Virus record (IMG/VR): IMGVR_UViG_3300007514_000005 | Location: 8,009 to 72,008 of that record | DNA from: a virus | DNA length: 64,000 nt | Strand: one strand, 5' to 3' | Shown: positions 1-64,000 of the stretch, one piece after another | Layout: every line of letters begins with the position of its first letter | Numbering within the stretch: the first letter of the stretch is position 1 | The notes under the pieces: generated by a model | Seen by the model: the letters and a program-made list of their open reading frames with translations, nothing else | What the model was told of the DNA's origin: nothing | Database searches by the model: none | Translations under genes and position numbers: made by a program

Positions 1-1
1 T

Positions 2-3000
2 GACTACATAGCGGCGCAGGGAACATTCGGTGGTTTAAGTGCTGTGGTAGGCGATACTACACCGGAATTAGGTGGAGACCTAGATGTGCAGGCTCGTAAG
101 ATTTACACTAGCACTTCAAATGGTGATATAACACTTGAACCCAAAGATAAGGTGATAGTGAAAACGGGAACATCAGGTAATGATGGTTATTTGCAGATTC
201 TAGGTGATGGTAATAATGCTGATGCAAAATTAAGATTCACAAACGGCACTTATGGATGCAACATAATTCTAGTTAGAACACAACCAAATACTCTCAAAAT
301 TGAAGGTTCTTCTTCATTCAAATTCGATTGCCGCACTTCTACTTCGGGCATGACCTTCCCCGATGGAACGACTCAAAACACGGCGGCTACAAGCCTGACT
401 CTTCTTGACGAAGATAATATGGCTACCAATAGCGCTACTGCCGCCGCTTCACAACAGTCAATAAAGGCGTATGTTGATGCTGAGGTTGCGGGTATTGTTG
501 ATTCTGCACCTTCGGCTTTGAATACTCTAAACGAGTTAGCCGCCGCTTTGGGTGATGATGCTAACTATGCCGCCACTACTACTACTGCTCTAGGACAAAA
601 ATTAGTCAAAGCAAGCAACCTGTCTGATTTGACTAACGCGGGAACAGCGAGAACAAACTTGGGCTTAGGGGCGGCGGCAGTAAAGGCTGTTGCTACTGAT
701 GGCGCAGGTGGTGTTGCTGACGGAGAAGCGGGGTTAGTCACAGGTAATGCAGTATATGATTATGTGGCCGCAAACGGTGGAGATAGTAATGCAGGGGCGG
801 CAAATGGTTCAGCGTCCGCTCCCGCCTTTTCATTCTCAGGTGATAACGACACAGGTATGTATTACAAAAGCAACAACACATTAGGGTTCGCCACAGGCGG
901 CACTTTCAGGATGAGTATTGATAACAACGGGCATCTTTTGGGATTAAACAATTTGCATATCGCAGGGTGGGGGTCTTACTCTTACCCCGCTATTACTATG
1001 GGGGGCGACACAGATACCGGAATAGGTGCAGATGGCGCTAACGGACTTTTCATAGGCACAGGTGGTAGCCCACGAGTGAAGATACAAGGAGATGTTGTAG
1101 ATTTCGTGAATTCAAAGATTAAACTTGGTGGTTCATACGGTTCAGATGGGCAGGTTCTCACTTCCACAGGAAGTGGTGTTGCTTGGGAGAACGCAAGTGG
1201 GGGTATATCCGATATTGTAAGTGATACATCACCACAGTTAGGTGGTAATTTGGATACTCAAGGGTATTACATTCAAAGTAGCACTTCAAATAAAACGGTA
1301 ATAAAACCCGGAGCGGGAAGCGGAAATCCTCAAGTTAGTATCGGAGATGATAGCAACAATCCCGGCATTTTGAGAGTAGGTAGTAATGGGGTGGATAACG
1401 CACTACCCCTTGCTGTTAGCGTCAAGAATTCATCTAACAGCGCACAACAGACCGCCGCGTATTTCTTAGCAGGTAATCAACACTCTTCCGCAAGGGCGGC
1501 AGGATTTGGGCCTAAGATAGAATTTAGGGCTTCTTCCGGCACGCAATATAGCGGCCAAGTATCGGCTACAATAGGCACTAAACAAATAGGAACAGGAGAG
1601 TCAGCAAACCACGACCTACACCTTGAGGCAGGTGGAACAGGTAAAATTAGGTTTAATGACGAATTTTCATTCCCTGCGGCTGATGGTTCTAGCGGCCAAG
1701 TGTTGCAGACCGATGGTTCAGGAACATTGTCTTGGGCGACAGCAGGCGGCGGAGACTCTTGGGGAACGGCGGTAGATGCTCATATTATTCCTGATACTGA
1801 TAACGCATACGATTTAGGTTCTTCTAGTGCTGAATTCAGAAATGGTTATTTTGACGGAACATTGTATTGTGATGGAATAGATTTGCAAGGCAACATTACC
1901 GCGCCTAACTCAGATATTACCATAACAGGTGGTGGGCCTCAAGCAGATAGAGCACACATTAAATTACCTAATGCAACAACCGGAACGCTTCAGATAATGG
2001 GAAATTCCTTACAAAATTCTAACATAGACATTGATACCCGTTATTCATCAGGCACAGGACAAATTAGACTCAAAACTAAAGGCTCAACAAGATTCGCTGT
2101 TGGTGCAGATGGAGACTTACTAATTGGTGGAAGTGCGGCAGGTTCTTCCGGTCAGGTATTGACTTCCGGTGGTAGTGGGTCTGCACCCTCTTGGGCTACT
2201 CCGAGTGGTAGTCCGGGCGGAAGTGATACTCAATTGCAATATAACAACGGTGGCGCTTTTGGTGGAATAACAGGTGTGACTTATGATGACTCCAATGGTA
2301 GGTTATTCTTAGACTCTACAAGAGTAGTTATTGGTGGGTCTGCTAATTATGCTAATGGTCTTACAGTAAATGATGAAGCACAAATGCGAAATACAGTCAA
2401 GTTTGCTGACGGTTCTGCTTCTGCCCCTTCTATTACTCGATGGAATAATGGTGATGATAATACAGGTATTTACTTTGTTAATCCTGATGTAATAGGCTTT
2501 ACAACAGGCGGCACTTCAAGAATGACTATTGCGGCTGATGGAACGGTAAATATCACAGGTTCTTTGACTGTTCAGGGGTCTTCTGTTGGTGGCGCAAGCG
2601 CACTTACCGACCTTTCTGATGCGCTCGTAGAAAATAATTCGGTTTGGGTTGGCTCACCCCCTTCTGCAACAAACGGAGCAAGCGATAACACCGCCATTGG
2701 AAAAGGGGCGCTAGATAGTCTCACGACAGGCGACTATAACACGGCAGTCGGAAGGCACGCGCTGAGCGCGGTGACTAGCGGTAATTACAATGTCGCGCTC
2801 GGTTGGTATGCCGCTTCAGAACATAGCACAAGCACAGAAGGTATAGTCGCTATTGGACATAGTGCCGGAAAAACATCAACCGCAAACGGAAATGTTCTAG
2901 TAGGTCATAGGGCTTTGGAAAACGATTCTTCGGGTGGTTCAAACATCGTCATCGGACATTGGGCGGCGCAACAAACCGAAAATATGTGGACGAGCGTGTA

Positions 3001-4735
3001 TTTAGGATATTTCGCAGGATATGGTAATTCTTCTACAAGCAATACAGGGGATAGCAACATCGGTATTGGATACGAAGCACATCGAAACCACACTACCGGA
3101 AGTAGCAATATCGCCATCGGTAAAGCAAGTCTAAAGCAAGCGACTACCGGAACAAGAAATATCGCCATTGGTGAGGGCGCACTAGAAATGCCCAACACCG
3201 AGAATGATAACCTAGCCATCGGTATTGATGCTATGGGTGGTGGCGTCTCAGGTGGAGAATATAATGTAAGCGTTGGTAATTACTCCGGTGGTGCAAACGC
3301 TCTCAACAACCTTTCTGCTGATGAGTCGGTCTTTGTTGGATACAAGGCCGGAAATAAGGTGGAGAGTGGTGGATATAGCACTATGATTGGTGCGTATGCG
3401 GGTCAAGAGGTGACTACGGGTAATTCCCATGTTCTCATAGGAAGAGAAGCAGGACAAAAATTAACTACGAGTAGTGGAGTAGTCGCTATTGGTTATAATT
3501 CAGGTAGATTTGCAACGGGCGCAAATAACACCTTTGTAGGTTATGGGGCAGGAAAGAGAGGAACAGAAGGTAGTAGTCAATCTAACACAGTAGTAGGATA
3601 TAACGCTTTGCAAAGCAATTATGGTAATCAAAATACAATAATGGGTAGTCAAGCAGGTATCTTCATTACATCTTCTATGAATACAATCATAGGAAATAAC
3701 GCCGGAAGAAACCTAACTTCTGATGCTAACACGGCAGTAGGGTCTGATGCTCTTAACGCCGCTCAAGGTGCTGAAAGAAACACAGCAATAGGATACGGTT
3801 CATTGGATACATTGAGCACGGGAGACAAGAACACCGCTTTGGGATACAAGAGCGGAGACGCAATGAATACGGGGTCGCATAACATCACTATCGGAAATGA
3901 GGCCGGAGATAATATCACGAGCGGTTCAGGAAATGTGGTAATCGGAAAGGCTGATGTATCAAGTGCAACAGGCAACGACCAATTATCTATCTCTTCGGGT
4001 GACGGAGATGTGACTTGGCTCACAGGAACAAGCGCAGGTGTAGTGGATATTCCCGGCTCTTTGACGGTAGCAGGTGCGTCTGTTGGTGGTGCTTCTTCTG
4101 CCCATGTGATTAAGACTGCGGGTGTAAATTGGTATGGTAGTCAGCAGGCTGATATACGACTTACTTCCCTTCCACCATACGGTGTGAAGGCTATGACTAC
4201 TTTCACTTTCAGCACTTCAGGAGATTACGATAAACCTATCTTCTTCCCCTTCGTTGCTCCAAAGACGGGCAACCTTAGCAGGATGAATTCGTATGCTCAT
4301 AGCGGCGCAACAGGACTAAATTTGCTTGTTGCAGTTTATAGCGACCACAACGGATACCCCGCTTCACTACTTTTCAAAGGAACAATGGATTGGTCGAGTG
4401 GTGGGAATAAAACCATTACATCATTCACAGACGCAAGCGGCAACAGCGTCACTCCTTCTTTAACGAAGGACACCCAATACCATGTAGGTTGGGTTAGAGA
4501 CGACAACGGTGTGGCTTACACGGCCTATGTCTCAAATGGGCAATACGGCCCTTCTTCCGGTCTTAACTTGAACATGGCCGAAGCGTATGTGGGTGTATCA
4601 GACACCATTGGGCAGTATGGGGGGTCAAGCAATGTGTTGGCTACTTCCTACAATAGTGGAAGCCCCGATTGGGATGATTTCACTTATTTCAATGCGTCTG
4701 TTAAGCCGATTAACTTTGGAATTAAATACGCATGA
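2..4735 (+). CDS. Long tail fibre / adhesin (5'-truncated by window edge)
   Basis: Frame is open from position 2, so the ORF-track start at 44 is internal. Fibre motifs DSAPSALNTLNELAAALGDD, DT(S/T)P(Q/E)LGG(N/D)LD and repeated G-x-x-GQVL-x-S/T-x-G-x-G-x-x-x-W, plus many ~14-aa N-x-A-I/V-G-x-x-A repeats of YadA-head/beta-roll type. Followed by a fibre chaperone. Confidence 0.85.
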   Translation, partial: DYIAAQGTFGGLSAVVGDTTPELGGDLDVQARKIYTSTSNGDITLEPKDKVIVKTGTSGNDGYLQILGDGNNADAKLRFTNGTYGCNIILVRTQPNTLKIEGSSSFKFDCRTSTSGMTFPDGTTQNTAATSLTLLDEDNMATNSATAAASQQSIKAYVDAEVAGIVDSAPSALNTLNELAAALGDDANYAATTTTALGQKLVKASNLSDLTNAGTARTNLGLGAAAVKAVATDGAGGVADGEAGLVTGNAVYDYVAANGGDSNAGAANGSASAPAFSFSGDNDTGMYYKSNNTLGFATGGTFRMSIDNNGHLLGLNNLHIAGWGSYSYPAITMGGDTDTGIGADGANGLFIGTGGSPRVKIQGDVVDFVNSKIKLGGSYGSDGQVLTSTGSGVAWENASGGISDIVSDTSPQLGGNLDTQGYYIQSSTSNKTVIKPGAGSGNPQVSIGDDSNNPGILRVGSNGVDNALPLAVSVKNSSNSAQQTAAYFLAGNQHSSARAAGFGPKIEFRASSGTQYSGQVSATIGTKQIGTGESANHDLHLEAGGTGKIRFNDEFSFPAADGSSGQVLQTDGSGTLSWATAGGGDSWGTAVDAHIIPDTDNAYDLGSSSAEFRNGYFDGTLYCDGIDLQGNITAPNSDITITGGGPQADRAHIKLPNATTGTLQIMGNSLQNSNIDIDTRYSSGTGQIRLKTKGSTRFAVGADGDLLIGGSAAGSSGQVLTSGGSGSAPSWATPSGSPGGSDTQLQYNNGGAFGGITGVTYDDSNGRLFLDSTRVVIGGSANYANGLTVNDEAQMRNTVKFADGSASAPSITRWNNGDDNTGIYFVNPDVIGFTTGGTSRMTIAADGTVNITGSLTVQGSSVGGASALTDLSDALVENNSVWVGSPPSATNGASDNTAIGKGALDSLTTGDYNTAVGRHALSAVTSGNYNVALGWYAASEHSTSTEGIVAIGHSAGKTSTANGNVLVGHRALENDSSGGSNIVIGHWAAQQTENMWTSVYLGYFAGYGNSSTSNTGDSNIGIGYEAHRNHTTGSSNIAIGKASLKQATTGTRNIAIGEGALEMPNTENDNLAIGIDAMGGGVSGGEYNVSVGNYSGGANALNNLSADESVFVGYKAGNKVESGGYSTMIGAYAGQEVTTGNSHVLIGREAGQKLTTSSGVVAIGYNSGRFATGANNTFVGYGAGKRGTEGSSQSNTVVGYNALQSNYGNQNTIMGSQAGIFITSSMNTIIGNNAGRNLTSDANTAVGSDALNAAQGAERNTAIGYGSLDTLSTGDKNTALGYKSGDAMNTGSHNITIGNEAGDNITSGSGNVVIGKADVSSATGNDQLSISSGDGDVTWLTGTSAGVVDIPGSLTVAGASVGGASSAHVIKTAGVNWYGSQQADIRLTSLPPYGVKAMTTFTFSTSGDYDKPIFFPFVAPKTGNLSRMNSYAHSGATGLNLLVAVYSDHNGYPASLLFKGTMDWSSGGNKTITSFTDASGNSVTPSLTKDTQYHVGWVRDDNGVAYTAYVSNGQYGPSSGLNLNMAEAYVGVSDTIGQYGGSSNVLATSYNSGSPDWDDFTYFNASVKPINFGIKYA

Positions 4736-4744
4736 GGTGATTAG

Positions 4745-5032
4745 ATGACTAAGGATTTTAGGAAATGGACTACTATTAACGAAAATGGTGAGAAAGAAGA
4801 GAAGTATGAAGACGCCACTTGGGAATTAGTGCGTGCGCGTAGGAATACTATGTTGGATATAACAGACCATTTGATAGGCAACCAATGGGATAGGCTAACT
4901 GAACAACAGCAGACAGACTTGAAGGCCTTTAGGCAGACGCTTAGAGATGCGCCGGAAGGACATGATAACGCCAATGACGCTTGTGATGCAATGCCGGAGA
5001 TTCCTCATTGGGTAGTATTACTACTTGGCTAA
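4745..5032 (+). CDS. Tail fibre assembly chaperone (Phage_tail_APC-like)
   Basis: W-x-x-VR-x-x-RN-x-x-L...D...FRQ-x-LRD-x-P signature; directly after the fibre gene; GAGGTGA RBS. Confidence 0.8.
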   Translation: MTKDFRKWTTINENGEKEEKYEDATWELVRARRNTMLDITDHLIGNQWDRLTEQQQTDLKAFRQTLRDAPEGHDNANDACDAMPEIPHWVVLLLG

Positions 5033-5071
5033 CCGTAATAGATAAACGACACTCCTTCTATACTCTTACGC

Positions 5072-5968
5072 ATGAGCGAAGACGATGAAAGTATAATCAC
5101 GGTCTTGAATACTCGATTCCAAGAATTGAGAACGCTTATGATTACTATTGGGTCTATACTTGCTATGTTAGTGGCGGGCATAAATCAAGCGGGAATGATT
5201 GATTTTTGGAATGATGGTGGCGGTGATGAACCCGTTGTCTGCGAACCTGATTGGGAATTCGTTGTTGATTACTATGTGATAGAATATGATTTATTGATGA
5301 ATATGAGAGTGTCGGATATATCATTGTGTAATGAAGTGCATTCTCTTGAATACTATATCGCTATGAATGAATACGAATTTGTAGAGGATAGCGACCAATT
5401 CCGCAATACATACATATTTTCGCACACAATAGAGGATATAGAAGAAGGAACACATCATGTATATGTTGAGGTTCTAAATGGAACAATCAATCTACACGAA
5501 GAATTTGTGTTTGACTTTGAATTTGACGAGAATGAGCACGAAAATGCAGTATATGGTTGCACAGACCCCATAGCATTGAATTATGATGAAGAGGCTACAC
5601 ACGATGATGGGTCTTGTGAATACGAACAAGAAGAAGAAGAAATAACAGAAGATTGCTTAGCAATGTTCTATGATACGCACGCATACAAGAACAACACTAC
5701 CATTTACACAGATTTTGATGTAGATTTTTCATGTAAAGCAAATATCACGATTACAGTAAATGTGGTGATTTTGTCTTACGATAATGAAACAGATACCAAA
5801 GAGATAATTGGTAATCAAAGCCTAACATACGAAACTTATCATTATGATTGGGATTATCGCTTTTTGGATTTCTACAACCTTACTCAACCGGAAGAAACAG
5901 ACTTGGAAGTATTATTCCGTGTCTATCATCAAGACGAAATAGATGATATGACTACGGTGTGGGTCTGA
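5072..5968 (+). CDS. Acidic membrane-anchored surface protein with GCTD motif
   Basis: N-terminal hydrophobic helix; VYGCTDPIALNYDEEATHDDGSCEY motif; very D/E-rich. Confidence 0.7.
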   Translation: MSEDDESIITVLNTRFQELRTLMITIGSILAMLVAGINQAGMIDFWNDGGGDEPVVCEPDWEFVVDYYVIEYDLLMNMRVSDISLCNEVHSLEYYIAMNEYEFVEDSDQFRNTYIFSHTIEDIEEGTHHVYVEVLNGTINLHEEFVFDFEFDENEHENAVYGCTDPIALNYDEEATHDDGSCEYEQEEEEITEDCLAMFYDTHAYKNNTTIYTDFDVDFSCKANITITVNVVILSYDNETDTKEIIGNQSLTYETYHYDWDYRFLDFYNLTQPEETDLEVLFRVYHQDEIDDMTTVWV

Positions 5969-6336
5969 TGAGAGGGCAAGAATTAACACAAGTCCTTTTG
6001 GCTACTTTACTTGTTGGTATGGCTACTGTTGGTAGTGGTGGATACATAGGTAGTATAACAGATAATGTATCCTTCACTTGCCGTGATGTAGAAGGGGAAG
6101 TAGTATGGAAAGACCATTCTGAGGGTTGGTTCAAAATTTATGTGACGCTGTATAACGACAGTATTAGTGGTGATGGACAAAGCGACTATTCCGTATATGT
6201 TGGGCCGGATACTTATGATAGATACCAAATAGGGGATACATACACAGAACAGATGTGTGATGTAGAAGCGCACAATGAATTTAAGCAATTCTTACAAGAC
6301 TTGCTAGATGCGGGGCTTTTGGAGCAAGGTTCATAA
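5959..6336 (+). CDS. Secreted/membrane hypothetical protein
   Basis: Signal-like N-terminus; overlaps the end of the previous gene. Confidence 0.65.
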   Translation: MGLMRGQELTQVLLATLLVGMATVGSGGYIGSITDNVSFTCRDVEGEVVWKDHSEGWFKIYVTLYNDSISGDGQSDYSVYVGPDTYDRYQIGDTYTEQMCDVEAHNEFKQFLQDLLDAGLLEQGS

Positions 6337-6353
6337 ATCATCAAGGCTGTTTA

Positions 6354-7673
6354 GTGCTTATGTCGTGCGACTGTAAGTGTGATTCCGAAGAGGAAATTAT
6401 CGAAGAAGCGGCTTTCAAGACCTGTGAGGTATGTGCTACCAAGTCTTCATGTAAAGAAAAGAATTCCTGTAAGGAGTCTTATTCAGCAGTAATGCTATCA
6501 GCAGACGAAGAAGACACTTGCCCTGTTGGAGAAGAAATGATAGACGGCGAGTGCAAAAAGGTAGCAGTCAGTATTGAATTAGAGATTGACGACATGAAAG
6601 CCATTGTTGAAGCCACTACCGGAGATACTATCATAGAAATTCGTGGTGTAGCATTCCATGAAGGTATGAACAAGAATAATTGGGCATTAACCGCAGAAGG
6701 CGCACGAGCGCTAGTCACACAGATGGAAGGTGCAGACCTAACACTAAATCACCCCGAAGCCTCAGAACACGGCACGGGCTTTACACGAAACATGGATGGT
6801 GGAGTAGAAGAAGCAGTAGTCGGTTATATCAAAGCGGCAGATTTCTATACAACCCCTAGCGGTGGATATGAAGTCCGTTATATCGCTCATGTGCTAAGAC
6901 CTGAATTATTTGAGGCTCTTGAATCCGGCCTTTGGTCGAGAGAAGAGTATGGAGTAAGTATCGGTGGTTCAGGTGTGCCTGTAAGAGCAGACGAAGATGG
7001 AATTCTATTTGGGGAAGACTTTACTTTCGACCATTTGGCTATCGTGCATAAGCCTGCTTATGAGCGGGCGACCATTGAAAATGTGCGTAGAATAGAAAAA
7101 CCCGTTGAAATGGAAGCAAGGTTTATATCTCATTCAAACCGTGAGGATATTAGAACAACCGAAGAGATGGTGAGTGCAATGACCGAAGAGACAATTGATA
7201 CATCAGAAATGGAGAACGAAATAGAGACTCTAAAGGCTGACCTTGTGTTGGCTTCATCCCGCGTAGCGGAGTTTGAGGCGGCTGAGGCTGAGCGCATTGA
7301 GTCCGACAGAATGACTCTCGTGGAGAAGGCTACCGAAATGGGTATGTCCGGCCACGATGATTTGAAGGCTGAGACCCTAGAGACACTAATTGCGTCTTGG
7401 TCTGAGGCTCACCCTGACCCAACCCCTGTGGTTATGGAGTCCGTAGAGGCTGTGACTGACGAAGATGAGACAGTCGAGACCCCTGCTGTGGCTTCCGAGA
7501 CCCCAAGAGCGGTTGTCGCAAACTACCTAAATGGTAAGATTGTCGAGTCCGATGAGGACATTTACGCTCGTGCTTGGAACGCATGGGCAAAGGCATGGAA
7601 CGGAACACTTGCAATTGATGAGAAGGCAAGAATGTCCGCCCCAACATACGATGAACTAAAGGAGATGAACTAA
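6354..7673 (+). CDS. Prohead protease fused to scaffold domain
   Basis: Located just before decoration and capsid genes; H (LTLNHP), S (GVSIGG) and HLAIV-x-x-PAY motifs typical of caudoviral maturation proteases; acidic coiled-coil C-terminal half. Confidence 0.75.
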   Translation: MLMSCDCKCDSEEEIIEEAAFKTCEVCATKSSCKEKNSCKESYSAVMLSADEEDTCPVGEEMIDGECKKVAVSIELEIDDMKAIVEATTGDTIIEIRGVAFHEGMNKNNWALTAEGARALVTQMEGADLTLNHPEASEHGTGFTRNMDGGVEEAVVGYIKAADFYTTPSGGYEVRYIAHVLRPELFEALESGLWSREEYGVSIGGSGVPVRADEDGILFGEDFTFDHLAIVHKPAYERATIENVRRIEKPVEMEARFISHSNREDIRTTEEMVSAMTEETIDTSEMENEIETLKADLVLASSRVAEFEAAEAERIESDRMTLVEKATEMGMSGHDDLKAETLETLIASWSEAHPDPTPVVMESVEAVTDEDETVETPAVASETPRAVVANYLNGKIVESDEDIYARAWNAWAKAWNGTLAIDEKARMSAPTYDELKEMN

Positions 7674-7674
7674 G

Positions 7675-8070
7675 ATGGCCGCACTAAATGAAACAAGAAA
7701 TGCAACAATCGGCGAAGCAAGCATGGCTTCGCAAGGACTACTCGTAATGTATCACGCTGACGGTGTTAAGAAAACCGCCGCAGTCACAGACATTGCTGTT
7801 GGCGTCACCGCCGCCGAGTCTTCAAGAGACGCTGAGGGCGCACTTGAGGGAAGCGGAGTCGGAACAGTCGCAGTTTATCCTCTAAGCGGAATTGTCTATG
7901 TTAAGAGCATGGCTATCACCGCCGCAAAATTCGGAATGCCCCTTTATGTGGGAACAACCGATGGATATGTAGATGATTCTTCCTCAAACAGCGCAGTCAA
8001 GATGGGATACTACGCAGGTGAGAACATGGCTATTACAGCAGGAGACCTAGTGCCGTTGTTCTGTCTTTGA
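7675..8070 (+). CDS. Capsid decoration/cement protein (putative)
   Basis: Small Ala/Gly/Val-rich beta protein between scaffold and major capsid genes. Confidence 0.6.
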   Translation: MAALNETRNATIGEASMASQGLLVMYHADGVKKTAAVTDIAVGVTAAESSRDAEGALEGSGVGTVAVYPLSGIVYVKSMAITAAKFGMPLYVGTTDGYVDDSSSNSAVKMGYYAGENMAITAGDLVPLFCL

Positions 8071-8097
8071 GCAATAAATAGGAAATGAATACAGGAG

Positions 8098-9021
8098 ATG
8101 AAAAATATGGCTAACGAAACATTGGAACAGATATTAAATGTAAGTGCCGCAGACGGGCCGTTCTCGGTCGGAGATGCGGTTCTTGAGCAGACTCTTAGAG
8201 ACTTCATTCAATTGCAGTCTAACACAATCGCAATCGCTACTGACCTAGTCGGTGTGCGCTCAGTAAATTGGCTTGAATTCAAGTGGTATTCGGGAATTAC
8301 CGGAACATTTGATTGGCCTTTGGATGATGTAGCACTAACTGACCCAACAAAGGTAGGAACAGAAAACTACACCACAAAATTGGAGAAGGGTCAGGGTCGT
8401 GTGACCTTCCTAGACGCTGTGAGACTACGCGGCGAGTCATGGGAGAACATTGACCGACAGCAATTGGCTATCGTCCGCGCTCGCGCTGATGTAATAGACA
8501 ACACCATTCTAAAGGCTCTAGTAGCAGGTAGCGGAAACACCGATATTGCGGCTACACAGACCTTCGGACACGCTTCCGCAGACGAGGAAGGAGACCTACT
8601 AAAGTGTATGGATTCAATCTTCGCTAACGGTAAGGTATCAGGCAACGAGCCTCTTGCTCTAGTCCTTCCTGCCGACAAGAGAAGCGCTATCCTCAACACA
8701 ACCCTTTACGGAAATGTTGTTGAGTCGCTAGGCGACCACTTGGCTCGCATTGCTTCACTACGAATCTACTACACCCGTGATTACGGAACAGGCGGCGCAA
8801 TCGGCAACGATGCACTAATGCTAATTCCGGGCGCTGAGACTGCTGAATTCTTCACCTACAACGGTGAGGGCTTCACCGAGACCGAATTAACACGAATTCC
8901 GGGTCTAGGTTATGATTGGCTACTCACTTCCTACATGGGAACGGTTATCCACGAACACCAAGATGGTGCGGCGAGCGGCAAGAACAACAGAATGGTTAAA
9001 CTAACAGGCGTGCGCTCTTGA
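8098..9021 (+). CDS. Major capsid protein (HK97-fold, putative)
   Basis: ~305 aa, canonical position after protease and decoration genes, GGAG RBS. Confidence 0.75.
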   Translation: MKNMANETLEQILNVSAADGPFSVGDAVLEQTLRDFIQLQSNTIAIATDLVGVRSVNWLEFKWYSGITGTFDWPLDDVALTDPTKVGTENYTTKLEKGQGRVTFLDAVRLRGESWENIDRQQLAIVRARADVIDNTILKALVAGSGNTDIAATQTFGHASADEEGDLLKCMDSIFANGKVSGNEPLALVLPADKRSAILNTTLYGNVVESLGDHLARIASLRIYYTRDYGTGGAIGNDALMLIPGAETAEFFTYNGEGFTETELTRIPGLGYDWLLTSYMGTVIHEHQDGAASGKNNRMVKLTGVRS

Positions 9022-9038
9022 TTAGGAGCGTGGATTAA

Positions 9039-9419
9039 ATGCCTGAAAAGAAGAAAACCACTTCTAAGAAGTCTGCCCCCAAGAAGAAAACTTCTTCTAA
9101 GGCGGCGCTTGCTAAGAAACTTAAGGATGCAGGGCTTACTGTGCCGGAAGGTGCAGATGCTAAAGAGATGGAACACCGTCTTAAGCATTATACCGACTTG
9201 GATACAGCAGGATACAATGTTAGACTCTTTAGGGGATGGGGTAGTGAGTATTCCGAGCACCCTATCTCAAAACTAACAGACCGTAAGGCAATGTATTGGC
9301 TTCCCCCATCAGCATTTGCTGAGGAAATAGTGCAGACCAAGATGGTAGCAGTAGTTAAGCGTGGGCTACCCTTACATAACGCTATCGTCATAGATGTTCC
9401 CGTAGGATACGGGGAGTAA
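9039..9419 (+). CDS. Hypothetical protein with Lys-rich N-terminus
   Basis: ORF with RBS inside the virion operon. Confidence 0.65.
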   Translation: MPEKKKTTSKKSAPKKKTSSKAALAKKLKDAGLTVPEGADAKEMEHRLKHYTDLDTAGYNVRLFRGWGSEYSEHPISKLTDRKAMYWLPPSAFAEEIVQTKMVAVVKRGLPLHNAIVIDVPVGYGE

Positions 9420-9423
9420 TTGA

Positions 9424-9855
9424 ATGGCGGTCACTACGGCTCAGATTCGTGATTTACTAAACAGGCCGAGAGGCTTGACTGAAAACACTATTTCTGAGTA
9501 TATTACTATCCGCACGGCGGAAGTAGATAAGAAGTCAAGACAGTCAGGTTATGTAGGAGTCACAGATAACGCACCTACTACTACCCTGAAAGAATCGGCA
9601 ATTAAGATGCTTGTTTGTGTTGATTGCCTAAGAGTCCTCATAGATACCATACACGCTATTGTTCCTGAAAAAGAAAAGGGTGCTATGGATATTCGCTTTG
9701 CTAAGCAGTTATCTTCTTTTGAGAAGTCTGCTAGAGATGCTATGTCGGCGATAGAAGAGAAGAGTGCAACGGCTTTCAAGGTGAAGGCCACTACAACGAG
9801 AGTGGGCGGCACAACAGGTGCGCAATTAAGTGGTAATCTACACTCCGTTAAGTGA
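9424..9855 (+). CDS. Head-tail adaptor-like protein (putative)
   Basis: Helical ~140-aa protein after the capsid gene, with an MAVTTAQIRDLL adaptor-like start. Confidence 0.45.
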   Translation: MAVTTAQIRDLLNRPRGLTENTISEYITIRTAEVDKKSRQSGYVGVTDNAPTTTLKESAIKMLVCVDCLRVLIDTIHAIVPEKEKGAMDIRFAKQLSSFEKSARDAMSAIEEKSATAFKVKATTTRVGGTTGAQLSGNLHSVK

Positions 9856-9865
9856 GGTGTAGAAT

Positions 9866-11680
9866 ATGAGTTATGTTTATTGGAAAGGCGGAACAGGCGC
9901 TACAAAAAGCGACCCTTCTACACAGGCTAATTGGGTAGATTCTACGGGAACGCAAATAAGTAATACCACATGGAATAGTGGAGACCTTTCTGCACACGAT
10001 ATTATTTTTCAAATAGAAAAAAACATTGCTCCTACTGACCCCGTAGGTATTATCTTCGATGGTTCGCCTTCTTCTCATACTTGGAATACTTTAACGATTA
10101 TCTATGATGATGATGCAAAATGGTATGAAATGTTGAAGTTTGAGAATAGCGCTACTACACTCATTCTAAGTGGTATGGATATTAGAAAGTCACAGATGTT
10201 TAGTGCTACTGCGGCTTGCACAATCAAATTTACAGGCATTCCCCACTTCAATTCTATTCGTAGAGCAAAGGGTAGCACCACAGGAACAGTAGGTGGCGGT
10301 AATGATAACGCAGACCTATATATCAAATTAGTAGATGATAAGGACGAAGAAATTAACCTATTCACCTACCGCACACAAGATTATGCGGGAACAGCGCTAA
10401 GTCAGAATTCATACACTACTGCCGGAATTTTTAAGGATAAGGCTAGTAGAGGTCATTTTACTTTCTTGTTTGAGCCACCTAATGATTCAATACTTGTTTT
10501 AGACAATGGTATATATCCCAAAATGACTTTCGATTGCGCATCTACAAATACAGCAACGCTTTCTTTCGATGATATTCATACTTCATATAACCAATACTCT
10601 AATGCTTCCGAAGCAGTAGATATGCTTAAATTGACTGTTGATACAAGTTTTGATGTTAAACCGTCAGACCACAGTTTAAGGAATAAGAGAAAGCATATCA
10701 AATTAAGTAATGGGTATGCTCTCTCCTGCGCTACATTTGATATGGGATATGCTACACTAGAAATAACTCCCTCTACTGCAACAGAAGGCGACCCCTCTTA
10801 CTATATCCCTTCTTCCGATACTAACAGATTTGGCCCTACGGTCTCTTCTACACAAGCAATGGGTATGACCGTCAAATACACAAAACTAATCATAGGCTCT
10901 CCTGTTAATGAAAAATACAAATTAACAATTGCAAATAACTGTATCGTCACCTGTGAAGAATTACATATCAAATCAGGGGGCAGACTATACGGGCCTACTT
11001 ATGGAAGTAGTGATAGCGCCGAGATACATTGTTTATCAACACCTAAGATAGAAGGAGATTGGAATTTTTCTGAAATATCCACAGGTATATATCGCGCTTC
11101 CGGCACAACCCCTACACTACCTGTAAGCATGGGGGGAACAGGACTTACAAGTATAGGAACGCAAGGGCAGGTTCTTGCGGTTAAATCAAACGGGCAGGGG
11201 CTTGAGTGGAGAGCAGATAGCACTATATCCAACACCTTTATTCTTGTAGGTGAAGAATCGGATAACTACATTTCTTCTAGTGCGGCGGCGGGTAATGCTA
11301 ACGGGTATGTATTTTCTTTTGGTAATGGTGCGCAAAACAGCGATAAAAATAATTCGGGTAGTGATATAGGGGTTATACTTCCTGTGGCCTGCACTTTATC
11401 AAGAGTAGATATTACCTTCGGCAACATAGGTAATAGAGCCGATTCTACTAACCAAACCATAACCGTGTATAAAAACGGAGCATCTACTACAACAACATTA
11501 CTCTATAATTCAAGCGGTTCAGGGAATGACCCTTTCAAGCGCAATTTCGCATCACTAAGCGGCAACGGTTTATCTTATGCCGCAGGTGATACATTCAATC
11601 TTAGGGCAACAGGGCTTAGCGGATACACAGAAACGCAGGTTGGCCCTGCAAGAATGACGGCATATTTCACGGTGAATTAA
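9866..11680 (+). CDS. Second fibre/appendage virion protein
   Basis: LPVSMGGTG...G-x-x-GQVLAV...GLEW fibre motif, beta-rich C-terminal domain, followed by a chaperone-like ORF. Confidence 0.65.
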   Translation: MSYVYWKGGTGATKSDPSTQANWVDSTGTQISNTTWNSGDLSAHDIIFQIEKNIAPTDPVGIIFDGSPSSHTWNTLTIIYDDDAKWYEMLKFENSATTLILSGMDIRKSQMFSATAACTIKFTGIPHFNSIRRAKGSTTGTVGGGNDNADLYIKLVDDKDEEINLFTYRTQDYAGTALSQNSYTTAGIFKDKASRGHFTFLFEPPNDSILVLDNGIYPKMTFDCASTNTATLSFDDIHTSYNQYSNASEAVDMLKLTVDTSFDVKPSDHSLRNKRKHIKLSNGYALSCATFDMGYATLEITPSTATEGDPSYYIPSSDTNRFGPTVSSTQAMGMTVKYTKLIIGSPVNEKYKLTIANNCIVTCEELHIKSGGRLYGPTYGSSDSAEIHCLSTPKIEGDWNFSEISTGIYRASGTTPTLPVSMGGTGLTSIGTQGQVLAVKSNGQGLEWRADSTISNTFILVGEESDNYISSSAAAGNANGYVFSFGNGAQNSDKNNSGSDIGVILPVACTLSRVDITFGNIGNRADSTNQTITVYKNGASTTTTLLYNSSGSGNDPFKRNFASLSGNGLSYAAGDTFNLRATGLSGYTETQVGPARMTAYFTVN

Positions 11681-11681
11681 A

Positions 11682-11942
11682 ATGAGTATGAGTAATGTAA
11701 GAAGTGTTAGACAATATATGCTTGAGGTATTCGTAGATTACTTTCAAAAGCCTTTGATATGGGCTGACCTATCGGCTACTGAACAGCAAGATTTGAAGGA
11801 TTATAGACAGGCTTTGCTTGATTGGCCCGCTACTATTGAGGGTATATTTGGTGACGACCCTATCATAAATCACGCAGAACATCAGCCCGCGCAACCTGCG
11901 TGGTTTGCTGATAAACACCCTATGGGTAGAATATATGAGTAG
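11682..11942 (+). CDS. Second tail-fibre assembly chaperone-like protein
   Basis: W-x-x-L...QQ-x-L-x-x-YRQALLD-x-P, resembling 4745..5032. Confidence 0.65.
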   Translation: MSMSNVRSVRQYMLEVFVDYFQKPLIWADLSATEQQDLKDYRQALLDWPATIEGIFGDDPIINHAEHQPAQPAWFADKHPMGRIYE

Positions 11943-11956
11943 TCCTTAAATACAGT

Positions 11957-12205
11957 ATGGGGGGTGTGGGATACATGAGTGAGAGTGAAGGTGGCGAAGC
12001 CCCCGTAGAGATTGATACTGATGCTGTGCTAAGGATTGCCGCAGACCGTTTGGTTTGGATTAGGCTTCTTGAGAAGGCCGTGAATGATATTGACGGTATA
12101 ATGGTAGGCTTGAAAAACGACATAGCAGAAATTTCTTCATCCATGATGGCGCGTGACGGTGTAATCCCTCAAGAAGAGGTTATACCGGATGACGAGCAAG
12201 AGTGA
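11957..12205 (+). CDS. Hypothetical protein
   Basis: ORF track; likely start at the second Met (MSESEGG). Confidence 0.55.
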   Translation: MGGVGYMSESEGGEAPVEIDTDAVLRIAADRLVWIRLLEKAVNDIDGIMVGLKNDIAEISSSMMARDGVIPQEEVIPDDEQE

Positions 12206-12321
12206 TGATGAGGAAGGTCTAACGCTTGATGTAGGCGGTTGGTTAGGTTGGATACTAAGGAAAATAGGAATTTTAATCTAAGCACTATAACAAATGAGAA
12301 TACAAGCGGAAATGTGATTAA

Positions 12322-12489
12322 ATGGTGGGAAGATTAGGAAAAATTGTGTATCAACCACCGGAAAAGTCTTTCACAAAGATAAACATTGAAGAAACACTAC
12401 ATGGCTACAAAATATATAGGGTGGGAGAAGATAGGCCATTTACAGTAATACCGCTCTCGGCAGTTAAACAGATAATATACGATAGGTGA
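12322..12489 (+). CDS. Small hypothetical protein (55 aa, not in ORF track)
   Basis: Hand translation MVGRLGKIVYQPPEKSFTKINIEETLHGYKIYRVGEDRPFTVIPLSAVKQIIYDR*; fills the gap in the operon. Confidence 0.6.
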   Translation: MVGRLGKIVYQPPEKSFTKINIEETLHGYKIYRVGEDRPFTVIPLSAVKQIIYDR

Positions 12490-12899
12490 ATAAAATGACG
12501 GAAAATAATACAACGGGTCAAATAGAACCCGCAGAAATATGCTATAATGCACTAAACGAGACTGTGGCTTGCGTAAGTGAGTCGGCCTCTATCTTTGATG
12601 ATATAGAAGTAATCCTTCTTTCAATAGGTGTCCTTCTAGGTATTGCGGCATGGGCCAAGCAGAAGTATGCTTCTATGATGGCCGATGGTAAGATAACCCT
12701 TGATGAATTAACAGACTCAATAGGCGAGGCTAAGGAGAAGGCCGCAGAAGCAGAAGAAGCAATCAAGGACATAGAGACTACTCTTGAATCCCATAATGTG
12801 ACTGAATTGAAGGCAATGCTCAAGGAAGCAGGACTGTCCGTAAAGGGTAAGAAAGCAGACCTTATTGCCCGCCTTGAAGCACATAAGGGTGGAGAGTAG
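12486..12899 (+). CDS. Membrane protein with C-terminal SAP domain
   Basis: TM segment VILLSIGVLLGIAAW; C-terminal NVTELKAMLKEAGLSVKGKKADLIARL fits the SAP consensus. Confidence 0.75.
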   Translation: MNKMTENNTTGQIEPAEICYNALNETVACVSESASIFDDIEVILLSIGVLLGIAAWAKQKYASMMADGKITLDELTDSIGEAKEKAAEAEEAIKDIETTLESHNVTELKAMLKEAGLSVKGKKADLIARLEAHKGGE

Positions 12900-13144
12900 T
12901 GTCCGAAGATAGCGTAATCAGTCTTAGACTAGATAACTTGGAAAGCACTTCCGAGAGACACGAGAGATTGATAGAACAATTGATTCAATCCCAAGTGGAT
13001 ATGAAAACGGGTCTAGCAAAGGTCGCTACCGAGTTAGAGATTACTAATGGTCTTATTTCCACATATATGGGTAATATGCAACGCATCACTTTTGCTCTCA
13101 TTGCTATCGTAGCAGGTGCTATGGGTATTTCCACGCAGATGTGA
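12899..13144 (+). CDS. Coiled-coil protein with C-terminal TM helix (holin/XhlA-like architecture)
   Basis: Heptad region followed by ITFALIAIVAGAMGI. Confidence 0.55.
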   Translation: MSEDSVISLRLDNLESTSERHERLIEQLIQSQVDMKTGLAKVATELEITNGLISTYMGNMQRITFALIAIVAGAMGISTQM

Positions 13145-13148
13145 TATT

Positions 13149-13316
13149 ATGCAGGCTAATGATTGGGCAACATGGTGTAATGATGTTGTTTTACGCCTTA
13201 CAAATGTTGAAAAGACACTTAAGGCATATCACAAGACGCAGAAGCGTATGCTTTACATGATAGCGATAGGGTTTGTGACGGTGTTAGGAAATGGGTTATT
13301 ATTGTTCTACAAGTGA
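13149..13316 (+). CDS. Small coiled-coil + TM protein
   Basis: Likely start MQAND; C-terminal hydrophobic helix. Confidence 0.5.
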   Translation: MQANDWATWCNDVVLRLTNVEKTLKAYHKTQKRMLYMIAIGFVTVLGNGLLLFYK

Positions 13317-13818
13317 TGTTGGCTCAAGATTGGGTCTTAACAACGCACAACGAGCACAGGCTTCTACTAAACTCACATTGGCTATGAAGAGAGCCACCAT
13401 AGAGATAGACCAAGAATTTAGAGACTATGGTAGAGCCGCCCCAAGCGGTGAGATGGGCAATAGCACGCTTAGCAGTCCTATACTAGCAGGGGCAGTATCT
13501 ATTCCTGTTGCGAGCAATAGCGGCTTCGGAACAACAGGAGAAGGTAGTATTGATGGCGATTCGTTTTCATGGACGGGCAAAGGCAGTAATACTCTAACAG
13601 GTTGCACGGGAATAAATGTATCTCATGCGGCAGGTGTCGTAGTTAGGGGCGGAGAGATGGCCCACATACTTACAGAAATTTGCGCTGACCTTGCGGCGGC
13701 TTACTTTATGGAAGATGAGGCCGGAACGGTCTCTAACGAAGGCAAGGGTGGAGCGCATTTGCGCGAAAGAGGCACTACAAACCTAAAGAGGCTTGCCCAT
13801 TTGGGGTTAGTTAATTAG
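13291..13818 (+). CDS. Head-tail connector (gp6/gp15-like) with inserted beta domain
   Basis: MGYYCSTSDV start, A-x-x-EID and C-terminal ICADLAA helices; central Gly/Ser-rich insertion. Confidence 0.6.
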   Translation: MGYYCSTSDVGSRLGLNNAQRAQASTKLTLAMKRATIEIDQEFRDYGRAAPSGEMGNSTLSSPILAGAVSIPVASNSGFGTTGEGSIDGDSFSWTGKGSNTLTGCTGINVSHAAGVVVRGGEMAHILTEICADLAAAYFMEDEAGTVSNEGKGGAHLRERGTTNLKRLAHLGLVN

Positions 13819-13826
13819 GTGATGGT

Positions 13827-14450
13827 ATGGTTAGAACACAGGCAGAAGCAGGCAAGGTATTGGATAAGAATACCAAAGACTTGTTCAACGAATTTTTTGA
13901 CGATGCTAAGAAAATAGTAAAGAAAACCCTTAACGAGATAGGTAAGAGAGAGCGTGATAACACGCGGGATAGATTGAGAGGTGGCGACACACTTGCTCGT
14001 TTAGTAGGGAAATCAAAAAGAGGGGTAGATTGGCGCATAAAAATGAGCGGCAATAAGAATGATTATGGAACAATAGAGTTTGGTAATATACTTGGGCCTG
14101 TGCAAGAATCACCATTTGTAGCACGCAGGGCATCAAAGTTAGACAACATTGCGGCAGTTTTGGAATTTGGTGCATCAAACTTCGCCCCTATTGGAAGCGG
14201 GCCGGACGGAACAACAAAAGAGCAAGAGGCTAGGGGGTTCGTCTTTGGAAACAACATAAAAAATATAAAACCCTATGACTTTAGCAAGGTTCTCAAAATA
14301 GGGTTAGTTATGCCCGATATACCACCTAACACCGATTACTTAGAAACAGCACAAGAAAATATACTAGAGCAAATGGAATTGCGAATCCCTGCCGCGTTAG
14401 ACAAGGCTTTTAGAAACACAGACAAACCAAATAGGGGGAAGACAAGATGA
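13827..14450 (+). CDS. Tail completion protein (HK97 gp10-like, putative)
   Basis: Neck-region position; A-x-x-LEFG motif. Confidence 0.5.
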   Translation: MVRTQAEAGKVLDKNTKDLFNEFFDDAKKIVKKTLNEIGKRERDNTRDRLRGGDTLARLVGKSKRGVDWRIKMSGNKNDYGTIEFGNILGPVQESPFVARRASKLDNIAAVLEFGASNFAPIGSGPDGTTKEQEARGFVFGNNIKNIKPYDFSKVLKIGLVMPDIPPNTDYLETAQENILEQMELRIPAALDKAFRNTDKPNRGKTR

Positions 14451-15508
14451 GTATAGCCACTAAGAATGAGTATTGGAATGCTCGTATGACGGGCGCAGAC
14501 CCCGCAAATCCGGGTGGAAATAGCAATGACGCTTGGGCAGGCGGTAGCGGTTCAGCAAGCGGTGGAGATTGGGTAATAACTAACGGCCAATGGGCTATAA
14601 CACCGGACGCTTCTGACCTATCTTACACTATATTGGCGTGCTTTTCCTATACCACAGCACCGTCTAACGGCGCTGTTTTACTTTCCCTTGATAATGGAAC
14701 ACATAAGGTTGAAGTGCAGTCTGACGGCACTACTACGGGCCTGAAAGTAGTAGGTTCTTCAACCAAAACCTTGTCCGACCTTGACTTAGATGTATCAGAA
14801 GACGACTCCGTTCCTGTAATGGTGAGATTAACCCTTGAAAATGGGGGCGCAGTTAAGTGTTATCGCTACGAAATAGAGGAAGATGATGACGCAAACACAG
14901 ATTATCTCAGTTTAACAGGTGCAACGGGTTCTTCTCGTGCAGTAAAGTGGGGTAATACAAGCGGTAATGTAAAGTGGTCGTCTGTTTATTACTCAAAATT
15001 TGGAGCATACGGGCCAAAAGAGTTAATCCCTTCCTCTTTCGCACAAGATATTCATGTTAGAATGGGGTTAGCAATCATAGAACACCTTAGAGATAGTGTA
15101 AAACCATACTTGAAAACACAGGTAAATGATGCAAACATAGTCTATGCTTACGATATATCACCAAGTAAAACGAGAACAATGAGCACTCCGTTTATTCATA
15201 TTCATATAGCCGACATAACTTCGCCGGACTTTGACGCTTTGGGCGGCTCTTCAATAGAACAACACTACGATGTAGAGGTATATGTGACTACAAGGGGTAG
15301 TAATTATGAGAATGCGTATATGTATGGTCTCAATATCTTGGGTGAAATTTTCGATGAACTATATACATCTACGGGTCTTAGCGGCACTACCGATAGTTTA
15401 GTGGGGCATCAATGTAAATTAGACACGCGCTTGGACGATGACGAGATTATTTGCACCCACCAATTAACGATGACTTACAGGCGCAGAATCAAGATGACGA
15501 GGCGTTAA
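14447..15508 (+). CDS. Tail terminator-like protein with extra N-terminal beta domain
   Basis: Directly precedes the tail tube gene; C-terminal ~140 aa has a terminator-like pattern (P-x-I-x-I...Y-x-V-x-V-x-V). Confidence 0.5.
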   Translation: MSIATKNEYWNARMTGADPANPGGNSNDAWAGGSGSASGGDWVITNGQWAITPDASDLSYTILACFSYTTAPSNGAVLLSLDNGTHKVEVQSDGTTTGLKVVGSSTKTLSDLDLDVSEDDSVPVMVRLTLENGGAVKCYRYEIEEDDDANTDYLSLTGATGSSRAVKWGNTSGNVKWSSVYYSKFGAYGPKELIPSSFAQDIHVRMGLAIIEHLRDSVKPYLKTQVNDANIVYAYDISPSKTRTMSTPFIHIHIADITSPDFDALGGSSIEQHYDVEVYVTTRGSNYENAYMYGLNILGEIFDELYTSTGLSGTTDSLVGHQCKLDTRLDDDEIICTHQLTMTYRRRIKMTRR

Positions 15509-15561
15509 TGCGTATATTTATAGGACACTTAGCGCCTTACTGAACATATAGAGGAATCTAA

Positions 15562-17169
15562 ATGGGCGTAGAATGGCTAAACAGATATGTCGCTCTTGAA
15601 AAAGAAGACACATACGGAGTAGAACCCGGAACGGTATCAAAAATAACACATACAGGTGGCGGAGCAGGATATACTGCTAACGACACAGGAACATGGACAC
15701 TTACTTCCGCAGAAGGCGGTAGTGGTGCAAGCGGCACGGTCACTTGCGTTGGTGGAACATCAACAAGCATTACATCTTTCACCGTCTTAGAAGGTGGAAG
15801 TGGTTATTCGGACGATGATAATTTCACCCTAACAATAACAGGTTTGGACGGTGGTGGAAGCGCCCCAACAGGAGTCACCTATGCTATCGGCGGACAGCCG
15901 GAAAGCACAGACGGAAAAACCGATGGAACAAATGACGCTAACGGTATTATCTACGGAGAAGTAGATGACGAATCCATGAAGCAGACTTTTGAATTGCTTA
16001 CTCGCTCAGACATGAGCCGACAGGTTGCTTCAAAGGCTGTGACTAACACTCAGTATGGTGAAGGTTCGATTAACCTTGCTATTCAGCCTGATGATTTTAT
16101 GGGGAACATTCTATACGCTTTCCTACCCGTTGAAGAAATCGGAACAAAGTGCCTACGCTCAGTAGCGGTAGGCGCGACAGGTGGTGGTGGAACAACAGGT
16201 TCTTACATTCTTGAAGTCACCGCCGCAACAACCGCAACAGAAAAGGCTTGGGTCGCAATTAAGACCGCAGGTAGCGGTATTGCGAGCGCTAACATAGTAA
16301 ATCCGGGTAAGGGGCTTACAGGCTCTCTATCAGTAGTGTCTTTTACCACAGACAAGGATGGTAAGGCTACCGGAATTACAGGAAGCCCCGCTCTTACTTT
16401 GAACTATGGTGCTGATGAGGAAGTCCATGTTTTCAATGAGCCTACTCTAAGCACACACGCTTACCCTTCATACACTATGAGGGTTGGACGAGAAGGTAAG
16501 GAACACACATTCACAGGTATGGTTGCTACCAAACTTGGTATAAGCGCTAACCTAAACGAGTATGTGATGGCTTCCGTTGATTGGGTCGGTAAGAATGAAG
16601 AAGCACCTAGCACTCTTCAAACCAATGTTCCATTCGCAGGTCTTAACACAGACGCTCTACACTTTGCTGACGCTGAGGTTTATTTCAGCGACAACACAAA
16701 CAAGACCATTAAGGTTCAGCAAATCTCTTTTGAGATAAACATTAACCGAGACAACGACTCAGCCTACGCTGTTGGGAACAGGTCTTTTACTCGTGCTCCA
16801 CCTACCCGAACAAGGGAGATTACAGGAACACTTGAGTTTAACGAAGTAATCCACACTACTACTACTGCTGAGCCTACTTACTCAGAATTAACAGGGTCAA
16901 GTGTCCATATCCTACAACCGGACTTGGGTGCGGGTGCTATCCGTGTTAGATTCAAGAATGAGGCAGGAACAGAATACCTTGAGTTTGAATTCTACAATGT
17001 AAGGTTTGAAGCCCCCGAAGCATCGGTTAGTGGTCGAGACCCTAACAGAATGAGTGTGGGCTTCCAAGCATTCTACGATGCAAAGCAAGGTGGCGCTCAG
17101 AAGTCTATACAGGCTGTATTGAGCGGTGCGGCAGGCGGCGCTGTGCAATCAACCGCTTACAGCGCATGA
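15562..17169 (+). CDS. Tail tube (major tail) protein with insertion domains
   Basis: YVALEKEDTYG start, PSYT...FTG, R-EITGTLEF motifs; upstream of the chaperone and tape measure genes. Confidence 0.75.
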   Translation: MGVEWLNRYVALEKEDTYGVEPGTVSKITHTGGGAGYTANDTGTWTLTSAEGGSGASGTVTCVGGTSTSITSFTVLEGGSGYSDDDNFTLTITGLDGGGSAPTGVTYAIGGQPESTDGKTDGTNDANGIIYGEVDDESMKQTFELLTRSDMSRQVASKAVTNTQYGEGSINLAIQPDDFMGNILYAFLPVEEIGTKCLRSVAVGATGGGGTTGSYILEVTAATTATEKAWVAIKTAGSGIASANIVNPGKGLTGSLSVVSFTTDKDGKATGITGSPALTLNYGADEEVHVFNEPTLSTHAYPSYTMRVGREGKEHTFTGMVATKLGISANLNEYVMASVDWVGKNEEAPSTLQTNVPFAGLNTDALHFADAEVYFSDNTNKTIKVQQISFEININRDNDSAYAVGNRSFTRAPPTRTREITGTLEFNEVIHTTTTAEPTYSELTGSSVHILQPDLGAGAIRVRFKNEAGTEYLEFEFYNVRFEAPEASVSGRDPNRMSVGFQAFYDAKQGGAQKSIQAVLSGAAGGAVQSTAYSA

Positions 17170-17397
17170 GGTGTTTTTAATGGGTAAAACAACCATTGTA
17201 ATGTTTGATAAGGACGGTAAGCCAATTACCCCAAAGAAGTCGGCGAGTAAGGCTGAATCAAAGAAGTCGGACGAAAATGAGTGAAAACGACAAAACCTTT
17301 ACAAACTCTATTGGGGTTTGGGAGATACAGAAGGACGGCACGGTTCGTCTGATTAGAGAGGCCGAAGTGCCGAAAGAGCGAAAGAGAGTGAAAAAAT

Positions 17398-17754
17398 ATG
17401 CCCGTAGCGGAGAAAGAATTAGAACTAGATGATGGAACGAAGATACTTGTTAGGCAAGCATCGGGTCGAAAGAAATTGAAGATTGAGGCTATACAAGCAA
17501 GAATCTTCCGTCAATTCAGACATTACGGTAGCCCCGAAGATTGGACTATCGAACAGCACGAAGAGTTTGCTGATGCTTTGGATGAGGCGGGCGGCGGTAT
17601 AGAAGCCCAAGTAGAGGCTTGGTTGCCCGATTGTATTCTAACAGAAGGTGTTGATTTAGACGACCTTACTACTATGGAGATAATGACCCTACTTAATTGG
17701 GTTAGAGGCGACACAGAAGAGGCCGCCATCCCTTTGGAATCTTTGCAAGAGTAG
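17398..17754 (+). CDS. Tail assembly chaperone (gpG-like)
   Basis: Acidic 118 aa between tube and tape measure genes; slippery C CCT TTG at 17730-17736. Confidence 0.75.
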   Translation: MPVAEKELELDDGTKILVRQASGRKKLKIEAIQARIFRQFRHYGSPEDWTIEQHEEFADALDEAGGGIEAQVEAWLPDCILTEGVDLDDLTTMEIMTLLNWVRGDTEEAAIPLESLQE

Positions 17755-18062
17755 CGCCGTCTCTTTGCATGGCGTTTAAGGGCGTCTTACCCTCAGATTT
17801 GTGGGATAAATATGACCGAGAGGACGGGTTCGACCGTCTTATGTTAGACATTGAAATAGCCAATGAGATTAACGACTTGGTTAAAGAGGCACACGCTTCT
17901 TCTAGTAAGGGTGCTGATGCGAATGCGGCTAGGGGAGCAGTATCACGAAGAAATCAACGCAGAAAAGCACGAGAGACATATTTAAGCAACACTAATGACT
18001 TCTTTGATACCGTAGAGAAAGCAGGCTTGCCTGTGACGAGAGTAGGTGGAGAGGATGATTAG
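17730..18062 (+). CDS. gpT-like -1 frameshift extension of the tail chaperone
   Basis: The -1 frame is open from the heptamer (CCC TTT GGA ATC TTT GCA...) through ORF 17769..18062. Confidence 0.7.
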   Translation, partial: PFGIFARVAPSLCMAFKGVLPSDLWDKYDREDGFDRLMLDIEIANEINDLVKEAHASSSKGADANAARGAVSRRNQRRKARETYLSNTNDFFDTVEKAGLPVTRVGGEDD

Positions 18063-20905
18063 TGTTAAGTCCGGTTGATTTGGGTATTCTCTCCCCCATA
18101 ATGATAGTATTCTGCGGGGTGCTAATGGTAGTGCTCCGAGCGGGAGCATCAAGAGTTTTCTTCGACATTGTTGGAACATTTCGTGCCGATGAATTGATGG
18201 ATGATGTAGAAGCATCAGTCACAACCATGAACGCTATCGTTATTGACGGTTTAAGCGGGATGGAAGAAGCAGGCGCTATGGTAGCCGAACAGATGCAGAA
18301 GATAGTAGAGGCTACTGTTCCCCTTTCATACGAATTAGAAAAGGCAACCATTGAATTCCAAAAATTCGTAAGTGAGGCTGAGGGCGCTAGACTTGCTGAT
18401 GAAGTAAGACAAGTAGGTCTGCAATTCGGTTTTACTTCTAATGAAGCACTTGAAGCAGGTGCTAGAATGGCTCAATTATCCTCGCTGTTAGGTGAAAATG
18501 CTGTTCCCGCCGCTACTGAAATGGCTTTGGCTTTCGGTCTTATAGGTGATATGACCCCCGAAACCGCCATGCAAAAACTAATCAACCTACAACAGCAGAC
18601 AGGCTTCCTCTATGGAGATAACACCAAAGCGGCATACAATTTGCTAACTGCTGAACAACAAGTAGAACAAGTTAGAAGAGAGATGGCTCATACTCTCAAT
18701 ACACTTAACAAGGTAGAGGATAATTCCGCCGCTACTATGAGTAAAATAACGGGTGTAATGAATGAGTTTGCTTCGCAGGCTCACCTTGCAGGCGAAGAAA
18801 TTAGTATGATGGCCGCTATGTCGGCTACTCTAATTGAAGCGGGTGAAGAGCAGGGTAAGGGTGGTCGTGCGCTTCGTATGATTTATGCCCGTCTAGGAGC
18901 AGACACAAGTGGTTCAGCAACAGCCCTAGCGCAATTGGGTGTAGAAACCAAAAACGCTGACGGTTCTTTGCGTGCGCTTTCAGATATACTAGCGGACTTA
19001 GACCCTAAATGGAGACAGATGAATAGCGGTCAAAAACAGGCGGTAGCGCAAGTCATAGCAGGTAATAGGCACTATGTAAGATTCATTAAACTAGCAGAAA
19101 ATTACGATAGGATAATAGAGTTAAACACGGCTACTACGGGAGAGATGGGTGAGGTTTATAGCGAAGCAGGTGAGCCTGTAAATTACCTAAACAAACTAAT
19201 GAATTCTAATGCTGTCGCTATGGATAGAGCAAATGCAGAATTAGAATTAGTGACCGCACAGATAGGTGACTTTTTCATTCCTACGACAGTAGCCGCTACT
19301 GAATTCCAAGTGTTATTCAACCAAGAATTACTCAATATGCTACAAGGTATGGGTGGTTTAGGAAATGCTCTTCAAGGCTTCTTTGAATTCCAACAGATTA
19401 TATCCGGTGTATTCGCACCATTCTTTAGCGCAGTTATCAATGTAAAGGCAATGAATGTCGCTATGCTAACTCAAAGACAAATTATGAGGGCGCTAAACGG
19501 AGAGCAATTACAAAGAAATATGAAAACAAAAGCCGCGCACGAAGAAGAGATAGCCAACATGAAATTGCTCAGCGCAGGGCTTGAAGAACTAAAGACTCAA
19601 AATATAGGACTAACTATTGCTAACCAAAATAGATGGAGTCAGCAAAGACAGGCAGATGCCGCAAGGCGACCAATGCTAAAACAAGAAACCCTACAAATTA
19701 AGGAAATGATAACACAAGTCCAAAACAAAACTCGTGTGACTAGAACCCTAGCCTCAGTCGAAAGAGAGAGAAGGACATACAATAGAGCGGTTGATGAATT
19801 AGCACTATTCACCCAAAAGCGTAGCATTGATTTGACGAAATGGGAGACTGACCGACTAAAATACAAAACACAAACACAGAATGCTGTCCAAGATAGAATA
19901 ATAGCCGTTAGGTTTGCACAAGAAAAATTAAACCTTGCTCTTCAAGAGGAAATAAGAATCCTAGATTTAGAGCATACTAGAATGAAGAGAAGGAATAACA
20001 TTCTATGGAGTAGTGTAGTGCTGTTAGACGATTACAAATTTAGTTTGAGAGGCGCTACTTTCGCAACGAAGAGCCTAACCGTTGCAACAGAAGAGCAGAC
20101 CGCCGCAATTATGAGAATGTCTATGACCTTAATGAAATTCGGAATGATTATCTTCGTAGCAGAAATGCTTGTGTTAGGATTCAAAGATGCAATACCCGGA
20201 ATCACAGACGAGGCCCACGCCGCAAGAATAGCGGTTATACTTATGGGTATGGGTATGGCTCTTATGGCGGCAGAAATGATATGGAGCACATCAGCGATAA
20301 TAGGAAATACATTTGCTGTAAAGGGTGCTAGTTTGGCTCAGAAAGCGCACACCACATGGGTAGCCATAACTACGAGCGCTATGAGTTTTCAAACCGCCGT
20401 TGTTAATGCCTTTACTGTTGCTTGGACATTGATGAAAAGCGTAATGAGTGTAGGTGCTTTCATTGTTATTGCTATTGGTATAGCGTTAGCAATAGATAAA
20501 TACATTATTCCTAGATTCAAGAAAATGACCGAGCATTCTACCGAAGCGACAGACGCATTACTTGAGAATGAACAAGCGGCATACGACTATGCGGCGGGAG
20601 TAAATGACGCCTTTGGAAACATTGACTTTAGTGTGTTCGGAGAAGGAGCAGAAGCAATGGACGAATTCAATAACTCTCGTGAGGAAATGTTCTTCGGATT
20701 TAAGGCGGGGCAGACCACAGGAGAATTAGTTAAGCAGGTCAAACAAGGTGGAGTAGATAATTTCGTTCAAAATACCGAAGTAATAATGACTAACAATTTC
20801 AACGGACTAACTGTTGATGAAATGGTTGATGAGATAATATCACAAATAGAAGTCAAATCATTTACACACGGTAATAGCACTATGAGTGTATTAGTGGCCC
20901 GATGA
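18062..20905 (+). CDS. Tape measure protein
   Basis: 947 aa, helical, TP901-like core (GEEQGKGGRALR...ALAQLGVETKNADGSLR), C-terminal hydrophobic segments; true start may be ATG 18126. Confidence 0.9.
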   Translation: MLSPVDLGILSPIMIVFCGVLMVVLRAGASRVFFDIVGTFRADELMDDVEASVTTMNAIVIDGLSGMEEAGAMVAEQMQKIVEATVPLSYELEKATIEFQKFVSEAEGARLADEVRQVGLQFGFTSNEALEAGARMAQLSSLLGENAVPAATEMALAFGLIGDMTPETAMQKLINLQQQTGFLYGDNTKAAYNLLTAEQQVEQVRREMAHTLNTLNKVEDNSAATMSKITGVMNEFASQAHLAGEEISMMAAMSATLIEAGEEQGKGGRALRMIYARLGADTSGSATALAQLGVETKNADGSLRALSDILADLDPKWRQMNSGQKQAVAQVIAGNRHYVRFIKLAENYDRIIELNTATTGEMGEVYSEAGEPVNYLNKLMNSNAVAMDRANAELELVTAQIGDFFIPTTVAATEFQVLFNQELLNMLQGMGGLGNALQGFFEFQQIISGVFAPFFSAVINVKAMNVAMLTQRQIMRALNGEQLQRNMKTKAAHEEEIANMKLLSAGLEELKTQNIGLTIANQNRWSQQRQADAARRPMLKQETLQIKEMITQVQNKTRVTRTLASVERERRTYNRAVDELALFTQKRSIDLTKWETDRLKYKTQTQNAVQDRIIAVRFAQEKLNLALQEEIRILDLEHTRMKRRNNILWSSVVLLDDYKFSLRGATFATKSLTVATEEQTAAIMRMSMTLMKFGMIIFVAEMLVLGFKDAIPGITDEAHAARIAVILMGMGMALMAAEMIWSTSAIIGNTFAVKGASLAQKAHTTWVAITTSAMSFQTAVVNAFTVAWTLMKSVMSVGAFIVIAIGIALAIDKYIIPRFKKMTEHSTEATDALLENEQAAYDYAAGVNDAFGNIDFSVFGEGAEAMDEFNNSREEMFFGFKAGQTTGELVKQVKQGGVDNFVQNTEVIMTNNFNGLTVDEMVDEIISQIEVKSFTHGNSTMSVLVAR

Positions 20906-20914
20906 GGTATTTTT

Positions 20915-23900
20915 ATGGTAAGAGTAGTTAAGGACAAGTATAATCTATGGCTTGTTGGATACTATGACGATTTCAACGGAGCGAGAGCGATAAGTAATGA
21001 CGACAATGTGCCTGATAACTCTAGTCAGGGGGCATTCTCACACCTTTTTACTCACTACGGTAATCCCCTAAATGGTGAAGCAACACTTAATCCTCGCTAC
21101 CGATGGTGCTACTATGATAGAACCACAGTAGGTGGATACCCAAATGCCGATGAGCCATATATGTTCTCTCTTGCTATTAACAGACTTCTACACAATAAGG
21201 GGGCGTTTGAGTGGATAAGTCACGATGTAATAAGAAATTACCCGTCTGAACCACAAGGAAGGTCTCAATTACAATATCCTGATGGACACACTAACACCAA
21301 TAAATTTCGTATTCATCCCTTTAGTGGTGGTGGTGATGATGCTTACCAAATGTTCTGCAACGGACATAATACACTAGGTAGGTATATAGTGCCTACCGGA
21401 GATATTGATAGCAGTTTTGGTAGAAGGGATATGAACGGCTATGGTGCTACTTGGACGAGTAAAACAGATGGTAAGAATACTTGGGTTAAAGTAAATGAAA
21501 TGGGCGGCTCAAATTTTGGTAATGATGATGCAATAACAATGGTGCGTAGAGCGCACCTTGCAGGTAAGTGGATGGGTGAAACTCTTAAGCAAACTTCATC
21601 AACAGAAACTATGCCCCTTAATGTATTTGCACCCGTAGAATCACCTTCGGGTATGCCCTTTTTATGTGTCCAACAATACAACCAAACAGGTAATAACAGC
21701 ACGCCGTCTATCCCTACTATTTACTACGACAATTCACTAAACTCAAGAGATACAAACGATATTCTACATTTCCGTTTAGCCGTCCGCTCCTTTAATGGGG
21801 GAACGGCAAGCAACGGAAAGATAACCCCTAAAGTCACAATCAAGGCAGGCTACACAGGTGGCCCTGCGGCAATAACTAATGGAATAACAGACATGGAAGC
21901 GGGGCTTACAGGAACGCCTAAGATTTCCTTTGACTTGGATTTAACAGGTTATGATACTAACCCACACCTTTACACAGGCAATACGACTAAGATAGCCTAC
22001 AATAATGATGACTCATGGATAGATGTTGATGTGCATTTGAATTACGATACAGGAAAATTCAATGTGTATCAAGATGGAAATTTGAAATTGAGTAATCAAT
22101 CTATGAGTGGCGCTGTCGCTGAAAATATGTATGGGTGGGCCATATTCATGCACCCTACAAGTGGGGATGATAATGTGACTTCTACTCTCATGCTAGATAG
22201 GGTGGCTCTATGTCGTCCGCTTACTGATGACCCCATAGGTAGAGATTTACCCCCAATAAACAATATGAGGGCTTCTACTACAATTAACGGTTATTCGTAT
22301 TGTAGTTTTGAGTTAATAGATGATGCCGATAATTATGATGAGACTAACTATGGGTTTTCTACTGATAATTATAACCACAATTTTACTTCAATGTTTGTAG
22401 GTAATAAGTTAGCAGATTGGGGCGTTGTGTTTTTCGCGGGAGCAGGTGAAACAGGTAATCACGGAATAGCGAGAATAGACCGACCCGTATGGAGAGGGCT
22501 TTTGAAAAGCATTGATTTGAAAGAAAACAAAGACGGAAGAAAGATACAATTTACCGCATACGATACTCTCACTTCTATGGATAAAACTATTCCTATGTGG
22601 GAGTTAGGGCAAAATAAAACAAACGACCTAGAAACCTTTAGCCCCTATTGGGCCTACGATGCTGAGGGGCTTATGCAGGTTATGGATTTGGGTTCTTCAT
22701 CACTTAAACAATTCGCCGCAAATGTAGGTAGAGACAGCAGTAATTCTTTTGAGAATAGGTTAGACCAAAGGACGCAGTTAAGGACGGGCCATCCTATACA
22801 AATGTATGTAAATGAAGACGCAAGTGGCCCTAACAATATCGAAGACGATTTTGAGGGAGCAGGAGTAGAATACTTCTACGAAGACTCAACGGGCATTAGA
22901 TTTGTTCTTACAGGCAACCCTAACATGGGGGCGTCAGGCAATATAGTGATAGACAATACAGGTATTCCTGCATACGACAATCTTACTCTCGCTATTACTG
23001 CGCACCACAGCATAGACAGCACGGGTGCTACTGTCGCCTATAACGCCTCACACGCCCAAGAAGTATTGACCGTAGCAAAGGGTAGCGGCACAGGCCAATT
23101 CCCATTTACCGAGCAATACACAAATAGCATAGCCTATATAGGAAAATATATTGGGCCATCCGTAGCACACGATGATGAAAATTATTCTTTCACAGCCGGA
23201 CATAATGTAGATATTATGGCTAACTACAATCGCTATATGACTTTCATAGAAAATAACCCCGCCACATGGGAAAACGGTAGGGGTTCTATCGGGGGTCTTA
23301 GAATAATTGATGCGGGTAGTGGATATACCGTTGCTAACAATTACTACACATTAGTAGATGGTGTGAAAGAGAAGAAGGGCAACATTTTACTACCCGCCCC
23401 TGTTCAACCCGACCCTTCTGCCTTCCCTTATTGGGTAGGAGAGACTGCTACGGCGGAATGGGAATCAGAAACTACACATATCAATGTCGGGCCGGAAACA
23501 CCTACGGGGGATGATACAAGCGTCACATGGATAGAAGGAAGAATTACCGATGCAATAGTCACAAATGGTGGTAGTGGTTATGGGTATTTGAACAACGGCA
23601 CATCATACAATGCTATGCCTGACCTTACCACAGTAGATAGAATTCAGGGAACAGGCACTTACAACAATAGCGGGGCTACCGCCCTCACCCTAAATCAAAC
23701 TTCCAATACTTGGCCTGTAAATAATAATCATACGGGGCTTAACGGAGTGCATATCATTTCCGGCAATTCAAGTCACGGCGCAGGCTCAAAGATGGGATAT
23801 TTTAATGTGCTTTCCGGTAGTCATAGTAGTAGTGGTTCGGGCTTGGTGTTAAAAGTGACTGTTAATGCAGATGAAAACGGAGCGACCCAAAATAATTCTA

Positions 23901-26900
23901 CGGTAGATATTGAGGTAGTAGCGGTTGGGTCGGGATATGCACTTAATGATACTTTGGTAGCGACCATAGAGTATTTCGCTCCCCTTCCCACGATAATTTC
24001 TTTGTTTGTGACTGTCTCTTCTATAACACAAGATGCGGAATTAGAAATAATCCGTGCTGAACAGGCTTATACTGATACTCTTTCTTTCCACATGGATACT
24101 AGCCAAAGCGCCGTTTTGAGCACTCTTAGTGTGGGTGACGAGTTTGTAATTTCCGGTGCTTCAAGCGATTATGATGATATACGAGGCAAACACACAATAA
24201 AGGCCATCAAGAAGGTATTAAATTATCACGGCAACCCTACTGCCCCTAACGAAAAGGGTAGGTATCTCTATCAGATTCAAACCTATACTCCAATACCTTC
24301 CGGCTTTACAGAAGGCGACTTTGGTGACTTCGATAAAAAGTGGGGTCTCATGCTTTCTAGTTATCATTATGGTGCTCTCGACCAAAGACTTGCGTGGAGC
24401 AAAAAAACAATGGCTACACTTACACCAAAGCCCGCGAGTATGACCGAAGATATTACTTCAAGGGCTATACACGCCCGTTGGATGAGAGACCTTGACGATT
24501 CTTTGTGGTTCAAATATCACTTTGGTAGGATAGGATATAATGCGCAACACTCGTTTAATTTGGTAAGCGCGGTAGATGCTAATGCAAACAAAATAGAAGT
24601 CACACAAGCAACATACAATGCCGCCCCAAACGCAGGAGTAGCAGAAATTGTGCAACCGCAACCTTCCATAAATTACGAAACACGCAAAGACTTGCGTGAT
24701 GTGTTTATCTACAAATGTAAATACACCGAAGGGGGTAAGTGGTATTTGGGTGCTTGTAAATACATTAGTATCTCTCATCCCACTACCGTAAATGCTTGGG
24801 GAGATGATTCACAATTAGCCTCTCAACCCGTCAAAATAAATATCATTAAGCATGATAATAATTACAAACATATTTGGCTTCTATGGGCAGATATGCGAAA
24901 CGATGCAACAGCAGATGCAGACGGGGGGAAAAGAAAAAAGGACTTTGGACTCAAATATCCTACTGCTGATAACTATTCTTTTGATATTCAATTTGACGAC
25001 CAATTTGATGAAGACGGCAACCCTGAATCCTTTGCTGAATTAAAAATTGGAGAGGACTTAGATGTGTGGGAAATAGATTCTACAATAGATGATTCAACGG
25101 GGTCGCCATTCTCACAACCCCTAGATTATGATAACATGGTAGTCTTAACGGGGTCAAATTTTAGTAGCGTAGGGGGTAAATTAAGTATAGCCAAAACAGG
25201 TCATGGTCTTGCCGATGATGATTATGTGGGGTTGATTAACTGTGGGGCTACTTACGATAAAGTGCATAAAGTGACGGTCACAAACTCAGACAATTTTGTG
25301 CTTGATGTAGCCTATACTAGCGGGTTTAGTGGAACGATACCTAAATTCTTCTACGCCAAAACTAAGGGTAGTAGTATTGATGAAACATATTACCGAGATT
25401 GGGAAGGTAAGGGCGGCGCTTTCGTTGTTGTAGATACAAGTAAATTTTTCAATCTTAACACACTTTCTAACAAGGGTAAAGTAGGGCAAGACGGTGGTGG
25501 AGAAACTAATTTGGGTGATTATTACGCAGTAGGTGTAGGAGACCCTGTGTTAATAGATTCTTACTACATCAATGCCGCCTCTACTACTGCTACTACAAAT
25601 AGTAATTATCGTAATCATTACAATTTAGACAGAATGGTGGCTAACAAGACAGAATTAGCCTCAAGTATCATCAAGGGTCATTTTTGGTTAGAGCCAACAG
25701 ATACTACCATATTCAGCAAGCATGGTTTAGGTCGCGCATTAGGCCTGACTAACGGTTCAAATCACAGAAGCACTTGGTATTTCCTATGGAATGGTAAGGT
25801 AGAAGAAGATGTGTTCGCTAATACGGTCACGGTAGCATCTCCTTCGATTGGAGACAAATTTTGGACAATAACCAAGTCGGGCGCTACCTTCATTTCTGAT
25901 GGTGTAGTAGCAGGCACTTATGTTGAAAATACTTCTAAGCCTCTTGTTGAGGGTGTTGGTGACTCTTGGAAAGGGGGATGGAAGCAGAAGCATTATTATC
26001 GAGTGAAAGAAGTAGTCTCAGAAACTCAGTTAAAAATAGAGAGAGTAATACACTATACACCTAGTGAGACTACAAGATGGGGCTTTGAATACGGCACAAC
26101 AGGAGAGAGTTTTTCAGGATTTACACACGGACTGTATGTAAGACCTGCGGGGCTAGACAACGACAGTATCACAGATGGTTGGGCAACGGGTAATCACCTT
26201 AAAATCCCGAAGCAATTATGCAACATTCTAGTGGATACTGTAAATTCCGGTGGAACAGATAATACTTGGAATCCTTCGGGTATTGAGACCATATTTACTG
26301 AAAGATTCAAAGAATTAGTCGGAACAAGAAACCCCATCCAATACGCTCACTCTTCCACAGATATTGATAATAATGCTTTTAGCGTAGTAGAAGTATATAC
26401 TTCAACAGCAAATGAATTCGCGTATAGATTGATGATGAAGATTAACGGTAAATACAAAAACACCAATGGCGGCACTTTTTATGAGAGTGATAAAATGAGA
26501 ACACTATGGACTAATTCTCTTCTGCGCTCTTGGTGGGCCGACACAAAACTGACGGCCATGTTTGATATTCAAAATGTTCCCATCAGTTTTGATATGACTA
26601 CATACAATACTAATTCGCAATATGATTCATACGGTAGTATGATAGACAGTAATGGGGATGCGCTTATGGATACACTCAAAGATACAGCAAGTAATACGGG
26701 TGTTGGTGACGAAAACTCTCTTTTTACCTCTTTCTCTTGGTTAGTAGGTAGAGATAACAGATTCGATTTCAGGCCTAAATACAATTCCGGTTATACTATC
26801 ACTAGAGACGAAGTAAAAATATCCAAATTTGCTATGTCTCAGATGGAAAGAGTAGATAATGTAAGGGTGATATACAATCAAGGCATGAGTATAACTGATT

Positions 26901-28903
26901 ACCCTAAACCTAATGTTGGCGATACTACTACATGGAAGGTTCTTGAGCACCCCGAAATAACAAACAGTATAGAAGCGTTGTCCGTAGCAAAGGCAGAATA
27001 TAATGCCCGTAAGAAAAACCCAATAGAGTTAGATGTAGAAATGCTTAGGCTACACGCAGACGATAGAGACGCAATGTTAGATGGTGGAAGATACGGCTAC
27101 ATAGCAGACGCGCAGGTGGCTCTACAAGGCAACAACGACCAATCATTAGGCACGGCTTGGTGTTGGACTATCATGGGAACGGGGGGCGTGCCGTTTAGCG
27201 GGATGACTAACGGGATTGATGGAAATATGGGTGCAGTAGTGACTAAGGATACTCTTCATAAGAGATACGGTTCTTCTGCCCCTGTCGGTAGCGGCACTAT
27301 TGAGCATAAGGATAACTACACTTGGTATGGCTCTCGGTCTGTATCTAACGCCTTACAAATAGTCCATGTGGGTAAGGATGCACCAAAGGTAAGTGAGACT
27401 ACCGGAGAAAAACTAAGAGTCGTAGTAGCCATTAAACCCTCACAAGCAGGCACTACAACCATAGAAACTACACAATTCAGGGTCTTTTTACTTGACTGTG
27501 CCTTTGCTACTACTACATCGAGTGGTTATGGGCCTGATTTGAAGTCGGCTATCGAAGGACATTCTTACCTAGATGTGCAATACAATGGTTTTTATGAGAT
27601 TGATGTTCCTTCTTCATACGGAACGGGTAAGGTAGTGTTCTCTTTCAACGCAGACTATTGCCGAGACCTACTCAGAAGCCGATGTGGAGACCCGACAAGT
27701 TATCCTACTGTGCTTAGAAATTCTTTAACCTACTTGGGAGACACCACTAACAAGACCGTCACTTTGGAAGGCAATAACAACCTAAGTAGTATCTTCCCTC
27801 TTGGTTGTAGAAAGCAGACTAGCATGAAAGGTGGTTTTGGTGATGTAAGAGCCATGTGGTATGCACCAACCTTAAACATTATAGATGATGTTATGTATGT
27901 GCCTGCAACCTATGTGAAATACACAGATGCCGGATTCGATATAAACAATAAAACAATGGTTATAACAAATGTTGAGTGGAGAATTTCATTTGGCGAAGGG
28001 GAGACTGTTAAACTGTCTTTGAGAGAAGATGAATCAAATGCCGTAGGAAGTATTCTTTCGTATGTGTTTAAGCCCGTAAGCCCACCTAGTGCATCGGCAG
28101 GAGACCCGTCATCCACCATTGTTAATGTAATACCGCCGTCAGGTGGAGTAGGAGATGAAATAAAGCCCGATACACCAAGCGGTGGAAACAAACCTTCTGA
28201 TGAAGACGGATACTCCATAGGATACGGAGTAGGACTTTCAGACTTACCTGCGGGCTTGTATAGAACCCTCATGGGCGGTATGGATAACACAGGTAGTCAG
28301 TATTCATCTCAATATAGCAACAGCATTTTAGGACAGAACATTATGCCTACTACCCCCTCTAGTATGCGTGGTATGACCGGAGCACTAAGAATTCACCCTA
28401 CAAGTGGTTCGGCTACTGCTACCAAAAACGGAATAAATTTGCCGGGTAAAGGAAAGGAAGAAGGTGTAGGGGCAGAAGCAGAAAATAAATTTTCAAAGAA
28501 AGAAATAGAGCATACAGCAGAAGTTAGATTACAAACACCACCGGATGCAATAAACGATGAATTAAATATCACGGCTGATTTGAAATTACCCGCTACAACC
28601 AAGCAGGGTTCAGCCGTCCTTTATGTGCAGGCTACCTGCTTAGAGACAGGGGCAAGTATTTCTGAGGTTATTGGTGTGAATACAGGTTCTAACCTGAAAA
28701 ATATGCAATTGTGCTCAGCAGGAATTCTTACGGGGGCAGGCACTACGGGTAATACCATTGTAGTATCTTTGAGTAGAAGGTCGGGGGTAGGAGACGACAC
28801 GGCTCATTACACTACCATGTCTGTGGAGAATCTAAATATCAATTTCAGAAGGGCGGCTTTCCCTGCCGAGAATACAAGCAATGTATTCATGCCTTACTCT
28901 TGA
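20915..28903 (+). CDS. Giant tail-tip/baseplate or host-specificity protein (2662 aa)
   Basis: Directly after the tape measure gene; beta-rich with GSGY repeat motifs; last gene of the + strand module. Confidence 0.65.
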   Translation: MVRVVKDKYNLWLVGYYDDFNGARAISNDDNVPDNSSQGAFSHLFTHYGNPLNGEATLNPRYRWCYYDRTTVGGYPNADEPYMFSLAINRLLHNKGAFEWISHDVIRNYPSEPQGRSQLQYPDGHTNTNKFRIHPFSGGGDDAYQMFCNGHNTLGRYIVPTGDIDSSFGRRDMNGYGATWTSKTDGKNTWVKVNEMGGSNFGNDDAITMVRRAHLAGKWMGETLKQTSSTETMPLNVFAPVESPSGMPFLCVQQYNQTGNNSTPSIPTIYYDNSLNSRDTNDILHFRLAVRSFNGGTASNGKITPKVTIKAGYTGGPAAITNGITDMEAGLTGTPKISFDLDLTGYDTNPHLYTGNTTKIAYNNDDSWIDVDVHLNYDTGKFNVYQDGNLKLSNQSMSGAVAENMYGWAIFMHPTSGDDNVTSTLMLDRVALCRPLTDDPIGRDLPPINNMRASTTINGYSYCSFELIDDADNYDETNYGFSTDNYNHNFTSMFVGNKLADWGVVFFAGAGETGNHGIARIDRPVWRGLLKSIDLKENKDGRKIQFTAYDTLTSMDKTIPMWELGQNKTNDLETFSPYWAYDAEGLMQVMDLGSSSLKQFAANVGRDSSNSFENRLDQRTQLRTGHPIQMYVNEDASGPNNIEDDFEGAGVEYFYEDSTGIRFVLTGNPNMGASGNIVIDNTGIPAYDNLTLAITAHHSIDSTGATVAYNASHAQEVLTVAKGSGTGQFPFTEQYTNSIAYIGKYIGPSVAHDDENYSFTAGHNVDIMANYNRYMTFIENNPATWENGRGSIGGLRIIDAGSGYTVANNYYTLVDGVKEKKGNILLPAPVQPDPSAFPYWVGETATAEWESETTHINVGPETPTGDDTSVTWIEGRITDAIVTNGGSGYGYLNNGTSYNAMPDLTTVDRIQGTGTYNNSGATALTLNQTSNTWPVNNNHTGLNGVHIISGNSSHGAGSKMGYFNVLSGSHSSSGSGLVLKVTVNADENGATQNNSTVDIEVVAVGSGYALNDTLVATIEYFAPLPTIISLFVTVSSITQDAELEIIRAEQAYTDTLSFHMDTSQSAVLSTLSVGDEFVISGASSDYDDIRGKHTIKAIKKVLNYHGNPTAPNEKGRYLYQIQTYTPIPSGFTEGDFGDFDKKWGLMLSSYHYGALDQRLAWSKKTMATLTPKPASMTEDITSRAIHARWMRDLDDSLWFKYHFGRIGYNAQHSFNLVSAVDANANKIEVTQATYNAAPNAGVAEIVQPQPSINYETRKDLRDVFIYKCKYTEGGKWYLGACKYISISHPTTVNAWGDDSQLASQPVKINIIKHDNNYKHIWLLWADMRNDATADADGGKRKKDFGLKYPTADNYSFDIQFDDQFDEDGNPESFAELKIGEDLDVWEIDSTIDDSTGSPFSQPLDYDNMVVLTGSNFSSVGGKLSIAKTGHGLADDDYVGLINCGATYDKVHKVTVTNSDNFVLDVAYTSGFSGTIPKFFYAKTKGSSIDETYYRDWEGKGGAFVVVDTSKFFNLNTLSNKGKVGQDGGGETNLGDYYAVGVGDPVLIDSYYINAASTTATTNSNYRNHYNLDRMVANKTELASSIIKGHFWLEPTDTTIFSKHGLGRALGLTNGSNHRSTWYFLWNGKVEEDVFANTVTVASPSIGDKFWTITKSGATFISDGVVAGTYVENTSKPLVEGVGDSWKGGWKQKHYYRVKEVVSETQLKIERVIHYTPSETTRWGFEYGTTGESFSGFTHGLYVRPAGLDNDSITDGWATGNHLKIPKQLCNILVDTVNSGGTDNTWNPSGIETIFTERFKELVGTRNPIQYAHSSTDIDNNAFSVVEVYTSTANEFAYRLMMKINGKYKNTNGGTFYESDKMRTLWTNSLLRSWWADTKLTAMFDIQNVPISFDMTTYNTNSQYDSYGSMIDSNGDALMDTLKDTASNTGVGDENSLFTSFSWLVGRDNRFDFRPKYNSGYTITRDEVKISKFAMSQMERVDNVRVIYNQGMSITDYPKPNVGDTTTWKVLEHPEITNSIEALSVAKAEYNARKKNPIELDVEMLRLHADDRDAMLDGGRYGYIADAQVALQGNNDQSLGTAWCWTIMGTGGVPFSGMTNGIDGNMGAVVTKDTLHKRYGSSAPVGSGTIEHKDNYTWYGSRSVSNALQIVHVGKDAPKVSETTGEKLRVVVAIKPSQAGTTTIETTQFRVFLLDCAFATTTSSGYGPDLKSAIEGHSYLDVQYNGFYEIDVPSSYGTGKVVFSFNADYCRDLLRSRCGDPTSYPTVLRNSLTYLGDTTNKTVTLEGNNNLSSIFPLGCRKQTSMKGGFGDVRAMWYAPTLNIIDDVMYVPATYVKYTDAGFDINNKTMVITNVEWRISFGEGETVKLSLREDESNAVGSILSYVFKPVSPPSASAGDPSSTIVNVIPPSGGVGDEIKPDTPSGGNKPSDEDGYSIGYGVGLSDLPAGLYRTLMGGMDNTGSQYSSQYSNSILGQNIMPTTPSSMRGMTGALRIHPTSGSATATKNGINLPGKGKEEGVGAEAENKFSKKEIEHTAEVRLQTPPDAINDELNITADLKLPATTKQGSAVLYVQATCLETGASISEVIGVNTGSNLKNMQLCSAGILTGAGTTGNTIVVSLSRRSGVGDDTAHYTTMSVENLNINFRRAAFPAENTSNVFMPYS

Positions 28904-29129
28904 CCTTTTTACTTCGTAAGAATAAAATGAAGGCTACAATACCAATAACAAACACAGCGAAAGAAAGAAATTCGTGAGAGAGTATGACTTCTTTGTATGC
29001 CTGCCCATCTGTTAAATCCCAACAAATAGGGTTTTCATACTCACCGCCATTTTGCCTCTCGGTATAACAAATATCTAATTCGTTCCCACCCAATAACCAA
29101 TTTAGTCCATTTTCCAAAGAGTAGCCCAT
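28887..29129 (-). CDS. Small membrane protein
   Basis: C-terminal TM helix followed by a basic tail. Confidence 0.55.
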   Translation of the reverse strand: MGYSLENGLNWLLGGNELDICYTERQNGGEYENPICWDLTDGQAYKEVILSHEFLSFAVFVIGIVAFILFLRSKKVKSKA

Positions 29130-29171
29130 GCACCCACAGCAATACTATAACGGTTATAGTCTCTAATGAAT

Positions 29172-29900
29172 CTAATCCGTGTTTGCATACTTGTCTCTTA
29201 AGGAGAGTATTTTTTTAGCCTTAGACCGTCCTATACCTTTGACTTCCATGAGGTCTTTCTGCGTTCTTCTGCTGTGTAGAATTTGGGGAATACTACCGAA
29301 GTGCTCTAGTAAGTCAAGAGCCATTGTATTTGTTATGCCCGTGATAGAAGATAATACCTTCACCTTTTCATCAGCGCTTTTTACTTGAGTCTTTTTTATG
29401 AAGTCAGGAATTCTATTGATGCCGGACTGCCCATCTAAGGTCATCTGTGTGTGATTCAGAACCAAGAAATCTATGAAGGCTTCCATCGTGGGCAATTCCA
29501 TATACCGTATCTTAGGGAAGCGCTGATAGAAGGTGAGTTTGAATTGGTCTATGACTTTCTTCATTCTCGTAGTCTCGATAGCCATAGCCTGTCTGCTAGG
29601 GTAGCCCTTAACATAGGGCTTAAGTTTTGTTCCATACACGATAAGAAATGGTCGCTCAAAATTCTCTTGAAGGTCTCTCAATTGGTCTATGATATTTCGA
29701 TTTCTACCGAACCCCATGATGCTACGGTATAGGTCGTTAATTTCTTTAGCCTCTATACCCCATTCACCAATTACATAGTCTGCGCTCTTAAGGCGCATCA
29801 CCTTACCTTGCCCTTTAGGGTCAAGCGACCAATCACCGACCCGCATTAGGAGTTTATTCACGACCTTCTCATTCTCTCGGTCATCAATAATTAACATCAA
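29172..29900 (-). CDS. ERCC4/XPF-family structure-specific nuclease with HhH motifs
   Basis: IIDDRE, ADY, IE-x-K-x-x-x-DL-x-x-SI; C-terminal ITGIT and VKGIGRSKA helix-hairpin-helix motifs. Confidence 0.9.
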   Translation of the reverse strand: MMLIIDDRENEKVVNKLLMRVGDWSLDPKGQGKVMRLKSADYVIGEWGIEAKEINDLYRSIMGFGRNRNIIDQLRDLQENFERPFLIVYGTKLKPYVKGYPSRQAMAIETTRMKKVIDQFKLTFYQRFPKIRYMELPTMEAFIDFLVLNHTQMTLDGQSGINRIPDFIKKTQVKSADEKVKVLSSITGITNTMALDLLEHFGSIPQILHSRRTQKDLMEVKGIGRSKAKKILSLRDKYANTD

Positions 29901-29936
29901 TACTAACTACTACTGATTCTGTATTTAAGTCGTTGC

Positions 29937-30065
29937 TCAAAACAGGCACGCGCCATCCCCACAACAACCCGCAATTTTGTTCTTGCAATTGAGACATACA
30001 GAAGAACCATGTAATTCCATAAAGCCCCTATCACTTCTACAAATAGGACATATATTCTTAGTCAT
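29937..30065 (-). CDS. Cys-rich Zn-finger peptide (42 aa, not in ORF track)
   Basis: MTKNICPICRSDRGFMELHGSSVCLNCKNKIAGCCGDGACLF*. Confidence 0.6.
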   Translation of the reverse strand: MTKNICPICRSDRGFMELHGSSVCLNCKNKIAGCCGDGACLF

Positions 30066-30077
30066 AGTCACTCGTAT

Positions 30078-31106
30078 TCACCCCCTTAGCGTTCCATCGT
30101 TTCTCCAACATGGCCCTGTGCATAGGTCTCTCGCCTGTAATTTTGCACACGAAGGCACATTCTCATAGTCCATGAGACTGTTAATGTGGAATCTAGTAGT
30201 ATGTGGGTTGTAATCACGCCACCCAAGCGTTGCTATGAAGTCGGCTATCTTGTCGCCTATCTCTTGCTTTTCTTTAACCGTAAGAGAAGAAGGTGGGGCA
30301 AACCATCTAAGGTTATCCGCCATGTGTTGCACGAGAGCAACCCTAACATGGTGTCTTGGGTTCTCGTGCCTCATAGCCTTGTCGAGACAGGGGGGAATAG
30401 GCACTTGGTCTAGTGTTCCTATGTCGCCCTCAAACGGTGTCTGTTCAAAGAAGGCGGGTTTTATGTCGGGGTTAGCCGCAATCCACTTTACAATACTGAA
30501 AGTGGAAGGTCGTATATCACCCCTAAATGGGTCTAAGTGTAGAAGAGACTCCTGTGGTTTTGTTGGTATATCATAACCAAGTGGGTCTTCAAAGAATCTT
30601 ATGCTGTCTATATTAACTGCCCACTTTTTGCGAGCCACATTGTAAGTGTCCGGCACTCTTGTTAATTTCTGAGGGTTGCCTACACCATCGAGAGTCTTAA
30701 GCCCCTTACCCATCTCGTTTTCGTATCTAATTATATGCTTAGCAATGGCGCTACCTTTCACGGGTTTATCGAACATCTCATGCACATGGAATCCTCTACC
30801 CGTAGCGACAACCCTAACATCACCTGTAAGTCTGCTAAGCAATTCCGCCACATCTTTTTTAACCTGTATAATATCGTAATTTTCGGTGGTGTCGAAATCC
30901 CACCAAGCCCTGTCCATAACTACGGAATCAGGGTCAAACTTCCAAGACCGTGTGGGGTGTCTGCGCTCATAGGAATATAGTGAAGTGTAAATAGAAGCCT
31001 TACCGTTAATTCTTGTAATATAATCATCAAATTCATTTCTGCTATCACAAGGGCGGCGGCGTAGCCCAATCTCTCTCGGAAAAGTCAGTAGCATAGTATC
31101 ACTCAA
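30078..31106 (-). CDS. Archaeo-eukaryotic primase, PriS-like catalytic domain fused to PriL-like Fe-S domain
   Basis: WWDFD, TGRGFH and R-VP-x-T-x-N AEP motifs; C-terminal PPC...H-x-x-R...PSC-x-x-L...C-x-x-x-C. Confidence 0.85.
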   Translation of the reverse strand: MSDTMLLTFPREIGLRRRPCDSRNEFDDYITRINGKASIYTSLYSYERRHPTRSWKFDPDSVVMDRAWWDFDTTENYDIIQVKKDVAELLSRLTGDVRVVATGRGFHVHEMFDKPVKGSAIAKHIIRYENEMGKGLKTLDGVGNPQKLTRVPDTYNVARKKWAVNIDSIRFFEDPLGYDIPTKPQESLLHLDPFRGDIRPSTFSIVKWIAANPDIKPAFFEQTPFEGDIGTLDQVPIPPCLDKAMRHENPRHHVRVALVQHMADNLRWFAPPSSLTVKEKQEIGDKIADFIATLGWRDYNPHTTRFHINSLMDYENVPSCAKLQARDLCTGPCWRNDGTLRG

Positions 31107-31287
31107 TTGCTACATCTTGTTGGTGTCCGCAAGCACAACCGCCTACCGTGACTATTTCCGGCTTGTGGCCCTCTTGTCCGGCCACCCTTACTACATCTTC
31201 AAATCCTTCCCAATCGTCATCCTTACCGCAAGCGGCACATATAACGGTGAAAAATACACGGGAGTCTCCTGCTCTACTCATATCCAT
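31099..31287 (-). CDS. Zn-ribbon protein
   Basis: CAAC...CACG. Confidence 0.6.
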   Translation of the reverse strand: MDMSRAGDSRVFFTVICAACGKDDDWEGFEDVVRVAGQEGHKPEIVTVGGCACGHQQDVAIE

Positions 31288-32129
31288 TCCTCAATACTGC
31301 CTGTTAATTCCGCTTCACAATTTAGGTGAAAGTCACACCATACGGGGCAGAAGTATTCGTTCCACACCATGTGGTAATCTTGGAGTTTTAGAGAGTCAAT
31401 AGTGTCGTATAAACCTGCCTCAAAAGCATTAAGAGAGCGAGACAAAACAGGCTCTAACAGCGCATAACCGCCGTCCTGTCCGAGCCACATAGTCTTGCCT
31501 CTCTTCTTGTATTCGTCAAGTAATTTATCCCCTTCCACTATTTCGTAGTCGGGAGTTAGGTATAGGAAGTGTGTTATTTCATCATACCCCAATTGTTTCA
31601 ATAGACGAGCGTAATAGACTAACTCTTTTCTCGTCCTACCTAATTTACCCATATTCATTTTACCTGTTTTCAATTCAACAAGAATAAGACCGCCTTGAGG
31701 GTGTCTTACTACACCGTCTATCATACCTACCCAAATTATCGGTGTTGTTCCGCTATCGGTAGTTAATTCTTCATACACTTGGTGCTTTACTTCTGCCTCT
31801 ACAATGTCTAACTGCCCTAAATCGCTTGCGACAGAATGTAGTAGAGAAGAAAGGTTCTTACAACCCCTATCTTCTTCCATACCTTCGGCAATTAAGTATC
31901 TCTCCATGTCTTCGGGTTCGCCAAGTATCCCGTGCTCCATAGCACTATGAATAATACTACCCCTTATTGCCGCCTCACTTGGGGGCGGTGAAGGAACATC
32001 TGCAACATAGCGCCAATAAAATTGACGCGGACACATCTTGTAAGTCATGTAAGACGACTTACTTACCCGTAGAATCTCTCCGTCCGGTTTATAGGAAGAA
32101 GCGTCTATTTGTTCTTGAGTAGCGCGCAT
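31278..32129 (-). CDS. Cas4/RecB-like PD-(D/E)xK exonuclease
   Basis: S-x-S...CPRQ, G-x-x-x-H, G-x-ID, ELKTG, C-terminal C-x-x-x-C-x-x-x-x-x-C. Confidence 0.85.
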   Translation of the reverse strand: MRATQEQIDASSYKPDGEILRVSKSSYMTYKMCPRQFYWRYVADVPSPPPSEAAIRGSIIHSAMEHGILGEPEDMERYLIAEGMEEDRGCKNLSSLLHSVASDLGQLDIVEAEVKHQVYEELTTDSGTTPIIWVGMIDGVVRHPQGGLILVELKTGKMNMGKLGRTRKELVYYARLLKQLGYDEITHFLYLTPDYEIVEGDKLLDEYKKRGKTMWLGQDGGYALLEPVLSRSLNAFEAGLYDTIDSLKLQDYHMVWNEYFCPVWCDFHLNCEAELTGSIEEWI

Positions 32130-32132
32130 ACA

Positions 32133-32459
32133 TCATTCTTCCTCTTGTCCGTCATCCCACGCCGCAAAATCCTCTATGGTAGTCTGCTCTTCGTGCATAT
32201 CGTGGCCGCACGCGGGGCAAACCAATGCCTTCGGTAGTGCCTTCAATTGAGGCTCAAACAAAACCTGCCCACACTTGGGGCAATTGCTTTCCTTTAGCCT
32301 TCCATCTTCCTGCAACATAGCATACATTATACCATTGACCCTAGCCATATCATTGGACATAGCATTTATCAATTGGTTAATTACATTCTGCATCTCATTG
32401 ACTTGCCTTCCTAATTCTTTCGTAGTAGGCTTACCACTTAGTTTTCTACTTCTCGTCAT
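32133..32459 (-). CDS. Coiled-coil + Zn-ribbon protein
   Basis: CPKC...CPAC; own promoter at 32476-32513. Confidence 0.65.
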   Translation of the reverse strand: MTRSRKLSGKPTTKELGRQVNEMQNVINQLINAMSNDMARVNGIMYAMLQEDGRLKESNCPKCGQVLFEPQLKALPKALVCPACGHDMHEEQTTIEDFAAWDDGQEEE

Positions 32460-32498
32460 TAAACCACCATATCTTCTATTCGCATATAAACCTGCGTA

Positions 32499-34742
32499 TC
32501 AAACCCACGCAAGGTGTCCTAATCCCTGCTGTGCATTCAAAAGCGGTTGAATAGACCACTTCATCAGGTCGTAGTAGGGTTGGACTTTCTTGACTACGAA
32601 TCTTTCACATAGAATATCGTATCCAACATTTACTATGCCGTCTATATCAGACGGCTCATCGAAAGCAATGTATTTTCCTTTATCATCAAGAGTCACCTTG
32701 AAGAATGAACCAATACTATACCCCTTACCTAAATTCTCATTGGCCCACGCCGCTCCCGCGCTTGGGCCGGACAGAACCTTGTAATCACTAATCTTCTTCT
32801 CTAACTTTCCTTTCATACACAATTCCTCTACGGGTGTATTCTTGTTAATTATCCCATCAATTATGGGTATGAGCATATCATTGACTTCCTCTTCTTCTTT
32901 GTTGTCGAGTATCATACCTATGGTCTTACTCATTACCTCTTTCATTATGGGGGGCATCCTTGACTGCTTCATTTCTATACCCTTAATATATAGTGAGGGT
33001 GTTTGCGCTTCACCATCGGCCCATGTGACTCTACCTGCGTATCTATTCTTAGCCATGAGAACCATACTACTACACCACTTCTCAAATTCTACTTCTATGG
33101 GTTTCATTTGAGCGTTAATAGAGGCCATCAATTGCATTCCCTCAAGCGGACTACCTATTTCACAAAACACGCTGTCTGTGTGGCCGTATAGCACCTTACA
33201 GCCCGCTTCCTCAGCCAAGTCCTTGAGCCTACCTAATGTATCCCTTGAAGTGTAGGTAATTGCTGACGCAATCTTGGGGTGGTAAAGACCATATTTGGAA
33301 TCGCCCGCTACCCCATACATAGAAGCAACGAGAGTCTTAGCGGCAAATTGCATGGTATCCCATTTCGCCTTTCTCTCACCATCACTTACAATCATCTTCG
33401 TCTTGAATTCATTACGAAGGTTAGTCATCTTATCCATCTGTCTAACAAGAATACCCTTTTCGTCTTGTGAAAAACAAGTGCCGTTGCCGCAATCCTTTCC
33501 TTCTTCGTCTAGTGTATCCCAAGAAATGTTGTATAGGTCTGCGTTGCTATGATACATTGCTTTAATGTCTAAAATACCCACATTATTGTAAAGCCCCGCC
33601 TCTACTTCCATCACATCTGCTCCCTCATACGGTTGGTAATCAAATTGAGGGTTAGTAGGTATGCGCACCTTGTTATCCTCATCCATTAACACAAGGTTGC
33701 TGAACATCTTGGTAATGAATGGTGTTGAGCGAATGTCGCATTGCACAATGTGTTGTAGAGAAGTAAAGTAATCAAGCGCATTTACTTTAGCGTCTAACTT
33801 TGGTAGTAGTCGCACATCTTGGCGACAATAATGTATGTATAGAGGAAGGTCTGTTAGGTAGGTATCGTGTCCGTCCGGCAATTCTACCTTCTTTTCCTTT
33901 AGGACTTCCCAAGACACATCATCGAGTTTGTATGAAGGTAGTTTTCCGTTCTTCAATTCCCACAGTTTAGAGAAGGCTAACATCAAGTCTATACAATTCC
34001 TACCAACAATGGGTTGCTCCCAATCCTTGTAGGAGTAGTGTAGTCTGCGCATAGGACTCATCATTGTAGGTTGTATGCCTACCGCCCTGCACCTTTCGAC
34101 AATCACCTTAATGTCTGCCCCGACCACATACCATCCGGTAATTATGTCGGGGTCGTGCCTATCCATGTGGCGTAGAAAGTGTGTAAGCATCTCCCTCTCA
34201 GAAGGGAAGCCCATTGCAGGTATCTCGTATTCGTAATCTCCGAATTCGTAATACTGAGTGGTCTCTTCAAGAGCGGAATTAACAAACCAAACATACTCAG
34301 ACTTAGTGAAAGAGTCATACACTACTATAACCCTTAACTTATTGGTTGTTGGACTCCACTCGCAATCTAAATACCAAGTCCTGTGCTCGTATTGCTTGAA
34401 GGGCGTATGCCCATCCTTAATGCGGTCTGTGAGGACTCTATTAACGAAAGGAATGTTCGCTTCCCATGTCTGTATGTTAGGGTAATCCTTTTTGAAATCG
34501 TAAATCTGTTGCGGAACGGCGACTGCTATTTTTGTTAGAGACTCGCCATACACCCCTTCGTAGCCACGCTCTTTGGCTAAACATTGTATCCCTGCGGCAT
34601 CAGAATCTTTGACGAAAAAGTAGGGTCTGTAATTATCTATCTTAGTCTCTATTCTTTCGCCGTCTGAATCTCGGTGTCTTACAATGACTTGTCTGCCTCT
34701 ACTCTTCGTCACTATCATAGTCGCCGCACCACCTATACACAT
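32499..34742 (-). CDS. polB: Family B DNA polymerase
   Basis: Exo I YLDCE; DIKAMYHS, K-x-x-x-x-SMYG, YGHTDS and KNRY polymerase motifs; likely start MIVTK (34718). Confidence 0.95.
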   Translation of the reverse strand: MCIGGAATMIVTKSRGRQVIVRHRDSDGERIETKIDNYRPYFFVKDSDAAGIQCLAKERGYEGVYGESLTKIAVAVPQQIYDFKKDYPNIQTWEANIPFVNRVLTDRIKDGHTPFKQYEHRTWYLDCEWSPTTNKLRVIVVYDSFTKSEYVWFVNSALEETTQYYEFGDYEYEIPAMGFPSEREMLTHFLRHMDRHDPDIITGWYVVGADIKVIVERCRAVGIQPTMMSPMRRLHYSYKDWEQPIVGRNCIDLMLAFSKLWELKNGKLPSYKLDDVSWEVLKEKKVELPDGHDTYLTDLPLYIHYCRQDVRLLPKLDAKVNALDYFTSLQHIVQCDIRSTPFITKMFSNLVLMDEDNKVRIPTNPQFDYQPYEGADVMEVEAGLYNNVGILDIKAMYHSNADLYNISWDTLDEEGKDCGNGTCFSQDEKGILVRQMDKMTNLRNEFKTKMIVSDGERKAKWDTMQFAAKTLVASMYGVAGDSKYGLYHPKIASAITYTSRDTLGRLKDLAEEAGCKVLYGHTDSVFCEIGSPLEGMQLMASINAQMKPIEVEFEKWCSSMVLMAKNRYAGRVTWADGEAQTPSLYIKGIEMKQSRMPPIMKEVMSKTIGMILDNKEEEEVNDMLIPIIDGIINKNTPVEELCMKGKLEKKISDYKVLSGPSAGAAWANENLGKGYSIGSFFKVTLDDKGKYIAFDEPSDIDGIVNVGYDILCERFVVKKVQPYYDLMKWSIQPLLNAQQGLGHLAWV

Positions 34743-35031
34743 AAATTTTGCTTGTTGTTCCCATAAATGACGGACGCTTCTCTTGCCTTCTTACCACCAC
34801 GCTTTTCTTTGCGCTACCTAGATAATGGCTCAGTTTATCGGGCATTGGGCAATGCCTTGACTGTAATAGTGGTCTGTGTGGGTATTTGAGTAGCCTAGTC
34901 TCGTCTATAATTTCCTTAGCGCTCATCCACCTCTCGTCATTATCAATTAGGTGCTTCCTAACGGCGGGCCACCAAGAAGTGCTCCCGCGCATTTTACCTA
35001 TGCGTCTTGACCTTCTACCCATCAATACCAC
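34699..35031 (-). CDS. Basic winged-helix-like protein
   Basis: Basic sequence with WMSAKEII...YVYR pattern. Confidence 0.5.
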   Translation of the reverse strand: MVLMGRRSRRIGKMRGSTSWWPAVRKHLIDNDERWMSAKEIIDETRLLKYPHRPLLQSRHCPMPDKLSHYLGSAKKSVVVRRQEKRPSFMGTTSKIYVYRWCGDYDSDEE

Positions 35032-35317
35032 CTTTCTGACCTCTCGCTCTAGTAGGAATCTCGTGCTTAACTAGCCATTGGTTAATAGCGGCAGGGGTCA
35101 CACCAAATTCGGTTGCTATGTCTTGCATAGTCCTACCCTTACCCAAGTATTCATCCTCTAACCACAGGGGGTCTCGGTAATGCTTAGGCTTGGTCTTATC
35201 TACAAGCGTTAAATTAACGCTGTATTGTGCGTTGGTGGCTGTTGCGCCACCTTCTACACCATGCTCTATCATCATTCTCAATGTTGTAATTACATCTGCT
35301 ATCAAATCTTCATTCAC
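35015..35317 (-). CDS. HTH DNA-binding protein
   Basis: YRD-x-x-WL...Y...TMQDIATEFGVTPAAINQWL-x-KH-x-I. Confidence 0.8.
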   Translation of the reverse strand: MNEDLIADVITTLRMMIEHGVEGGATATNAQYSVNLTLVDKTKPKHYRDPLWLEDEYLGKGRTMQDIATEFGVTPAAINQWLVKHEIPTRARGQKGGIDG

Positions 35318-35326
35318 TTATCTCAC

Positions 35327-36169
35327 CTATTGTATGCTTGCTTGGAAAACAAAATCCCCATCTCCAAAATCGAATAGAAGTTTCCATCCCTGTCCGTGTT
35401 TGGAAAAGTCTAGTAAATTCAAATTTATTTCACGGTTATAATGCGAGAGAAGGTGCTCTAACCCCCCCTCAAATGTGGCCTCAAAGAAATGTGTAGGTTG
35501 TGCATTGGAAATGTAATTACCCGCACTACTGTCTAACACGAGAGACTTGGTTTTGCCCTTGAGCATCTTCCCTGTCTCTACTGCTAAACCACCATCAGTA
35601 GCCGTGAAAACATAACGGTTAATTTTCTGTCCGTTCATGGAATCACACCTAACCGCTTCGTAAAGTGTGACTGCATCTACTTTGAATACAAACGCCGACT
35701 GTATCTTTTCATTCTCACCTTTGTAAGTCCAAATACCCGCACCATCACGAACCAAACGAGAAGCAATGTCCTCAGAAGCCTGACTCCATTCGCTAAGAGT
35801 CTTAGGGTTGTGAGGGTAGGCTAAAGCGTTAGCAGACGCACCAAGCGTAGTCTGTTTGTTAGACGACTTTATGCGTAATTTATCTCCGTCTTGAGTTAAG
35901 GACACAATGTTGGCGTGGTATTTTAACGCACCTAACATCGTATCAATGTCGGTAATATGGAAAGTGCCTTCATCGTTTTTGTTATCCGTGTATGTGGAGA
36001 ACCTACTAACAGAAGTAAGACCGTCTTTCACTAACGAAGTCACGGTAGCCTTACCGTCTGCACACTTAACAATGCAAGACAGCACTTGGTCTTGTGCTTT
36101 GCCGCCAACGGTCTGCGTTCTTTTGACCTTATTTAGTAAGAGGCAAAGGCTTTCATTGCTTATCTTCAT
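35327..36169 (-). CDS. Sliding clamp (PCNA-like, putative)
   Basis: 280 aa with two similar alpha/beta halves, near PolB and RFC; inferred from size, pattern and context. Confidence 0.55.
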   Translation of the reverse strand: MKISNESLCLLLNKVKRTQTVGGKAQDQVLSCIVKCADGKATVTSLVKDGLTSVSRFSTYTDNKNDEGTFHITDIDTMLGALKYHANIVSLTQDGDKLRIKSSNKQTTLGASANALAYPHNPKTLSEWSQASEDIASRLVRDGAGIWTYKGENEKIQSAFVFKVDAVTLYEAVRCDSMNGQKINRYVFTATDGGLAVETGKMLKGKTKSLVLDSSAGNYISNAQPTHFFEATFEGGLEHLLSHYNREINLNLLDFSKHGQGWKLLFDFGDGDFVFQASIQ

Positions 36170-37133
36170 CCTTACTCACCTTCTTCTCTTGAAGGAAAGG
36201 AAGGCCGAACCAATCAACCTTACCATTCTTTACAGACAGAACCGTGTGAGTAGAACCAACATATTCCATGTTGCTTCCTTTCATCTCTTCAATAGTAGCC
36301 TTGACGCACCACTCCCCTTCATTGAGGCTTTTGTCTCCCTTGACTCCTGCGGCCATGTCTGCTTTCTTCATGTATCTACTTAGGAATATCTGCTGAGAGA
36401 ATCGGCGCATAGTGCCTTTCTCCCAATCGGGTCTCTCCCCGACAGTCATTAGAACCTTCTTGCCTGTGCCGTCATCCATATACTGTTGAACGGCCTTCAA
36501 GTGGAAGGTGTTGAAAATCTTAGAGACAGGTAGAGCGTGTAGTCTGTCGAGAACATCTCGGTTCAGACGGTTGCGCTCTCGCCACTCCTTTTGGTTGAAT
36601 GAATCATCTTCATTCTCAATAATACCCTTAGCAAGTAGAGACTGTCGCATAGCAAATTCACACCACTTAAGGAATGTTGAGCCACCATCGAAAACAATAC
36701 CACCCCACGCATCAGGGTCAGCCTCAATATCTTCTGCTAACAAGTTAATGAACCACTTGGTCTTATTCACAAGAGCCATGTGGTCTATTGAATTATCATC
36801 GTGGTAAATGGAATCATCGGACTCATCTAGTAGAGGAATAATACGAATGTTATCATTATCAGGATACACATACTCGACAGTAGAGCCTGCCGAATTATCA
36901 ATATCCAAAATCGCTACCTTCTTTCCTTCCTTAATCTCCTTATCCAAGAGTGAAAGGGCAAGGCCTGTCTTACAAGCATTCTCATGCGCTACAAGAGCCA
37001 TCCTATACTTCTGTGGGGTCTGCTTTGACCCATCCAATAAATTACGGTAGTAATCTCTATCGTAGAGTGTAGTCGGTGCTTGCTCTACTGCTGTCTTCTT
37101 TACGCTAGTCGTCTGTCCTGCTCCCCAAGTCAT
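36153..37133 (-). CDS. RecA/AAA_24 (Sak4-like) ATPase
   Basis: Degenerate Walker A AHENACKT, ILDID, Walker B GIVFDG. Confidence 0.65.
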   Translation of the reverse strand: MTWGAGQTTSVKKTAVEQAPTTLYDRDYYRNLLDGSKQTPQKYRMALVAHENACKTGLALSLLDKEIKEGKKVAILDIDNSAGSTVEYVYPDNDNIRIIPLLDESDDSIYHDDNSIDHMALVNKTKWFINLLAEDIEADPDAWGGIVFDGGSTFLKWCEFAMRQSLLAKGIIENEDDSFNQKEWRERNRLNRDVLDRLHALPVSKIFNTFHLKAVQQYMDDGTGKKVLMTVGERPDWEKGTMRRFSQQIFLSRYMKKADMAAGVKGDKSLNEGEWCVKATIEEMKGSNMEYVGSTHTVLSVKNGKVDWFGLPFLQEKKVSKDEDKQ

Positions 37134-37163
37134 AATTCAATCACCACCTATCCGCATATAAAC

Positions 37164-38663
37164 CTAATCACGCGGCAACGCAACCATAGCATCACTTAGT
37201 AATACTAGGGTCGCAATGGAGACTGCGCTTCGTATGGAATTAACTACCACATCAACGGGGTCTGTAATACCCTGCTCTATCATATTGACCCACTCTCCTG
37301 TCGCCGCATTGAATCCTATATCCTTATCGTGGGAATAGGCATCGTAGCCCGCATTCTCACAAATTAGTCTCATGGGCATAGAAAAGGCCTTGCTAATCAA
37401 AAGGCTCTCACTACTTTGCCCGTAATAATTAGGGAGAACACCACCGCCCGCAATAATCCCATTGCGTTGGGCCGACCTTACGGCATTAACCGCGTCATCA
37501 ATTCTCTCCTTCTTCTCCATCATTTCTACTTCGCTGTTAGCGCCTACCATAATGGAAGCGACACCATTCTCAAGACGGGCTATTCTTCTAGCGTATGTCT
37601 GCTTATCCCAATCGTTGTCTGCTTCCTTCATCTGTTGTTGCAAGTTTTGTGTATGAGACTCTACGGCATTGACCGAGTTTTCTATCACACAGGAGTCTTT
37701 CTTACACACTACTGTATCTAAGTGACCCAAAGGAAAATCCTCAAAATCTATGTTCTTGAGAGTCTTACCTACACTCTTGTCGAGTATTTCACCACCCGTA
37801 ATTGCTTGTATATCCTCAGCCCACGCCTTTTGTGTATCTCCCATACCTGCTAGTTTAACCATAGTAGCATTTATCTTACCTTGAACAACATTTATCAGTA
37901 GGTTAGGAAGGACTGCGGGGTTGTAATCTCCACAGAAAATAACCAAACCTTTGTTCAATTTAAGGCACTCTTCCATCACAGGAATTAGGCTTTCAAATGA
38001 ATTTATTTTATCCGTTGTAATTAGGACACTCGCGTTGTTAATTGAGTCGGGGAAGTAGGGGCTTATTGCTCCTGTCTGTAAATCTAACCCGTCTGTTATC
38101 TCGTAGTAAGTCTCATAACTACTACCATTCTTCAAAGCAATAGCGCCCTCAGAACCAATCTTACTCATTACTTCTGCAATCAATCGTCCTAATTCTGAGT
38201 CGTTGTTGGCCGCAATAGTAGCAACATCAACCAATTCCTCATCATTCTCACACGGTCTTGCGCTTTCTTTAATCTTTGTAATTATGTCTTCGGACTCTTC
38301 CTTCAATTCCTGTGTTATTTCAAGCGGGGAAATGCCGCGCTTGACTAACTCCATGCCTTCGTTGCATAGAGCCTGTGCAATCACAGTAGCAGTAGTCGTT
38401 CCATCACCGGACTTATTTTGAGCCTGTTCTGCAACCTGCTTAATTAGGTCAATACCCATCTGCACATACGGGTCGGGGTCATTAACAGCCCTTGCTATAC
38501 TGACTCCATCATTAAGTATGAGCGGGTAGGAATCTTCCTGCTCTATAATCACAGTCCTTGCGTTAGCGCCTAGTGTGCCTTTGACTGCGTTAGCAACCTT
38601 ATTCACACCTTGTAATAATTTAGCGCGTGCATCCTTACCTGTTAAAAGCGTTTCTTCCACCAT
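37164..38663 (-). CDS. groEL: Group I chaperonin (GroEL-like)
   Basis: AR-x-x-L-x-x-GV-x-x-x-ANAVK-x-TLG, NDGVSIA, GDGTTTA, ATIAAN, E-x-x-EKKERIDDA, GI-x-x-GGG, GI-x-DP. Confidence 0.92.
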   Translation of the reverse strand: MVEETLLTGKDARAKLLQGVNKVANAVKGTLGANARTVIIEQEDSYPLILNDGVSIARAVNDPDPYVQMGIDLIKQVAEQAQNKSGDGTTTATVIAQALCNEGMELVKRGISPLEITQELKEESEDIITKIKESARPCENDEELVDVATIAANNDSELGRLIAEVMSKIGSEGAIALKNGSSYETYYEITDGLDLQTGAISPYFPDSINNASVLITTDKINSFESLIPVMEECLKLNKGLVIFCGDYNPAVLPNLLINVVQGKINATMVKLAGMGDTQKAWAEDIQAITGGEILDKSVGKTLKNIDFEDFPLGHLDTVVCKKDSCVIENSVNAVESHTQNLQQQMKEADNDWDKQTYARRIARLENGVASIMVGANSEVEMMEKKERIDDAVNAVRSAQRNGIIAGGGVLPNYYGQSSESLLISKAFSMPMRLICENAGYDAYSHDKDIGFNAATGEWVNMIEQGITDPVDVVVNSIRSAVSIATLVLLSDAMVALPRD

Positions 38664-38697
38664 GCTGATACTCTCCTTGCAAACATTCTACCTGCTT

Positions 38698-38949
38698 TCA
38701 CACTACCGCCACCAAGTCATATTCTTTCACGGCTATAATTCCGTCTCCTAAGTCAGCGCCCCCATCATAGGAAGCATCAGGAGCAAGCCTAACCTTGTCT
38801 CCTATCGAGAGACGAGTAGTAATCCTATCACCTATGGAAAGAACCTCATAGTCATTCGACTCACCGAGTATGAGACCGCTTGTGGTCTCGTCAGTTTCTT
38901 TAACCCTTGTAAGTAGAATGTGGTGGCCTAATGCTCGCATCAATCCCAC
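38698..38949 (-). CDS. groES: Co-chaperonin GroES-like
   Basis: ALG-x-x-ILL...ETTSGLIL...EVLSIG...IGDKV...E-x-DL-x-AVV; adjacent to groEL. Confidence 0.8.
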   Translation of the reverse strand: MGLMRALGHHILLTRVKETDETTSGLILGESNDYEVLSIGDRITTRLSIGDKVRLAPDASYDGGADLGDGIIAVKEYDLVAVV

Positions 38950-40130
38950 CCGTCACCTTCTACGGTGGCGGGTTCGGCCATAGCCTCTACTTCATCGTAG
39001 GGCCACCATCCATTCACAGACAACCTTTGCTCATCCGTATCGCGGGTTCGCCATGTTTGTCCAATTAGTAGAATCTTTGTTCCAACGGCGAAATCCACAC
39101 GGAATGCGTCAGACGCACCAACATAGACTTCAACGACAGGGGCGGAAGAAGAAATATCCAAGTCAGCACAGACAAGTGTATATCCCCCATTGTCTCTAGG
39201 GTCAATGTGTATTACCTCAGCAGGAACGCTGAGAATCCTATCCCACCACCCATCAGAACCGTTGAAATTATCATAGTATGCGCGTAGGTCATCGAGACTG
39301 CTAAGCAAGTCCTCTCCGTCCAAGTATTCAGCCATCAAACCCATAGGGTCAGACTCAAATATGTTTGCAACACTAGGTGAAAGGGTCACATCAGTCATGT
39401 CTGCCTTCACATAAGCACGCACGCCATCCTTACCTAATCTTAGCGCCATAGTTAGTGGCGTGAAGGTAGGGTATTGAATATCTGCGGCATTGCTTTGTGC
39501 AGTCACCGTCATAGCCTTCCAAGCATCGTTGCTTCCCTCAGCCCTGCCGAAGAAGAGCGAAGTGCGCTCTCTCTCGTTCTGTGGGCGTGGGTTGCCGAAT
39601 TTGAAATTCTTGTCTCCGCTTGGGAAGGTCTCGTTCTTGCTATCCCAAACACAATAGAAGTGTGTAATACCATCCAATTGCATAGCGTTGGAAGGTAATT
39701 CACTTACAGTAGAAGTATCAGAACCGAAGAAGTCCTCACGCGCGTATCTAGTAAATGTTCCATCGGCGTTATCGGTGTAAAGGACAATTGACCCGTTATC
39801 TACGAAGGTCATCCTTACTTCCTCAGAAGCATTCATCAATTGGCTCTTCATCTTGTTGTAGAGAATCTTACCCCACTCCTTTGGGCGTGGAACGCTTACA
39901 AACATTCCTTCCATCTTGGTTGCGCCGGAGCGAGCGAGTCTTGCGTTAGCGTTGCGAATCTTACTACCTGCTACCTTAAGTGCTAGTGCGTAAGCATCCT
40001 CTTCACTCTTACCCGCTTGTATCCATGCTTCGCGCTGTTCCGCGAGCACCGCTTCTGTCTGTGCCTTCAACGAAGCCACATCAGTATTCAATGTCTTGGC
40101 TGTCCTCTCAATTATCTTCTCGTCAATCAT
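38940..40130 (-). CDS. ssDNA-binding protein (OB-fold, RPA-like, putative)
   Basis: Helical N-terminus, beta-rich body, acidic C-terminal tail (VEGDGWD); replication context; own promoter. Confidence 0.5.
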   Translation of the reverse strand: MIDEKIIERTAKTLNTDVASLKAQTEAVLAEQREAWIQAGKSEEDAYALALKVAGSKIRNANARLARSGATKMEGMFVSVPRPKEWGKILYNKMKSQLMNASEEVRMTFVDNGSIVLYTDNADGTFTRYAREDFFGSDTSTVSELPSNAMQLDGITHFYCVWDSKNETFPSGDKNFKFGNPRPQNERERTSLFFGRAEGSNDAWKAMTVTAQSNAADIQYPTFTPLTMALRLGKDGVRAYVKADMTDVTLSPSVANIFESDPMGLMAEYLDGEDLLSSLDDLRAYYDNFNGSDGWWDRILSVPAEVIHIDPRDNGGYTLVCADLDISSSAPVVEVYVGASDAFRVDFAVGTKILLIGQTWRTRDTDEQRLSVNGWWPYDEVEAMAEPATVEGDGWD

Positions 40131-40180
40131 GGTATCTACCTTCTTGTTCTATCCACCGCTTGTTCTATCCGCATATAAAC

Positions 40181-41062
40181 CTACGCTCCTAAACACATTC
40201 TAACGAAATTAGCAACGACTATTTGCGGTTCTACGCCCGCAATAAAGTCGCGCTCCGCCGTGACTGCGGCATCTATTACCGCTAATTTAGACGCTACGCG
40301 CGCGTTGGAATCTACCGCGTGTGTGAATACTCTACGCACACTTCTTCGGGGGTCGAAGCCATCAATACACTTCAAGGCTTCTTCGTAATCCTTCTCTCGG
40401 AATACTAATGTAAGGAAAATGTTAGGGTCGAATTCATCATCTATCAATGAATTAAGGAATGAAGTTTGTGTGCTTGGGGTTTTCAAAGTATTGAAGGCTT
40501 GTAGGCAGTTAATCGCGGCTCGCAAATCACCTTTATGAGCGTCAATAATCATGTTCAATTGCCCGTCTGTTATCTCTACGCCTTCTCTACCCACTATTGT
40601 TAGTAGGCGCGCCTTCATATCCTCATCACTAATTGGTTTGAAATGTAAAACGCGACAGCGTGACTGCAACCATTGAGAGACCTTGCTTAAATCATTACAA
40701 GTTAGAATGAAATACCCTGTCGCATTCTCAATGACTCCTTTGAGGGCGGACTGTGCCGCCGAAGTCAATTGGTCTGCTTCATCCAACAGAAAAATTTGGT
40801 TGAAATTTCCTGTCCGAGACATAGGTAGTAATTCTTCTTCTACGAATTCTATACCCCTTGTCTTCTTACTGCTCGCGTTGAAAGTGTGAAGTGTAAAATC
40901 ATATCGTTGTGCTAAGGCATGAGCAAGACTTGTCTTGCCTGTTCCCGCTTCACGGCTATGGAATATCATGTGGCCCATAGAGTCTAAGGAGTCAAGAATA
41001 TGCTCTTGCCCTACTATCTCATCAAGAGAGGGTCGGTGTTTAGTAGCCCAAATATAGGTCAT
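40181..41062 (-). CDS. rfcS: Replication factor C small subunit (clamp loader)
   Basis: W-x-x-KHRP, GTGKT, NAS, LLDEAD, AQSAL, SRC, GDLR-x-x-IN. Confidence 0.93.
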   Translation of the reverse strand: MTYIWATKHRPSLDEIVGQEHILDSLDSMGHMIFHSREAGTGKTSLAHALAQRYDFTLHTFNASSKKTRGIEFVEEELLPMSRTGNFNQIFLLDEADQLTSAAQSALKGVIENATGYFILTCNDLSKVSQWLQSRCRVLHFKPISDEDMKARLLTIVGREGVEITDGQLNMIIDAHKGDLRAAINCLQAFNTLKTPSTQTSFLNSLIDDEFDPNIFLTLVFREKDYEEALKCIDGFDPRRSVRRVFTHAVDSNARVASKLAVIDAAVTAERDFIAGVEPQIVVANFVRMCLGA

Positions 41063-41322
41063 GTATCTTCCTCGTAGGTGGGGGGAGTGGCTTTTCCAAC
41101 GGCTCGCATTTCTTACTTGGATGAGTTAGAAATTTCAGGTGCTTGGATATGGTTTGGACTACCCCAAATGTGTAGCCTCGCCTAAGACAATGTTAGTTTC
41201 AAATGGTTGGTAGAATGGACTCCCATAAGTATTTTCAAGTGTCGCTTATCTCACCAAACCAAATTACGCCTCTTCGGTCTCTCCCCCCAAACCACACTCT
41301 ATCTATCCGCATATAAACCTAA

Positions 41323-41685
41323 TTATGCGAATTTTCTTTCTATCAGTATAGCGTTAAGGAATCTGTATAGGGTAGCCATTTCGTGCTTGTATCCAACAGG
41401 ATTTCGTGAGTCTGTCTCAAGCCCCGCCAAAATACCTAGAGTCAGACCACGAATGAACTCAACCGACCACGCATCGGCCTCTTGAAGATAGGACATGATA
41501 TACTCATACTCTTCCTCTTCATAATCTAAGGTGAAATCTACATCAGCGAGATAAGCCACGCAATCTTTGAGATAAGCAATGTGTCTTGAGTTTTCCTCAG
41601 TCAAAATATCTGATAACAAGGGGTCTGTTCCAAAAGCCCCCATAGAGTGCATAAATTCTAACACAAGTCTCACATCATCTTCCAT
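41323..41685 (-). CDS. Hypothetical acidic protein
   Basis: ORF with promoter motif at 41716-41732. Confidence 0.6.
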   Translation of the reverse strand: MEDDVRLVLEFMHSMGAFGTDPLLSDILTEENSRHIAYLKDCVAYLADVDFTLDYEEEEYEYIMSYLQEADAWSVEFIRGLTLGILAGLETDSRNPVGYKHEMATLYRFLNAILIERKFA

Positions 41686-41731
41686 GCTTATTTCATGGTT
41701 ATAGTGTGCTATAATCTATCCGCATATTAAC

Positions 41732-42127
41732 TCATCGTCTAATACAATGCAAACAAACATTACTATCAGGGGGAAAGACGCGAATACGCCCGCATTTACA
41801 TTTCTGCGAATCTTTTTTCTGCTGTGGAGTCATAACCGTCAAGGAGCGAGTAAAGACAATATCTTCTTTACTCCTGATTAGTTTTCTATCAATGTCGTAA
41901 ATTAAATGCTTGGCCTTTGTTCCGATAGCATTTTCTACTTGCTCAGAACCAACGGCCACCACCTGTGGATTCTTAGACATTAACGCGCTCAGACTATGGG
42001 GAGAAGGAACGGTTCTAACTGATTTTTTCTTGCTTAGTAGGTCAGCCATGCCCTCTTTCGTCATTTCGCCATACTCGTATAGTATATCCACAATTATTCT
42101 GCGTATGCGCCTATTGTTCGCACTCAT
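41732..42127 (-). CDS. Winged-helix + C-terminal Zn-finger protein
   Basis: IL-x-x-x-G-x-MT...L...L; CKCG...CLHC. Confidence 0.6.
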   Translation of the reverse strand: MSANNRRIRRIIVDILYEYGEMTKEGMADLLSKKKSVRTVPSPHSLSALMSKNPQVVAVGSEQVENAIGTKAKHLIYDIDRKLIRSKEDIVFTRSLTVMTPQQKKDSQKCKCGRIRVFPPDSNVCLHCIRR

Positions 42128-42165
42128 GTATAGTCGTGATACTTAAGTGTATTTGAGAGTATTGA

Positions 42166-42342
42166 TTAGTCATCCTGCCCCATAAACATTGAAGCATAGA
42201 AGAATTCACCTTCGTCTCCTTCTTTTTTGTATTTGTGTGTCGGAACAACACTCGCAATTTCATGTAATAATGCCCCCCATACTGCCGCCAAAAACATGAT
42301 TAGTATAGGGATAATACAACACAAAGCCAAAATCAAATCCAT
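42166..42342 (-). CDS. Small membrane protein (58 aa, not in ORF track)
   Basis: MDLILALCCIIPILIMFLAAVWGALLHE...; overlaps the stop of the upstream gene. Confidence 0.55.
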   Translation of the reverse strand: MDLILALCCIIPILIMFLAAVWGALLHEIASVVPTHKYKKEGDEGEFFYASMFMGQDD

Positions 42343-42998
42343 TCGTTAGCCCCCACTTTTGTTTTGTTAATGTTCTTTGGAATCTCAACCGCCTTATCTC
42401 GTATCTCGTTGGCGGCAGAATCATTACCCTCTATAATTTCCTTCCAATACTTGTCGGTTTGGCGGAAGGGAAGGGGAACATCTTGAACATCTTTGTTCTT
42501 TTTCGGCCACTTTGTCTTCTCATGTGAGGCTTCTACCCCGTAAGCAAAAATAGCCCTTACATATTCATCGGGTAATTCCATATTTGCTTGCGCAATGCGT
42601 CTCCAAAGAGCAATGTCGTCTCTATTTTGCCTTAGAAAAGCAAGACCATAGGGAATTGGTAATTCTCTTATCGCATACCACACTCTCTTGCGGTCTTTCC
42701 AAGAGAGCATAGCCATCACATCGTTAAGGTAGGAGCGCCCCTGTCGGGTAGCCCACTCATCAATAATGACGGAATCCTGTAAGTCTCCGGTAATTACGGG
42801 CGGTTTTTCGGTGCAAACCACCAATCTATTACCGACATACGGAAGCCACGCTTCAACATCTTTCTGTGTGAATCTGTCCGTGCGTAGAATGTAAGTGGTA
42901 TCGGGGTTAGAGGGCGGGGTATCTATTTTACCCGTCATAAGAATGTAATTACCAACCATGAATTTTTCATCATCATTAGTAAAAATAACTACTCCCAA
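42333..42998 (-). CDS. Hypothetical protein
   Basis: 221-aa ORF in the operon. Confidence 0.65.
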   Translation of the reverse strand: MGVVIFTNDDEKFMVGNYILMTGKIDTPPSNPDTTYILRTDRFTQKDVEAWLPYVGNRLVVCTEKPPVITGDLQDSVIIDEWATRQGRSYLNDVMAMLSWKDRKRVWYAIRELPIPYGLAFLRQNRDDIALWRRIAQANMELPDEYVRAIFAYGVEASHEKTKWPKKNKDVQDVPLPFRQTDKYWKEIIEGNDSAANEIRDKAVEIPKNINKTKVGANEWI

Positions 42999-43009
42999 AT
43001 TTTTTCCCC

Positions 43010-43279
43010 CTAATTTTCTTTACCGTCTATATATACAAAGGGGTCATGCGCATAAACATAATCGCACAAGCGCCGATACTGTGAGTCGGACAACAACCAC
43101 GCATCTCTAACTGCTTTAGCCGTTAAAGAGTAGCCGTTGTTAGACCAAAGAATCTTACCGTCTCCGAGAACACCTACTAGACCATCCTCTATCATTGCTG
43201 TAATAAGTAAAGGCCATTCGTCCTTGTATATCGGGCGCTTGAACAAATACCTATTTGTCTTGCTTCTCCATTGCTTCAT
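43010..43279 (-). CDS. Hypothetical protein
   Basis: Overlapping operon ORF. Confidence 0.55.
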   Translation of the reverse strand: MKQWRSKTNRYLFKRPIYKDEWPLLITAMIEDGLVGVLGDGKILWSNNGYSLTAKAVRDAWLLSDSQYRRLCDYVYAHDPFVYIDGKEN

Positions 43280-43565
43280 CTAAAGGACTCCCCTCTTTCT
43301 TGTAGGTCTTTACGCTCGCTCTCGCACCTTCCGGCCACTTAGTATTCATAGTCAAATACACAGAATACTCGTTGCGCGGACTGTCTTCATCGTTGCGCTT
43401 CCACACAATACCATGCTCTAAACACTCAAGGTATTCCAAAGCCTTAACTTCTTGTGCGAAAAATTTAGGGGGCATTCTTACTATATTCCATCCGTCTCGG
43501 AAGTAATTGTATCTTCCATCTCTAGCATGACCCGTGACTTTGAAGGGCATAGAACCTATACTCAT
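43251..43565 (-). CDS. Hypothetical protein
   Basis: ATGA-coupled to the upstream gene. Confidence 0.6.
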   Translation of the reverse strand: MSIGSMPFKVTGHARDGRYNYFRDGWNIVRMPPKFFAQEVKALEYLECLEHGIVWKRNDEDSPRNEYSVYLTMNTKWPEGARASVKTYKKEGSPLDEAMEKQDK

Positions 43566-44188
43566 TCTATCACCTCGTAATCAACATCAATCACATTAGA
43601 CGGGGCTTTCAGCGCCGCCATTCTCAATTCTATATCGTCTAACAATTCAGGGTGGTGCTTCAAAGTATCAACAAGTATGCCGCTTAAATTATTCATCTGC
43701 GCTTGCGCGAGAAGTAATTGGGAATCAACACCAATCTCCTTCTTCAATTGACCTACTAATTTGAGACTTGAGTTAGCCTGTCCTATGAGTCTTGTGGCGT
43801 CAGCAACGAAGTCGGAAGTAATGCCGCCATGTTGCTCCTTTCTCTCTTCTAACTCATCCAAGTAAGAGCGTATTCTTATTACAATATCTTCTGCTGAGTC
43901 GAGCGTGTTAATGGACTGCTCTCTTGCCTTCTCCAAGTGCTGTGCTTCTTCGGGGTCGAATTCAATGTGACTCTCCATGTGGGTCATCACCGTTCCTTCC
44001 GGCCAATTATGTTTGCTCTCTAAATAATCGGGGGAAGTTTCGTCAGCCATCACATCTTTTTCGTAATCCTTTCGCTTTTTATGGTCGCACATACCGCACC
44101 CACCATCAAGCACCCATCGGAGCACTTCAATAACGAAAGCATCATTCTCATTAGCAAGTCTTTGTTGTATCTCTAATCGTGTTTTCAT
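43562..44188 (-). CDS. Zn-binding helical protein, coupled to helicase gene
   Basis: CGMCDH...H-x-x-x-H, coiled-coil C-terminus; ATGA overlap with the MCM-like gene. Confidence 0.65.
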   Translation of the reverse strand: MKTRLEIQQRLANENDAFVIEVLRWVLDGGCGMCDHKKRKDYEKDVMADETSPDYLESKHNWPEGTVMTHMESHIEFDPEEAQHLEKAREQSINTLDSAEDIVIRIRSYLDELEERKEQHGGITSDFVADATRLIGQANSSLKLVGQLKKEIGVDSQLLLAQAQMNNLSGILVDTLKHHPELLDDIELRMAALKAPSNVIDVDYEVIE

Positions 44189-45480
44189 TCTACTCCCCCT
44201 GTTCCTATTCTACAAAGCATACCCTTTCTACCACGCCTGTTGGTCTCCGGCTCGTATTCACTATACCATGACTGTCCTTCAAGGTTTTCTATGACCCACC
44301 GCTTAGCGCTTTGGTAATCACCTTGTGTAATCATGCGGGAAATCTCCTTCAACAATTGAGACTTAGGTAAGTCTTGCTTCCAAAAGGTAGAGCGTATCAA
44401 TTCAAGGTCTGCATCCATTACTCGCCTTCGTTGTAGTAGAGACAGGTTAAGTATCTCTTCTAACTGCTCGTCCATAGTAATGAGTAAGGGTTGTCCGCCC
44501 TTGTAGGTAGGTTGCATCATGTGGTATCCAATCGCAAGCCTACGGAATAAGTCTGCCTCAAAGGAACGAACATCGGGGCGTTCAATCCACTCCCCAATGT
44601 CGTCATCGAATATAATCCCCGTAGGGGGGTTGGCTACCGCATACTCCATGCGGTTCTTTAACCATTGTTTTATCTCAAAAGCCATCGAAGCCAATTGCGT
44701 CCTTTCTTCTACGCTCATGTTAGACTGTTGGTGTTGGGCCTTCTTGTAGAGCAATTCCTTTTCGGGAGTCATCTCAATATCAATAATGAAGAATCTTCGG
44801 TCAAGGCCGGAGTCTAACTCAAACCTTGCGGGCTGTGTTCCTGCCCATACTGTGTAGCGGGTTGTGTATCGAACCCACCCATTGCGTAGCGCTTTTTGCA
44901 CGCGCCCATTGTCTAGGGAAGTCAGCAATTGGTTTTTCATATCCATACTGTGGTCTTTTTTTGACGCATCAGACATACTGCTGAATTCCTCAAAGCCTAA
45001 GAATCCACCACACATCTCACGAGCAATAGGTCTGCCCGTCAGGTCTCCGAATTCATCCACAGAACCAAACATACCTGCTTCCGTTATAGAGTTAGCACCC
45101 ATCATGGTTCTCATGCCCTGCCCTAACTCTTGGTTTTGGTTGTGAAGAAGGCCTGTGCCTTCGGCTAGGAATAGTAGAATCATAACCGACTTACCACTAC
45201 CCTTAGCACCACGCAACATAATATGTATGCGCGTATCAGGTAATTGCGACATGGGTGTGTAGAACGGTATATTGCTGTGGCGTAGCGGGCAGTTATCAAT
45301 AGTGAAGTCGTTTTCTTCATCCACCAACGGGCTGTCGGGGTCGAAGTCGCAACGACTACACTTGTTTAGCGCGTTGAATATGTGACTTCCTATACTGCAT
45401 AGGAAAATCGGCAGTTTATCATCTACATCAACATAGTAATTTCGCCGTGCGAATTCTTTAACGCTTGTAAATATGTTCAT
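44185..45480 (-). CDS. MCM-like AAA+ replicative helicase
   Basis: HIMLRGAKGSGKS Walker A, T-x-AG-x-x-G, GG-x-L-x-x-EEF Walker B, LL-x-x-L-x-x-G, LDRRF arginine finger. Confidence 0.75.
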   Translation of the reverse strand: MNIFTSVKEFARRNYYVDVDDKLPIFLCSIGSHIFNALNKCSRCDFDPDSPLVDEENDFTIDNCPLRHSNIPFYTPMSQLPDTRIHIMLRGAKGSGKSVMILLFLAEGTGLLHNQNQELGQGMRTMMGANSITEAGMFGSVDEFGDLTGRPIAREMCGGFLGFEEFSSMSDASKKDHSMDMKNQLLTSLDNGRVQKALRNGWVRYTTRYTVWAGTQPARFELDSGLDRRFFIIDIEMTPEKELLYKKAQHQQSNMSVEERTQLASMAFEIKQWLKNRMEYAVANPPTGIIFDDDIGEWIERPDVRSFEADLFRRLAIGYHMMQPTYKGGQPLLITMDEQLEEILNLSLLQRRRVMDADLELIRSTFWKQDLPKSQLLKEISRMITQGDYQSAKRWVIENLEGQSWYSEYEPETNRRGRKGMLCRIGTGGVE

Positions 45481-46382
45481 GGCCTAAATTCCCCGTTGTC
45501 TGTGCTGTCTCCGAATAGGTCATCAGTATTAAAGCCATCGGCAGGTGGAATAATGTCGTTTATGTTTATCTGAGTCATTGTCTTCATCTCACTTAGTTTA
45601 AGCGACATTTCTTCAAGCGCTTCTTCATCGTGGTTTAGTCCGTATTTTAAGCGTAAGTGGTTAAGGAAGGTATCTGCAACATCACTATCCATGAAGTCTG
45701 TTCCTACACCACCCAACAATACTTCTGAAAAGCGCGGAGTATTTTCACAGAAGGTTGCGAATAAATCACACCATATCCACACATTAGGTTGGACTACGAA
45801 ATCATCATGGGTATCAACCATTGTGTCTCCGTGCATTTTTTCTACCTCATCTGCTAAGCGCACGAAGTCGTATTCTACAATGTGTCCGTGTTCTACATCA
45901 CCAAAGTCCTCAAATTCCCTGTGGAAAGTAAATAGGTTGCTAGTCAGGTAAGACATTCTATTGACGCCTACCTCATTGAGTAGCATTATTATATCCCTTA
46001 CAATAGGGTAGGTGTAGAGCCAAACCATCGGGTTGGCGTTAGGTCTCATCGTAGGCTCTACGGGGTGTAGGTTTGGAATCCTCAGTATGAAGAATCTTTC
46101 ACCCTTATTGTTGTAAGTTTCGTAGAGTCTGTATTCGGGCCAAAACGGGGCGGGAATATAATTGACCGCATTCACAGTCATTAGGTTAGAGTAAATCTTA
46201 GCAATGGGTTCTTGCTCTCCTATCAAAGCCCTACCTGCGAGTGCAGTAGCAAAGCCGTGCTCCTGTTGGTAATACACAATCAAGTGTGTGTTTTCCTTCT
46301 CCGGTTTTTCATCAGTCCAAACCATATCCACATTCATTCTACTTTCTATTACACTCATAGTAAATTCTCCTGTCTCTTCCAT
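45477..46382 (-). CDS. PAC2-like (proteasome assembly chaperone fold) protein, putative
   Basis: G-x-x-x-x-LA-x-x-x-LI...IAKIYS...YRLY...I-x-x-L-x-x-x-GV pattern recalled from the PAC2 family; divergent. Confidence 0.4.
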   Translation of the reverse strand: MEETGEFTMSVIESRMNVDMVWTDEKPEKENTHLIVYYQQEHGFATALAGRALIGEQEPIAKIYSNLMTVNAVNYIPAPFWPEYRLYETYNNKGERFFILRIPNLHPVEPTMRPNANPMVWLYTYPIVRDIIMLLNEVGVNRMSYLTSNLFTFHREFEDFGDVEHGHIVEYDFVRLADEVEKMHGDTMVDTHDDFVVQPNVWIWCDLFATFCENTPRFSEVLLGGVGTDFMDSDVADTFLNHLRLKYGLNHDEEALEEMSLKLSEMKTMTQININDIIPPADGFNTDDLFGDSTDNGEFRP

Positions 46383-46765
46383 TCATCTCTCACAAATTTC
46401 GGGTGTGCCTTTATGTTCATAACCAAGTGGTCTTTTGTAAGAAGGTCTGCTATTTTGCTTTTTATTTCCTCGTCACTCAAAGGCGCATAAAGAGGAATCG
46501 TGCTACTCCTATTCCCGTATGCGTTGTAGTTTTCTTCCACACCTACACACTTGAACCACCTAGACTTCCTCAACACCTGCGCCACCTGATTCATCGAGTA
46601 TGTCTTTCGTGTCCTTACGACTCTACCTGACGACTTGTAAATGGAAGTCCATTCGTTGAGAACATTGTGTATCTCTCGTGTATTCATTGCTCGCCCTTTT
46701 TCTTTCATTGCCGTGTATGCTCTATGTTGCATCGTGGCGTTGCCTCTACTAGCCATAAACCTCAT
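46355..46765 (-). CDS. Winged-helix DNA-binding protein
   Basis: MNTREIH...SMNQVAQVLR...F; the ORF-track ATG at 46780 lies inside the promoter motif, so the start is placed at 46765. Confidence 0.6.
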   Translation of the reverse strand: MRFMASRGNATMQHRAYTAMKEKGRAMNTREIHNVLNEWTSIYKSSGRVVRTRKTYSMNQVAQVLRKSRWFKCVGVEENYNAYGNRSSTIPLYAPLSDEEIKSKIADLLTKDHLVMNIKAHPKFVRDEWKRQENLL

Positions 46766-46958
46766 ACCACCTGTCCGCATATAATTCTTTTTAATTCACC
46801 CACACAAGCAGAAATAATAAATCGCACTACTGCGAGCCACCCCATCTATTTCTTCAATTTCTTCAATGGTATGTTAGAGACCTTCCCTTCCTTAAACCAC
46901 TATTGAAATAATTGAGGAAATTAGAAAAGCGTTAGACTGCAAGCCGATAATTCTTTTT

Positions 46959-47729
46959 TCACTTGTTGGAATTAAGAAAATAATTGTTGAACCACGCCCT
47001 TTCCATAGCGTCTTGCTCTTTAGGTTTCATGTTAGTGGTATCTTTAAGCGGTATATTAGAGCGGAACATAGCATTCTCCATCTTGTTTATCTCATCAATG
47101 AAAGTGTCGAGAACATCATAGAATTTTTCTGCTTCCAAGCCGCTAATTTTACCCTTGAAAATAACGGGGTCTATTGGCTGAACAAACCCTGCTCCTGTAT
47201 CATAACGAGCGCGAACCTTCACCTCTTTATCCATCTGAATAATCTCAATGTTGCGCTGTCCATCCATGTGTGTTAGGCGGTAGTATGCACCATCCGGCTT
47301 AATGAATACGCGCGTGTCTAAACCGCACCCTAACCTACCCTCACAGTAGCCCCTAATCTCTTCTAAGACCACCGCGTTGGCCTCTACCCATGTGGTAGCA
47401 TCCTTACCTACTACTCCACCAATCACACCATTCAGAACCATGACTACCACGACCTCATTGTAGTGGGTAAAGTATTCTTCAAGAATCTCCTTCAATGGGT
47501 TAGCATTTACAATAGAAGAATACTCGTTGTAGTTTAACTCCGAGTCTAGCGACTTGAGAATCTTATGCACTACTTTGTGTTCATCTATGTGGTATTTTTC
47601 ACCGTTATAGACAAGCCACACATCTGCTTTTTTAATTACCTTGTTTTGCCGTCCGCCCCTGCTCCAAGTAGAAGCCGACTCAACCTCAATCTTTGAAGTC
47701 TGTAATTCTAAGACCTTCACGCTTTCCAT
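46959..47729 (-). CDS. Hypothetical protein
   Basis: 256-aa ORF. Confidence 0.65.
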   Translation of the reverse strand: MESVKVLELQTSKIEVESASTWSRGGRQNKVIKKADVWLVYNGEKYHIDEHKVVHKILKSLDSELNYNEYSSIVNANPLKEILEEYFTHYNEVVVVMVLNGVIGGVVGKDATTWVEANAVVLEEIRGYCEGRLGCGLDTRVFIKPDGAYYRLTHMDGQRNIEIIQMDKEVKVRARYDTGAGFVQPIDPVIFKGKISGLEAEKFYDVLDTFIDEINKMENAMFRSNIPLKDTTNMKPKEQDAMERAWFNNYFLNSNK

Positions 47730-47932
47730 TCAGCCCACCACTCAGGGTTCTCCGTTTTATCTCCACGAACCCAAGCCGAATATGCCTTCATGGTCTTGTA
47801 GTAATCATCTCGTAGTGCAAAGGTGTATTTACTAGGTGCTTTCACACCGAACCACTTGTATGCTCTACGCAATATCTCTTCTGCTTCCATTTTTTCTTCT
47901 TCTTCCATCATATCTTCCTTCCTTCTATCCAA
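47717..47932 (-). CDS. Hypothetical protein
   Basis: Likely start 47911 (MMEEE), coupled to neighbours. Confidence 0.55.
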   Translation of the reverse strand: MDRRKEDMMEEEEKMEAEEILRRAYKWFGVKAPSKYTFALRDDYYKTMKAYSAWVRGDKTENPEWWAEWKA

Positions 47933-48198
47933 TTTCTATACTCTTCATAGTTATCCATTTCGTAAATCTTCACGGCCTGTCTGCTACTATCCAAGTCTCT
48001 TACTTCGCTAACTGACTTCACTCCTTTAGCGCCACGCAATAACTGTGCTACCTTAATCGGGTTTGCTTGCACCGACCTTCGTGGTTTGTTTGCTAGTGCT
48101 TCTGCTATCTCTCCTGCCGACAATCCCGTGCGTCTCTCTTGCAAAATGTTGCCGACCTCACGGCGAGTTTGTATGTGCTTCTTGCCCCTCGCTCTCAT
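47908..48198 (-). CDS. Winged-helix protein
   Basis: IL...GLSAGEIAEAL...VAQLLR...Y. Confidence 0.6.
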   Translation of the reverse strand: MRARGKKHIQTRREVGNILQERRTGLSAGEIAEALANKPRRSVQANPIKVAQLLRGAKGVKSVSEVRDLDSSRQAVKIYEMDNYEEYRNWIEGRKI

Positions 48199-48291
48199 AT
48201 ATCTCCCAACCGTTGCTCACACTTAAACCCTTCGCAGGCTCGCAGTCCTTCGATTTTTTTGCTCACAAATTTTTACTTTCACCTATATATA

Positions 48292-48531
48292 TCACAGTAG
48301 AGGGAAGTCGTTTTCATCTCTCGGCGCTTCCTCATTTAGTGGTTCTAGTAGAGTCATCAGGCGCTCCACATATACGCTTGCGTCCATCAATTCTTCCTGT
48401 AAGTGGGTCAGCCACTCTTCAATAGACAGGTCTCCCCTCTCCATAGTCACGCCATACTTCTTCTTTCCTACTTCTGCTCGTGCCTGTATTTTAGCACATA
48501 CTTTATCCTCTATTTTACTCATCTTTTTCAC
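48292..48531 (-). CDS. Small all-alpha phage protein (MazG/NTP-pyrophosphatase-like)
   Basis: R-x-x-x-G-x-x-KYG-x-T...WL-x-H-x-x-EE-x-x-D-x-x-x-Y pattern. Confidence 0.55.
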   Translation of the reverse strand: MKKMSKIEDKVCAKIQARAEVGKKKYGVTMERGDLSIEEWLTHLQEELMDASVYVERLMTLLEPLNEEAPRDENDFPLL

Positions 48532-48817
48532 CTAGTATTTCTTCTATTTCTTTTATTAACTCTTCGTCATAAACACCGCTTAGAATATCCACTATTTTTT
48601 GCCCTCTATGTTCGCGCCTCTTTTTTTCGTTGTGTAGTTTTATTCTTTTGTGCTTACCAAAGTCGAGCCTCTTATTCCAATCTTCCTTAGTAGTCGCTCT
48701 CTCCCCATACTTCGCTTTACTGCCCTTTATGTTGCCTATTCGTGCTCGGTAGTCTCCATCAACGCCCCTCTTACTGCCCCATTTTGGACTCATCTCATCA
48801 CCACCCAACGGCAACAA
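48515..48817 (-). CDS. Basic hypothetical protein
   Basis: Operon ORF; likely start MSPKW. Confidence 0.55.
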   Translation of the reverse strand: MLPLGGDEMSPKWGSKRGVDGDYRARIGNIKGSKAKYGERATTKEDWNKRLDFGKHKRIKLHNEKKRREHRGQKIVDILSGVYDEELIKEIEEILGEKDE

Positions 48818-49041
48818 TCACCGGAGCGAATACGAAGGTCGCTTAGTTTAGCATTACAATTCGGGCATCGTTCCATAATCTATCTCTCCAACAGCCGCAA
48901 TACCTATCATTGGGCGCACCACATTGGAGACACTTCACTCTTCCTCATCTCCTTTGCTTTTCTTTAGGCGGTATAGTCCGGCATCATAATGCTTTTTTCT
49001 CGCCTTGAATTTCATATTGTATCTGTATTTTTCACCCTTAT

Positions 49042-49362
49042 TCATTCTTCCACCTCGTTAATTTCTATGTTTTTTAGACCTGAAAAATTATGCTCATTCA
49101 AGGCCTGTAATACAAACCTTTCCTCTATCCAACCTGTGTGCTCATATCCACACTCGACACACTTCACATCAAGTATCAGTAAATCATGGGGTAGAGAGAC
49201 ACCGGAATAGTCGTGTGTCTCCAAATCAGCAATTCTTACAATCTCCCATCCCCAATAATCATGGTCGCATGGCTCGTCTGCACTCGCCTCGTAAGCCGCT
49301 TCCATCTCGTATTCACTACGCAAGTCCGCTTCTCTTTCTCTCCATTCATCATCTATACTCAT
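49042..49362 (-). CDS. Acidic Zn-finger hypothetical protein
   Basis: CDH...CVECG. Confidence 0.6.
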   Translation of the reverse strand: MSIDDEWREREADLRSEYEMEAAYEASADEPCDHDYWGWEIVRIADLETHDYSGVSLPHDLLILDVKCVECGYEHTGWIEERFVLQALNEHNFSGLKNIEINEVEE

Positions 49363-49574
49363 AAAAAATCCCTCAATACTATTCTCTCTATACTTGCAAG
49401 TTTTTCATCAACGGGTGGGTGAGTCACATATTCAAATTTCAAAAACCCATCGAAGCATTTTTCACATTCCGGTAGCGTGCGGTAGAATTCATCACTCACA
49501 TACTCGTTGGCTGTGGTGTCTCCACACTTACGAGTGCCGTCACCATACATTATGTGCTTCAAGTGGGGCTTCAT
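49359..49574 (-). CDS. Small Cys/His-containing protein
   Basis: H...CG...CEKC; ATGA-coupled. Confidence 0.55.
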   Translation of the reverse strand: MKPHLKHIMYGDGTRKCGDTTANEYVSDEFYRTLPECEKCFDGFLKFEYVTHPPVDEKLASIERIVLRDFL

Positions 49575-49810
49575 TCTTTCGCCTCGTAATCCACATGGTC
49601 TTCCGGTAGTCGGTGTAGTCTTCTATCCGCCAAATTCTTAATCAGTTTAGCGGCGGAAGAAGCGCCCTGTTCAAACCTTTTTACAGCCACCTTATCACCT
49701 ACCGGACACATCTGTTCTTTAACCTTAGAAATATCTATCTCGTCAAGTATGTGTTGGAATATCTCATACTCCACATGGGGAACAGTCCGCGCTCTCATCA
49801 ATCTTACCAT
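49571..49810 (-). CDS. Hypothetical protein
   Basis: Start moved from 49879 to 49810 or 49798 because a promoter-like motif lies at 49822-49851. Confidence 0.5.
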   Translation of the reverse strand: MVRLMRARTVPHVEYEIFQHILDEIDISKVKEQMCPVGDKVAVKRFEQGASSAAKLIKNLADRRLHRLPEDHVDYEAKE

Positions 49811-49823
49811 CCGTTGCTTGCTT

Positions 49824-50108
49824 TTATAGTTTTCTTTTCGACCACGCAAACAAGCGGTTAAAGTCGGTATGAAAGCCATACTGAGACTCAGTAGCCCCCA
49901 TCACAGCCTTAGCAAAGCCTGTCTCTAACCACACACAGACCACATCAAACAGGTCGTCCGCGCTCATCTCAGTAGCGGCATAGTGTAAATCCCACAGCAT
50001 CATGCCTGTGGCCTCACCCATCTCCCCTATCTGTTTATCCATCCTTTTTACGAGCGCTTCCATGCGCTCAAGAGTCATCTCTATATCATCAGTCATTGAT
50101 AATATCAA
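49824..50108 (-). CDS. Hypothetical protein
   Basis: ORF track. Confidence 0.5.
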   Translation of the reverse strand: MILSMTDDIEMTLERMEALVKRMDKQIGEMGEATGMMLWDLHYAATEMSADDLFDVVCVWLETGFAKAVMGATESQYGFHTDFNRLFAWSKRKL

Positions 50109-50225
50109 AGTATTTTAACGGCTATAATCACCGCGAGAGCAAGTTTGGCCACGCTCGCCATGCTTCTGAAAAGAGCCATCGTTCCCATGCGGTCTAGCGA
50201 CCACAATTCTACGCCATCCCATACA

Positions 50226-50477
50226 TCACGAGCCATTTTTACCGCCCGCATCGTGAGGACTGTGCTTGAGTAGCAAGTCGTCAATAGTAGTCGAATCCCA
50301 TTCTATAACGGTGAAAATTGTGCCGGACTGTAAATGCACTTCCAATGTCGCATCGGTTGTCTCCACTATACCGGACACATCACGGCGGTCAATCCATGCT
50401 ACGCCTGTCGCTGTCCGTAGAGGCATCGTCCAATAGGAATACTTGCGCTCTCCTGTATGCACTATGTCTCCCATCAA
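50226..50477 (-). CDS. Hypothetical protein
   Basis: ATGA-coupled. Confidence 0.55.
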   Translation of the reverse strand: MMGDIVHTGERKYSYWTMPLRTATGVAWIDRRDVSGIVETTDATLEVHLQSGTIFTVIEWDSTTIDDLLLKHSPHDAGGKNGS

Positions 50478-50659
50478 CGGACACCCCCTTCGTAGTCCTC
50501 TACTATCTTAGTGCAACGCTCCATCATGGCCTCGTGCCTGTCTGCTGTGCCGTGTCCTAAGTAGCCCATGCCCTTGTTCTCCGCAATCCATTTCTTACAG
50601 CGCTCATACAATTCGGTGCTTATCTTACCACCGAACCAACCATCATCTTCCGAAGTCAT
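50474..50659 (-). CDS. Hypothetical protein
   Basis: Promoter motif at 50675-50690 and GGAG RBS. Confidence 0.6.
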   Translation of the reverse strand: MTSEDDGWFGGKISTELYERCKKWIAENKGMGYLGHGTADRHEAMMERCTKIVEDYEGGVR

Positions 50660-50693
50660 ATCCTGCTCTCCTTGTATCCGCGTATAAACCCAA

Positions 50694-52136
50694 TCACTCT
50701 AGCGTGAAATCGTAATTTGCTATTAAGGTAATAATACCTCTCACGCGCTCCCTGAATATGCTTTCCGCTTTTTCAATTGCGTTCAGCAAGTCCGTTCTCG
50801 CTGTCTCAGCATTCTCGTAAGCCTCTTGAGCCGCCTCTAGTGTTGGTAAAGAGTCTATCAATGCTTGACGCCCTTCCGCTACGCGGTCGCCTTTCCACTC
50901 CCACTTCCAATTACCTATTTTTTGAAGCCAATCTTCGCTTACTGTGTCGTCACTAAGGAAAGCCTTAGCATCATCAAGCATCTCTTGGGTAATCATCTCA
51001 TTATCTTCTGTAAAGAAGTAGTGGGGGGCGTAATTGCTTTTTGCATTCCCCACGCCCCTTCTGAAATCTTGCGCGGTAGGTGCGTTCGCCACGCCCTCTT
51101 TGTATTCCCAACCGTATATCGTGCCTATATCGCTCGCATAGAAATTATGGTGCTCGTTGTCGGTCTCGTTGCACAGGCGCTCCTTGTATATGTCCTTGCA
51201 AACCTTGTTGCCCGCGAGACTTTTTATCAGGGCTATTTTTATCTGCTCCTTAGTCGGTTCTTCACTTTGCAATCTTGCTAGGCACTTTTCGGTCGCTTCG
51301 GTATTATGCTCAGCCGTGTATATGAAGCGTAGAACATTATTTATATTCGCTATACTTTCTTGGTTCGTGCTAAAGTGGTCTGCTTCTACCTTCCACTCGC
51401 TCTCCTTCCTTTGGAACAAGACCTCTAACAAATCGAAGTTAATCACTTGAGCGTTTGCTCTCTTGTTGTATTGTGCGTCAGAAGTGGTGTTAGGGTTTAG
51501 GTGCGTAGCCGCATAGGAATCCCATGACTGCCTCGTTGAATTGTTCGTGACGAATGCCGCGCCCATGCGCTCTAATGCCCGCACTCGGCCCGCGAATTTT
51601 AACACAAAGTCCGTATTCATTTGACCGTATCCACCTACTGTGTTTTCTACTGTGGCTATTAACTCGGCCATTTCCCAAAACCCTGACCTGTTTTGGTTGC
51701 CCGCCTTGCACAGCGTTCTCAAGGCATTGAAGTCACCACCTGAGACGGAAGTTATTTTTCTTATGTCCGTCCTTCGTGTTGAATGGTAGCCTTCCTTGTT
51801 GCCGTAGGTTAGGAGCATTGCCTTTGAAAGAGCCGACTGACCCTTTTCATCTCTAACACTCCACATACCCCACTCACTCTCGGTCTTGCTCGCCTTGACC
51901 TTGCGCATCCTTTCAGCCCACTCTTCGTCAGCGACAATCTCTTCCCAATTTTCGGGGTCATCCAAATCGCTACTATTTATAAGCCTGAAATATCTTGCAT
52001 CAATCTCATTCGGCTTCATCCAAAAACCGGAGCAATCAACATCTTGGTATCGCACCCCAACGCTGTATTCTGTCGCCGTGTATTTTTCATCACTACCGTA
52101 TTCTACGGGCTTCTCAATTATTCTTTTCAATATCAT
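50694..52136 (-). CDS. Hypothetical protein (480 aa)
   Basis: Long ORF, no recognisable motif. Confidence 0.75.
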   Translation of the reverse strand: MILKRIIEKPVEYGSDEKYTATEYSVGVRYQDVDCSGFWMKPNEIDARYFRLINSSDLDDPENWEEIVADEEWAERMRKVKASKTESEWGMWSVRDEKGQSALSKAMLLTYGNKEGYHSTRRTDIRKITSVSGGDFNALRTLCKAGNQNRSGFWEMAELIATVENTVGGYGQMNTDFVLKFAGRVRALERMGAAFVTNNSTRQSWDSYAATHLNPNTTSDAQYNKRANAQVINFDLLEVLFQRKESEWKVEADHFSTNQESIANINNVLRFIYTAEHNTEATEKCLARLQSEEPTKEQIKIALIKSLAGNKVCKDIYKERLCNETDNEHHNFYASDIGTIYGWEYKEGVANAPTAQDFRRGVGNAKSNYAPHYFFTEDNEMITQEMLDDAKAFLSDDTVSEDWLQKIGNWKWEWKGDRVAEGRQALIDSLPTLEAAQEAYENAETARTDLLNAIEKAESIFRERVRGIITLIANYDFTLE

Positions 52137-52553
52137 TTACTCTTCCCCCTTAGAAATCTCAAATGTCTCTTCCCAATCGTATTTACAAAATTCAATCCAC
52201 TCTTCAAGAGTGAAGTGCTTATTCTCATCCCTATTGTTCTCTAGGTCTCCCTCTAGTGCGTCTAGTGAGCCTCGCATACTTTCTATCAGGGTTATAATTG
52301 GTAATTTCGCAGTCAATTGGCCCTCGTTCATATACATCGTGTATTGCGTTTTCATGGACTCCCAATGCTTGCGGTCGTAAATACTATACCACTTCGTGCC
52401 GTTAGTCTTTTTACCGTCTGTGCCTAGTATGTATGCCTTCCACAATTCTATTCCATTATCTTGGTATTGTTTGCTCTCAATAACTATTTTTTTGTTGTTG
52501 TGTCTGTTATAGTATATCTCACCCACAACCCACTCTTCTTTCTCGTTGCTCAT
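52137..52553 (-). CDS. Hypothetical protein
   Basis: Start MSNEK with GGTGG RBS and promoter at 52574-52606. Confidence 0.6.
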   Translation of the reverse strand: MSNEKEEWVVGEIYYNRHNNKKIVIESKQYQDNGIELWKAYILGTDGKKTNGTKWYSIYDRKHWESMKTQYTMYMNEGQLTAKLPIITLIESMRGSLDALEGDLENNRDENKHFTLEEWIEFCKYDWEETFEISKGEE

Positions 52554-52607
52554 ATTTCTTCCACCTTTTCTATCGTTTATTAACTTTTTTTTTCGACCAC
52601 GCAAGCA

Positions 52608-53317
52608 TCATCTTGTCTTAATGCCGCCCCCGCGTCCTCTATTGTTATACTTCGTTAGGCACGGGTCACATAGCCATGCTACCATGCCGCTTGCATTACG
52701 CACCATCCTCAAAGGCACGCCTTGTGCTTCGCACACAGGGCAATTACCTAGTCTGAATAAAATGTCTTCACTCATTTTTTTTAGCCCCCCCATTGAATTA
52801 GTCTAGCATTTATCACCGTTATATTACAGGGGTCACAACATCGTCCTTCCTGTGCAATCGGGTCGGGGTTGTGTCCATAACCTACTATGGCCTCTCCACA
52901 TATCACACACTCGTCACTCATGCTCTCAATCCTCAATCGTCTTGAACCACTCTTCTCGGTGGGGGTTCTTGGGCCACACTCCGGTTGCTCCACACGAGTA
53001 GCACCTAACACCGACCTCAGAAGGTTCGGGGTCAGGCGTCTCGCAGGTGCAAGTGTATGTCGTCATAACTCCACGAAATTCAAATTTTATTTTACCCGTC
53101 ATATTATTCACCTCAAGGCATCCTCAATCTCTTGCATTTCATTTTCTATCTGCTCAAGAGTCTCGCCCCACTCCATCTCGGCATGGTGGCTACCCTCTAT
53201 ACCGTAGGGAAGGTCTATGTCTTGCATCGTGTAAAGCAAGGTCTCTACTCCTTCCTTAGCCGTCTCTAACTCAGCGTAGCGGTCAGCAAGCGCCCTAATG
53301 TCGTCAGCAAAAGTCAT
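52608..53317 (-). other. Run of four tiny ORFs (52608..52793, 52781..~52922, 52926..53111, 53108..53317), three with CxxC Zn ribbons
   Basis: Closely packed ORFs with CPVC/CDPC, CVIC/CDPC and CTC/CYSC motifs. Confidence 0.55.
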
Positions 53318-53453
53318 TCATACACCACCTCAAATTCAGAAAGCGCCACGCAATAACGGGGAACAACAAGCCCATGACCTAGCAAAAAGTCACGAATCGT
53401 TTTTCTACCTTCTTCGTCATGTTTGCTAACATCAATTAGTATGTATTCGCCCA

Positions 53454-53762
53454 TCAGTAATCCCCCCAATCTTCTTCGTCTTCCGCGTCCTCGTCCTCTA
53501 TCCCGAACAGGTCGTAAATGTCCTCTTCATCGTAGAACGGGTCGTCCTCAATCTCTAACCAATCGTCCTCATTGGGGTTGCCTTCTGTCTCAGGAATAAT
53601 CCCCTGTCGGTATAACTCCTGCTTCTCTTCCTCGCTGTCTCTAATGGTCTTCCTACCGCGACACTCAGGGCATAGTCTAGCCCTTCCTGTCGGTGTGTAG
53701 AATTCATCACTACACGACAAACAATACTTCCATGTGCCTGTGTCCTCTTCGCTGTGTTCCAT
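53454..53762 (-). CDS. Zn-finger protein with very acidic tail
   Basis: CLSC...CPEC; D/E-rich C-terminus; own promoter. Confidence 0.65.
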   Translation of the reverse strand: MEHSEEDTGTWKYCLSCSDEFYTPTGRARLCPECRGRKTIRDSEEEKQELYRQGIIPETEGNPNEDDWLEIEDDPFYDEEDIYDLFGIEDEDAEDEEDWGDY

Positions 53763-53996
53763 ATTTATTGCTCCTATCCGTGCTACTTAAACCTTAGTAA
53801 TCGCCCACGCAAGCACCACGCTCCGGTGCGAGCGTAGGGGAGATTGTATGAACCCACAACAGTCCTCAATGGGCGGGGTTCAGCCACTCCCCCACACCCG
53901 ACTTTAGGAATGTGCGGCTGAGCCGCCCATCGAGCGTAGGTCGGGGTGAGGGTTCTAACCCCCACCCCGTTTGCGTTTTTTTAGGCCTATACTTTT

Positions 53997-54974
53997 TCAG
54001 GCCACCGTCCTTGCTACTGCGTCTGCCCATGCGCGTGTCTTAATGCGCTGTCCTGTGCCTACTATTGCACTCTCGGCCCTCTTCTCATTGACCTTACCAT
54101 CCTTCGTGGTAATCCAATCGTGGTCTATGTAGTCGCTCACGACATTCATTGCCGCCCAAAGCGTGCCTTCCATGTCGCCGACCTTGTTCTGAGGCTCGTC
54201 CTCAAGTGCTATAACGCGGTTTAGTATGTTGTTGCCGCGTGTAGCAAGTCCGTGTGGGTTGTTCTTTGAAATCAATTCTTCGTTGGTCTGAATCGGCAGG
54301 TGCTCAAGGTAGAATTCTACCCTCTCGCCAATATCCATTTCTACTTCCATCATGTTCTGAGCGTCCTTAGCCCAATCGTCTAGCATGGTGTTAGTCATGT
54401 TAATGGCCTTCATCATTTCCTCAATCGCCTCATCCATGTTTGAGGTGTGGCGAATTGTGAAAATTCCGTTGCTTCTGCGTGCCTGACCCATTACCATGTT
54501 CAATTGGTTGCCGCAAGCCATCCTCATTGTTGAGGGAATCACGCGAATACCGCTTGACCCGTCATGGCTGTTCATTAGCGTCATGTAGCCCTGCACAGGC
54601 TCGTTGCCGTTAATCAGAATCTCGTCCGGTAGGGCAAGGTTGAACCATGCCTTTGCGCCGTTATCTATTACGCCTACTTTTAGCCACTCTAGGTTGCCTG
54701 TCTGTGTTAGTCTGTGGGCCAATTCTGCAACATCTTGGTGTTGCTTCACATGGTATGACTTGCCTACTACTCCTAGACACTCGTTGGTGTCGTCTCGGAA
54801 TACTCCGCGCTGTCGTGCTGTTAGCATCTCACCGCGCTTATCGTAGAGCGGTTCAATAACCGCATCCCAAGTCAAGCCCGCATTCTTACAGACTTCTTCT
54901 GCTGTCTCTCCTAGCGCTTCATCCCCGAAGGAACCCCACGCCTCTTGTCTAATTCTGTTCGTCATTTTCTTCAC
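53997..54974 (-). CDS. DUF932 family phage/plasmid protein
   Basis: AGL-x-W, R-x-DT...LGVVG-x-x-Y, NSHDGS, R-x-x-C-x-N, RHT, GTLWAA-x-N. Confidence 0.88.
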   Translation of the reverse strand: MKKMTNRIRQEAWGSFGDEALGETAEEVCKNAGLTWDAVIEPLYDKRGEMLTARQRGVFRDDTNECLGVVGKSYHVKQHQDVAELAHRLTQTGNLEWLKVGVIDNGAKAWFNLALPDEILINGNEPVQGYMTLMNSHDGSSGIRVIPSTMRMACGNQLNMVMGQARRSNGIFTIRHTSNMDEAIEEMMKAINMTNTMLDDWAKDAQNMMEVEMDIGERVEFYLEHLPIQTNEELISKNNPHGLATRGNNILNRVIALEDEPQNKVGDMEGTLWAAMNVVSDYIDHDWITTKDGKVNEKRAESAIVGTGQRIKTRAWADAVARTVA

Positions 54975-55060
54975 TTCTCCTGTTCCGGCTCTTTGTTGTC
55001 GCCGTTATTTGCTCCATCGAACACCCGCATATAACTGTGTCGAAACGACCACGCAAGCAC

Positions 55061-55525
55061 TCAGACCCACCCCTGCTCAATCGCAAACAACAGGTGGTGA
55101 GAGACCCATAGCCCTGAGTCCTCAATCTCGGTCGGGCATATCCATATCATGTCGTCATGCTCTTCCGAGAGCACGACCTTAGACACATCAAGCCCAACGA
55201 ATTCAATGAAGTAGTATTGCTTATCCATCTCTTTGTCTATGTGGAATCCCAATTCTTTAGCGGGCATAGAAGCGGTGAGTCCTGTCTCTTCTTCTAACTC
55301 AATTATGGCGCATTCCATTGGTGTCTCTCCTTCCTCTAATTTGCCCCCTGCTAATTCGTAGAGGCCAATACAGGAAGTCTCCATAGGCGAGCGCCGGAGT
55401 AGGAGAATACGGCCCTCAGCATCACGCACAACGCACCCTGCCGCTTTCCTCACTAATCCCACCCCCTTGCTTTCAATTCCTTGTGTATCTCTCTTCCTCT
55501 TACGCGCGCGTGAGGGCTGACCCAC
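55061..55525 (-). CDS. Nudix hydrolase (MutT-like)
   Basis: Nudix box GGKLEEGETPMECAIIELEEETG; LSEEH. Confidence 0.9.
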   Translation of the reverse strand: MGQPSRARKRKRDTQGIESKGVGLVRKAAGCVVRDAEGRILLLRRSPMETSCIGLYELAGGKLEEGETPMECAIIELEEETGLTASMPAKELGFHIDKEMDKQYYFIEFVGLDVSKVVLSEEHDDMIWICPTEIEDSGLWVSHHLLFAIEQGWV

Positions 55526-55638
55526 TCAATGAGGTAGTTATCCTCATCTATGAGTCTGAGCACTAAGCACGCGGCTAATTCGCGCACTAGGTTCAATCTT
55601 TCTTCGGGCATCTCCGGTGTATGTGTATCTTCTACCAT
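55453..55638 (-). CDS. Small hypothetical protein
   Basis: ORF track; overlaps the Nudix 5' end, so boundaries are uncertain. Confidence 0.35.
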   Translation of the reverse strand: MVEDTHTPEMPEERLNLVRELAACLVLRLIDEDNYLIEWVSPHARVRGREIHKELKARGWD

Positions 55639-55936
55639 CTAGGCCTGTATTCGTGAATCGAGGACTTTCGAATGTCCATTTCGGACATTCGATTTTCCAC
55701 AGAATTTTTGCCTCTATCTTTCTTCTACGCGCACGCGCGAGGCGGCGGTGCAACGGGCATCCCCCTATAAACCTGCCGCAAACCCCCCAAATTAGCCCAA
55801 AAACGGCATTTGTAGCCAACAAAAACGACCACGCAAGCCCAAAATCGCTAGAAGGGGTCATAGAGCCATTTGTTTGCAAAACAGGTCATTACCTACCTGC
55901 GACCCCCTCTCGTGGCTATATATACGCTTAGAGACC

Positions 55937-56073
55937 ATTTGTAGCAAAGGCGATTTGTAGCAAGAGGATTTGTAGCGAACAGAAAAAAATTGTAGCGAAG
56001 AGATTTGTAGCCATGAAAATTTGTAGTGAAGAAATTTGTAGCCTTGAAAATTGTAGCCAACAAAATTTGTAGC
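55937..56073. repeat. Nine tandem direct half-sites A(T/A)TTGTAG(C/T) at 15-16-bp period
   Basis: Copies at 55937, 55953, 55968, 55988, 56003, 56019, 56034, 56049, 56065. Confidence 0.95.
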
Positions 56074-56164
56074 CACCGGACGCGGGCGCGCGGGCGCGCT
56101 TCGCTACAAATTGGTGCTTGAGAGGGCGAATCGGAAGGTTTATTAACTACCCCTATGTCTCACA

Positions 56165-56575
56165 ATTTGCCGCTCCTGTGGAGTGGTGTGCGTGACGGCG
56201 CGCGGGTATTGGTTGCTCGGAGACGGGTAGCCGTGTTGAGTCGGAGTCTAACGGGGAGACTCGGTAGTAGGGGAGTCGGGAGACGACCCGCGCTTAGGCA
56301 ATCTAACCGAGAAGAAAGTAAGACAACGCACTTCCGAACGGGAGCGGTGATTTGAGTAGGACTTGAAAGGATTACACTCGGCTGAAAAAGGGAATAGAGC
56401 CTACTCAATGATTGAGGGCAGGTCTGCTTCGGCGGACTTCGGTAGCACCGCACGCAGGGAAGGACTGCGCCCACCTTACGAGGACGCCTACGAGCCTTCA
56501 CCACTATATGATGCGTGATGCGCCGAGACACGGAAGTTAGAGGCTCGCGCCTTCGTCCGAGAACCAATATCCAAA
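56165..56575 (+). ncRNA. Candidate large structured ncRNA 1 (~410 nt)
   Basis: Promoter ATCGGAAGGTTTATT at ~56130; helices 56170-79/56338-47, 56204-21/56556-72, 56352-60/56400-08; UUCG hairpin 56421-36; no credible ORF. Confidence 0.7.
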
Positions 56576-56591
56576 TTTAACGGTGAAAGAA

Positions 56592-57020
56592 TCAAGCGCA
56601 CTTCGCGCAGACTACTCTCATTGGGTTGCTCGTAATATCCGCTTGCTTTACTTTTCTAGCGGTTGTCGCGGGTGCATTTTCGTTGCACCCAACACATACG
56701 CCTGTGCTACCGCGTAGCATCATCATAACAGGCGCGGCCTGAATGAATCCGGTCAAGTCAATTACTTTCACGGGTGTAGGAATGTTCTCTTTTCGGAGCA
56801 AGCGCCGCATCTTGTTGAGTCGGTGGTTCTCGCAGGTCGTTTTATGGCTTCGGCCTTTTATCGCTCCACAGCATTCGTGCCTCTCTCGTCCTTCCGAGAA
56901 TCGCCCGTTGCTTTTTCCGGTGCGTGCCTTGCTCTCGCCTGTGGCCTTGCCGCCCTTGCGACCTGCCGCTTGCTTTTGCTTGTCTGTGGCCTTGAATGTG
57001 CCGTCCTCATACCTGCGCAT
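56592..57020 (-). CDS. Basic protein with KGG motif and Cys/His clusters
   Basis: Start placed at 57020, just after the cassette-type promoter GACCGACAGGTTCATAAG (57060-57043); AAGRKGGKATG, CCG...H...C, CVGC...CAKC. Confidence 0.7.
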   Translation of the reverse strand: MRRYEDGTFKATDKQKQAAGRKGGKATGESKARTGKSNGRFSEGRERHECCGAIKGRSHKTTCENHRLNKMRRLLRKENIPTPVKVIDLTGFIQAAPVMMMLRGSTGVCVGCNENAPATTARKVKQADITSNPMRVVCAKCA

Positions 57021-57098
57021 AATAGGGTCACGCGGGCATTTGCTTATGAACCTGTCGGTCATCGAAAGGTTTAAGTGCAAACGCCTCTCCCCTCAATT

Positions 57099-57475
57099 TG
57101 TAAGTCGGCGGGGAACTGAACACTCCCTGCCTTGAAGCCATCGAGAACGCATGAGTGCATACGAGCGCCCTTCGGGGAAGCGACATGACGCAAGGCCCAA
57201 TGGCGGGTCGCGTGGAGACAACCAAATAGGGGGAATCTGCGAGCGAGTTAGGACTACCCTATCGGTGGCGAGGCAAAAGGGAGCGAAATAACGAAAGCCG
57301 TGAAGACGAACCGCACCTGCCTTGAGATGGGTTAGCGCCCATCTCTCGTAGGTTGCCCTCAACGGGGGTGAAGGTCGGGGTTGTTCAACCCGTCAGACTT
57401 GGTGCGAAAAGACCCGTCTCGGTCTCGCCCACCTTGCGGAAGGGTGGAGAACAGGAGCGAGGCGGGCAACCCATT
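57099..57475 (+). ncRNA. Candidate large structured ncRNA 2 (~380 nt)
   Basis: Promoter ATCGAAAGGTTTAA at 57061; AAGTCGGCGGG (57102) pairs with CCCGTCAGACTT (57389-57400); hairpins CCC-TTCG-GGG, GAGATGGG/CCCATCTC, CCACCTT/AGGGTGG. Confidence 0.6.
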
Positions 57476-57916
57476 ACTAATAAAGGTAAAAGAACCGCGC
57501 AGAAATTGTAGCAAGGACAAAAAGTGCGTGGGGATTTGTAGCCATGAGAATGTAGGCCCGCCAATTTGTAGCGAGCGGCGGGAGACAGGGGGTTAATAAA
57601 CCTTTTCTTTTAGGGGTAATTTGTAGCACACTCGGTGTGCCGCAAAACACCTACCCTGCATATCACACTAAGTGCATTTTCTACACCTACTTTCAAATTT
57701 GTAGCAAGTTTTTTTCACGCACCGGATAAAATTTGTAGCAAAGACTTTTTTGCGCGCGCAAAAATTTGTAGCAAAGGGCGAAAAACCGCCAAAACACTAC
57801 AAATTTGTAGCAAAGAGGCCTTTTTCTCATATATAAACAAAATTGGCTACAAATTTGTAGCAAAGGGGGGAATAAGCCACCGACAGGTTCATATAGGCAC
57901 ACCCTGTCCGCTAAAC

Positions 57917-58195
57917 ATGGACTACCACAAGATAGAGCCGGAACAAAGCGAGCAAATGAAGAAATTGCAAGCGATAGAGGATGCGGGAGAGTGTGCGAGC
58001 CTGACTTGCATAGAACACTTCTGTATGGTATGCGCGCGTAAAGGAATTGTAGGGCGTATAGTAAAGGGATGGAGAATTTGCGAAGCAAGCAAACTCTACA
58101 AGGCGCAATTACACATTGTTGCCGACTGTGAAAACTGCGGTGAGATTATGCACTTCAATTGGATAGACCGAGACAAGATTGAGGGGGGGTATTAA
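57917..58195 (+). CDS. Cassette ORF, Zn-binding (92 aa)
   Basis: Start after promoter CGACAGGTTCATATA; CMVC...CENC; the ORF-track upstream extension runs through repeats. Confidence 0.7.
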   Translation: MDYHKIEPEQSEQMKKLQAIEDAGECASLTCIEHFCMVCARKGIVGRIVKGWRICEASKLYKAQLHIVADCENCGEIMHFNWIDRDKIEGGY

Positions 58196-58200
58196 ATACT

Positions 58201-58320
58201 ATGACTGAGTGCGAAGAGTGTGGAAAAAAGGCGACCGTGAAAACATGGAGCATGGGAGACGAGATTTACATTGAGGTTTGTTGCGTGTATTGCAACCTGA
58301 CCGCCGCCTACGGTCTTTAG
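58201..58320 (+). CDS. Cassette ORF, Zn ribbon (39 aa)
   Basis: MTECEECGKKATVKTWSMGDEIYIEVCCVYCNLTAAYGL*, followed by a T-run. Confidence 0.65.
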   Translation: MTECEECGKKATVKTWSMGDEIYIEVCCVYCNLTAAYGL

Positions 58321-58451
58321 TTTTTTAGGGCGCAAAGAAATTTGTAGCAAACGCTTTTTCAACAGGGGGGATAACACACGCTACAAATTTGTAGCAAAGG
58401 GAAGAATGGAAGAGCGACAGGTTCATAAGGGCAAGCCTCTTCGGTCTAATC

Positions 58452-58631
58452 ATGCTAACAAGGAAGCATTACCAAAAGATTGCCGCCGCTATTGCGGCAG
58501 TTGATGACCCACAAGAGAAAGCCACAGCATATATGACGGTGATAGATATGTGCCGAGAGTCGAACCCAAGATTTGACGAGGACAAGTTTTGGGATGCGTG
58601 CGACTTCCCTGACGGGTTCAGGATTGAGTGA
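58452..58631 (+). CDS. Cassette ORF, small phage protein of the M-x-TRK-x-Y...NPRFD-x-x-x-F-x-x-AC type (59 aa)
   Basis: Hand translation; promoter CGACAGGTTCATAAGGG at ~58414. Confidence 0.75.
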   Translation: MLTRKHYQKIAAAIAAVDDPQEKATAYMTVIDMCRESNPRFDEDKFWDACDFPDGFRIE

Positions 58632-58632
58632 G

Positions 58633-58764
58633 ATGAGAGCGCCAACCTACGAAGAGTTTAAGGCCCACATTTGGCCCGCTTGGAGTGAGAAGGGGCAGAC
58701 CGAGCACGAGTGCGAAGAGGCCTACCTGTGGTTCATTCGCGGGCGCAGGTCTGTGAGGTGGTAA
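58633..58764 (+). CDS. Cassette ORF (43 aa)
   Basis: MRAPTYEEFKAHIW...; followed by a hairpin plus T-tract. Confidence 0.6.
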   Translation: MRAPTYEEFKAHIWPAWSEKGQTEHECEEAYLWFIRGRRSVRW

Positions 58765-58919
58765 GCGGGGGCGTTGCCCCCCTTCCCCTTTTTTCTATAC
58801 TCCTGAAAAATTTGTAGCAAAGAGGGCGTGAGGCGGTTGTGCCGTAGGCTACAAATTTGTAGCGAAGAGAAGAATGCTTGACCGACAGGTTGATAAGGGG
58901 AGAGCGAGTGGAGTAAAAT

Positions 58920-59153
58920 ATGGCGACAGTCATTGAGGACGAACAACCGGAAGGAATTATAGAAGCGAAGATGGGCAAGCAGGATAGCCTGTGGGTAGAT
59001 ACCCCACGCGGTCTCCTGCACATATTCGTGCGTGGAGACGGCACATGGAAGATGACCGCATGGAACAGCGGCGGTAAGAATGCACCCAAGATTACTAAGA
59101 GGAAGAAGAAGGGGCGCACCTACTACCACCTAAGCCAAGTCTTGAACGAGTGA
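58920..59153 (+). CDS. Cassette ORF (77 aa)
   Basis: Promoter GACCGACAGGTTGATAAG at 58880; downstream GGGGC-GAAA-GCCCC terminator-like hairpin. Confidence 0.75.
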   Translation: MATVIEDEQPEGIIEAKMGKQDSLWVDTPRGLLHIFVRGDGTWKMTAWNSGGKNAPKITKRKKKGRTYYHLSQVLNE

Positions 59154-59340
59154 TTACGCAACAAAGAGAAGGGGGGCGAAAGCCCCTCTTTTCTATACCC
59201 GTGAAAAATTTGTAGCGAAGAGCGTAAAGCAAAAACACCGACTGCTACAAATTTGTAGCATAGAGAGCGTAAAACGAGGGCGCGGTTGGCTACAAATTTC
59301 ATACCGACACCCTTAAGTAGTCACCCCCCCTGCGACAAAC

Positions 59341-59682
59341 ATGGAGTTAGCAATACAATACGACATAGAAGCGACAGCAATGAACCGCGTTGAAGAGGGA
59401 GCAATGGAGAGCGAAGCAGATTTCTTCACGGGGGCAATGGCTATGTATTTGGCTCTCAAGCCGAAGAGTGAGGAAGATGGGTCGTGGTGTCCGCCTTCTT
59501 GGATATTCACTCTCATGGCGGGAGATAGTATAGTCGAGAAAGTAAGGGAAGAAGACGAGGCCGCAATGGAAGCAGACAGGCAGATGGAGAGGGCCGAGAT
59601 TGCGGCTGAGAACGCTTACGATGCACAGCGCGAGATTAGCGCTGAGATGTGCTATGACGACAGGTATGACGATTACTACTGA
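59341..59682 (+). CDS. Cassette ORF, acidic (113 aa)
   Basis: Promoter-like CCGACACCCTTAAG at ~59304; downstream hairpin GGGCGGGA/TCCCGCCC. Confidence 0.75.
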   Translation: MELAIQYDIEATAMNRVEEGAMESEADFFTGAMAMYLALKPKSEEDGSWCPPSWIFTLMAGDSIVEKVREEDEAAMEADRQMERAEIAAENAYDAQREISAEMCYDDRYDDYY

Positions 59683-59872
59683 TTGAGCGGGCGGGAAGGC
59701 ATCATCCCGCCCCTCTTTCTATCGCTGGGATAAATTTGTAGCAAAGGGGGAATGAAACGCGCGGACATGAGGCTACAAATTTGTAGCGTGCTGAGCGTGT
59801 GTGAGAAGAATGGTCGGTTGGCTACAAATATCCTATCGGTGGGTTTAATAGGGGAAGCGTCTAGGGCGGTAT

Positions 59873-60205
59873 ATGTCTAACAGACGGGGAAACCGGAAGC
59901 ACAACCGCGACAGGTTTGAGGGCGCACGCCTAAGCGACTCGGAGCGAGTCGAGTGCGCTAATCTCATGGATAGCATACGAGCGCGCAAGCCTCAGCAATT
60001 CCGTGCAGGGCGAGACCTATTGGTTGTGTTGAAGGATACAGGAAAAGTAAGAGAAGTGGAAGGAAGCAGGGGCGATATGATTTGCTGTATAGTGCGCGGC
60101 GGTGTCGAGCACACTTGGATGATGCGAATGAAGTCTCAAGTCATGGGCAAGAGTGCGAAGGGATGCAAGCAAAAATTGCGAGTGGATAAAATTCTTTGGG
60201 CGTGA
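59873..60205 (+). CDS. Cassette ORF, basic (110 aa)
   Basis: Promoter TCGGTGGGTTTAATA at ~59836. Confidence 0.75.
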   Translation: MSNRRGNRKHNRDRFEGARLSDSERVECANLMDSIRARKPQQFRAGRDLLVVLKDTGKVREVEGSRGDMICCIVRGGVEHTWMMRMKSQVMGKSAKGCKQKLRVDKILWA

Positions 60206-60394
60206 AACAAATACCCCTCTTGATTTGTAGCGAAGATTTCTTTAGCGCCTACAAAAATTTGTAGCGAACACACATGGGGAAGGTGAATGCGCACGGGCTA
60301 CAAATTTGTAGCCAACACACCGCAGAAATACAGCGCGGCTTTGCTACAAATTCGCAATCGAAAGGTTTAATACCCCACCCCCCTTCCCCTAAAT

Positions 60395-60830
60395 TGTAGG
60401 TCGTTGCCGACCTATGTTCCCCTACGGGGGGGCGGGTGCTCATTGGAGTCAGGTGGCGTTGAAACGCATCATAAGCCCGTGCAATGCTCGCAGAAGATTC
60501 GCGGGGTTGGAAACACGGGGGGATGGTCTGCCTTACGACTCTTGTTGAACGGGGTTCTCTTCTAGCGAAGTCGCGCTTGCGCGGCCTCTCCTACGGAGAT
60601 TAAATACGCGGCGGTGTCGCCCCAATTATTCGGGAGTCGAGGGCAGGTATCGAGGGTGTGTAGTGTTAGGAAGAAAGGAGTTCGCAGGTGAAACACCATA
60701 AGTCTGAATATGTAATTCGCGCGCGTGGCTTGGCTTCAATAGTATGGAAAGCGGGGGTCGCGCGCCCCTGTCCTCTCGCAAAGAGGCCACCGCTCGGCAG
60801 GGCGGCCCAACATAGTCGGCACGGCTTACA
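60395..60830 (+). ncRNA. Candidate large structured ncRNA 3 (~436 nt)
   Basis: Promoter ATCGAAAGGTTTAATA at 60357; 5' TGTAGGTCGTTGCCGACCTATGTT pairs with 3' AACATAGTCGGCACGGCTTACA; two C-TACG-G hairpins and a CTTG-loop hairpin. Confidence 0.75.
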
Positions 60831-61181
60831 CCTTTAGTTTTATCGCTATAAAATTTGTAGCGAATTAAGTTCGTTGTTTTTCTCGCGCGCTGAAAGAATA
60901 AAACGCATGACTGCTCCAAATTTGTAGCAATTCTTTATTTCCTTCTATTATGTTTTAGAGTAATGCCCTTTCTATAACTACTATTGAAAGAATAGAATAA
61001 ATACAAATTTGTAGCGCAGTAGCCCGAATAATTCTTTTTCCTCTTTTCAGAATTATTGAAAGAATTACTACAAATTTGTAGCCAACCGTCTGTTGTGGGC
61101 CTTCGCGCGCGTCACCCGTGACGCCCTTTGCTACAAATTTCACATCGGCAGGTTCATAAGGGGAGACCCACTCGGTTGAAC

Positions 61182-61382
61182 ATGGACAAAAAGCAGAAGC
61201 GCTACATTGAGCGCATTGTTATGGCGGGCCTAAGAATGATTGGCGAGAACGATGAGGGAGAGCCGTTGGAGACCTTCGGCGACCTCTTCAAAGAGCATGA
61301 CGCGGTGATGGCTCTTCTCGGTCTTGACGAAGAGTCAAACCTTGTTTTCGGTGAGGAAGCAATACTGAAAGACCCGCAATGA
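61182..61382 (+). CDS. Cassette ORF (66 aa)
   Basis: MDKKQKRY..., after promoter ATCGGCAGGTTCATAAGGGG (61144). Confidence 0.75.
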   Translation: MDKKQKRYIERIVMAGLRMIGENDEGEPLETFGDLFKEHDAVMALLGLDEESNLVFGEEAILKDPQ

Positions 61383-61662
61383 GGGGGGGCGCGCACCCGC
61401 TTATAATGTTTTCTTTACCCCGTAAAAATTTGTAGCAAAGAGCACTTCTTTCTTTGTGCGCACCGCACACGCGGGCCGTTGCCTACAAATTTGTAGCGAA
61501 GAGCGCTTAACCCCTACGCCCTTGCGCCTTACTGTATCAGACTACAAATTTGTAGTGAATGGTGCGTCTGTTGCGCCCCCGCGCGTGCGTCACGGGTGAC
61601 TTCGCTACAAATAAAACCTTATAAGGGGATACCCACTCGGATAGAATAAGGAGCGAAAAAAT

Positions 61663-61812
61663 ATGTATGTATATGGCTTAGGAGACGAACAAGAACGACA
61701 TAATATGTGGGATGACGAGGATTTGTGGAAGGAATGCCCCGATTGCGGCGCATTTAACTTCGTGGAATACTGCGGCGGGGCTGACTGCCTGACCTGTGGT
61801 AAGCAGTATTGA
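61663..61812 (+). CDS. Cassette ORF, Zn ribbon (49 aa)
   Basis: ...KECPDCG...DCLTCGKQY*; AAGGAG RBS; downstream GGGG-GCAA-CCCC hairpin. Confidence 0.7.
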   Translation: MYVYGLGDEQERHNMWDDEDLWKECPDCGAFNFVEYCGGADCLTCGKQY

Positions 61813-61887
61813 GACGGATGGGGGGCAACCCCCTTCCCTCTTTCTTCACATCGGTAGGTTTATAGGCAGACGCCTACTCGGTTAGAA

Positions 61888-61973
61888 TGGTGGTAGCCAC
61901 TCCGCCTGTTAGCGCAGGTAGCAAGGTGAGTGCGGTTCGCGCGGACTGCGGGTGCAAATCCCGATACCGCCAC
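61888..61973 (+). ncRNA. tRNA-like RNA (acceptor stem + T-arm, non-canonical middle)
   Basis: GGTGGTA (61889-95) pairs with TACCGCC (61965-71) plus discriminator A; CGGG-TGCAAAT-CCCG T-arm; own promoter CATCGGTAGGTTTATAGG; T-tract after. Confidence 0.6.
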
Positions 61974-62153
61974 ACTTTTCTTTACCCCTAAGAAATTTGT
62001 AGCGAAGCGACCGTCTGTTGTGCGCGCGCAAAAGCGTCACCCGTGACGGCTACAAATTTGTAGCCAACCCCACCACAGCCCGCCGCCCGCGCGGTAAAAC
62101 CCCCCGCTTGGCTACAAATAAAAGATTATAAGGGGAGACCTGCTCGGTTGAGC

Positions 62154-62267
62154 ATGGACGAACCACGCCCATGCGTAAGAGACATGATGAATGCGACAGG
62201 AATGAGTAGAGAGGAAGCAGAAAGGGAGTATGAGGCAATGCTTTACGCAAAATACTGCCCGCGTTGA
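62154..62267 (+). CDS. Cassette ORF (37 aa)
   Basis: MDEPRPCVRDMMNATGMSREEAEREYEAMLYAKYCPR*; promoter GATTATAAGGGG...CTCGGTTGAGC-ATG. Confidence 0.65.
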   Translation: MDEPRPCVRDMMNATGMSREEAEREYEAMLYAKYCPR

Positions 62268-62542
62268 GCGGACTTGTCTTGCGCTTATAGTCTTTTTCAT
62301 ACCCCATAGAAATTTGTAGCCAAGCGAACCACCTTCTCGCGCGCGGCACGCCCGCACCGATATAACCTACAAATTTGTAGCGTATCGAGAAGCAAACAAG
62401 CGCGCGTATTCTTCTTACGGTGTATTGACTACAAATTTGTAGTCTGCCGTGTTTGCGTGCGCGCGTCACGCGCGTTTAAGGTTTGCTTCGCTACAAATAT
62501 CTATGTCGGCAGGTTTATAACCCCTAACCCCCTCGTCTAATC

Positions 62543-62656
62543 ATGGAAGAGAAGTGGGAAGTCGAGGAAATGTATTACGACAAGCAATACGAGCAATGGC
62601 GCGTTGTTCTACGCAACACAGACACAGACGAGACCCGATGGGGCTATGTCGAGTGA
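62543..62656 (+). CDS. Cassette ORF (37 aa)
   Basis: MEEKWEVEEMYYDKQYEQWRVVLRNTDTDETRWGYVE*; promoter TCGGCAGGTTTATAA. Confidence 0.65.
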   Translation: MEEKWEVEEMYYDKQYEQWRVVLRNTDTDETRWGYVE

Positions 62657-63309
62657 GCGGAGCGCGTTTGCGCTTATAATCTTTTCTTTAGCGCTGATAA
62701 ATTTGTAGCCAAGCGTCTTTCTTTCTTTTTCCCGCGCGCGTCCAGACCACACACCCTACAAATTTGTAGCCTGTCGAGCGTTAAGACAACGCGCGCTTTT
62801 TGTGTAAAGGTTAATAGACTACAAATTTGTAGCGAAGTTAGGTTAAACAAAGGCGCGCGCCCTTAACCCTTATACTCTTTGCTACAAATTTTACTGCGCG
62901 TGGGTCTCCCCTTCCTTCCTATTTATCCGTGTAGGTGTAAGGATATAAACCTTACGGTTAAAGAAATTTGTAGCCAAGAGGGGTTAAACAAAACGCGCGC
63001 GTGCGGGGTAAGGGGGGTTGGGCTACAAATTTGTAGCGTATCGAACCCCCTTCAGAAAAAAGAGTGTAAAGGGAACGCGCCCTTAGTAGGCTACGAATTT
63101 GTAGCGTAGGGGGCTACCCCCTTACGCGCGTAAAACAAAAACAAAGGGGGCTACAAATTTGTAGCCAAGATACCTACAACAAAACAACCGCGCGAAACAC
63201 AAACGCGCTACGCTACAAATTTGTCGCTTGTTGTAGTAGAAAAAATAAATCGCTTCGCTACAAATACGCAACCGATAGGACTATAAGGGCGGGCCTACTC
63301 GCTCTAATC

Positions 63310-63504
63310 ATGCTATACCTAAGCATGGAAGAAGCCGAAGAAATGTATGACGACATGATAGACGAATGCTACGGTGAGGTGAATGTTGGAGTGACCTTCA
63401 ACGCCTCGCGCGTATTGAGGGAGTTAGACCCGATTGCCTACCGATGCGGGTTCAACGACTACATGGACAGCCTGTTTGAAGACGGCTACACCCTAACCGA
63501 CTGA
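63310..63504 (+). CDS. Cassette ORF, acidic phage-type protein (64 aa)
   Basis: YDDMIDECYG...S-x-VL-x-x-x-DPIAYRCG-x-x-DY-x-D; promoter CCGATAGGACTATAAGGG. Confidence 0.75.
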   Translation: MLYLSMEEAEEMYDDMIDECYGEVNVGVTFNASRVLRELDPIAYRCGFNDYMDSLFEDGYTLTD

Positions 63505-64000
63505 TTACGACACGCGCCCGTGTGCGCTTGGACTTTTAAGGATTTCCACATAAGGCGCTTTTTAGAGCGAGCGCGGGAGATTTGTAGCAAGACGCTTTTT
63601 AGGCCTCGCGGGAATTTGTAGCAAAGGCGGTTTTTAAGCCCCCCGAAAATTTGTAGCCAACAGAAAATTTGGTGCTTCGCTACAAATTTGTAGCGAAGAT
63701 ATTGAAAAATCGTAAGTCCTGAATTGAACCTAGAATTGGCTACAAATTTGTAGCAAACCACGATTGCCGAAATTCAAAATCTTGGCTACAAATAGTCAAG
63801 GATTACCGGATTCCGGAAATCTGATGCACAGGCTCGCAGTATAGCGATTCTGAGCAATTCTGAAAATCCGAATCGAAAAACCCCTAAATTTCGCAAATTT
63901 AGCAGGGTCGCCGCCCGCAAAAGTGCGCCAAAAGTGAATTATTCTTGGTAGAAACTCGGAAAAATTGAGACCATTACCGGAATTCGGACAGGCTCGCAGT

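Follow-up and report, generated by a model that had tools for sequence, protein, structure and literature searches.

Why does a tailed virus keep about 11% of its 72-kb record as an array of self-contained units separated by copies of one motif, and do these copies serve the exchange of the units or their regulation? The array lies at nucleotides 55808 to 63793 of the window, i.e. the whole 64,000-nucleotide stretch analyzed here (positions 8,009 to 72,008 of record IMGVR_UViG_3300007514_000005); coordinates are those of the window unless otherwise stated. The record is a complete tailed-virus genome of 72,008 bases with a 119-base overlap of its ends. It includes features of the group C magroviruses, namely a family B polymerase, an RFC-like clamp loader, a Hef/XPF-like nuclease, GroEL within the replication block, and an exonuclease adjacent to terminase and portal, and PMC5434244 ascribes the same gene content to that group. 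Judging from gene content and the literature, a marine group II archaeon is the probable host.

Organization of the array

An earlier note on this DNA described about 14 short transcription units. The short cassette array is there, with about 16 units by our count, and the unit pattern holds with the correction that the gene coding for a 142-aa protein is on the minus strand. The payloads are small ORFan genes or RNAs, each with its own promoter and terminator. The features are as follows (R, right half-site; F, full palindrome; L, left half-site).

55808..56111, + strand: left array boundary, about 10 direct right half-sites and one closing left half-site (56103-56111)
56128..56585, no strand assigned: non-coding block RNA1 behind a TATA-like box, present in RNA libraries
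56592..57020, − strand: cassette for a basic 142-aa protein rich in Cys, with a cassette-type promoter of its own
57066..57490, + strand: non-coding block RNA2 behind a TATA-like box, read from sequence
57505..57861, + strand: site cluster before the first protein cassette, 7 right half-sites at 30-78 bp spacing, then 2 palindromes
57885..58330, + strand: cassette 1, promoter box, 92-aa and 39-aa Cys-rich ORFs (57917-58195, 58201-58320), hairpin/T-run
58419..58800, + strand: cassette 2, promoter, 59-aa and 43-aa ORFs (58452-58631, 58633-58764), terminator
58887..59200, + strand: cassette 3, promoter, 77-aa ORF (58920-59153), terminator
59300..59722, + strand: cassette 4, promoter, 113-aa ORF (59341-59682), terminator
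59841..60215, + strand: cassette 5, promoter, 110-aa ORF (59873-60205)
60363..60845, + strand: cassette 6, structured non-coding RNA3 of about 450 nt, no ORF
60854..61138, + strand: spacer of pattern R F R F L, sites 63-87 bp apart, some intervals with a CG run in the middle
61150..61420, + strand: cassette 7, promoter, 66-aa ORF (61182-61382), terminator
61615..61850, + strand: cassette 8, promoter, 49-aa Cys-rich ORF (61663-61812), terminator
61856..61990, + strand: cassette 9, promoter, cloverleaf-like RNA of about 90 nt
62122..62300, + strand: cassette 10, promoter, 37-aa ORF (62154-62267)
62511..62700, + strand: cassette 11, promoter, 37-aa ORF (62543-62656), terminator
62889..62967, no strand assigned: gene-less unit flanked by left and right half-sites, minus-strand TATA-like box, read from sequence
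62967..63265, + strand: longest lattice, right half-site, four palindromes and left half-site, with mid-interval CG runs
63277..63560, + strand: cassette 13, promoter, 64-aa ORF (63310-63504)
63581..63793, + strand: right-hand site cluster R R R F F L
Record positions 1220-1564, outside the window: convergent gene for a 114-aa predicted winged-helix protein

The order of promoter, gene, and hairpin and/or T-tract reported earlier is borne out by an ungapped alignment of 76 cassettes anchored on the ATG, in which a TATA-like box occupies −30 to −23, and by the 27 hairpin plus T-run sites found as compared with 11 ± 3.3 in shuffled sequences. Sigma-70-like sites number 12 versus 7.0 ± 2.3, an unclear enrichment, and are not located at unit starts. 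The box has the appearance of an archaeal BRE/TATA element followed about 22 nt later by the ATG, which is the likely transcript start and suggests leaderless mRNAs. Cassette 8 is the sole long-leader cassette in the window; its leader of about 22 nt has a Shine-Dalgarno-like AGGAG ahead of the ATG.

The RNA evidence consists of assembled contigs, taken from the study to which the probable source sample belongs, and is silent on strand and ends. The array part most abundant in these libraries is RNA3 (contigs 60469-60807 and 60532-60812, depth 106-113), which has a fold z-score of −2.88, none of 100 shuffles being equally stable. RNA1 is covered by contigs over 56101-56382 and 56169-56520 at a depth of about 12.5, one of which begins upstream of the predicted start; its fold z-score of −0.72 is not significant. 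Contigs were also found over cassette 4 (59358-59658) and cassette 5 (59740-59969 and 59879-60029), and one of low depth spans a spacer. RNA2 has no RNA contig, and it is conserved together with its flanks at 76% in relative L052. Rfam yielded no match for RNA1, RNA2 or RNA3, and the cassette 9 RNA was not called as a tRNA (fold z-score −1.25, not significant).

The 142-aa gene is the only minus-strand cassette and the only array gene conserved across the motif lineages (62-66% identity in G001, G002 and G003, and 54% in L021); a weak KGG match (E 0.065) was all that Pfam returned for its product, and the cassette 1 ORFs showed no significant Pfam family. The most widely shared cassette is number 13, with 91% amino acid identity in G001, 56% in G002, where its context is different, and about 52% in the TTGG lineage. 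The 59-aa gene of cassette 2 occupies a different array position in G001, G002 and L052, and homologues of the 113-aa protein of cassette 4 were found in G002 and L052 only. The gene-less unit is well conserved in L057, and the left-boundary block, which includes nine half-sites spaced 15-20 bp at 55938-56066, is kept in G001 at 67-83% identity. At the other end the array continues over the overlap of the record ends, with a left half-site (record position 137) followed by a 262-aa gene (235-1023) outside the window.

That this arrangement arose by misassembly, or that it is a repeat-spacer array of the CRISPR or TIGR kind, is extremely improbable. Short palindromic repeats with variable intervals of 30-46 nt give it a superficial repeat-spacer look, and the array of G003 contains an N-gap. 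However, this stretch is whole within one 44-kb contig of a run that is possibly the source, and related arrays with the same architecture come from independent assemblies in IMG/VR, Tara and other metagenomes. Orthologous spacers are recognizably homologous, with point changes (68% identity) and a CG run at a fixed position, unlike acquired spacers, and they are interleaved with promoter-gene-terminator units. No Cas-type family was found among about 60 proteins scanned, save a weak Cas4-like nuclease match (E 1.4e-4, below cut-off).

Grammar, register and conservation of the sites

The 16-mer GCTACAAATTTGTAGC is present in 23 copies (up to 2 mismatches), all at 57796-63754, while 0.01 are expected from shuffles. 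Its right half-site, ATTTGTAGC, has 49 copies in the whole 72,008-base record, 48 of them in the array on the + strand and 1 elsewhere, and all 24 copies of GCTACAAAT are located in the array or just beyond the record junction. The 13 cassette ORFs and 4 RNA blocks, which amount to 4,213 of the 7,986 nt of the array, include none of the 88 half-sites (up to 1 mismatch), in agreement with the claim that the motif is absent from the cassette genes. The proposed spacer grammar also stands: a right half-site comes first, then palindromes, and from 59.3 kb on a left half-site comes last. It extends to 15 dereplicated arrays, where the nearest site upstream of the payload is of the left type in 67 of 88 cases and the nearest one downstream of the right type in 78 of 88. 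RFL is the commonest of the 74 internal spacer strings of these arrays (23), with RF found 10 times and RRFL 8 times. Site totals are 440 R, 194 L and 227 F, half-sites thus being commoner than palindromes.

Distances within the modules are constrained. The T-tract precedes the right half-site by 15-21 bp, and the centre of the left half-site lies 34-36 bp before the ATG in 22 of 58 cases and 44-47 bp before it in 27. CG runs (CGCGCG) are centred about 30 bp past a site, and 22 of the 27 genome copies of GCGCGC are within the array. Spacings between sites peak at 14-16, 30-31/34-35, 45-47 and 61-62 bp, and the Rayleigh R for 303 spacings is 0.456 at a period of 15.0-15.4 bp, the maximum of 500 uniform trials being 0.26. 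There is an off-register peak at 34-36 bp, and steps of 13-14 and 23-24 bp occur in other lineages. The longest lattice has spacings of 60-68 bp and then 45 bp.

Comparison of 628 nt of orthologous spacer between the window and L057 showed identity in 130 of 132 site columns, 53 of 58 CG-run columns and 297 of 438 other columns; the sites are under purifying selection. In the longest lattice, G001 keeps the palindrome positions and not the spacer sequence. Such retention of positions where the spacer has diverged marks the sites as more than passive remnants of duplication. The architecture is common to five lineages, with changed outer bases of the motif: the half-site ends are TAGC (window), TAGT (L010), TTGG-TAAG (L021/L022) and TAGA-TAA (L088/L089), and the L090 half-site is ATTGTAACC. 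The promoter box is unchanged in the TTGG lineage, the one checked for promoters.

These comparisons bear on the reading that there is no virus-specific factor, the motif being part of duplicated terminator and promoter boxes that the host machinery recognizes (through a transcription factor, TFB, a chromatin protein or a termination factor) or a structural DNA element made of an A3T3 bend and a CG run, in an array grown by tandem duplication. We consider it unlikely, although several observations agree with it. In the 35-bp class, the left half-site touches the BRE position or overlaps with it. Duplication is clearly at work, given that promoter and terminator boxes recur as well, and of 64 palindromic hexamers this genome tolerates only 17, AAATTT and CGCGCG included. 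In addition, the intergenic repeats of halovirus HF2 act as promoters in cells without other viral genes, according to PMC8707807. On the other hand, outer bases that vary by virus lineage beside a constant promoter box fit a virus-coevolving factor better than a host factor, the site positions are held in diverged spacers, and a search of 185,579 prokaryote species genomes gave no array-type match.

Shuffling of cassettes and breakpoints at the motif

Cassette order differs among 39 marine contigs, and 11 of the 15 cassette families with at least 3 members have at least 2 different neighbours. In a systematic scan of near-identical contigs for indels of whole cassettes or modules, 3 of 4 events have their ends in the motif or in repeats of 18-51 nt that carry it, and one further such indel was found outside the scan. 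A 410-nt cassette present in L076 and absent from L018 and L069 is flanked by two palindrome copies plus 3-6 nt. In an independent seawater run 2 of 5 joints end in the motif and 3 are within payloads; the joints 62049->62366, by which cassette 10 is absent from a related seawater population, and 61497->61557 go from palindrome to palindrome. One 170-nt deletion is inside a coding region, away from the motif. As an outcome, then, the earlier idea of recombination handles is upheld, with content and order varying among relatives.

The mechanism suggested with it, an integron analogue in which a site-specific recombinase crosses over at the palindrome and moves units as circles, with regulation secondary, is very unlikely. 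The palindrome-bounded events and the shuffled order agree with it, and a 6-bp AT core with 5-bp inverted arms could resemble a recombinase core. However, no tyrosine or serine recombinase was detected in the complete genome (controls were positive in 14 and 12 of 14 genomes), and each cassette has its own promoter. A crossover site needs neither an excess of half-sites nor their direct-repeat clusters, and phased multi-site lattices and fixed TATA and T-tract positions are unneeded for recombination. The other indels end in the longer motif-bearing repeats, as homology-driven exchange predicts, and these repeats are long enough for ordinary short-homology recombination. Since sites of 16-22 bp and promoter/terminator boxes of about 40 nt recur some 50 times, short-homology exchange deletes, duplicates and reorders intact units.

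A candidate binding protein and the proposed role of the modules

The 114-aa protein is the best candidate for a binder of the sites. For its structural model (mean pLDDT 81), Foldseek matched winged-helix domains of Fur/Zur, PadR/LmrR and MarR; the match is weak by E-value (best 1e-3, TM about 0.5), and a profile search found no solved relative by sequence. Homologues of the gene are a few kb or less from an array in every lineage with a visible flank, a co-occurrence that is not independent evidence, as both are confined to one virus clade. The putative recognition-helix positions vary even inside the TAGC lineage, with no clean protein-to-motif code.

This gene ends an exonuclease-terminase operon and abuts the array, a location as compatible with a packaging protein as with a regulator. 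In another reading the lattice would serve replication or packaging of the genome and not transcription, the clusters being origin iterons or a pac/small-terminase binding region and the 114-aa protein the initiator or small terminase, which we regard as quite unlikely. Iteron-like clusters of 9-10 direct half-sites 15-16 bp apart, a site cluster at the strand switch and cumulative GC skew minimum, the weak PHROG-free profile of the protein, and the failure to identify another small terminase agree with such a role. Yet neither an origin nor pac needs more than 50 sites distributed along 8 kb and marking each unit boundary with the R-F-L grammar, and GC skew tracks transcription direction here, so that an origin cannot be located by it.

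We give about an even chance to the interpretation that terminator, operator lattice and promoter form compound modules. Each unit consists of a BRE/TATA box, an ATG or RNA gene, and a GC hairpin and/or oligo-T terminator, and each spacer module runs from a right half-site about 15-20 bp past the T-tract through one or more palindromes to a left half-site centred 35 or 45 bp ahead of the next ATG. The sites would be operators for a virus-encoded sequence-specific protein, one subunit binding a half-site and two a palindrome, that may assemble cooperatively along the register of about 15 bp. Bound protein would bracket each unit, backing up termination past the T-tract and insulating the units from one another, and the promoter-proximal site would switch the whole block on or off together. 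The binding lattice of the earlier note is thus supported indirectly by site selection, the register and the lineage variants of the motif, the binding step itself being putative.

The statement that the architecture matches no named system needs revision, as there are three published comparators: the PeSL, mobile regulatory cassettes of T4-type phages (PMC2839356), a TATA-plus-inverted-repeat motif of halovirus HGTV-1 (PMC3950731), and the promoter-bearing HF2 repeats (PMC8707807). The array likewise behaves as mobile regulatory cassettes, and its modules may be archaeal-virus analogues of the PeSL. The region can be considered probably an accessory gene block of a magrovirus-like tailed virus of marine archaea, probably expressed early, whose autonomous units would, on the best explanation, be transcribed by the host RNA polymerase.

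Genome layout and extent of the array

The ends of the 72,008-base record overlap by 119 bases, and the assembly therefore closes on itself. The genes are ordered as a structural block (+ strand), a replication block (− strand) and the array (+ strand).

Main features outside the array (window coordinates unless the record is named)
Structural block, + strand: portal, 1,963-aa protein, tape measure and 2,662-aa protein
Record 6852-12743: giant ORF of 1,963 aa in the structural block, without Pfam family
20915-28903: giant ORF of 2,662 aa in the structural block, without Pfam family
Large terminase, portal and tape measure: profile matches
517-aa "DNA repair exonuclease" between terminase and portal: phrog_704, E 2e-59
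Family B DNA polymerase, RFC-like clamp-loader ATPase and Hef/XPF-like nuclease: profile matches
Bacterial-type GroEL: profile E 1e-126, versus 1e-19 for thermosome profiles
38698-38949, − strand: GroES/Cpn10-like 83-aa gene directly upstream of GroEL; Pfam E 1.8e-4, just above the cut-off
Record 1220-1564: putative 114-aa winged-helix gene

Among deposited phage genomes, haloarchaeal tailed viruses gave the closest polymerase matches, about 24% identical. Magroviruses, which have been assigned to marine group II archaea (Philosof et al. 2017, PMC5434244), are described in the available parts of that paper as joining a head-tailed structural module to a family B polymerase, clamp loader, MCM, RadA-like protein, primase and nucleases. 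For group C magroviruses the same description names two traits, a bacterial-type GroEL within the replication block and, inserted in the structural block, a gene for an exonuclease (PolD small-subunit-like). Both traits are present here, the likeness to group C being one of gene content set against published descriptions. The reported magrovirus genome size is about 100 kb, compared with 72 kb here, and the same parts of that paper do not expect a co-chaperonin in magroviruses (PMC5434244). The profiles run identified no MCM, primase, clamp or RadA (0 matches to PF08423). The runs that contain the array came from marine or seawater metagenomes, apart from a single estuary run in which its share was small; small-share runs are no evidence on habitat. 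From gene content and the literature, the host is therefore taken to be probably a marine archaeon. The array-type pattern (palindrome-gap-half-site) had 0 matches among 185,579 prokaryote species, one genome each, and so provided neither a host link nor a provirus.

The cassette array with motif-bearing spacers proposed in the earlier note was borne out. The 16-mer palindrome occurs 23 times at no more than two mismatches, solely between 57796 and 63754, while shuffles lead one to expect 0.01 copies. The right half-site has 49 copies in the record, 48 of them inside the array on the + strand and one elsewhere; left half-sites lie in the array or just past the record junction in 24 of 24 cases. 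The exclusion of the motif from the cassette genes also held, as 0 of 88 half-sites (at most one mismatch) fell in the 13 ORFs and four RNA blocks that take up 53% of the array region. At the same tolerance the remaining 55.7 kb of the window include 12 half-sites. Beyond the window end follow the last left half-site, a leadered 262-aa gene, a terminator and then the convergent exonuclease-terminase operon. Between the last site cluster and this last cassette, at the overlap of the record ends, there is an approximately 30-nt direct repeat, ATTACCGGA...GGCTCGCAGTA, in two copies about 170 nt apart (63806-63841 and 63975-64000), which could mark a packaging or replication start. A similar ATTACCGG block follows the sites in L010, one of the related marine viral contigs with the same type of array.

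The motif is set in a genome that avoids palindromes. As many as 47 of the 64 palindromic hexamers are absent from the whole record, although base composition predicts about 809 occurrences, and GATC, GTAC, ACGT and AGCT have 0 copies each where about 275 each are expected. This avoidance suggests strong pressure from host restriction systems. Tolerated palindromes include AAATTT (81 copies) and CGCGCG (37 copies), with the majority of copies in the array; the 16-mer and the CG runs of the spacers are therefore drawn from few tolerated palindromes. CATATG has 0 copies in the record, and the array palindrome, a 16-mer with an AAATTT core, is unlike ACCATATGGT/CCATATGG.

Promoters, terminators and transcripts of the cassettes

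Cassette promoters were compared in an ungapped, ATG-anchored alignment of 76 cassette starts from 15 dereplicated arrays, which left out L010, 23 redundant contigs and 12 payloads without an early ORF. In the alignment a TATA-like box occupies −30 to −23, and a short stretch of conserved sequence lies near −10. Judged from sequence, the arrangement is that of an archaeal TATA box whose predicted transcription start is the ATG. A cassette with a long leader (49-aa gene) has AGGAG ahead of the ATG, and the 262-aa last gene has GGAG in the same place. Sigma-70-like sites were not clearly enriched (12 versus 7.0 +/- 2.3 in shuffles) and were absent from unit starts. At gene ends, hairpins followed by a T-run were found at 27 sites, compared with 11.0 +/- 3.3 in shuffles. 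Two other promoter types were considered and dropped: Bacteroidetes-type promoters, because of the unfit spacing of the −7 motif, and promoters of a T7-like single-subunit polymerase, no such polymerase having been found and the giant ORFs being without a Pfam family.

A second promoter class, consisting of a TATA-like box followed by a GCGGATAG-like block and unlike the array promoter box, precedes several genes of the replication block (about 38.9-55 kb of the window, − strand; for example upstream of 40130, 41685, 50659 and 54974). It may represent a second temporal class.

Array units referred to in the text (window coordinates)
56128-56585: RNA1
56592-57020, − strand: 142-aa Cys-rich gene
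60363-60845: cassette of RNA3, an approximately 450-nt non-coding RNA
61884-61975: tRNA-like unit of about 90 nt
62889-62967: gene-less unit, TATA-like box on the − strand

The cassette proteins are 37-113 aa long and several are Cys-rich. Ten array proteins had no significant Pfam family, and when some 50 further proteins were searched against Pfam, NCBIfam and PHROGs no clear DNA-binding protein emerged apart from a sub-threshold HTH/HNH-like match for a 100-aa ORF (35015-35317).

Two metatranscriptome runs from the same study as the probable source sample include contigs 100% identical to parts of the array. Their depth was 106-113 for RNA3, about 12.5 for the RNA1 region, 10.8 for the 113-aa gene and about 2-3 for the 110-aa gene. 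These contigs have neither strand nor end information and DNA carry-over is possible, but the unevenness of their cover argues for real transcripts; array parts without RNA contigs are no evidence of silence. RNA3, which occupies its own cassette and has the highest depth in both runs, folds better than 100 of 100 shuffles (z −2.88), and in a related population an internal stretch of about 71 nt is swapped for 20 other letters. The fold energies of RNA1 and the tRNA-like unit were no better than those of shuffles. Searches of Rfam, at gathering thresholds for the window and at E<=5 for the array, returned only two chance microRNA look-alikes on the palindromes, and sensitive blastn found no recognisable copies of the three large non-coding blocks in G001-G003, L010, L021 and L022. 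Behind a cassette promoter, the unit at 61884-61975 can be drawn as a tRNA-like cloverleaf around a four-way junction, closed by a stem of 8 bp and with one hairpin that resembles a T-loop; ARAGORN called no tRNA, this unit included. The gene-less unit at 62889-62967 lies between a left and a right half-site and is better conserved in the related contig L057 than the adjoining spacers. It may act as an antisense promoter or give rise to a small RNA.

The half-site lattice and its candidate binders

The order right half-site, full palindrome, left half-site (R, F and L) that had been read from the window was confirmed over 74 internal spacers of 15 arrays, the commonest forms being RFL (23), RF (10), RRFL (8), FL (5) and RFFL (4). 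Among the sites directly ahead of a payload, 67 of 88 are L and 17 are F; among those directly after it, 78 of 88 are R. From the centre of L to the ATG the distance is 34-36 bp in 22 of 58 cassettes and 44-47 bp in 27 of 58, two classes that are one helical turn apart; the R site lies 15-21 bp past the T-tract. Distances from site to site peak at 14-16, 30-31, 34-35, 45-47, 61-62, 66-67, 78 and 89-90 bp. A Rayleigh scan of 303 spacings peaked at a period of 15.0-15.4 bp (R 0.456), where the maximum of 500 uniform trials was 0.26, and for the window alone R was 0.58 at 15.4 bp. The 34-36 bp peak is off this register and is without explanation. In L088 (8476-8695) half-site steps alternate between 14 and 23-24 bp, and in L090 (13227-13253) there are steps of 13 bp; the register of about 15 bp is therefore not universal in the family.

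The spacers also include CG-alternating runs, centred about 30 bp past the preceding site in 46-bp and 62-bp modules alike. The array, 11.5% of the genome, holds 22 of the 27 genome copies of GCGCGC. Archaeal nucleosome positioning was rejected as an explanation, as the CG run and the AAATTT core share a helical face in 62-bp but not in 46-bp modules.

Along 628 nt of orthologous spacer the window and L057 are identical at 130 of 132 site columns, 53 of 58 CG-run columns and 297 of 438 remaining columns. Ahead of the 64-aa cassette, the palindromes match in position between the window and the related contig G001, and the intervening sequence is unalignable. In distant relatives the architecture is kept and the outer bases of the half-site are changed, with the promoter box the same in the one lineage checked.

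Half-site variants in arrays of different lineages
Window lineage: ending ...TTTGTAGC; 49 copies in the record
L010: ending ...TTTGTAGT; copies uncounted
L021/L022: ending ...TTTGTTGG plus TAAG; about 30 copies each
L088/L089: ending ...TTTGTAGA plus TAA; 33-34 copies
L090: half-site ATTGTAACC; 24 copies

These comparisons indicate that the sites are under selection and lineage-specific. Since the place and symmetry of the motif are kept while its specificity bases drift between lineages, the pattern points to recognition by a cognate factor that evolves with the virus. A scan of viral contigs for the exact TTGG-type palindrome of the L021/L022 lineage gave mostly single chance matches. Acquired spacers of the CRISPR/TIGR type were not found, orthologous spacers being homologous (68% identity) with the CG run kept, nor was a CRISPR/TIGR effector family found in the proteins scanned, which are part of the ORFs of the genome.

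The earlier note had called for a scan of the genome for a recombinase or a DNA-binding protein that accompanies the motif. No tyrosine or serine recombinase was found; the scan did yield, within one clade, a putative winged-helix gene beside the arrays. This 114-aa gene is located at the end of the terminase operon and faces the array. Its predicted structure, from an alignment of eight rows, has a mean pLDDT of 81 with a core above 90, and Foldseek matched the model to winged-helix domains of Fur/Zur, PadR/LmrR and MarR-type regulators (best E 1e-3, TM about 0.5). A profile of the family had 0 matches at E<=10 to the sequences of solved structures. The family includes 38 clusters among 5.8 billion proteins, all metagenomic, and its members lie within a few kb of an array wherever the flank is visible (L082 and L087 are contigs that stop short of it).

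Arrays adjoined by a homologue of the 114-aa gene
Window; G001/G003; L047; L057; L060; L073; L010; L021; L022; L088; L089; L090

This co-occurrence is a neighbourhood within one clade and not independent evidence. The putative recognition helix is variable even inside the lineage of the window (half-sites ending in TAGC), and its residues do not sort cleanly by motif variant. From fold match and gene neighbourhood we consider the predicted winged-helix protein a candidate binder of the sites; a small-terminase-like role equally suits it, given that the gene is placed in the packaging operon. The basic Cys-rich 142-aa array protein, common to several lineages, is a second binder candidate.

Cassette exchange and relation to known systems

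Thirty-nine contigs were cut at the sites into 179 payloads, which fell into 69 families. The gain and loss of cassettes that had been supposed is evident in these contigs, and cassette order and content are not identical among relatives.

Order of cassette families
Window: 7-11-0-4-1-5-...-2
G001: 15-9-6-4-3-5-.-0-10-12-16-2
G002: 17-18-7-.-1-3-2-0-4

Two or more different neighbours on one side were found for 11 of the 15 cassette families with at least three members. Even between the window and its closest fetched relative, L052 (76-89% DNA identity), the 59-aa, 77-aa and 113-aa units are reordered.

Breakpoints were sought in contig pairs at >=96% identity, where four distinct indels were recovered; the ends of BLAST blocks were not used because alignments run on through the conserved boxes regardless of the crossover.

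Indels between closely related contigs
410-nt cassette, L076: between two palindrome copies plus 3-6 nt
341-nt cassette, G003: between copies of a 51-nt motif-bearing repeat; adjoins an N-gap
47-nt module, L056
170-nt deletion within a gene: unrelated to the motif

The expectation that indel breakpoints fall in the 16-mer held in part: three of the four end within 14 nt of a site, two of them at distance 0, and the fourth is unrelated. Outside this systematic scan, L067 differs from L064 by a further cassette indel that ends in an 18-nt repeat with a left half-site. An independent seawater run contained a relative of the window at 90-99% with five joints. Two are palindrome-to-palindrome, removing a 59-bp module and a 37-aa cassette respectively, two are replacements within payloads, and one, with 21 letters on one side, is weakly supported.

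The integron-like logic that the earlier note had offered for this exchange was not supported. The complete 72-kb record had 0 matches to PF00589 (tyrosine recombinase), for which controls were positive in 14 of 14 genomes, and 0 matches to PF00239 (serine recombinase), and the cassettes carry their own promoter box. The likeness to integrons consists of tandem small gene cassettes, variable in order and content and joined at a recurring symmetric site; the differences are the lack of an integrase, a promoter box in every cassette as opposed to promoterless cassettes, and a junction that is a perfect 16-bp palindrome or a free 9-bp half-site and not, by description, an attC-type imperfect repeat. 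The genome encodes nucleases, and repeats of 16-51 nt are enough for homology-driven exchange. With these repeats and no tyrosine or serine recombinase, the shuffling can therefore be considered a consequence of repeated regulatory modules and not the work of a dedicated integron-like system. The array thus provides direct evidence at the population level for modular gene shuffling driven by regulatory repeats in archaeal viruses, as happens through PeSLs in T4-type phages.

Cluster A mycobacteriophages have stoperators, dozens of short asymmetric repressor sites in intergenic gaps that are oriented relative to transcription, are thought to silence by blocking RNA polymerase and serve immunity in bacterial temperate phages. 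Stoperators are not known to follow a palindrome/half-site grammar or a register, or to be linked to the shuffling of cassettes, and we take their resemblance to the array sites as a lead by analogy.

No named system had been recognised in this architecture, a view that does not hold, since as a functional kind the array is comparable to the PeSLs (promoter-early stem-loops), mobile regulatory cassettes of the T4-type phages phi1 and RB49 (Arbiol et al. 2010, PMC2839356). As described in the available parts of that paper, PeSLs have small ORFans in a hyperplastic block, each behind a repeated composite terminator-plus-promoter motif; close relatives differ by insertions, deletions and replacements that end in the repeated motif, and the units travel with their own promoter and terminator. 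Mini-circles have been shown for PeSLs, and shuffling through repeated regulatory modules has been proposed for them (PMC2839356). The composite motif between ORFans of a plastic region is present here, and the indels that separate close relatives likewise end, in most cases, in the repeated motif. The sigma-70 early promoter of a T4-type bacterial phage is absent: PeSLs have sigma-70 promoters with Shine-Dalgarno sequences (PMC2839356), whereas the array has archaeal-type BRE/TATA elements and predicted leaderless starts. Given TATA-type promoters with predicted leaderless starts and archaeal-type replication genes, the array is thus an analogue of PeSLs and not a member. What this archaeal virus has is an array of PeSL-like mobile cassettes that bear promoters and terminators. 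Beyond PeSLs, which as described have no such lattice, the array adds oriented half-sites and palindromes (1-5 per spacer) in a register of about 15 bp, a CG run, lineage-specific site variants and a candidate binder.

Archaeal viruses provide two further comparisons. In the halovirus HGTV-1 a conserved TATA-like box with an inverted repeat precedes most left-arm ORFs, a motif that its authors likened to PeSLs, suggesting roles in regulation and shuffling (PMC3950731). It is likewise an archaeal tailed virus in which many ORFs of one arm each stand behind such a motif; it differs in its haloarchaeal host and is only distantly related (the best matches of the present family B polymerase to haloviruses are about 24% identical), the comparison being with one description of HGTV-1. 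The class I and II intergenic repeats of the halovirus HF2 carry functional promoters and, beyond the TATA box, conserved blocks proposed to bind virus-encoded regulators, each class going with its own temporal set of genes (Russ, Pfeiffer and Dyall-Smith 2021, PMC8707807). The second promoter class in the replication block recalls these two classes. HF2 has seven class I and two class II repeats over tens of kb, before long operons and not in a dense array of mini-units, and the available parts of that paper describe neither a phased palindrome lattice nor cassette shuffling (PMC8707807). The 16-mer had no exact occurrence in the literature searched. A word search of the magrovirus papers covered found no mention of promoters, palindromes or intergenic elements, and nothing relevant was among the top matches of a topical search for magroviruses with cassette, ORFan or early genes.

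One proposal would join these features, and we regard it, taken as a whole, as unlikely. A virus-encoded winged-helix protein would polymerise on the register of half-sites, palindromes and CG runs to form one nucleoprotein scaffold across the whole 8-kb block. Under this scaffold some sixteen leaderless mini-genes, together with abundant non-coding RNAs, would be terminated, insulated and co-switched. The docking sites of the scaffold would also be co-opted as preferred crossover points of a recombinase-free cassette exchange, by which marine archaeal viruses would trade host-takeover genes across lineages, and the private site/protein specificity of each lineage would restrict that exchange to compatible partners.

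Magroviruses are abundant, and the archaeal group to which their hosts belong is among the commonest in the surface ocean. Because both virus and host are uncultured, nothing is known of how they control expression or acquire genes. From the array, the grammar of their promoters and terminators can be read, and its lineage-variable DNA motif and the candidate cognate protein lend themselves to in vitro tests that need no host culture. The cassettes and the highly expressed RNA of approximately 450 nt provide a catalogue of candidate host-takeover functions. A register of about 15 bp with a fixed CG run is unusual and, if it reflects a protein filament, would add a new case of chromatin-like control built by a virus in archaea.

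Follow-up and report, generated by a model that had tools for sequence, protein, structure and literature searches.

A lineage-specific structured RNA candidate at the gene-orientation switch of an apparently magrovirus-like genome

GOLLD and ROOL are large, ornate RNAs of phages and bacteria that are transcribed on their own and have conserved cores with variable peripheral hairpins; we know of no function for either. The phi29 pRNA, the adenovirus VA RNAs and the EBV EBERs are promoter-driven, structured and abundant, and bind the packaging motor, PKR and La/L22, respectively. In marine group II archaea, the 229-nt non-coding RNA Tan1 is very abundant in marine metatranscriptomes, and the cellular RNase P RNA (292-306 nt) and SRP RNA (305-315 nt) match the models RF00373 and RF01857, as described in PMC5069720.

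Here we describe RNA1, an element in a 64,000-nucleotide stretch of DNA (the window) from a marine tailed virus. The window spans bases 8009-72008 of the complete virus record, which is 72,008 bp long and has direct terminal repeats. RNA1 is very probably a real, expressed and structured non-coding RNA on the + strand, and is a genuine non-coding RNA candidate that is not placeable in any described family. The fuller account, in which it is a stand-alone structured RNA of about 400 nt running from 56169 to ~56575 (+) with a proposed early role in trans, stands in our judgement at slightly less than an even chance. Like GOLLD and ROOL, RNA1 is intricately folded and virus-borne, with a conserved core and variable peripheral hairpins, but it is smaller (~400 nt), belongs to a probable archaeal virus, has no adjoining tRNA genes and gives no model match. 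It resembles the phi29 pRNA, the VA RNAs and the EBERs in being virus-encoded, promoter-driven and highly structured, the action in trans being theirs; these RNAs have other sizes and folds, bacterial or eukaryotic hosts and no sequence relation to RNA1, and relatives with DUF932 proteins at 63-73% identity lack RNA1, in contrast to the phi29 pRNA, which is essential and conserved throughout its virus family. The archaeal RNase P and SRP RNAs are of similar length, abundant and stable, and they too have a closing stem together with a branched core; RNA1 differs in matching neither RF00373 nor RF01857, even at E values up to 10 on 56140-56600 (a search space of 461 nt). Tan1, compared here by description only, comes from the same ecosystem and the presumed host lineage and has a complex conserved fold, but it is cellular and about half as long (PMC5069720).

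The genome encodes an RFC-like clamp loader, an ERCC4/helix-hairpin-helix nuclease, GroEL and tail proteins. The best full-length matches of its family B polymerase (PolB) are to haloarchaeal tailed viruses, at 23-25% identity over 86-98% of the length; closer PolB relatives are 84% identical, one of them being NCBI protein QDP49822.1 from a 69.8-kb record. The capsid-region protein (8098-9021) matches none of the phage records. PMC5434244 describes magroviruses, which infect marine group II archaea, as viruses of 65-100 kb with an archaeal-type replication module and GroEL or a thermosome, and by gene content and this description the virus looks magrovirus-like, and so archaeal. The host is therefore probably a marine group II archaeon.

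The RNA1 site lies at a switch in gene orientation, with leftward genes up to 55.6 kb and rightward small genes from 57.9 kb. About 480 bases without a convincing open reading frame separate an array of TTTGTAGC repeats (55809-56112, + strand) from the stop codon of a - strand gene (56592-57020) that converges on the 3' end of RNA1 (its stop codon is at 56592-94). This conserved neighbour encodes a 142-aa zinc-ribbon protein with a basic N-terminal half and a C-terminal pair of CxxC motifs; homologues at 48-77% identity were found in 10 of the 15 related loci tested (duplicates from one contig being counted), and the loci with a homologue are L002, L005-L012, L024 and L025. A small inversion of the near-palindrome at 56575-56588 was considered and rejected, four substitutions accounting for the sequence just as well.

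Known RNA families do not account for the element. None of the 4227 models of Rfam 15 matches the window at its gathering score, and at E values up to 10 the RNA1 region has only sub-threshold chance matches (isrB with 17 bits against 35, H19_3 and miRNAs). There is no match to a group I or group II intron model, and the element is intergenic with no + strand open reading frame on either side. Regarding a retron, the reverse transcriptase model PF00078 has no match in the whole 72-kb genome, with controls positive in 3 of 14 genomes; regarding a TnpB or IscB guide RNA, PF07282 has one sub-threshold match of 16 bits about 24 kb away and the HEARO model has none. ARAGORN reports no tRNA or tmRNA gene in the window. 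A CsrA-type sponge was considered and rejected, GGA showing no enrichment (15 occurrences against 11.0 expected, P 0.09).

The structure becomes visible by comparison with one relative. A scan of metagenome contigs with a DUF932 protein alignment returned 10 loci, among them L005, whose DUF932 is 88% identical to that of the window and whose DNA aligns to 55742-57919 at 76% identity (a 2.2-kb match, with 84% in the DUF932 gene). The 20-nt bins starting at 56245-56325 and at 56385 are 85-95% identical to L005, and the bin starting at 56455 is 90% identical. Between these lie variable segments at 56347-56376 and 56422-56446, and 56477-56555 is barely alignable. The first (56347-56376, +) is a hairpin site at 40-55% identity, having another sequence and length in L005. 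The second includes a GTCTGC-TTCG-GCGGAC hairpin (56422-56437, +) that was pointed out in the preliminary description; it is present in the window, but L005 has at the same site a longer, different hairpin with a 10-nt insertion. At 56477-56526 (+) there is a hypervariable segment with 5-35% identity to L005, in which neither L005 nor the variants from sequencing runs have any sequence that can be aligned.

An RNAalifold consensus of the window and L005 over the core (56165-56476) has 72 pairs, every one of which forms in the window and in L005; six of these pairs show both-sided and six one-sided changes. When the 3' partners are slid by 1-3 columns there are no both-sided changes and pairing falls to 29-46%, and 4 of 500 column shuffles match the observed values; because the consensus is derived from the only two full-length sequences, these controls are biased towards it. 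We discount three of the six both-sided changes, all located in a single helix (columns 188-192/283-288) that falls within variable segments where the alignment is poor. This leaves three solid ones, a C-G to A-U change at 56175-56181, a G-C to C-G change at 56190-56201 and a U-A to C-G change at 56265-56305. The first is in P1, a predicted 5'-terminal hairpin (56169-56187, +; arms 56169-76/56180-87) of 8 bp including two G.U pairs, all 8 of which are kept in both sequences. The second is in the adjoining hairpin P2 (56188-56203, +; arms 56188-93/56198-203; loop GACG), where a U.G to C-G change at 56193-56198 is also seen, the T>C at 56193 being present in runs X16 and X3 as well. The third is in helix 56260-67/56303-11, part of a conserved multi-branched core (56238-56476, +) in which the hairpins 56380-83/56398-401, 56404-07/56413-16 and 56453-57/56465-69 are predicted for both the window and L005.

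The core is enclosed by a long closing stem, the 5' strands of which lie at 56204-56237 (+; P3 at 56204-14 and 56216-21 with G56215 bulged, P4 at 56231-37) and the 3' strands at 56527-56572 (+; P4 at 56527-33 and P3 at 56556-72, separated by a 22-nt insert specific to the window). In the 3' strands the window and L005 share only about 35-45% identity, yet the stem is kept, with both-sided changes at 56221-56556 (A-U to C-G), 56231-56533 (C-G to U-A) and 56236-56528 (U-A to A-U). The duplex of cognate 5' and 3' strands has a predicted energy of -40.9 kcal/mol in the window, which 8 of 500 shuffled 3' strands reach, and of -52.5 kcal/mol in L005, reached by none of 500. Both components of this stem had been named in the preliminary description, the long helix 56204-21/56556-72 and the CCGTGTT/GACACGG pairing at 56231/56527 (56231-37/56527-33), and both persist in L005 through compensatory changes. 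A bulge-helix-bulge mode of excision or circularisation was considered for this stem and rejected, the window having internal loops of 9x22 nt and L005 of 6x2 nt, with no joint seen.

The consensus fold is predicted at -83.9 kcal/mol on the + strand against -54.9 kcal/mol on the reverse complement. One-sided changes produce G.U pairs on the + strand only; among them are run-contig variants at 56330 (A>G) and 56406 (C>T), where a Watson-Crick pair becomes G.U, and the variants at 56193, 56330 and 56406 are all wobble-compatible on that strand alone. From two sequences and three run variants we conclude, with moderate confidence, that the base pairs of RNA1 have been kept through compensatory changes on one strand. 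The structure that survives, as predicted from these sequences, consists of two 5' hairpins, a long closing stem and a conserved branched core.

Parts of 55700-57200 occur in 20 listed public runs, of which 8 are on record as RNA and have 7-25% of its words. Contigs of three RNA runs from three studies and of one DNA run were aligned to 55500-57500; one RNA run, X4, shares its study with the likely source sample. All 30 bins of this 2-kb stretch are covered by the DNA run and the RNA runs cover 7, 9 and 5 of the 30, uncovered parts in RNA runs and run shares under 0.2 not being taken as evidence of absence or of habitat. At RNA1 the contigs of all three RNA runs lie only on 56169-56520, 56185-56476 and 56177-56476, starting at 56169, 56185 and 56177, although such contigs give no strand, ends or level. 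One is 355 nt with no differences from the window, one is 308 nt with 4 differences in 292 and one is 319 nt with 7 in 300, and the contigs of X10, X16 and X3 all depart from the window sequence after 56476. X10 has one additional piece, at 57104-57266, and the rest of the 2 kb has no contig from an RNA run. RNA1 is present as RNA independently of the flanking genes. The RNA contigs end at or before 56520 and stop short of the closing stem's 3' strands, so that this stem may be missing from the mature RNA. The central claim of the preliminary description, that a + strand RNA of ~410 nt is structured and non-coding, is upheld by the covariation with L005, by the confinement of RNA-library contigs to this segment, by the lack of a conserved open reading frame and by a promoter block that neighbouring genes share.

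The location of RNA1 invites an explanation in cis, in which a strong, convergent rightward transcript insulates the NUDIX/DUF932 operon from read-through or runs antisense to the 142-aa gene, and transcription itself, or the overlap, would matter rather than the RNA as folded. RNA1 does have the 3' end of the - strand gene (56592-94) on one side and the leftward operon on the other, relatives without it have a 142-aa gene that reads straight towards the array and DUF932, and no T-run terminator follows the closing stem on the + strand. However, an act of transcription has no need of 85-95% conservation in internal loops or of compensatory changes in five helices, and the RNA contigs from the three runs never enter the gene, all stopping at or before 56520. 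We regard this explanation as improbable, although it fares better than the other alternatives considered below.

Upstream of RNA1 the TTTGTAGC array contains seven exact direct copies plus near-copies, and one inverted copy closes it at 56103-56110. There are 74 copies of TTTGTAGC in the window against 2.6 expected, clustered from 55.8 to 64 kb before each early unit, and the array is presumed to be an operator array upstream of the RNA1 promoter. A promoter-like block at 56130-56167 (+) is composed of CGGA, AGGTTTATTA at 56136-56145 and 22 nt ending in an AAT-containing stretch, and is 80-85% identical in L005. RNA1 is indeed, as first described, the initial unit after this cluster of half-sites, and its promoter block is common to the neighbouring genes: a AGGTTTATAA-type 10-nt block with CGR before it is found 21-23 nt upstream of the ATG in eight early units, and in three units (56136, 57067 and 60363) the same spacing leads from the block to a TG with no open reading frame. 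Exactly two occurrences of GGTTTA-N18-22-AATTTG are present in the 64 kb, against 0.11 expected; they lie at 56137-56169 and 57068-57100, and contigs from the RNA runs start at 56169 and 57104, near the ends of these two sites. No sigma-70-like site was found. From what is known of archaeal promoters, we infer that the block is a BRE/TATA-type element located about 26 nt upstream of the start site. RNA1 would then start at 56168/9, the first base of P1, where its siblings place the AUG of a leaderless mRNA, and the early mRNAs of this virus would probably be leaderless.

Two sibling units without open reading frames (57100-57530 and 60396-60850) follow the same plan, with predicted start sites at 57099/100 and 60395/6. 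Local alignments among RNA1, RNA2 and RNA3 (the sibling units) and the unit in L025 give z values of -0.5 to 2.6 and no shared sequence, and a role for RNA1 in mimicking or pairing with early leaders was rejected, with no significant match or complementarity in the rest of the window. RNA1, 57100-57530, 60396-60850 and the tRNA-like 61887-61975 may constitute a series of RNA cassettes that magrovirus-like viruses express from the operator-controlled, leaderless-type early promoters also used by their small protein genes, and that out-accumulate the viral mRNAs in the sea, a reading we put forward tentatively. Such cassettes vary among the relatives, with a different 680-nt unit in L025 and none in more distant relatives.

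RNA1 has a narrow distribution. It is missing from L006-L011 (DUF932 64-67% identical) and from L024 and L025 (DUF932 73%), in all of which the array runs directly up to the 142-aa gene, with nothing inserted. Beyond this gene, L024 and L025 contain a different unit without an open reading frame, of ~680 nt and 49-58% G+C, with a P1-like hairpin at its start and otherwise unrelated to RNA1. A DNA search with 55600-57700 against 50,697 phage records gave no match; exact-pattern scans of viral contigs gave none for a 37-mer and three chance matches for a 17-mer; and a two-block pattern scan of genome contigs gave six matches, all by chance and inside unrelated genes. Scans for related loci found none in viral contigs with the 142-aa protein and none in genome contigs with the DUF932 alignment, and an nhmmer profile of the window and L005 run against the related loci had a best E value of 0.53, in only the P1/P2 region of L024 and L025. 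Because RNA1 is absent from L006-L011, L024 and L025 and no further copy was found in the pattern scans, it is an accessory, lineage-specific cassette, known from the window, L005 and near-identical environmental variants.

This distribution also bears on an origin-associated role, in which the TTTGTAGC repeats would be iterons and RNA1 a structured pre-primer or an R-loop-forming RNA that sets off replication. The direct-repeat array does lie immediately upstream, the cumulative GC skew has its minimum at ~55-56 kb and the + strand is 33% G. The skew minimum coincides, however, with the gene-orientation switch, and between 57.5 and 64 kb each early unit has the same arrays ahead of it, which better fits operators. 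Moreover, relatives keep the same array but are without RNA1, so that RNA1 cannot be essential for replication. We consider an origin transcript unlikely.

A more complex picture emerges for the helices on which a ribozyme or conformational switch with a pseudoknot had been proposed. A helix scan and direct reading confirm that all of the sequence pairs named in the preliminary description are where it placed them, the scan listing 56167-79/56338-50, 56204-14/56562-72, 56352-60/56400-08, 56200-07/56286-93 and a hairpin at 56420-27/56432-39. L005, with which the closing helix and 56231/56527 are conserved, breaks helix A (56170-79/56338-47), GCGCGGGT/ACCCGCGC and TTGAGTAGG/CCTACTCAA. Helix A loses 2 of its 10 pairs, 3 of 8 pairs are broken in 56200-07/56286-93 (the competing helix behind the switch idea) and 4 of 9 in 56352-60/56400-08, in each case with no compensation. 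Together, the four core helices named earlier have 33 pairs in alignment A4, with 79.4% of cells paired, no both-sided changes, and 13 unpaired cells that are all in L005. The pseudoknot was drawn as a crossing of helix A with helix B, the long closing helix, and only helix B is kept. The change of C56175-G56181 to A-T in L005 preserves a pair in P1, whereas the same change in helix A gives an A.G mismatch, such that the 5' arm of helix A covaries inside the P1 hairpin. Because the claim rests on helix A, which is broken in L005 and whose 5' arm belongs to P1, the pseudoknot falls and as drawn is not supported. The size of RNA1, its conserved junctions, the GGGA tetraloop hairpin at 56276-56285 and the TTCG hairpin are typical of complex RNAs, and the window sequence does offer alternative pairings. 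Set against this are the loss from L005 of helix A and the 56200/56286 helix, the failure of the Rfam search to match any ribozyme or riboswitch family at E values up to 10, and the lack of joints or cleavage-like ends in the aligned run contigs, contigs being poor evidence for such features. We consider a ribozyme or switch about as doubtful as an origin transcript.

Coding potential was considered in both strands. The 66-aa open reading frame at 56155-56355 noted earlier (ORF66, +) exists, but it is not conserved at the protein level: in L005 a 1-nt indel and a TAA cut the frame 17 codons after the TTG. Neither ORF66 nor ORF135 (-) has a homologue among 5.8 billion protein clusters (the ORF66 search gave four candidates, none of which scored) or a match in Pfam or PHROG. 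A 41-codon part starting at GTG 56233 (56233-56355) stays open in L005, where it has 49 codons, and its six differences are three synonymous and three non-synonymous. A small basic protein gene, with the 66-aa frame or its 41-aa part translated and the structure either incidental or that of a dual-function RNA, would agree with this open frame and with the TTG at 56167-69, which is in frame with ORF66 and located where sibling units have ATG. Against it are the interrupted frame, the lack of homologues, the equal numbers of synonymous and non-synonymous substitutions, and conservation with compensatory changes that reach 120 nt past the reading frame and into P1 and P2; the Arg/Ser/Gly-rich sequence is that expected for a translated G-rich RNA. 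With the 41-codon frame open in L005 and its substitutions at 3:3, we retain the small-peptide reading as a very slight probability.

Single-sequence folding is at the chance level, with an MFE z-score of -0.95 on the + strand (18 of 100 shuffles fold equally well) and -0.34 on the - strand, a longest helix (G-U allowed) of 13 bp against a mean of 11.2 (sd 1.3, maximum 15) in 100 dinucleotide-preserving shuffles, and eight helices of at least 9 bp against 9.3 in the shuffles (n=100); the helices seen earlier would therefore not alone carry a claim of a non-coding RNA. That RNA1 might be a decaying GC-rich insertion with chance helices and no function accords with these statistics and with a lineage-specific element lacking homologues in pattern scans, but it is highly improbable given that RNA1 is the best-conserved part of the 2.2-kb region, covaries and is the sole part found in RNA libraries.

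We return to RNA1 as a trans-acting scaffold or decoy, a possibility that we advance with some hesitation, because its loops and junctions are conserved, it accumulates relative to its flanks, it has a regulated promoter of its own, and it is accessory and rapidly replaced. A plausible scenario is that transcription would start from 56168/9 under control of the TTTGTAGC operator array, and that the transcript would fold into the two 5' hairpins and a closing stem of 25-30 bp around the branched core, with variable peripheral hairpins. This fold may confer a long life and lead to accumulation above the level of the viral mRNAs. Early in infection, the RNA could then bind a host or viral protein factor and so work in trans as its scaffold or decoy, a role that we model by analogy on the abundant structured RNAs of other viruses.

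The abundant viruses of marine group II archaea are known only from metagenomes, their hosts being uncultured, and PMC5434244 and PMC11706807, as searched, make no mention of non-coding RNAs, promoters or intergenic regions in them. The promoter reading, with an array, a BRE/TATA-like block and an ATG 21-23 nt on, provides a testable model of early gene control. If the cassette reading is true, these would be the first structured regulatory or decoy RNAs described for marine archaeal viruses, and would form, at the RNA level, a rapidly evolving counterpart to early anti-host proteins. A structured RNA that is both conserved and highly expressed would give a handle on early infection biology and, in metatranscriptomes, a sensitive in-situ marker for active infection, as well as a new fold to solve.

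RNA1, the candidate structured RNA of ~400 nt at 56169 to ~56575 (+), is accompanied by further units that lack an ORF. RNA2 (57068-57535, +) has the same promoter pattern, and the contigs of a public RNA-library run (X10) include one that lies on it, at 57104-57266. When RNA2 is folded together with the corresponding sequence of the metagenome relative L005 using RNAalifold, 89 pairs are obtained of which 15 are changed on both sides, many of them where the alignment is poor. The promoter block (the 10-nt BRE/TATA-like element) also occurs in leftward orientation at 57603 (-), from where it would give antisense reading through RNA2. RNA3 (60363-60855, +), the third such unit, lies behind the promoter block that also precedes RNA1 and RNA2, is ~460 nt long with 55% G+C and 32% G, and is covered by none of the relatives. 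At the position where its sibling units have ATG it carries TG followed by TAG, and it has no sequence in common with either RNA1 or RNA2.

A related arrangement is seen in loci L024 and L025, in which DUF932 is 73% identical and a ~680 nt unit without an ORF (49-58% G+C; L025 2350-3030, -, and also the start of L024) follows the same promoter and adjoins the 142-aa gene. This unit opens with a hairpin like P1, the 5'-terminal hairpin of RNA1, from which it differs by two one-sided changes that preserve pairing. The DNA run X3 contains a loose end at 57079 that matches the start of the ~680 nt unit.

Further rightwards, at 61856-61975 (+), the promoter block is followed by an 89-nt element. 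Its predicted fold (-35.9 kcal/mol, z -1.2) is a four-way junction in which one stem, of 8 bp, is acceptor-like and one hairpin resembles a T-arm. Neither ARAGORN nor Rfam calls a tRNA in the element, and a 33-codon ORF also begins in this unit.

The 142-aa gene (56592-57020, -), located between RNA1 and RNA2, encodes a conserved protein with a basic N-terminal half and a pair of C-terminal CxxC motifs, without a match in Pfam or PHROG; its homologues in L002 (128-433) and L012 (35-298) have only 101 aa and lie in the opposite orientation with respect to DUF932. L005 lacks both the NUDIX hydrolase gene and the 61-aa ORF that separate DUF932 from the operator array in the window (55061-55638, -), and has ~100 nt there in place of ~700 nt.

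At eight sites in 57885-63286 (+) an early-gene ATG lies 21-23 nt downstream of a AGGTTCATAA-type block, a spacing consistent with archaeal promoters of the BRE/TATA type that produce leaderless mRNAs; one unit, at 61604-61666, has instead a 38-nt leader containing AAGGAG. Replication-module genes on the minus strand are preceded by another promoter-like word, AGGTTTATATGCGGATAG (32493, 37165, 40182 and 41320, -; one copy has GCGAATAG), which may represent a separate temporal promoter class.

The family B polymerase gene (32499-34742, -) has 331 relatives among metagenome proteins (E up to 1e-20), including one mislabelled as a Legionellales MAG protein; the contigs that encode them reach 65-78 kb. 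Together they form a large marine virus group. The word TTTGTAGC (55809-63792) occurs 74 times against an expectation of 2.6, both in direct arrays and within a 16-bp palindrome, GCTACAAATTTGTAGC, upstream of each early unit. Related viruses carry their own variants (TTTGTAGTA, TTTGTAGGA and TTTGTTGGTAAG) at the equivalent places; it looks as if a regulator and its TTTGTAGC-type sites have been co-evolving across these viruses.

Follow-up and report, generated by a model that had tools for sequence, protein, structure and literature searches.

GOLLD, ROOL and the phi29 packaging RNA (pRNA) are reported to form multimers, GOLLD and ROOL being associated with phages, and all three families are included in Rfam. 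The phi29 pRNA is a virus-encoded structured RNA made from an early promoter near the genome end, with two loops able to pair between molecules. GOLLD and ROOL are presented, in the accessible parts of two reports, as large ornate non-coding RNAs that often occur in phages and prophages (bioRxiv 10.1101/2024.12.08.627333; PMC5737381). In a marine archaeal setting, the available part of PMC5069720 describes Tan1, an abundant 229-nt non-coding RNA on metagenome fragments of Marine Group II archaea, and according to the available part of PMC5434244 some Marine Group II metagenome fragments may be viral. In the literature searched (supplements aside), no large structured RNA is described for an archaeal virus; likewise, the accessible text of the magrovirus papers searched, including PMC5434244 (supplements again aside), makes no mention of non-coding RNAs or promoters.

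Here we analyze a window of 64,000 nt from a viral genome and focus on positions 57100 to ∼57470 of its + strand, hereafter RNA2. The best explanation of this unit as a whole is a free-standing structured non-coding RNA gene, representing a new family in magrovirus-type marine viruses, to which we assign a probability of roughly 0.7. Judged by comparison among relatives, RNA2 is a real and new structured non-coding RNA family in an archaeal-type marine virus. Like GOLLD and ROOL, it is large, elaborately folded, and virus-borne, it forms free-standing genes and not leaders, and it combines conserved loops and junctions with variable inserts. Unlike them, it matches none of their Rfam models, is shorter (∼370 nt in the window, ∼300 to 370 nt across the family), and resides in a virus with archaeal-type promoters. 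The phi29 pRNA resembles RNA2 in being virus-encoded and structured, with an early promoter near the genome end and two potentially pairing loops; it differs in that RNA2 has no Rfam match to it at any threshold and belongs to a virus with terminal repeats and another genome type. Tan1 shares with RNA2 its ecological setting and presumed host lineage, is structured and without an Rfam match, and is said to be abundant like RNA2, all according to the accessible part of its report; at a published length of 229 nt it is shorter than RNA2 (∼300 to 370 nt). In setting, Tan1 is the closest known RNA, whereas the resemblance to GOLLD and ROOL is one of kind and RNA2 is not a member of either family.

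The virus record is a complete one, comprising 72,008 bp and bearing 119-bp terminal repeats, and the window spans its bases 8009 to 72008. Its large genes, as identified with PHROG and Pfam, encode a family B DNA polymerase, a clamp loader, an exonuclease, a Cpn60-type chaperonin, a tape measure protein, and tail fibre proteins. The polymerases of haloarchaeal tailed viruses come closest among deposited viruses, at only 23 to 25% identity; a polymerase search of the viral collection returned 41 related contigs, and the metagenomes that hold the sequence are marine or seawater. The same gene set is given in the available part of the description of magroviruses, which are presumed to infect Marine Group II archaea (PMC5434244). 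Placed by gene content and marine origin, the virus is a tailed virus of magrovirus type, and it probably infects archaea. Deposited phages searched for DNA similarity with positions 56100 to 57600 and 60300 to 60900 yielded no match.

Of the 85 TTGTAGC/GCTACAA sites of the whole genome, 74 fall in its last 10 kb. Cassettes in this region are short and have T-rich ends, two or three TTTGTAGC palindromes or half-palindromes, and the promoter word CGRNAGGTTYAW. This word has 10 matches in the window against 0.25 expected, all of them within 55.7 to 62.6 kb, and we take it to be of the archaeal BRE/TATA type, driving leaderless mRNAs. Where the cassette encodes a protein, the A of the ATG lies 36 to 37 nt downstream of the promoter-word start. 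Three ORF-less units on the + strand, at 56169 to 56590 (RNA1), 57100 to 57470 (RNA2), and 60396 to 60812 (RNA3), instead carry (A)ATT(T)G at the place of the ATG, and no credible ORF lies behind the promoter in any of these three cassettes. A preliminary description of this DNA had proposed that three large-RNA cassettes share a promoter subtype with AATT(T)G replacing ATG. The promoter strings that it quoted are all present where it placed them, and the subtype is confirmed: ATCGRAAGGTTTA has exactly three matches on both strands of the 64 kb, found only at the three ORF-less units, against a shuffle mean of 0.01 (0 of 100 shuffles reached three). The RNA2 copy, ATCGAAAGGTTTAA, is at 57061 to 57074 (+), back to back with a minus-strand promoter word at 57046 to 57057, and is repeated exactly in the promoter word of RNA3 at 60357 to 60370; RNA1, with its promoter word at 56130 to 56143, has ATCGGAAGGTTTA at 56130 to 56142.

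Because the A of the ATG occupies the corresponding spacing in leaderless protein cassettes, we place the start of RNA2 at 57099/57100. The predicted first nucleotide is the G of GTAAGT at 57100 (+), 37 nt after the promoter-word start, and we infer from this spacing that RNA2 is transcribed from G57100. The preliminary description had also given RNA2 and the 60.4-kb RNA a common 5′ end; apart from the promoter subtype, the sharing is limited to ∼8 nt near the start site. As a separate observation, every RNA2-family member inspected (the window and the G003, L087/L090, L088, and L094 types) has NTG and then TAA spanning the predicted start. The N of this start-stop arrangement is A, G, or T depending on the group, the chance expectation is ∼4 in 10, and start-site preference accounts equally well for a T at −1.

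The RNA2 unit has a GC content of 0.596, versus 0.46 to 0.54 in neighbouring genes, and no ATG-initiated ORF longer than 52 aa overlaps 57100 to 57480. Folding of the single sequence gave a z score of −2.19 on the + strand, where 3 of 100 shuffles did as well, and of −1.35 on the − strand, where 12 of 100 did; the sister units RNA1 and RNA3 scored −1.61 and −1.83. The expectation that RNA2 folds better than shuffled controls thus holds on the + strand, but modestly. None of the 4,227 models of Rfam 15 matched anywhere in the window at gathering thresholds. At E ≤ 10, the region from 55800 to 61200 gave three matches, all of them miRNA models on palindromic repeats and none within 57061 to 57480, and the six loci with homologues gave two chance matches, neither on the RNA. 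An Rfam search had been suggested from the outset, and its outcome is that RNA2 and its homologues match no family.

Homologues were sought by several routes. A BLAST-type search against the DNA records of 16 relatives gave matches to the flanks and none to the RNA body at the syntenic site, and for this reason we undertook pattern searches; the same search found a second place in G003, the closest complete relative, that matches the promoter and the first 38 nt. From the pair formed by the window and G003 we derived the family search pattern GTAAGT-N7-GAACTGAACACT. This 5′ hairpin pattern found 6 loci in viral contigs (4 true members and 2 chance matches) and 23 in metagenomes (16 true members and 7 chance matches). 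The four loci that it found in species-representative prokaryote genomes were all chance matches, none with the stem, and with this one exact pattern there is therefore no sign of a cellular copy. Including the window, the family comprises 21 sequences, 11 of them distinct, and 2 of these 11 have only the module formed by helices P0 and P1 (described below). A covariance model of the 3′ domain, R1, recovered an additional divergent member in L088, upstream of a module-only RNA. R1 scores 29.1 bits on the independent member L088:3127-3287; its 103.5 bits on positions 57303 to 57414 of the window are high by construction, the window being among the six sequences from which the model was built. 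In 23 further relatives' records R1 had three matches, two of them solid, and in two other relatives' records that are 92 to 100% complete it detected no family member. Among the remaining patterns, promoter plus 5′ end had no match in viral contigs, CTGCCTTG..TAGGTTGC had at least 116 loci in viral contigs, none among the matches listed being homologous by BLASTN, and the purine-rich-strand pattern had three loci, two already known and one a coding false match. As far as these searches reach, the RNA2 family would be confined to a small group of magrovirus-type marine tailed viruses.

Whole-length MAFFT alignment of four members was unusable owing to the inserts, and the two domains were therefore aligned separately. 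For the 5′ domain we used a plain MAFFT alignment of eight distinct sequences and considered helices P0, loop-proximal P1, P2, and the base of the insert P3, all chosen by eye on the very sequences in which the pairs were subsequently counted. With that provenance, 98.1% of cells are paired and 9 of 20 pairs are changed on both sides, compared with 28 to 48% of cells and zero to two double-changed pairs in slid-partner controls; the eight distinct sequences in each fold alignment come from few lineages, so that the double changes stand for few independent events. The 5′ domain (57100 to 57311, +) is closed by helix P0, which joins 57100 to 57106 with 57305 to 57311. In relatives, the 5′ GUAAGUG pairs with a CACUUAC just upstream of the 3′ domain, and six of the seven aligned relatives form all seven pairs (one with a G-U), the window forms five of seven, and 96.4% of cells are paired overall. 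The helix is supported by a swap at pair 7/209, where the window has C-G and the other sequences have G-C. The preliminary description had closed the fold differently, by pairing 57102 with 57389 to 57400. AAGTC at 57102 to 57106 is indeed complementary to GACTT at 57396 to 57400, but this is not the conserved pairing: the 5′ end pairs with 57305 to 57311, and 57397 to 57400 pair locally with 57372 to 57375.

Hairpin P1 (57107 to 57131, +) has a stem (57107 to 57113 with 57125 to 57131) that varies among members yet stays paired and an 11-nt loop, AACUGAACACU (57114 to 57124), that is identical in all members but one, L088:2938, where it reads AACUGAUAACU. Family-wide, helix P2 (57138 to 57268, +; 57138 to 57144 with 57262 to 57268) shows changes on both sides at four of its seven pairs, and the window's own version is compensated (CCAUCGA/UCGGUGG versus AUACCGA/UCGGUAU). 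P2 encloses the variable insert P3 (∼57145 to 57246, +), which is ∼100 nt long in the window and as short as ∼20 nt in L104, and the conserved strand GUUAGGACU (57247 to 57255, +). It is followed by a purine-rich joining strand, ..AGGCAAAAGGGAGCGAAAUAAC.. (57269 to 57304, +), whose columns in the 5′-domain alignment are nearly invariant. Across the members, the strands GUUAGGACU and ..AAAAGGGAGCGAAAUAAC.. are almost invariant, while the P3 insert and the tail vary freely.

The 3′ domain (57312 to 57406, +) was predicted by RNAalifold from six sequences as a four-way junction with 29 pairs. In 20 matches (8 distinct) aligned to the model, and therefore in a model-fitted alignment, 96.3% of cells are paired and 16 of the 29 pairs are changed on both sides; none of 500 shuffles reached any of these measures, and controls with the partner moved by one to three columns gave 37 to 52% paired cells and two to four double-changed pairs. 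The domain consists of the 6-bp closing stem Pa (57312 to 57317/57401 to 57406), H2 (57319 to 57322/57350 to 57353), Pb (57324 to 57331/57338 to 57345), Pc (57355 to 57358/57364 to 57369), H5 (57372 to 57375/57397 to 57400; two of four pairs changed on both sides), and Pd (57376 to 57380/57389 to 57392), whose loop is UUGUUCAA. Pa, too, is compensated in the window (CGCACC/GGUGCG versus CCCCCC/GGGGGG). Columns 17/85, 87/154, and 158/185 of its alignment are G-U in all or nearly all sequences; since such conserved pairs would be A-C on the other strand, they place the fold on the + strand and argue for an RNA and against a DNA structure. A four-way junction with a 6-bp closing stem, three arms, and GUUC in the loop of the last arm recalls tRNA; however, the arms have lengths unlike those of a tRNA, a CCA-like end is lacking, and ARAGORN and the Rfam tRNA model were both negative, with no tRNA gene found in the window.

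Downstream of the four-way junction, a tail hairpin (57413 to 57466, +) is formed by CCCGTCTCG (57413 to 57421) and CGAGGCGGG (57458 to 57466) around an inner hairpin (57428 to 57435/57440 to 57447). This 3′ stem, noted in the preliminary description, is present in the minimum free-energy fold with 9 bp, one of them G-U, but it lies inside a tail that differs among relatives, and hairpins at this place differ in every lineage of the family. In relatives a T-run directly follows the tail. The window has none there, and the first T-run past the RNA is at 57602 to 57610, leaving a possible 3′ extension from 57467 to 57615 (+). The folding energy of the window sequence is −142.1 kcal/mol when the comparative helices are imposed, versus −150.5 kcal/mol for the unconstrained optimum. 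Taken as a whole, a two-domain fold conserved on the + strand is well supported by covariation. The view of the preliminary description that RNA2 is a large structured non-coding RNA unit, lying behind a promoter subtype that the 56.1-kb and 60.4-kb units have as well, is supported.

For expression, positions 55600 to 61400 were compared with contigs from three RNA-labelled runs and one DNA run, all small (30 to 53 million letters). The contigs on the sister units come from two small RNA libraries of one study, possibly that from which this DNA derives, and one library of another. RNA1 is covered by RNA-library contigs at 56101 to 56382 and 56169 to 56520, the latter beginning at the start predicted from promoter spacing. 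RNA3 is covered by contigs at 60469 to 60807, 60532 to 60812, and 60414 to 60808; the three ends lie within 6 nt of each other and a DNA contig continues, a weak hint that they mark the transcript 3′ end. RNA-library contigs also fall on two protein genes. The depths (∼12.5 and 106 to 113 versus 2 to 11) are unfit for ranking genes. RNA2 itself (57100 to 57480) has no RNA-library contig; with contigs from runs as small as these, that gap speaks neither for nor against its transcription.

The genomic surroundings of RNA2 combine a constant neighbour with variable contents. The minus-strand promoter word at 57046 to 57057 belongs to a divergent gene (56592 to 57020, −) for a 142-aa basic, Cys-rich protein. 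Relatives of this protein were found by tblastn in L082, L083, L002, L087/L102/L108, and L107, making it the one constant neighbour of the RNA2 site; it has no Pfam or PHROG family, and an Atlas search returned just unnamed viral clusters with scores of 0.80 to 0.86. In G003, an RNA2-family member stands where the window has its 60.4-kb unit, and the RNA2 site holds an unrelated ORF-less unit of 660 nt; G004 has yet another ORF-less unit at that site, and L088 and L107 have a different RNA body bearing the same P0/P1 module. Since relatives carry different ORF-less units at the same site, RNA2 looks like a swappable RNA cassette, and its family is patchy and changes place among relatives. A core common to the three RNAs of the window, which had been raised as a possibility, was not found: R1 matches RNA2 alone, and BLASTN detects no likeness between the units.

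One alternative is that the window's RNA2 is a decaying or silent copy, derived from an RNA gene that once functioned and that this virus now neither expresses nor uses. P0 is weakened by mismatches at 57102/57309 and 57103/57308 that occur in the window only (one of eight sequences at each pair), the T-run terminator that relatives have right after the tail is missing, and the 130 nt upstream of the promoter lack the TTTGTAGC sites that other cassettes have. Decay is nonetheless an unlikely account of a unit in which all other helices are intact, the window's own differences are compensated (in P2, in Pa, and in the C-G versus G-C pair of P0), the promoter word is an exact copy of that of the 60.4-kb unit, and the invariant loop and junction strands are unchanged.

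Another alternative concerns what a functional RNA2 would do, namely self-assemble, with the P1 loop of one molecule pairing with the Pd loop of another to yield RNA-only multimers. In all eight members the P1 loop has a complement of 5 to 8 nt within the final 60 nt of the 3′ domain, which in five of the eight lies in the Pd loop around GUUC, and the member with a changed P1 loop (CUGAU for CUGAA) has AUCAG for UUCAG in Pd. When G-U pairs are allowed, however, this is a weak test, with equal or longer complements elsewhere in four of the eight members; the complement of the variant member lies mostly inside the Pd stem, the same data are explained by pairing inside one molecule, and there is no Rfam match to GOLLD, ROOL, or pRNA. 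A P1-Pd loop-loop contact, intra- or intermolecular, is possible from these ambiguous complementarities, but we consider RNA-only multimers improbable.

We give very little credence to the idea that RNA2 works in cis on a downstream gene, as a leader or regulator of the riboswitch or attenuator kind. RNA2 does lie upstream of a + strand cassette starting at 57917, with no strong terminator in the window until 57602 to 57610, but that gene is served by a separate promoter word at 57881 and by separate upstream TTTGTAGC sites, the RNA ends in a T-run in relatives, and the downstream genes differ among relatives. An element working as DNA (an origin, a packaging site, or a region bound by a regulator) or a gene for a short protein might be suspected from the position at the divergence of leftward and rightward transcription in a repeat-rich genome end and from ORFs of 46 to 89 aa on both strands, but either is hardly tenable given a fold made strand-specific by conserved G-U pairs, compensatory changes that preserve pairing and not sequence, indels of ∼20 to 100 nt inside the ORFs, and the lack of any Pfam match to those ORFs.

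If RNA2 is a free-standing RNA gene, as we favor, its expression would follow from the features above. An archaeal-type promoter, designed as in leaderless early genes, would drive it, and because the promoter is of the same design, the RNA would begin where those genes have their ATG. In the fold shown by covariation, pairing of the extreme 5′ end in P0 encloses P1, P2/P3, and the purine-rich strand, and the four-way 3′ domain and the variable tail follow. RNA2 would act in trans at an early stage of infection, serving as a stable scaffold or decoy whose invariant P1 loop and conserved junction strands would hold a protein; the partner could be a host factor or the neighbouring 142-aa zinc-ribbon-like protein. 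Variable early-region cargo of viruses typically serves host takeover or counter-defence. We prefer a scaffold or decoy on account of this typical role, the single-stranded nature of the conserved parts, and the adjoining conserved small basic protein, and RNA2 may belong to a group of interchangeable RNA cassettes that serve to take over the host or to counter its defences. As a specific mechanism, a trans-acting protein-binding scaffold or decoy is a tentative proposal that we rate at clearly less than even odds. Somewhat more speculative is a wider reading, in which magrovirus-type viruses carry an exchangeable early-region repertoire of several large structured RNAs that act as anti-defence decoys or self-assembling particles, some of them sharing a P0/P1 module that docks one host or viral partner.

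Large structured RNAs of open function are rare and have repeatedly led to new biochemistry. For RNA2, a covariation-supported fold, eight distinct sequences, a base-precise prediction of the start site, and a candidate protein neighbour are now in hand, and with these the RNA can be made and probed in vitro although host and virus are uncultured. If the cassettes are tools of counter-defence or takeover, they would open up RNA-based virus-host conflict in an archaeal group that is among the most abundant in the surface ocean. If the repertoire reading is true, archaeal viruses would gain with these RNAs their first described class of large, functional non-coding RNAs.

RNA-library contigs cover both sister units of the studied RNA, which likewise lie on the plus strand and lack ORFs. 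The 60.4-kb unit (60396-60812) is represented by RNA-library contigs from three runs belonging to two studies; these contigs stop at 60807-60812, and a DNA contig runs on. In run X3, which derives from a related strain, a different 20-letter stretch stands in place of 71 nt of this unit (60466-60536), a substitution that would be expected of a variable arm. For the 56.1-kb unit, one RNA-library contig starts exactly at 56169, the start predicted from promoter spacing, and another starts upstream, at 56101. A start codon followed directly by a stop codon straddles the predicted start of the studied RNA (TTG-TAA at 57098, 57098-57103) and that of the 60.4-kb unit (TTG-TAG at 60394, 60394-60399), and in relatives the corresponding position reads ATG-TAA or GTG-TAA. 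These triplets may be due to chance or may block translation from a leaderless-type start.

RNA cassettes also occur in tandem in two relatives. At L088, a divergent member of the studied RNA's family (2938-3290) is followed by a different RNA (3441-3745) with the same P0/P1 module, that is, the 5'-end helix P0 plus hairpin P1. At L094, a family member (6293-6575) precedes a short unit beginning at 6610, whose 5' GUAAGGA is complementary to a UCCUUAC segment some 50 nt further along, so that the two could pair. Other ORF-less units are found in relatives at the site corresponding to that of the studied RNA. Genome G003 has there a 660-nt unit unrelated to the studied RNA (L082:3545-4215), with complementary segments near its ends that include ACUGAAC and GUUCAGU and could pair with each other. 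In genome G004, two small genes come first, followed by an ORF-less unit of about 420 nt on the minus strand behind AGCGAAAGGTTCTTAA (L083:about 2600-3010).

Within the window, we noted further candidate units. GAAAAGGTTTATTAA on the minus strand (reverse complement of 57592-57606) resembles the cassette promoter word; AAATTG lies about 25 nt downstream of it, and about 45 nt beyond that there is a T-run. This segment (57517-57606), which is conserved in G003, would yield a small minus-strand RNA complementary to the studied RNA's 3' extension, if it has one. Also on the minus strand, in the region 62880-62960, the promoter word CGTAAGGTTTAT predicts a start at 62919, where ATG is absent; this may be a further non-coding unit. 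A promoter word of the same type as in the other cassettes (61852-61863) lies 5' of a cloverleaf candidate (region 61852-61991): the fold of 61887-61976 (z = -0.95) is closed by a stem of 8 bp and has three arms, and its last loop measures 7 nt. Neither ARAGORN nor Rfam called a tRNA in this region, which is also readable as a 34-aa ORF from the predicted start site. The cloverleaf has a UUAGCG loop in common with hairpin Pb in the 3' domain of the studied RNA (57100-57470).

The region that holds the window's cassettes is dense in palindromic sites: of the 85 TTGTAGC/GCTACAA sites in the genome, 74 fall within the last 10 kb (window 54000-64000, genome 62-72 kb). They stand upstream of nearly every cassette promoter as two or three palindromes or half-palindromes, and relatives have different palindromes arranged the same way, L003 with CAACAAATTTGTTG and L087 with CTACATAATGTTATGTAG. 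The palindromic sites upstream of the cassette promoters look like operators for a virus-specific regulator.

Follow-up and report, generated by a model that had tools for sequence, protein, structure and literature searches.

The virus and its cassette region

The sequence analysed here (the window, 64 kb in length) comprises bases 8009-72008 of a 72,008 bp virus record. Its source is a complete 72-kb tailed virus, the genome of which carries 119-bp direct terminal repeats. The window encodes tail proteins, a family-B DNA polymerase (PolB), DUF932 and NUDIX proteins and a Cpn60-family (GroEL-type) chaperonin, and RFC-like clamp-loader, ERCC4, PD-(D/E)XK, SAP and HhH domains are recognized by Pfam in its proteins. 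PolB is closest to the polymerases of haloarchaeal tailed viruses (23-25% identity over 86-98% of the length). The nearest cellular relatives found for the chaperonin are bacterial GroEL proteins with 36% identity, and in a search against a genome collection only bacterial GroEL was matched. The available text of Philosof et al. (2017; PMC5434244) describes magroviruses of Marine Group II archaea as having haloviral affinities and archaeal-type replication genes, and reports GroEL in magrovirus groups B, B1 and C. Because the PolB affinity, the archaeal-type replication genes and the GroEL fit this pattern, the virus is probably archaeal by gene content. It most likely infects archaea and is magrovirus-like.

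Between 57.6 and 64 kb the + strand is laid out as a row of small cassette units. A typical unit starts with GCTACAAAT, followed 8-10 nt further on by purine-rich sequence and a TATA-like element, as in CGGCAGGTTCATAA. The ATG is located 21-23 nt past the TATA-like element in nine of the ten coding cassettes inspected by eye between 57.8 and 63.3 kb; in the tenth, the leader is longer and contains AAGGAG. The coding cassettes consist of an ORF of 37-113 amino acids followed by a G+C hairpin and a T-run, and cassettes end in one to three copies of the palindrome GCTACAAATTTGTAGC. When up to two mismatches are allowed, CTACAAATTTGTAG occurs 28 times in the window compared with 0.28 times expected, and 26 of the 28 matches fall within 57691-63753.

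Archaeal leaderless mRNAs are laid out in this way, with a TATA box centred about 26 nt ahead of the start codon. As the gene content of the virus points to archaea, the cassette promoters, the activity of which is presumed from the sequence, are best read as archaeal TATA/BRE elements for leaderless transcripts. The cassette layout also provides a readable promoter and leaderless-start grammar for viruses with hosts that cannot be grown.

A cassette without a usable reading frame

One unit of this row, spanning 60343-60842, carries the usual signals (Table 1) and no ORF of the usual kind. The preliminary description had recognized a cassette-type promoter without an ATG in the usual place, and this is indeed what is found: GCTACAAAT and TTTAATA are present, and the position of the neighbours' ATG reads TTG-TAG (60394-60399). 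The T-rich end followed by a repeat spacer, which it had also reported, is equally seen. The longest + strand ORFs of the cassette encode 53 amino acids (TTG start) and 44 amino acids (ATG start), and the three + frames contain 4, 4 and 7 stops. The promoter-like and T-run signals, which are presumed to be active, are common to the neighbouring cassettes and to the homolog described below. A conserved AT-rich spacer lies downstream. The element is present in a single copy in the viral genome, and the cassette sits in the terminal repeat-rich region.

Table 1. Features of the RNA cassette, in window coordinates
Feature	Position	Strand	Remarks
Upstream half-palindrome GCTACAAAT	60343-60351	+	Precedes cassette promoters; the homolog has the same element in the same place
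BRE/TATA-like promoter (GAAAGG + TTTAATA)	60360-60372	+	TTTAATA at 60366-60372; aligns with ..CAGGTTCATAA.. of coding cassettes
Predicted primary transcript, ~440-448 nt	60395-60842	+	Putative start ~23 nt past the TATA element; end at the T-run
P1, 5' strand of terminal helix	60395-60418	+	Duplex energy; two two-sided compensatory changes versus the homolog
P2 hairpin CCCC-UACG-GGGG	60419-60429	+	CCC-UACG-GGG in the homolog
P3, 5' strand of long-range helix	60436-60451	+	Duplex forms in both full sequences
Variable central region of hairpin modules	60452-60640	+	Includes hairpins 60456-60467 and 60570-60585; differs among relatives
Conserved 3' subdomain	60640-60730	+	Motifs GGAAGAA and GCAGGUGAAA..CC.UAAG; inner hairpin GGU/ACC kept
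P3, 3' strand	60731-60745	+	Duplex with 60436-60451
Hairpin with self-complementary loop CGCGC (60759-60763)	60751-60771	+	Homolog loop still has GCGC
Hairpin CCUCU-CGCAA-AGAGG	60772-60786	+	Identical in the homolog
Hairpin CCGCUC-GGCA-GGGCGG	60790-60805	+	U-G to U-A in the homolog
P1, 3' strand	60809-60830	+	Pairs with 60395-60418
T-run TTTAGTTTTA, presumed terminator	60833-60842	+	Same T-run in the homolog; putative termination site
AAATTTGTAGC, first repeat of the inter-cassette spacer	60851-60861	+	Read in the sequence

Predicted fold of the RNA

The two ends of the predicted transcript pair with each other over 22 bp (-30.7 kcal/mol) to form a terminal helix P1, which includes two G-U pairs and is interrupted by two 1-nt bulges. 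This bears out the earlier proposal that the first ~24 nt pair with the last ~22 nt through G-U pairs and bulges. Of the 12,777 windows tested (every fifth position of the 64-kb window), the 3' strand of P1 pairs best with the 5' end; elsewhere in the window, the most favourable partner of the 5' strand reaches -24.6. The energy of the long-range helix P3 is -16.3 kcal/mol here and -18.4 kcal/mol in the homolog, which is ordinary, as 380 of 12,782 windows are as good.

Five internal hairpins with stable RNA-type loops had been listed in the preliminary description. All are found at the places given for them (60419-60429, 60588-60598, 60570-60585, 60456-60467 and 60772-60786), but one, CTCC-TACG-GAG, is a 3-bp stem with a 5-nt loop. 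The argument drawn from their loops is not distinctive: hairpins with a stem of at least 4 bp and a UNCG, GNRA or CUUG loop number two in the RNA, a count that is reached by 80 of 500 shuffles, so that there is no enrichment. The minimum free energy (MFE) of the whole molecule is -185.9 kcal/mol with a z-score of only -1.52, and seven of 100 shuffles fold equally well. Together with the lack of tetraloop enrichment, this speaks against the label 'highly structured'. The + strand had been favoured on the basis of G-U pairs and UNCG loops. P1 and P3 both use G-U pairs, and the fold of the + strand is 31 kcal/mol better than that of the - strand (MFE -154.4, z = -0.79).

Two further structural assignments were tried and rejected. 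An outer helix at 60680-60709 is attractive by eye in three sequences; it was not recovered by local folding and is tentative at most. The parts of a candidate 11-nt tetraloop receptor (UAUGG and CC.UAAG) are not on opposite strands of one helix.

Homologs and covariation

A metagenome scan gave at least 118 matching stretches. Among the 80 matches listed are two contigs of one metagenome sample (L073 and L105), which overlap by at least 120 identical bases and together provide a full homolog. Its promoter layout and T-run match those of the cassette. Identity between the two sequences is ~70% in the 5' domain (60394-60446) and in the 3' domain (about 60640-60842), and in the middle the homolog contains ~110 unrelated nucleotides in place of ~190 nt here. 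The ~22 nt between the TATA element and 60394 (60373-60393) are not conserved. Conservation sets in at about 60394, at the predicted start of the RNA and not in the promoter-proximal 22 nt, and we count this in favour of a non-coding RNA (ncRNA) gene.

A partial variant is provided by a divergent 263-nt contig from RNA run X18. Over 60528-60650 it shows one change only, 60571 U to C, by which a U-G pair (60571/60584) becomes C-G and the energy of the hairpin goes from -10.3 to -13.0 kcal/mol. Just before 60528 the sequence differs, and because its 24-letter loose end resembles 60455-60466, the stretch from about 60467 to 60527 is probably replaced in this variant. Ten substitutions and four single-base indels are present in 60650-60716. 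Judging from these alignments, whole hairpin modules appear to come and go around a kept core, like in many structured RNAs.

Covariation among homologs had been put forward as a check on the RNA, and it is seen in both long-range helices. In the outer 5' strand of P1 both differences are answered on the 3' strand (60397/60828, U-A to A-U; 60398/60827, A-U to G-C). In P3, as read from the duplex columns, A-U changes to U-G twice and G-C changes to U-A once with pairing kept. One change in P3 is one-sided (G-U to G-C), a C that is bulged here forms a G-C pair in the homolog, and no P3 pair is broken. P1 and P3 together thus contain five two-sided compensatory changes between the window and the homolog; the counts are small because there are two full sequences and one partial sequence among the matches listed, and the helices were selected with knowledge of both sequences. 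One-sided changes that keep pairing are found at 60753/60769 (G-U to A-U in the homolog) and at 60794/60801 (U-G to U-A). The CCUCU hairpin is identical in the homolog and is therefore uninformative on pairing, for or against.

The consensus fold of the aligned 5' and 3' domains has an energy of -69.6 kcal/mol compared with -44.5 ± 4.6 for column shuffles (z = -5.4), and none of 300 column shuffles is as good. For the 3' domain alone the z-score is -0.97, with 48 of 300 column shuffles as good. RNAalifold gives 73 pairs, none of them broken, partly by construction and with the unalignable middle included.

A conserved reading frame, which the preliminary description had pointed to as evidence against a non-coding RNA, is found neither in the full homolog nor in the partial variant. 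There is no + strand frame common to the homolog or X18 beyond what nucleotide identity gives. The homolog lacks the ATG at 60414, and its indels relative to the window are of 1, 2, 3 and 11 nt. Among shared frames, the one with the best score is on the - strand; it extends across the T-run and the palindrome and lacks a Met in both sequences. Part of it coincides with 60676-60695, a stretch in which the indels of X18 amount to a net -2 nt.

Beyond these sequences, no homolog of the RNA was revealed by blastn, whether against 50,697 phage records or against five IMG/VR relatives, or by scanning IMG/VR for exact 19-mers. When IMG/VR was scanned for a gapped 16-base motif, 49 stretches were returned, none with extended similarity in nhmmer; 11 of them matched at the seeded motif only (best E = 0.0099). 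Searches with nhmmer and blastn over the loci retrieved from relatives gave no further homolog, and the RNA was found in a single IMG/VR record. A 16-base palindrome scan of IMG/VR identified three related records (G003, G004 and G005), which are without a BLAST-level homolog of the RNA.

Presence in RNA libraries

Twenty public runs from nine studies share words with 60300-60900, and five of these are recorded as RNA. The contigs of four runs (X3, X4, X5 and X18) were compared with 50000-64000; runs X9-X17, X19 and X20 have shares below 0.2. In X4 a 395-nt contig covers 60414-60808 and is the sole contig of this run over the 14 kb. The same contig, again the sole one, is found in X3, a run with the label metatranscriptomic WGS that may duplicate the data of X4. 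X5 contains a 339-nt contig (60469-60807), and X18, which comes from another study, contains the divergent contig described above. All element contigs fall inside the predicted transcript. The contigs of X3 and X4 share both end points and have no loose ends, a weak hint of RNA ends.

Transcription had also been named beforehand as a check, and contigs of RNA-labelled libraries do cover the element; being assembled contigs and not reads, they are blind to strand, ends and level, and RNA-labelled libraries can also hold DNA. X5 has seven contigs over 50000-64000, with a depth of 113 on the element, 12.9 on 56169-56520, 10.8 on 59358-59658 and 2.8-4.25 on other pieces. As the runs were chosen with this element, contig depths and uncovered parts cannot rank genes. 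The depths in X5, and the fact that X4 has no other contig, point toward transcription of the element, as a hint only.

Neighbouring non-coding cassettes

Two further large non-coding units lie behind similar promoters at 56150-56590 and 57093-57485, which brings the number in this genome to at least three. The first is 79% identical to contig L073 over 340 nt, with variable hairpins. Its six special-tetraloop hairpins are the maximum among 570 windows, and both X5 and X18 have RNA contigs over this unit. The second is one of four alignable members of a family that includes the RNA in the syntenic slot of G004; the 5' hairpin of this family keeps the loop ACUGAACAC through three two-sided changes.

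The same slot in G004 is also non-coding. It follows a homolog (61% identical) of the 110-amino-acid protein encoded upstream of our RNA, precedes the conserved AT-rich spacer and contains ~290 nt with ATG-TAA at the start, unrelated in sequence to the RNA described here. The idea of a start-stop signature, TTG-TAG here and ATG-TAA in the RNA cassette of G004, was abandoned, as it is not kept in the homolog. The basic 110-amino-acid protein always precedes an RNA cassette and has nine homologs. As a candidate partner it belongs to no Pfam family. Its structure model is confident (pLDDT 84.8), and no fold match was obtained (best E = 0.09; none of 500 at E <= 0.001 among the matches listed).

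Interpretation and alternative explanations

We interpret 60395-60842 (+ strand) as an independent gene for a ~440-nt structured ncRNA of a marine tailed virus, most likely archaeal, in which the paired ends would stabilize an RNA acting in trans as a scaffold or decoy. We assign this reading a probability of roughly 0.68. That the unit is a gene for a structured ncRNA is highly likely, and we regard it as a real, previously unclassified viral structured ncRNA. Given such a gene, the odds are about even that it works as a scaffold or decoy, a mode of action suggested by the fold and its conservation. Self-assembly of the RNA is unlikely.

In the proposed mechanism, the host RNA polymerase together with TBP/TFB would start ~23 nt past the TATA-like box (at about 60395/6), and transcription would stop in the T-run, with few unpaired bases left beyond P1. 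The P1-paired ends could protect both termini and give a stable, abundant RNA. This RNA would act in trans as a folded particle during host takeover, binding or sequestering a factor of the host or the virus in the manner of a scaffold or decoy. The conserved parts of the RNA are helices, loops and short purine-rich strands, and a search for an antisense target in the viral genome gave no complementary match longer than 14 nt (best 14 nt, E = 0.098); for these reasons action as a folded particle is favoured over antisense action. The CGCG-type loop is kept while its stem changes, which would allow loop-loop self-association as in GOLLD, ROOL and pRNA, and self-association via this loop is a possible lead.

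A wider reading is speculative and we hold it with little confidence. Marine archaeal tailed viruses would carry interchangeable early cassettes for large ornate RNAs, with three unrelated families here and others in the slots of relatives. The RNA at 60395-60842 would then be the counterpart of GOLLD/ROOL, an abundant self-closing particle that assembles via the CGCG loop in host takeover.

Of the alternatives, the one that survives best is a decayed protein cassette or a spacer that is still transcribed from its old promoter into a functionless RNA. The TTG-TAG where neighbours carry ATG would fit such a history, as would the unremarkable overall folding energy, the few homologs among the matches listed and the fact that cassettes are shuffled, gained and lost among relatives. 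Nevertheless, we consider decay improbable. The 5' and 3' domains remain ~70% identical although the promoter-proximal 22 nt and the centre have diverged, the changes in P1 and P3 are compensatory and no tested site in the 64 kb pairs better with the 5' end than the 3' strand of P1. The G+C content of the element is 57%, compared with 51-52% in the neighbouring ORFs and 45% in the window.

Helices that rely on G-U pairs, an opposite strand that folds 31 kcal/mol worse, a promoter and T-run that exactly bracket the element and the matching RNA-library contigs argue against a cis-acting DNA element. Such an element near the genome end (a replication origin, a packaging site or a landing pad for a regulator), with incidental transcripts, would be in keeping with the terminal repeat-rich location, where 26 of the 28 palindrome matches lie, and with the conserved AT-rich spacer downstream. 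It is nonetheless very improbable.

A very divergent member of a known family (RNase P, SRP RNA, group I/II intron, GOLLD/ROOL, pRNA or omega-RNA/PATE-like) has an equally slim chance. No match to any of the 4227 Rfam families is found in the whole window at gathering thresholds. At E <= 10 the only match in 60200-61000 is a chance miRNA outside the element, and at E <= 5 the region 55900-64000 yields nothing except palindrome-driven miRNA look-alikes. ARAGORN finds no tRNA and no tmRNA. The element thus matches none of the family models of RNase P, SRP, tmRNA or group I/II introns at gathering thresholds or at E <= 10; this agrees with the preliminary description, which had seen no hallmark of these RNAs, and the Rfam search that it recommended produced no strong match to remove the novelty. 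Archaeal RNase P and SRP RNAs are 300-450 nt long, with 5'-3' end pairing and modular hairpins. Our RNA resembles them in its size, its closing 5'-3' helix and its modular hairpins, and differs in that no model matches even at E <= 10. RNase P-like motifs noticed by eye (GGAAGAAAG, GGUGAAA and CGGCUUA) are in the wrong order along the molecule and lack a model match. According to the available text of PMC10544981, a PATE found in a haloarchaeal tailed virus is highly expressed and thought to act as an ncRNA. The element described here is a single genomic copy, and no reverse transcriptase, TnpB/IscB or RNA ligase domain is found by Pfam among 49 proteins, which speaks against a divergent member of a known family.

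The RNA contigs stop at 60414 and 60807/8, in the inner part of P1, as could be the case for a precursor that is cut into smaller guide-like or sRNA-like RNAs, the long fold serving as a processing scaffold. However, the contigs are continuous over 339-395 nt, contig ends do not show RNA ends, and no conserved internal repeats or C/D-box pairs are seen by eye, which makes a precursor highly unlikely. The least probable explanation is an mRNA for very small proteins, such as those of the 44-amino-acid ATG frame 60414-60548 or the 49-amino-acid GTG frame 60688-60837: such frames are present and neighbouring cassettes encode proteins down to 37 amino acids, but the homolog has no ATG at 60414, no + frame is shared beyond nucleotide identity, the best shared frame is a Met-less one on the - strand hit by the net -2 nt indels of X18, and the indels are not multiples of three.

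Large structured RNAs whose function is unknown are uncommon, and such molecules have time and again opened up new biology. If a structured ncRNA gene is the correct reading for this RNA and its two neighbours, uncultivated archaeal viruses devote several early transcription units to RNA products that are visible in ocean RNA libraries. It would also provide a concrete source for some of the unassigned marine RNAs, and probing or cryo-EM would have a defined molecule of 440 nt to work on.

Comparison with known systems

The RNA is outside every Rfam family, and its closest counterparts in type are the large RNAs of phages that have no known function. The preliminary description had suggested a new large viral ncRNA class. 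The lack of an Rfam match supports the novelty, but the 'class' consists of two full members and one partial member so far.

The pRNA of phi29, a tailed virus that has a family-B polymerase, is a structured RNA encoded in a terminal region of the genome, and it oligomerizes through loop-loop pairing. Our RNA differs from it in being much longer, in belonging to a genome with 119-bp direct terminal repeats and in having no match in Rfam, which presumably contains a pRNA model. IMES-type motifs are structured RNAs that are high in ocean RNA libraries and have no known source organism. These families are presumably in Rfam as well, and no Rfam family matched the RNA described here.

In its main-text description, a survey of IMG/VR (PMC10690425) reports intergenic viral RNA motifs found by covariation, of 29-151 nt and each from at least three distinct IMG/VR regions. 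By this description our RNA, which is ~440 nt long and was found in one IMG/VR record, is set apart from these motifs, with overlap of a sub-motif being possible. No account of RNAs like this one in magroviruses or other archaeal viruses, including viruses of marine archaea, came up in a literature search. The available text of the magrovirus paper (PMC5434244) does not mention promoters, non-coding or intergenic features, and that of PMC11706807 does not mention ncRNA, promoters, non-coding or intergenic features.

The closest parallels are GOLLD and ROOL. In the accessible part of bioRxiv 10.1101/2024.12.08.627333, these are described as phage- or prophage-encoded non-coding RNAs of several hundred nucleotides, of unknown function and in some cases very abundant, with conserved and variable parts and kissing loops, and often located near tRNA genes. 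Similarly, the RNA described here is a viral cassette with a conserved core, a variable middle and a self-complementary CGCG loop. A tRNA-like cassette (61887-61975) lies 1 kb downstream of it; this is tRNA-like only, being called by neither ARAGORN nor Rfam. In contrast to GOLLD and ROOL, our RNA matches no covariance model, is shorter (~440 nt) and stems from a virus that is probably archaeal. Moreover, the genome contains three unrelated large non-coding cassettes, and multimers are here only a candidate idea. The RNA is distinct from the large phage RNAs in host domain, in size, in sequence and as one of several unrelated RNA cassettes.

Further non-coding cassettes

Besides the target RNA, the predicted structured ncRNA of this virus, a second large non-coding cassette (RNA-A) and a third non-coding cassette (RNA-B) are present in the window. 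RNA-A is preceded by the TATA-like sequence GGTTTATTAA and carries UNCG, GNRA or CUUG loops on six of its hairpins, which is the maximum for any 446-nt window. It is 79% identical to positions 2711-3041 of L073, a metagenome contig that together with the overlapping contig L105 carries a full homolog of the target RNA, and hairpins are swapped between the two sequences. Contigs assembled from two RNA-labelled public sequencing runs cover RNA-A: one from run X5 spans 56169-56520, and one from run X18, which belongs to another study, spans 56258-56476 with a variant sequence.

RNA-B can be aligned with L073:3693-4115, with locus L038 (reverse strand) and with positions 49965-50262 of G004, one of the related IMG/VR records found by scanning for the cassette-flanking palindrome. 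In its 5' hairpin the loop ACUGAACAC is conserved and three two-sided compensatory changes are observed. The slot that is filled by the target RNA in this virus is occupied in G004 by a member of the RNA-B family.

Further large non-coding cassettes are found in G004 and in a second related record, G003; by BLAST, neither resembles any of the three RNAs in the window. The G003 cassette has a homolog in locus L108 (66% identity).

Non-coding units, adjoining proteins and spacer in the window and in related records
Feature	Location	Strand	Description
RNA-A	56103-56590	+	large non-coding cassette, ~440 nt, 56% G+C
146-aa protein	56595-57035	-	basic, Cys/His-rich; between RNA-A and RNA-B
RNA-B	57060-57485	+	non-coding cassette, ~390 nt, 58% G+C
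110-aa protein	59873-60205	+	Arg-rich N-terminus; upstream of target RNA cassette
AT-rich spacer	60862-61070	+	3' of target RNA; repeated TGAAAGAAT-like words
tRNA-like short cassette	61850-61990	+	product folds like a tRNA without D arm
Very short unit	62881-62970	+	no ORF; behind GCTACAAAT
G004 large cassette	G004:46535-47215 (= L018:6535-7215)		680 nt, many GNRA-type loops
G003 large cassette	G003:46390-46815	reverse	~425 nt, many GNRA-type loops

Adjoining proteins

The 146-aa protein lies behind a divergent TATA-like promoter and is conserved in G004 and G003, there too beside non-coding cassettes; it has no match in PHROGs. In this virus, as in the related records G004/G005, an RNA cassette comes immediately 3' of the 110-aa protein. 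In L073 one small extra ORF separates the two. Nine homologs were present in the protein collection searched. Its structure model is confident (pLDDT 84.8), and the fold search gave no match among the matches listed.

Palindrome array and short units

Every cassette is bracketed by copies of the palindrome GCTACAAATTTGTAGC or its halves: one half-site lies 5' of each promoter and another 3' of each T-run. Within the window, 26 of its 28 matches fall in 57691-63753, and the motif also marks related viruses in IMG/VR and metagenomes. This arrangement looks like a set of operators to which a dimeric regulator would bind. The AT-rich spacer is kept in G004, G003 and L105 even where the adjoining cassettes differ, and may have a role in regulation or replication.

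The very short unit contains a small hairpin (62927-62957, z = -1.8). The tRNA-like cassette is absent from the closest relative and is called by neither ARAGORN nor Rfam; it can also be read as a 34-aa ORF that continues through its own T-run. Read as a tRNA-like RNA, its product folds into an 8-bp acceptor-like stem and three arms: a long one, one of 6 bp, and one of 4 bp capped by the 7-nt loop UGCAAAU.
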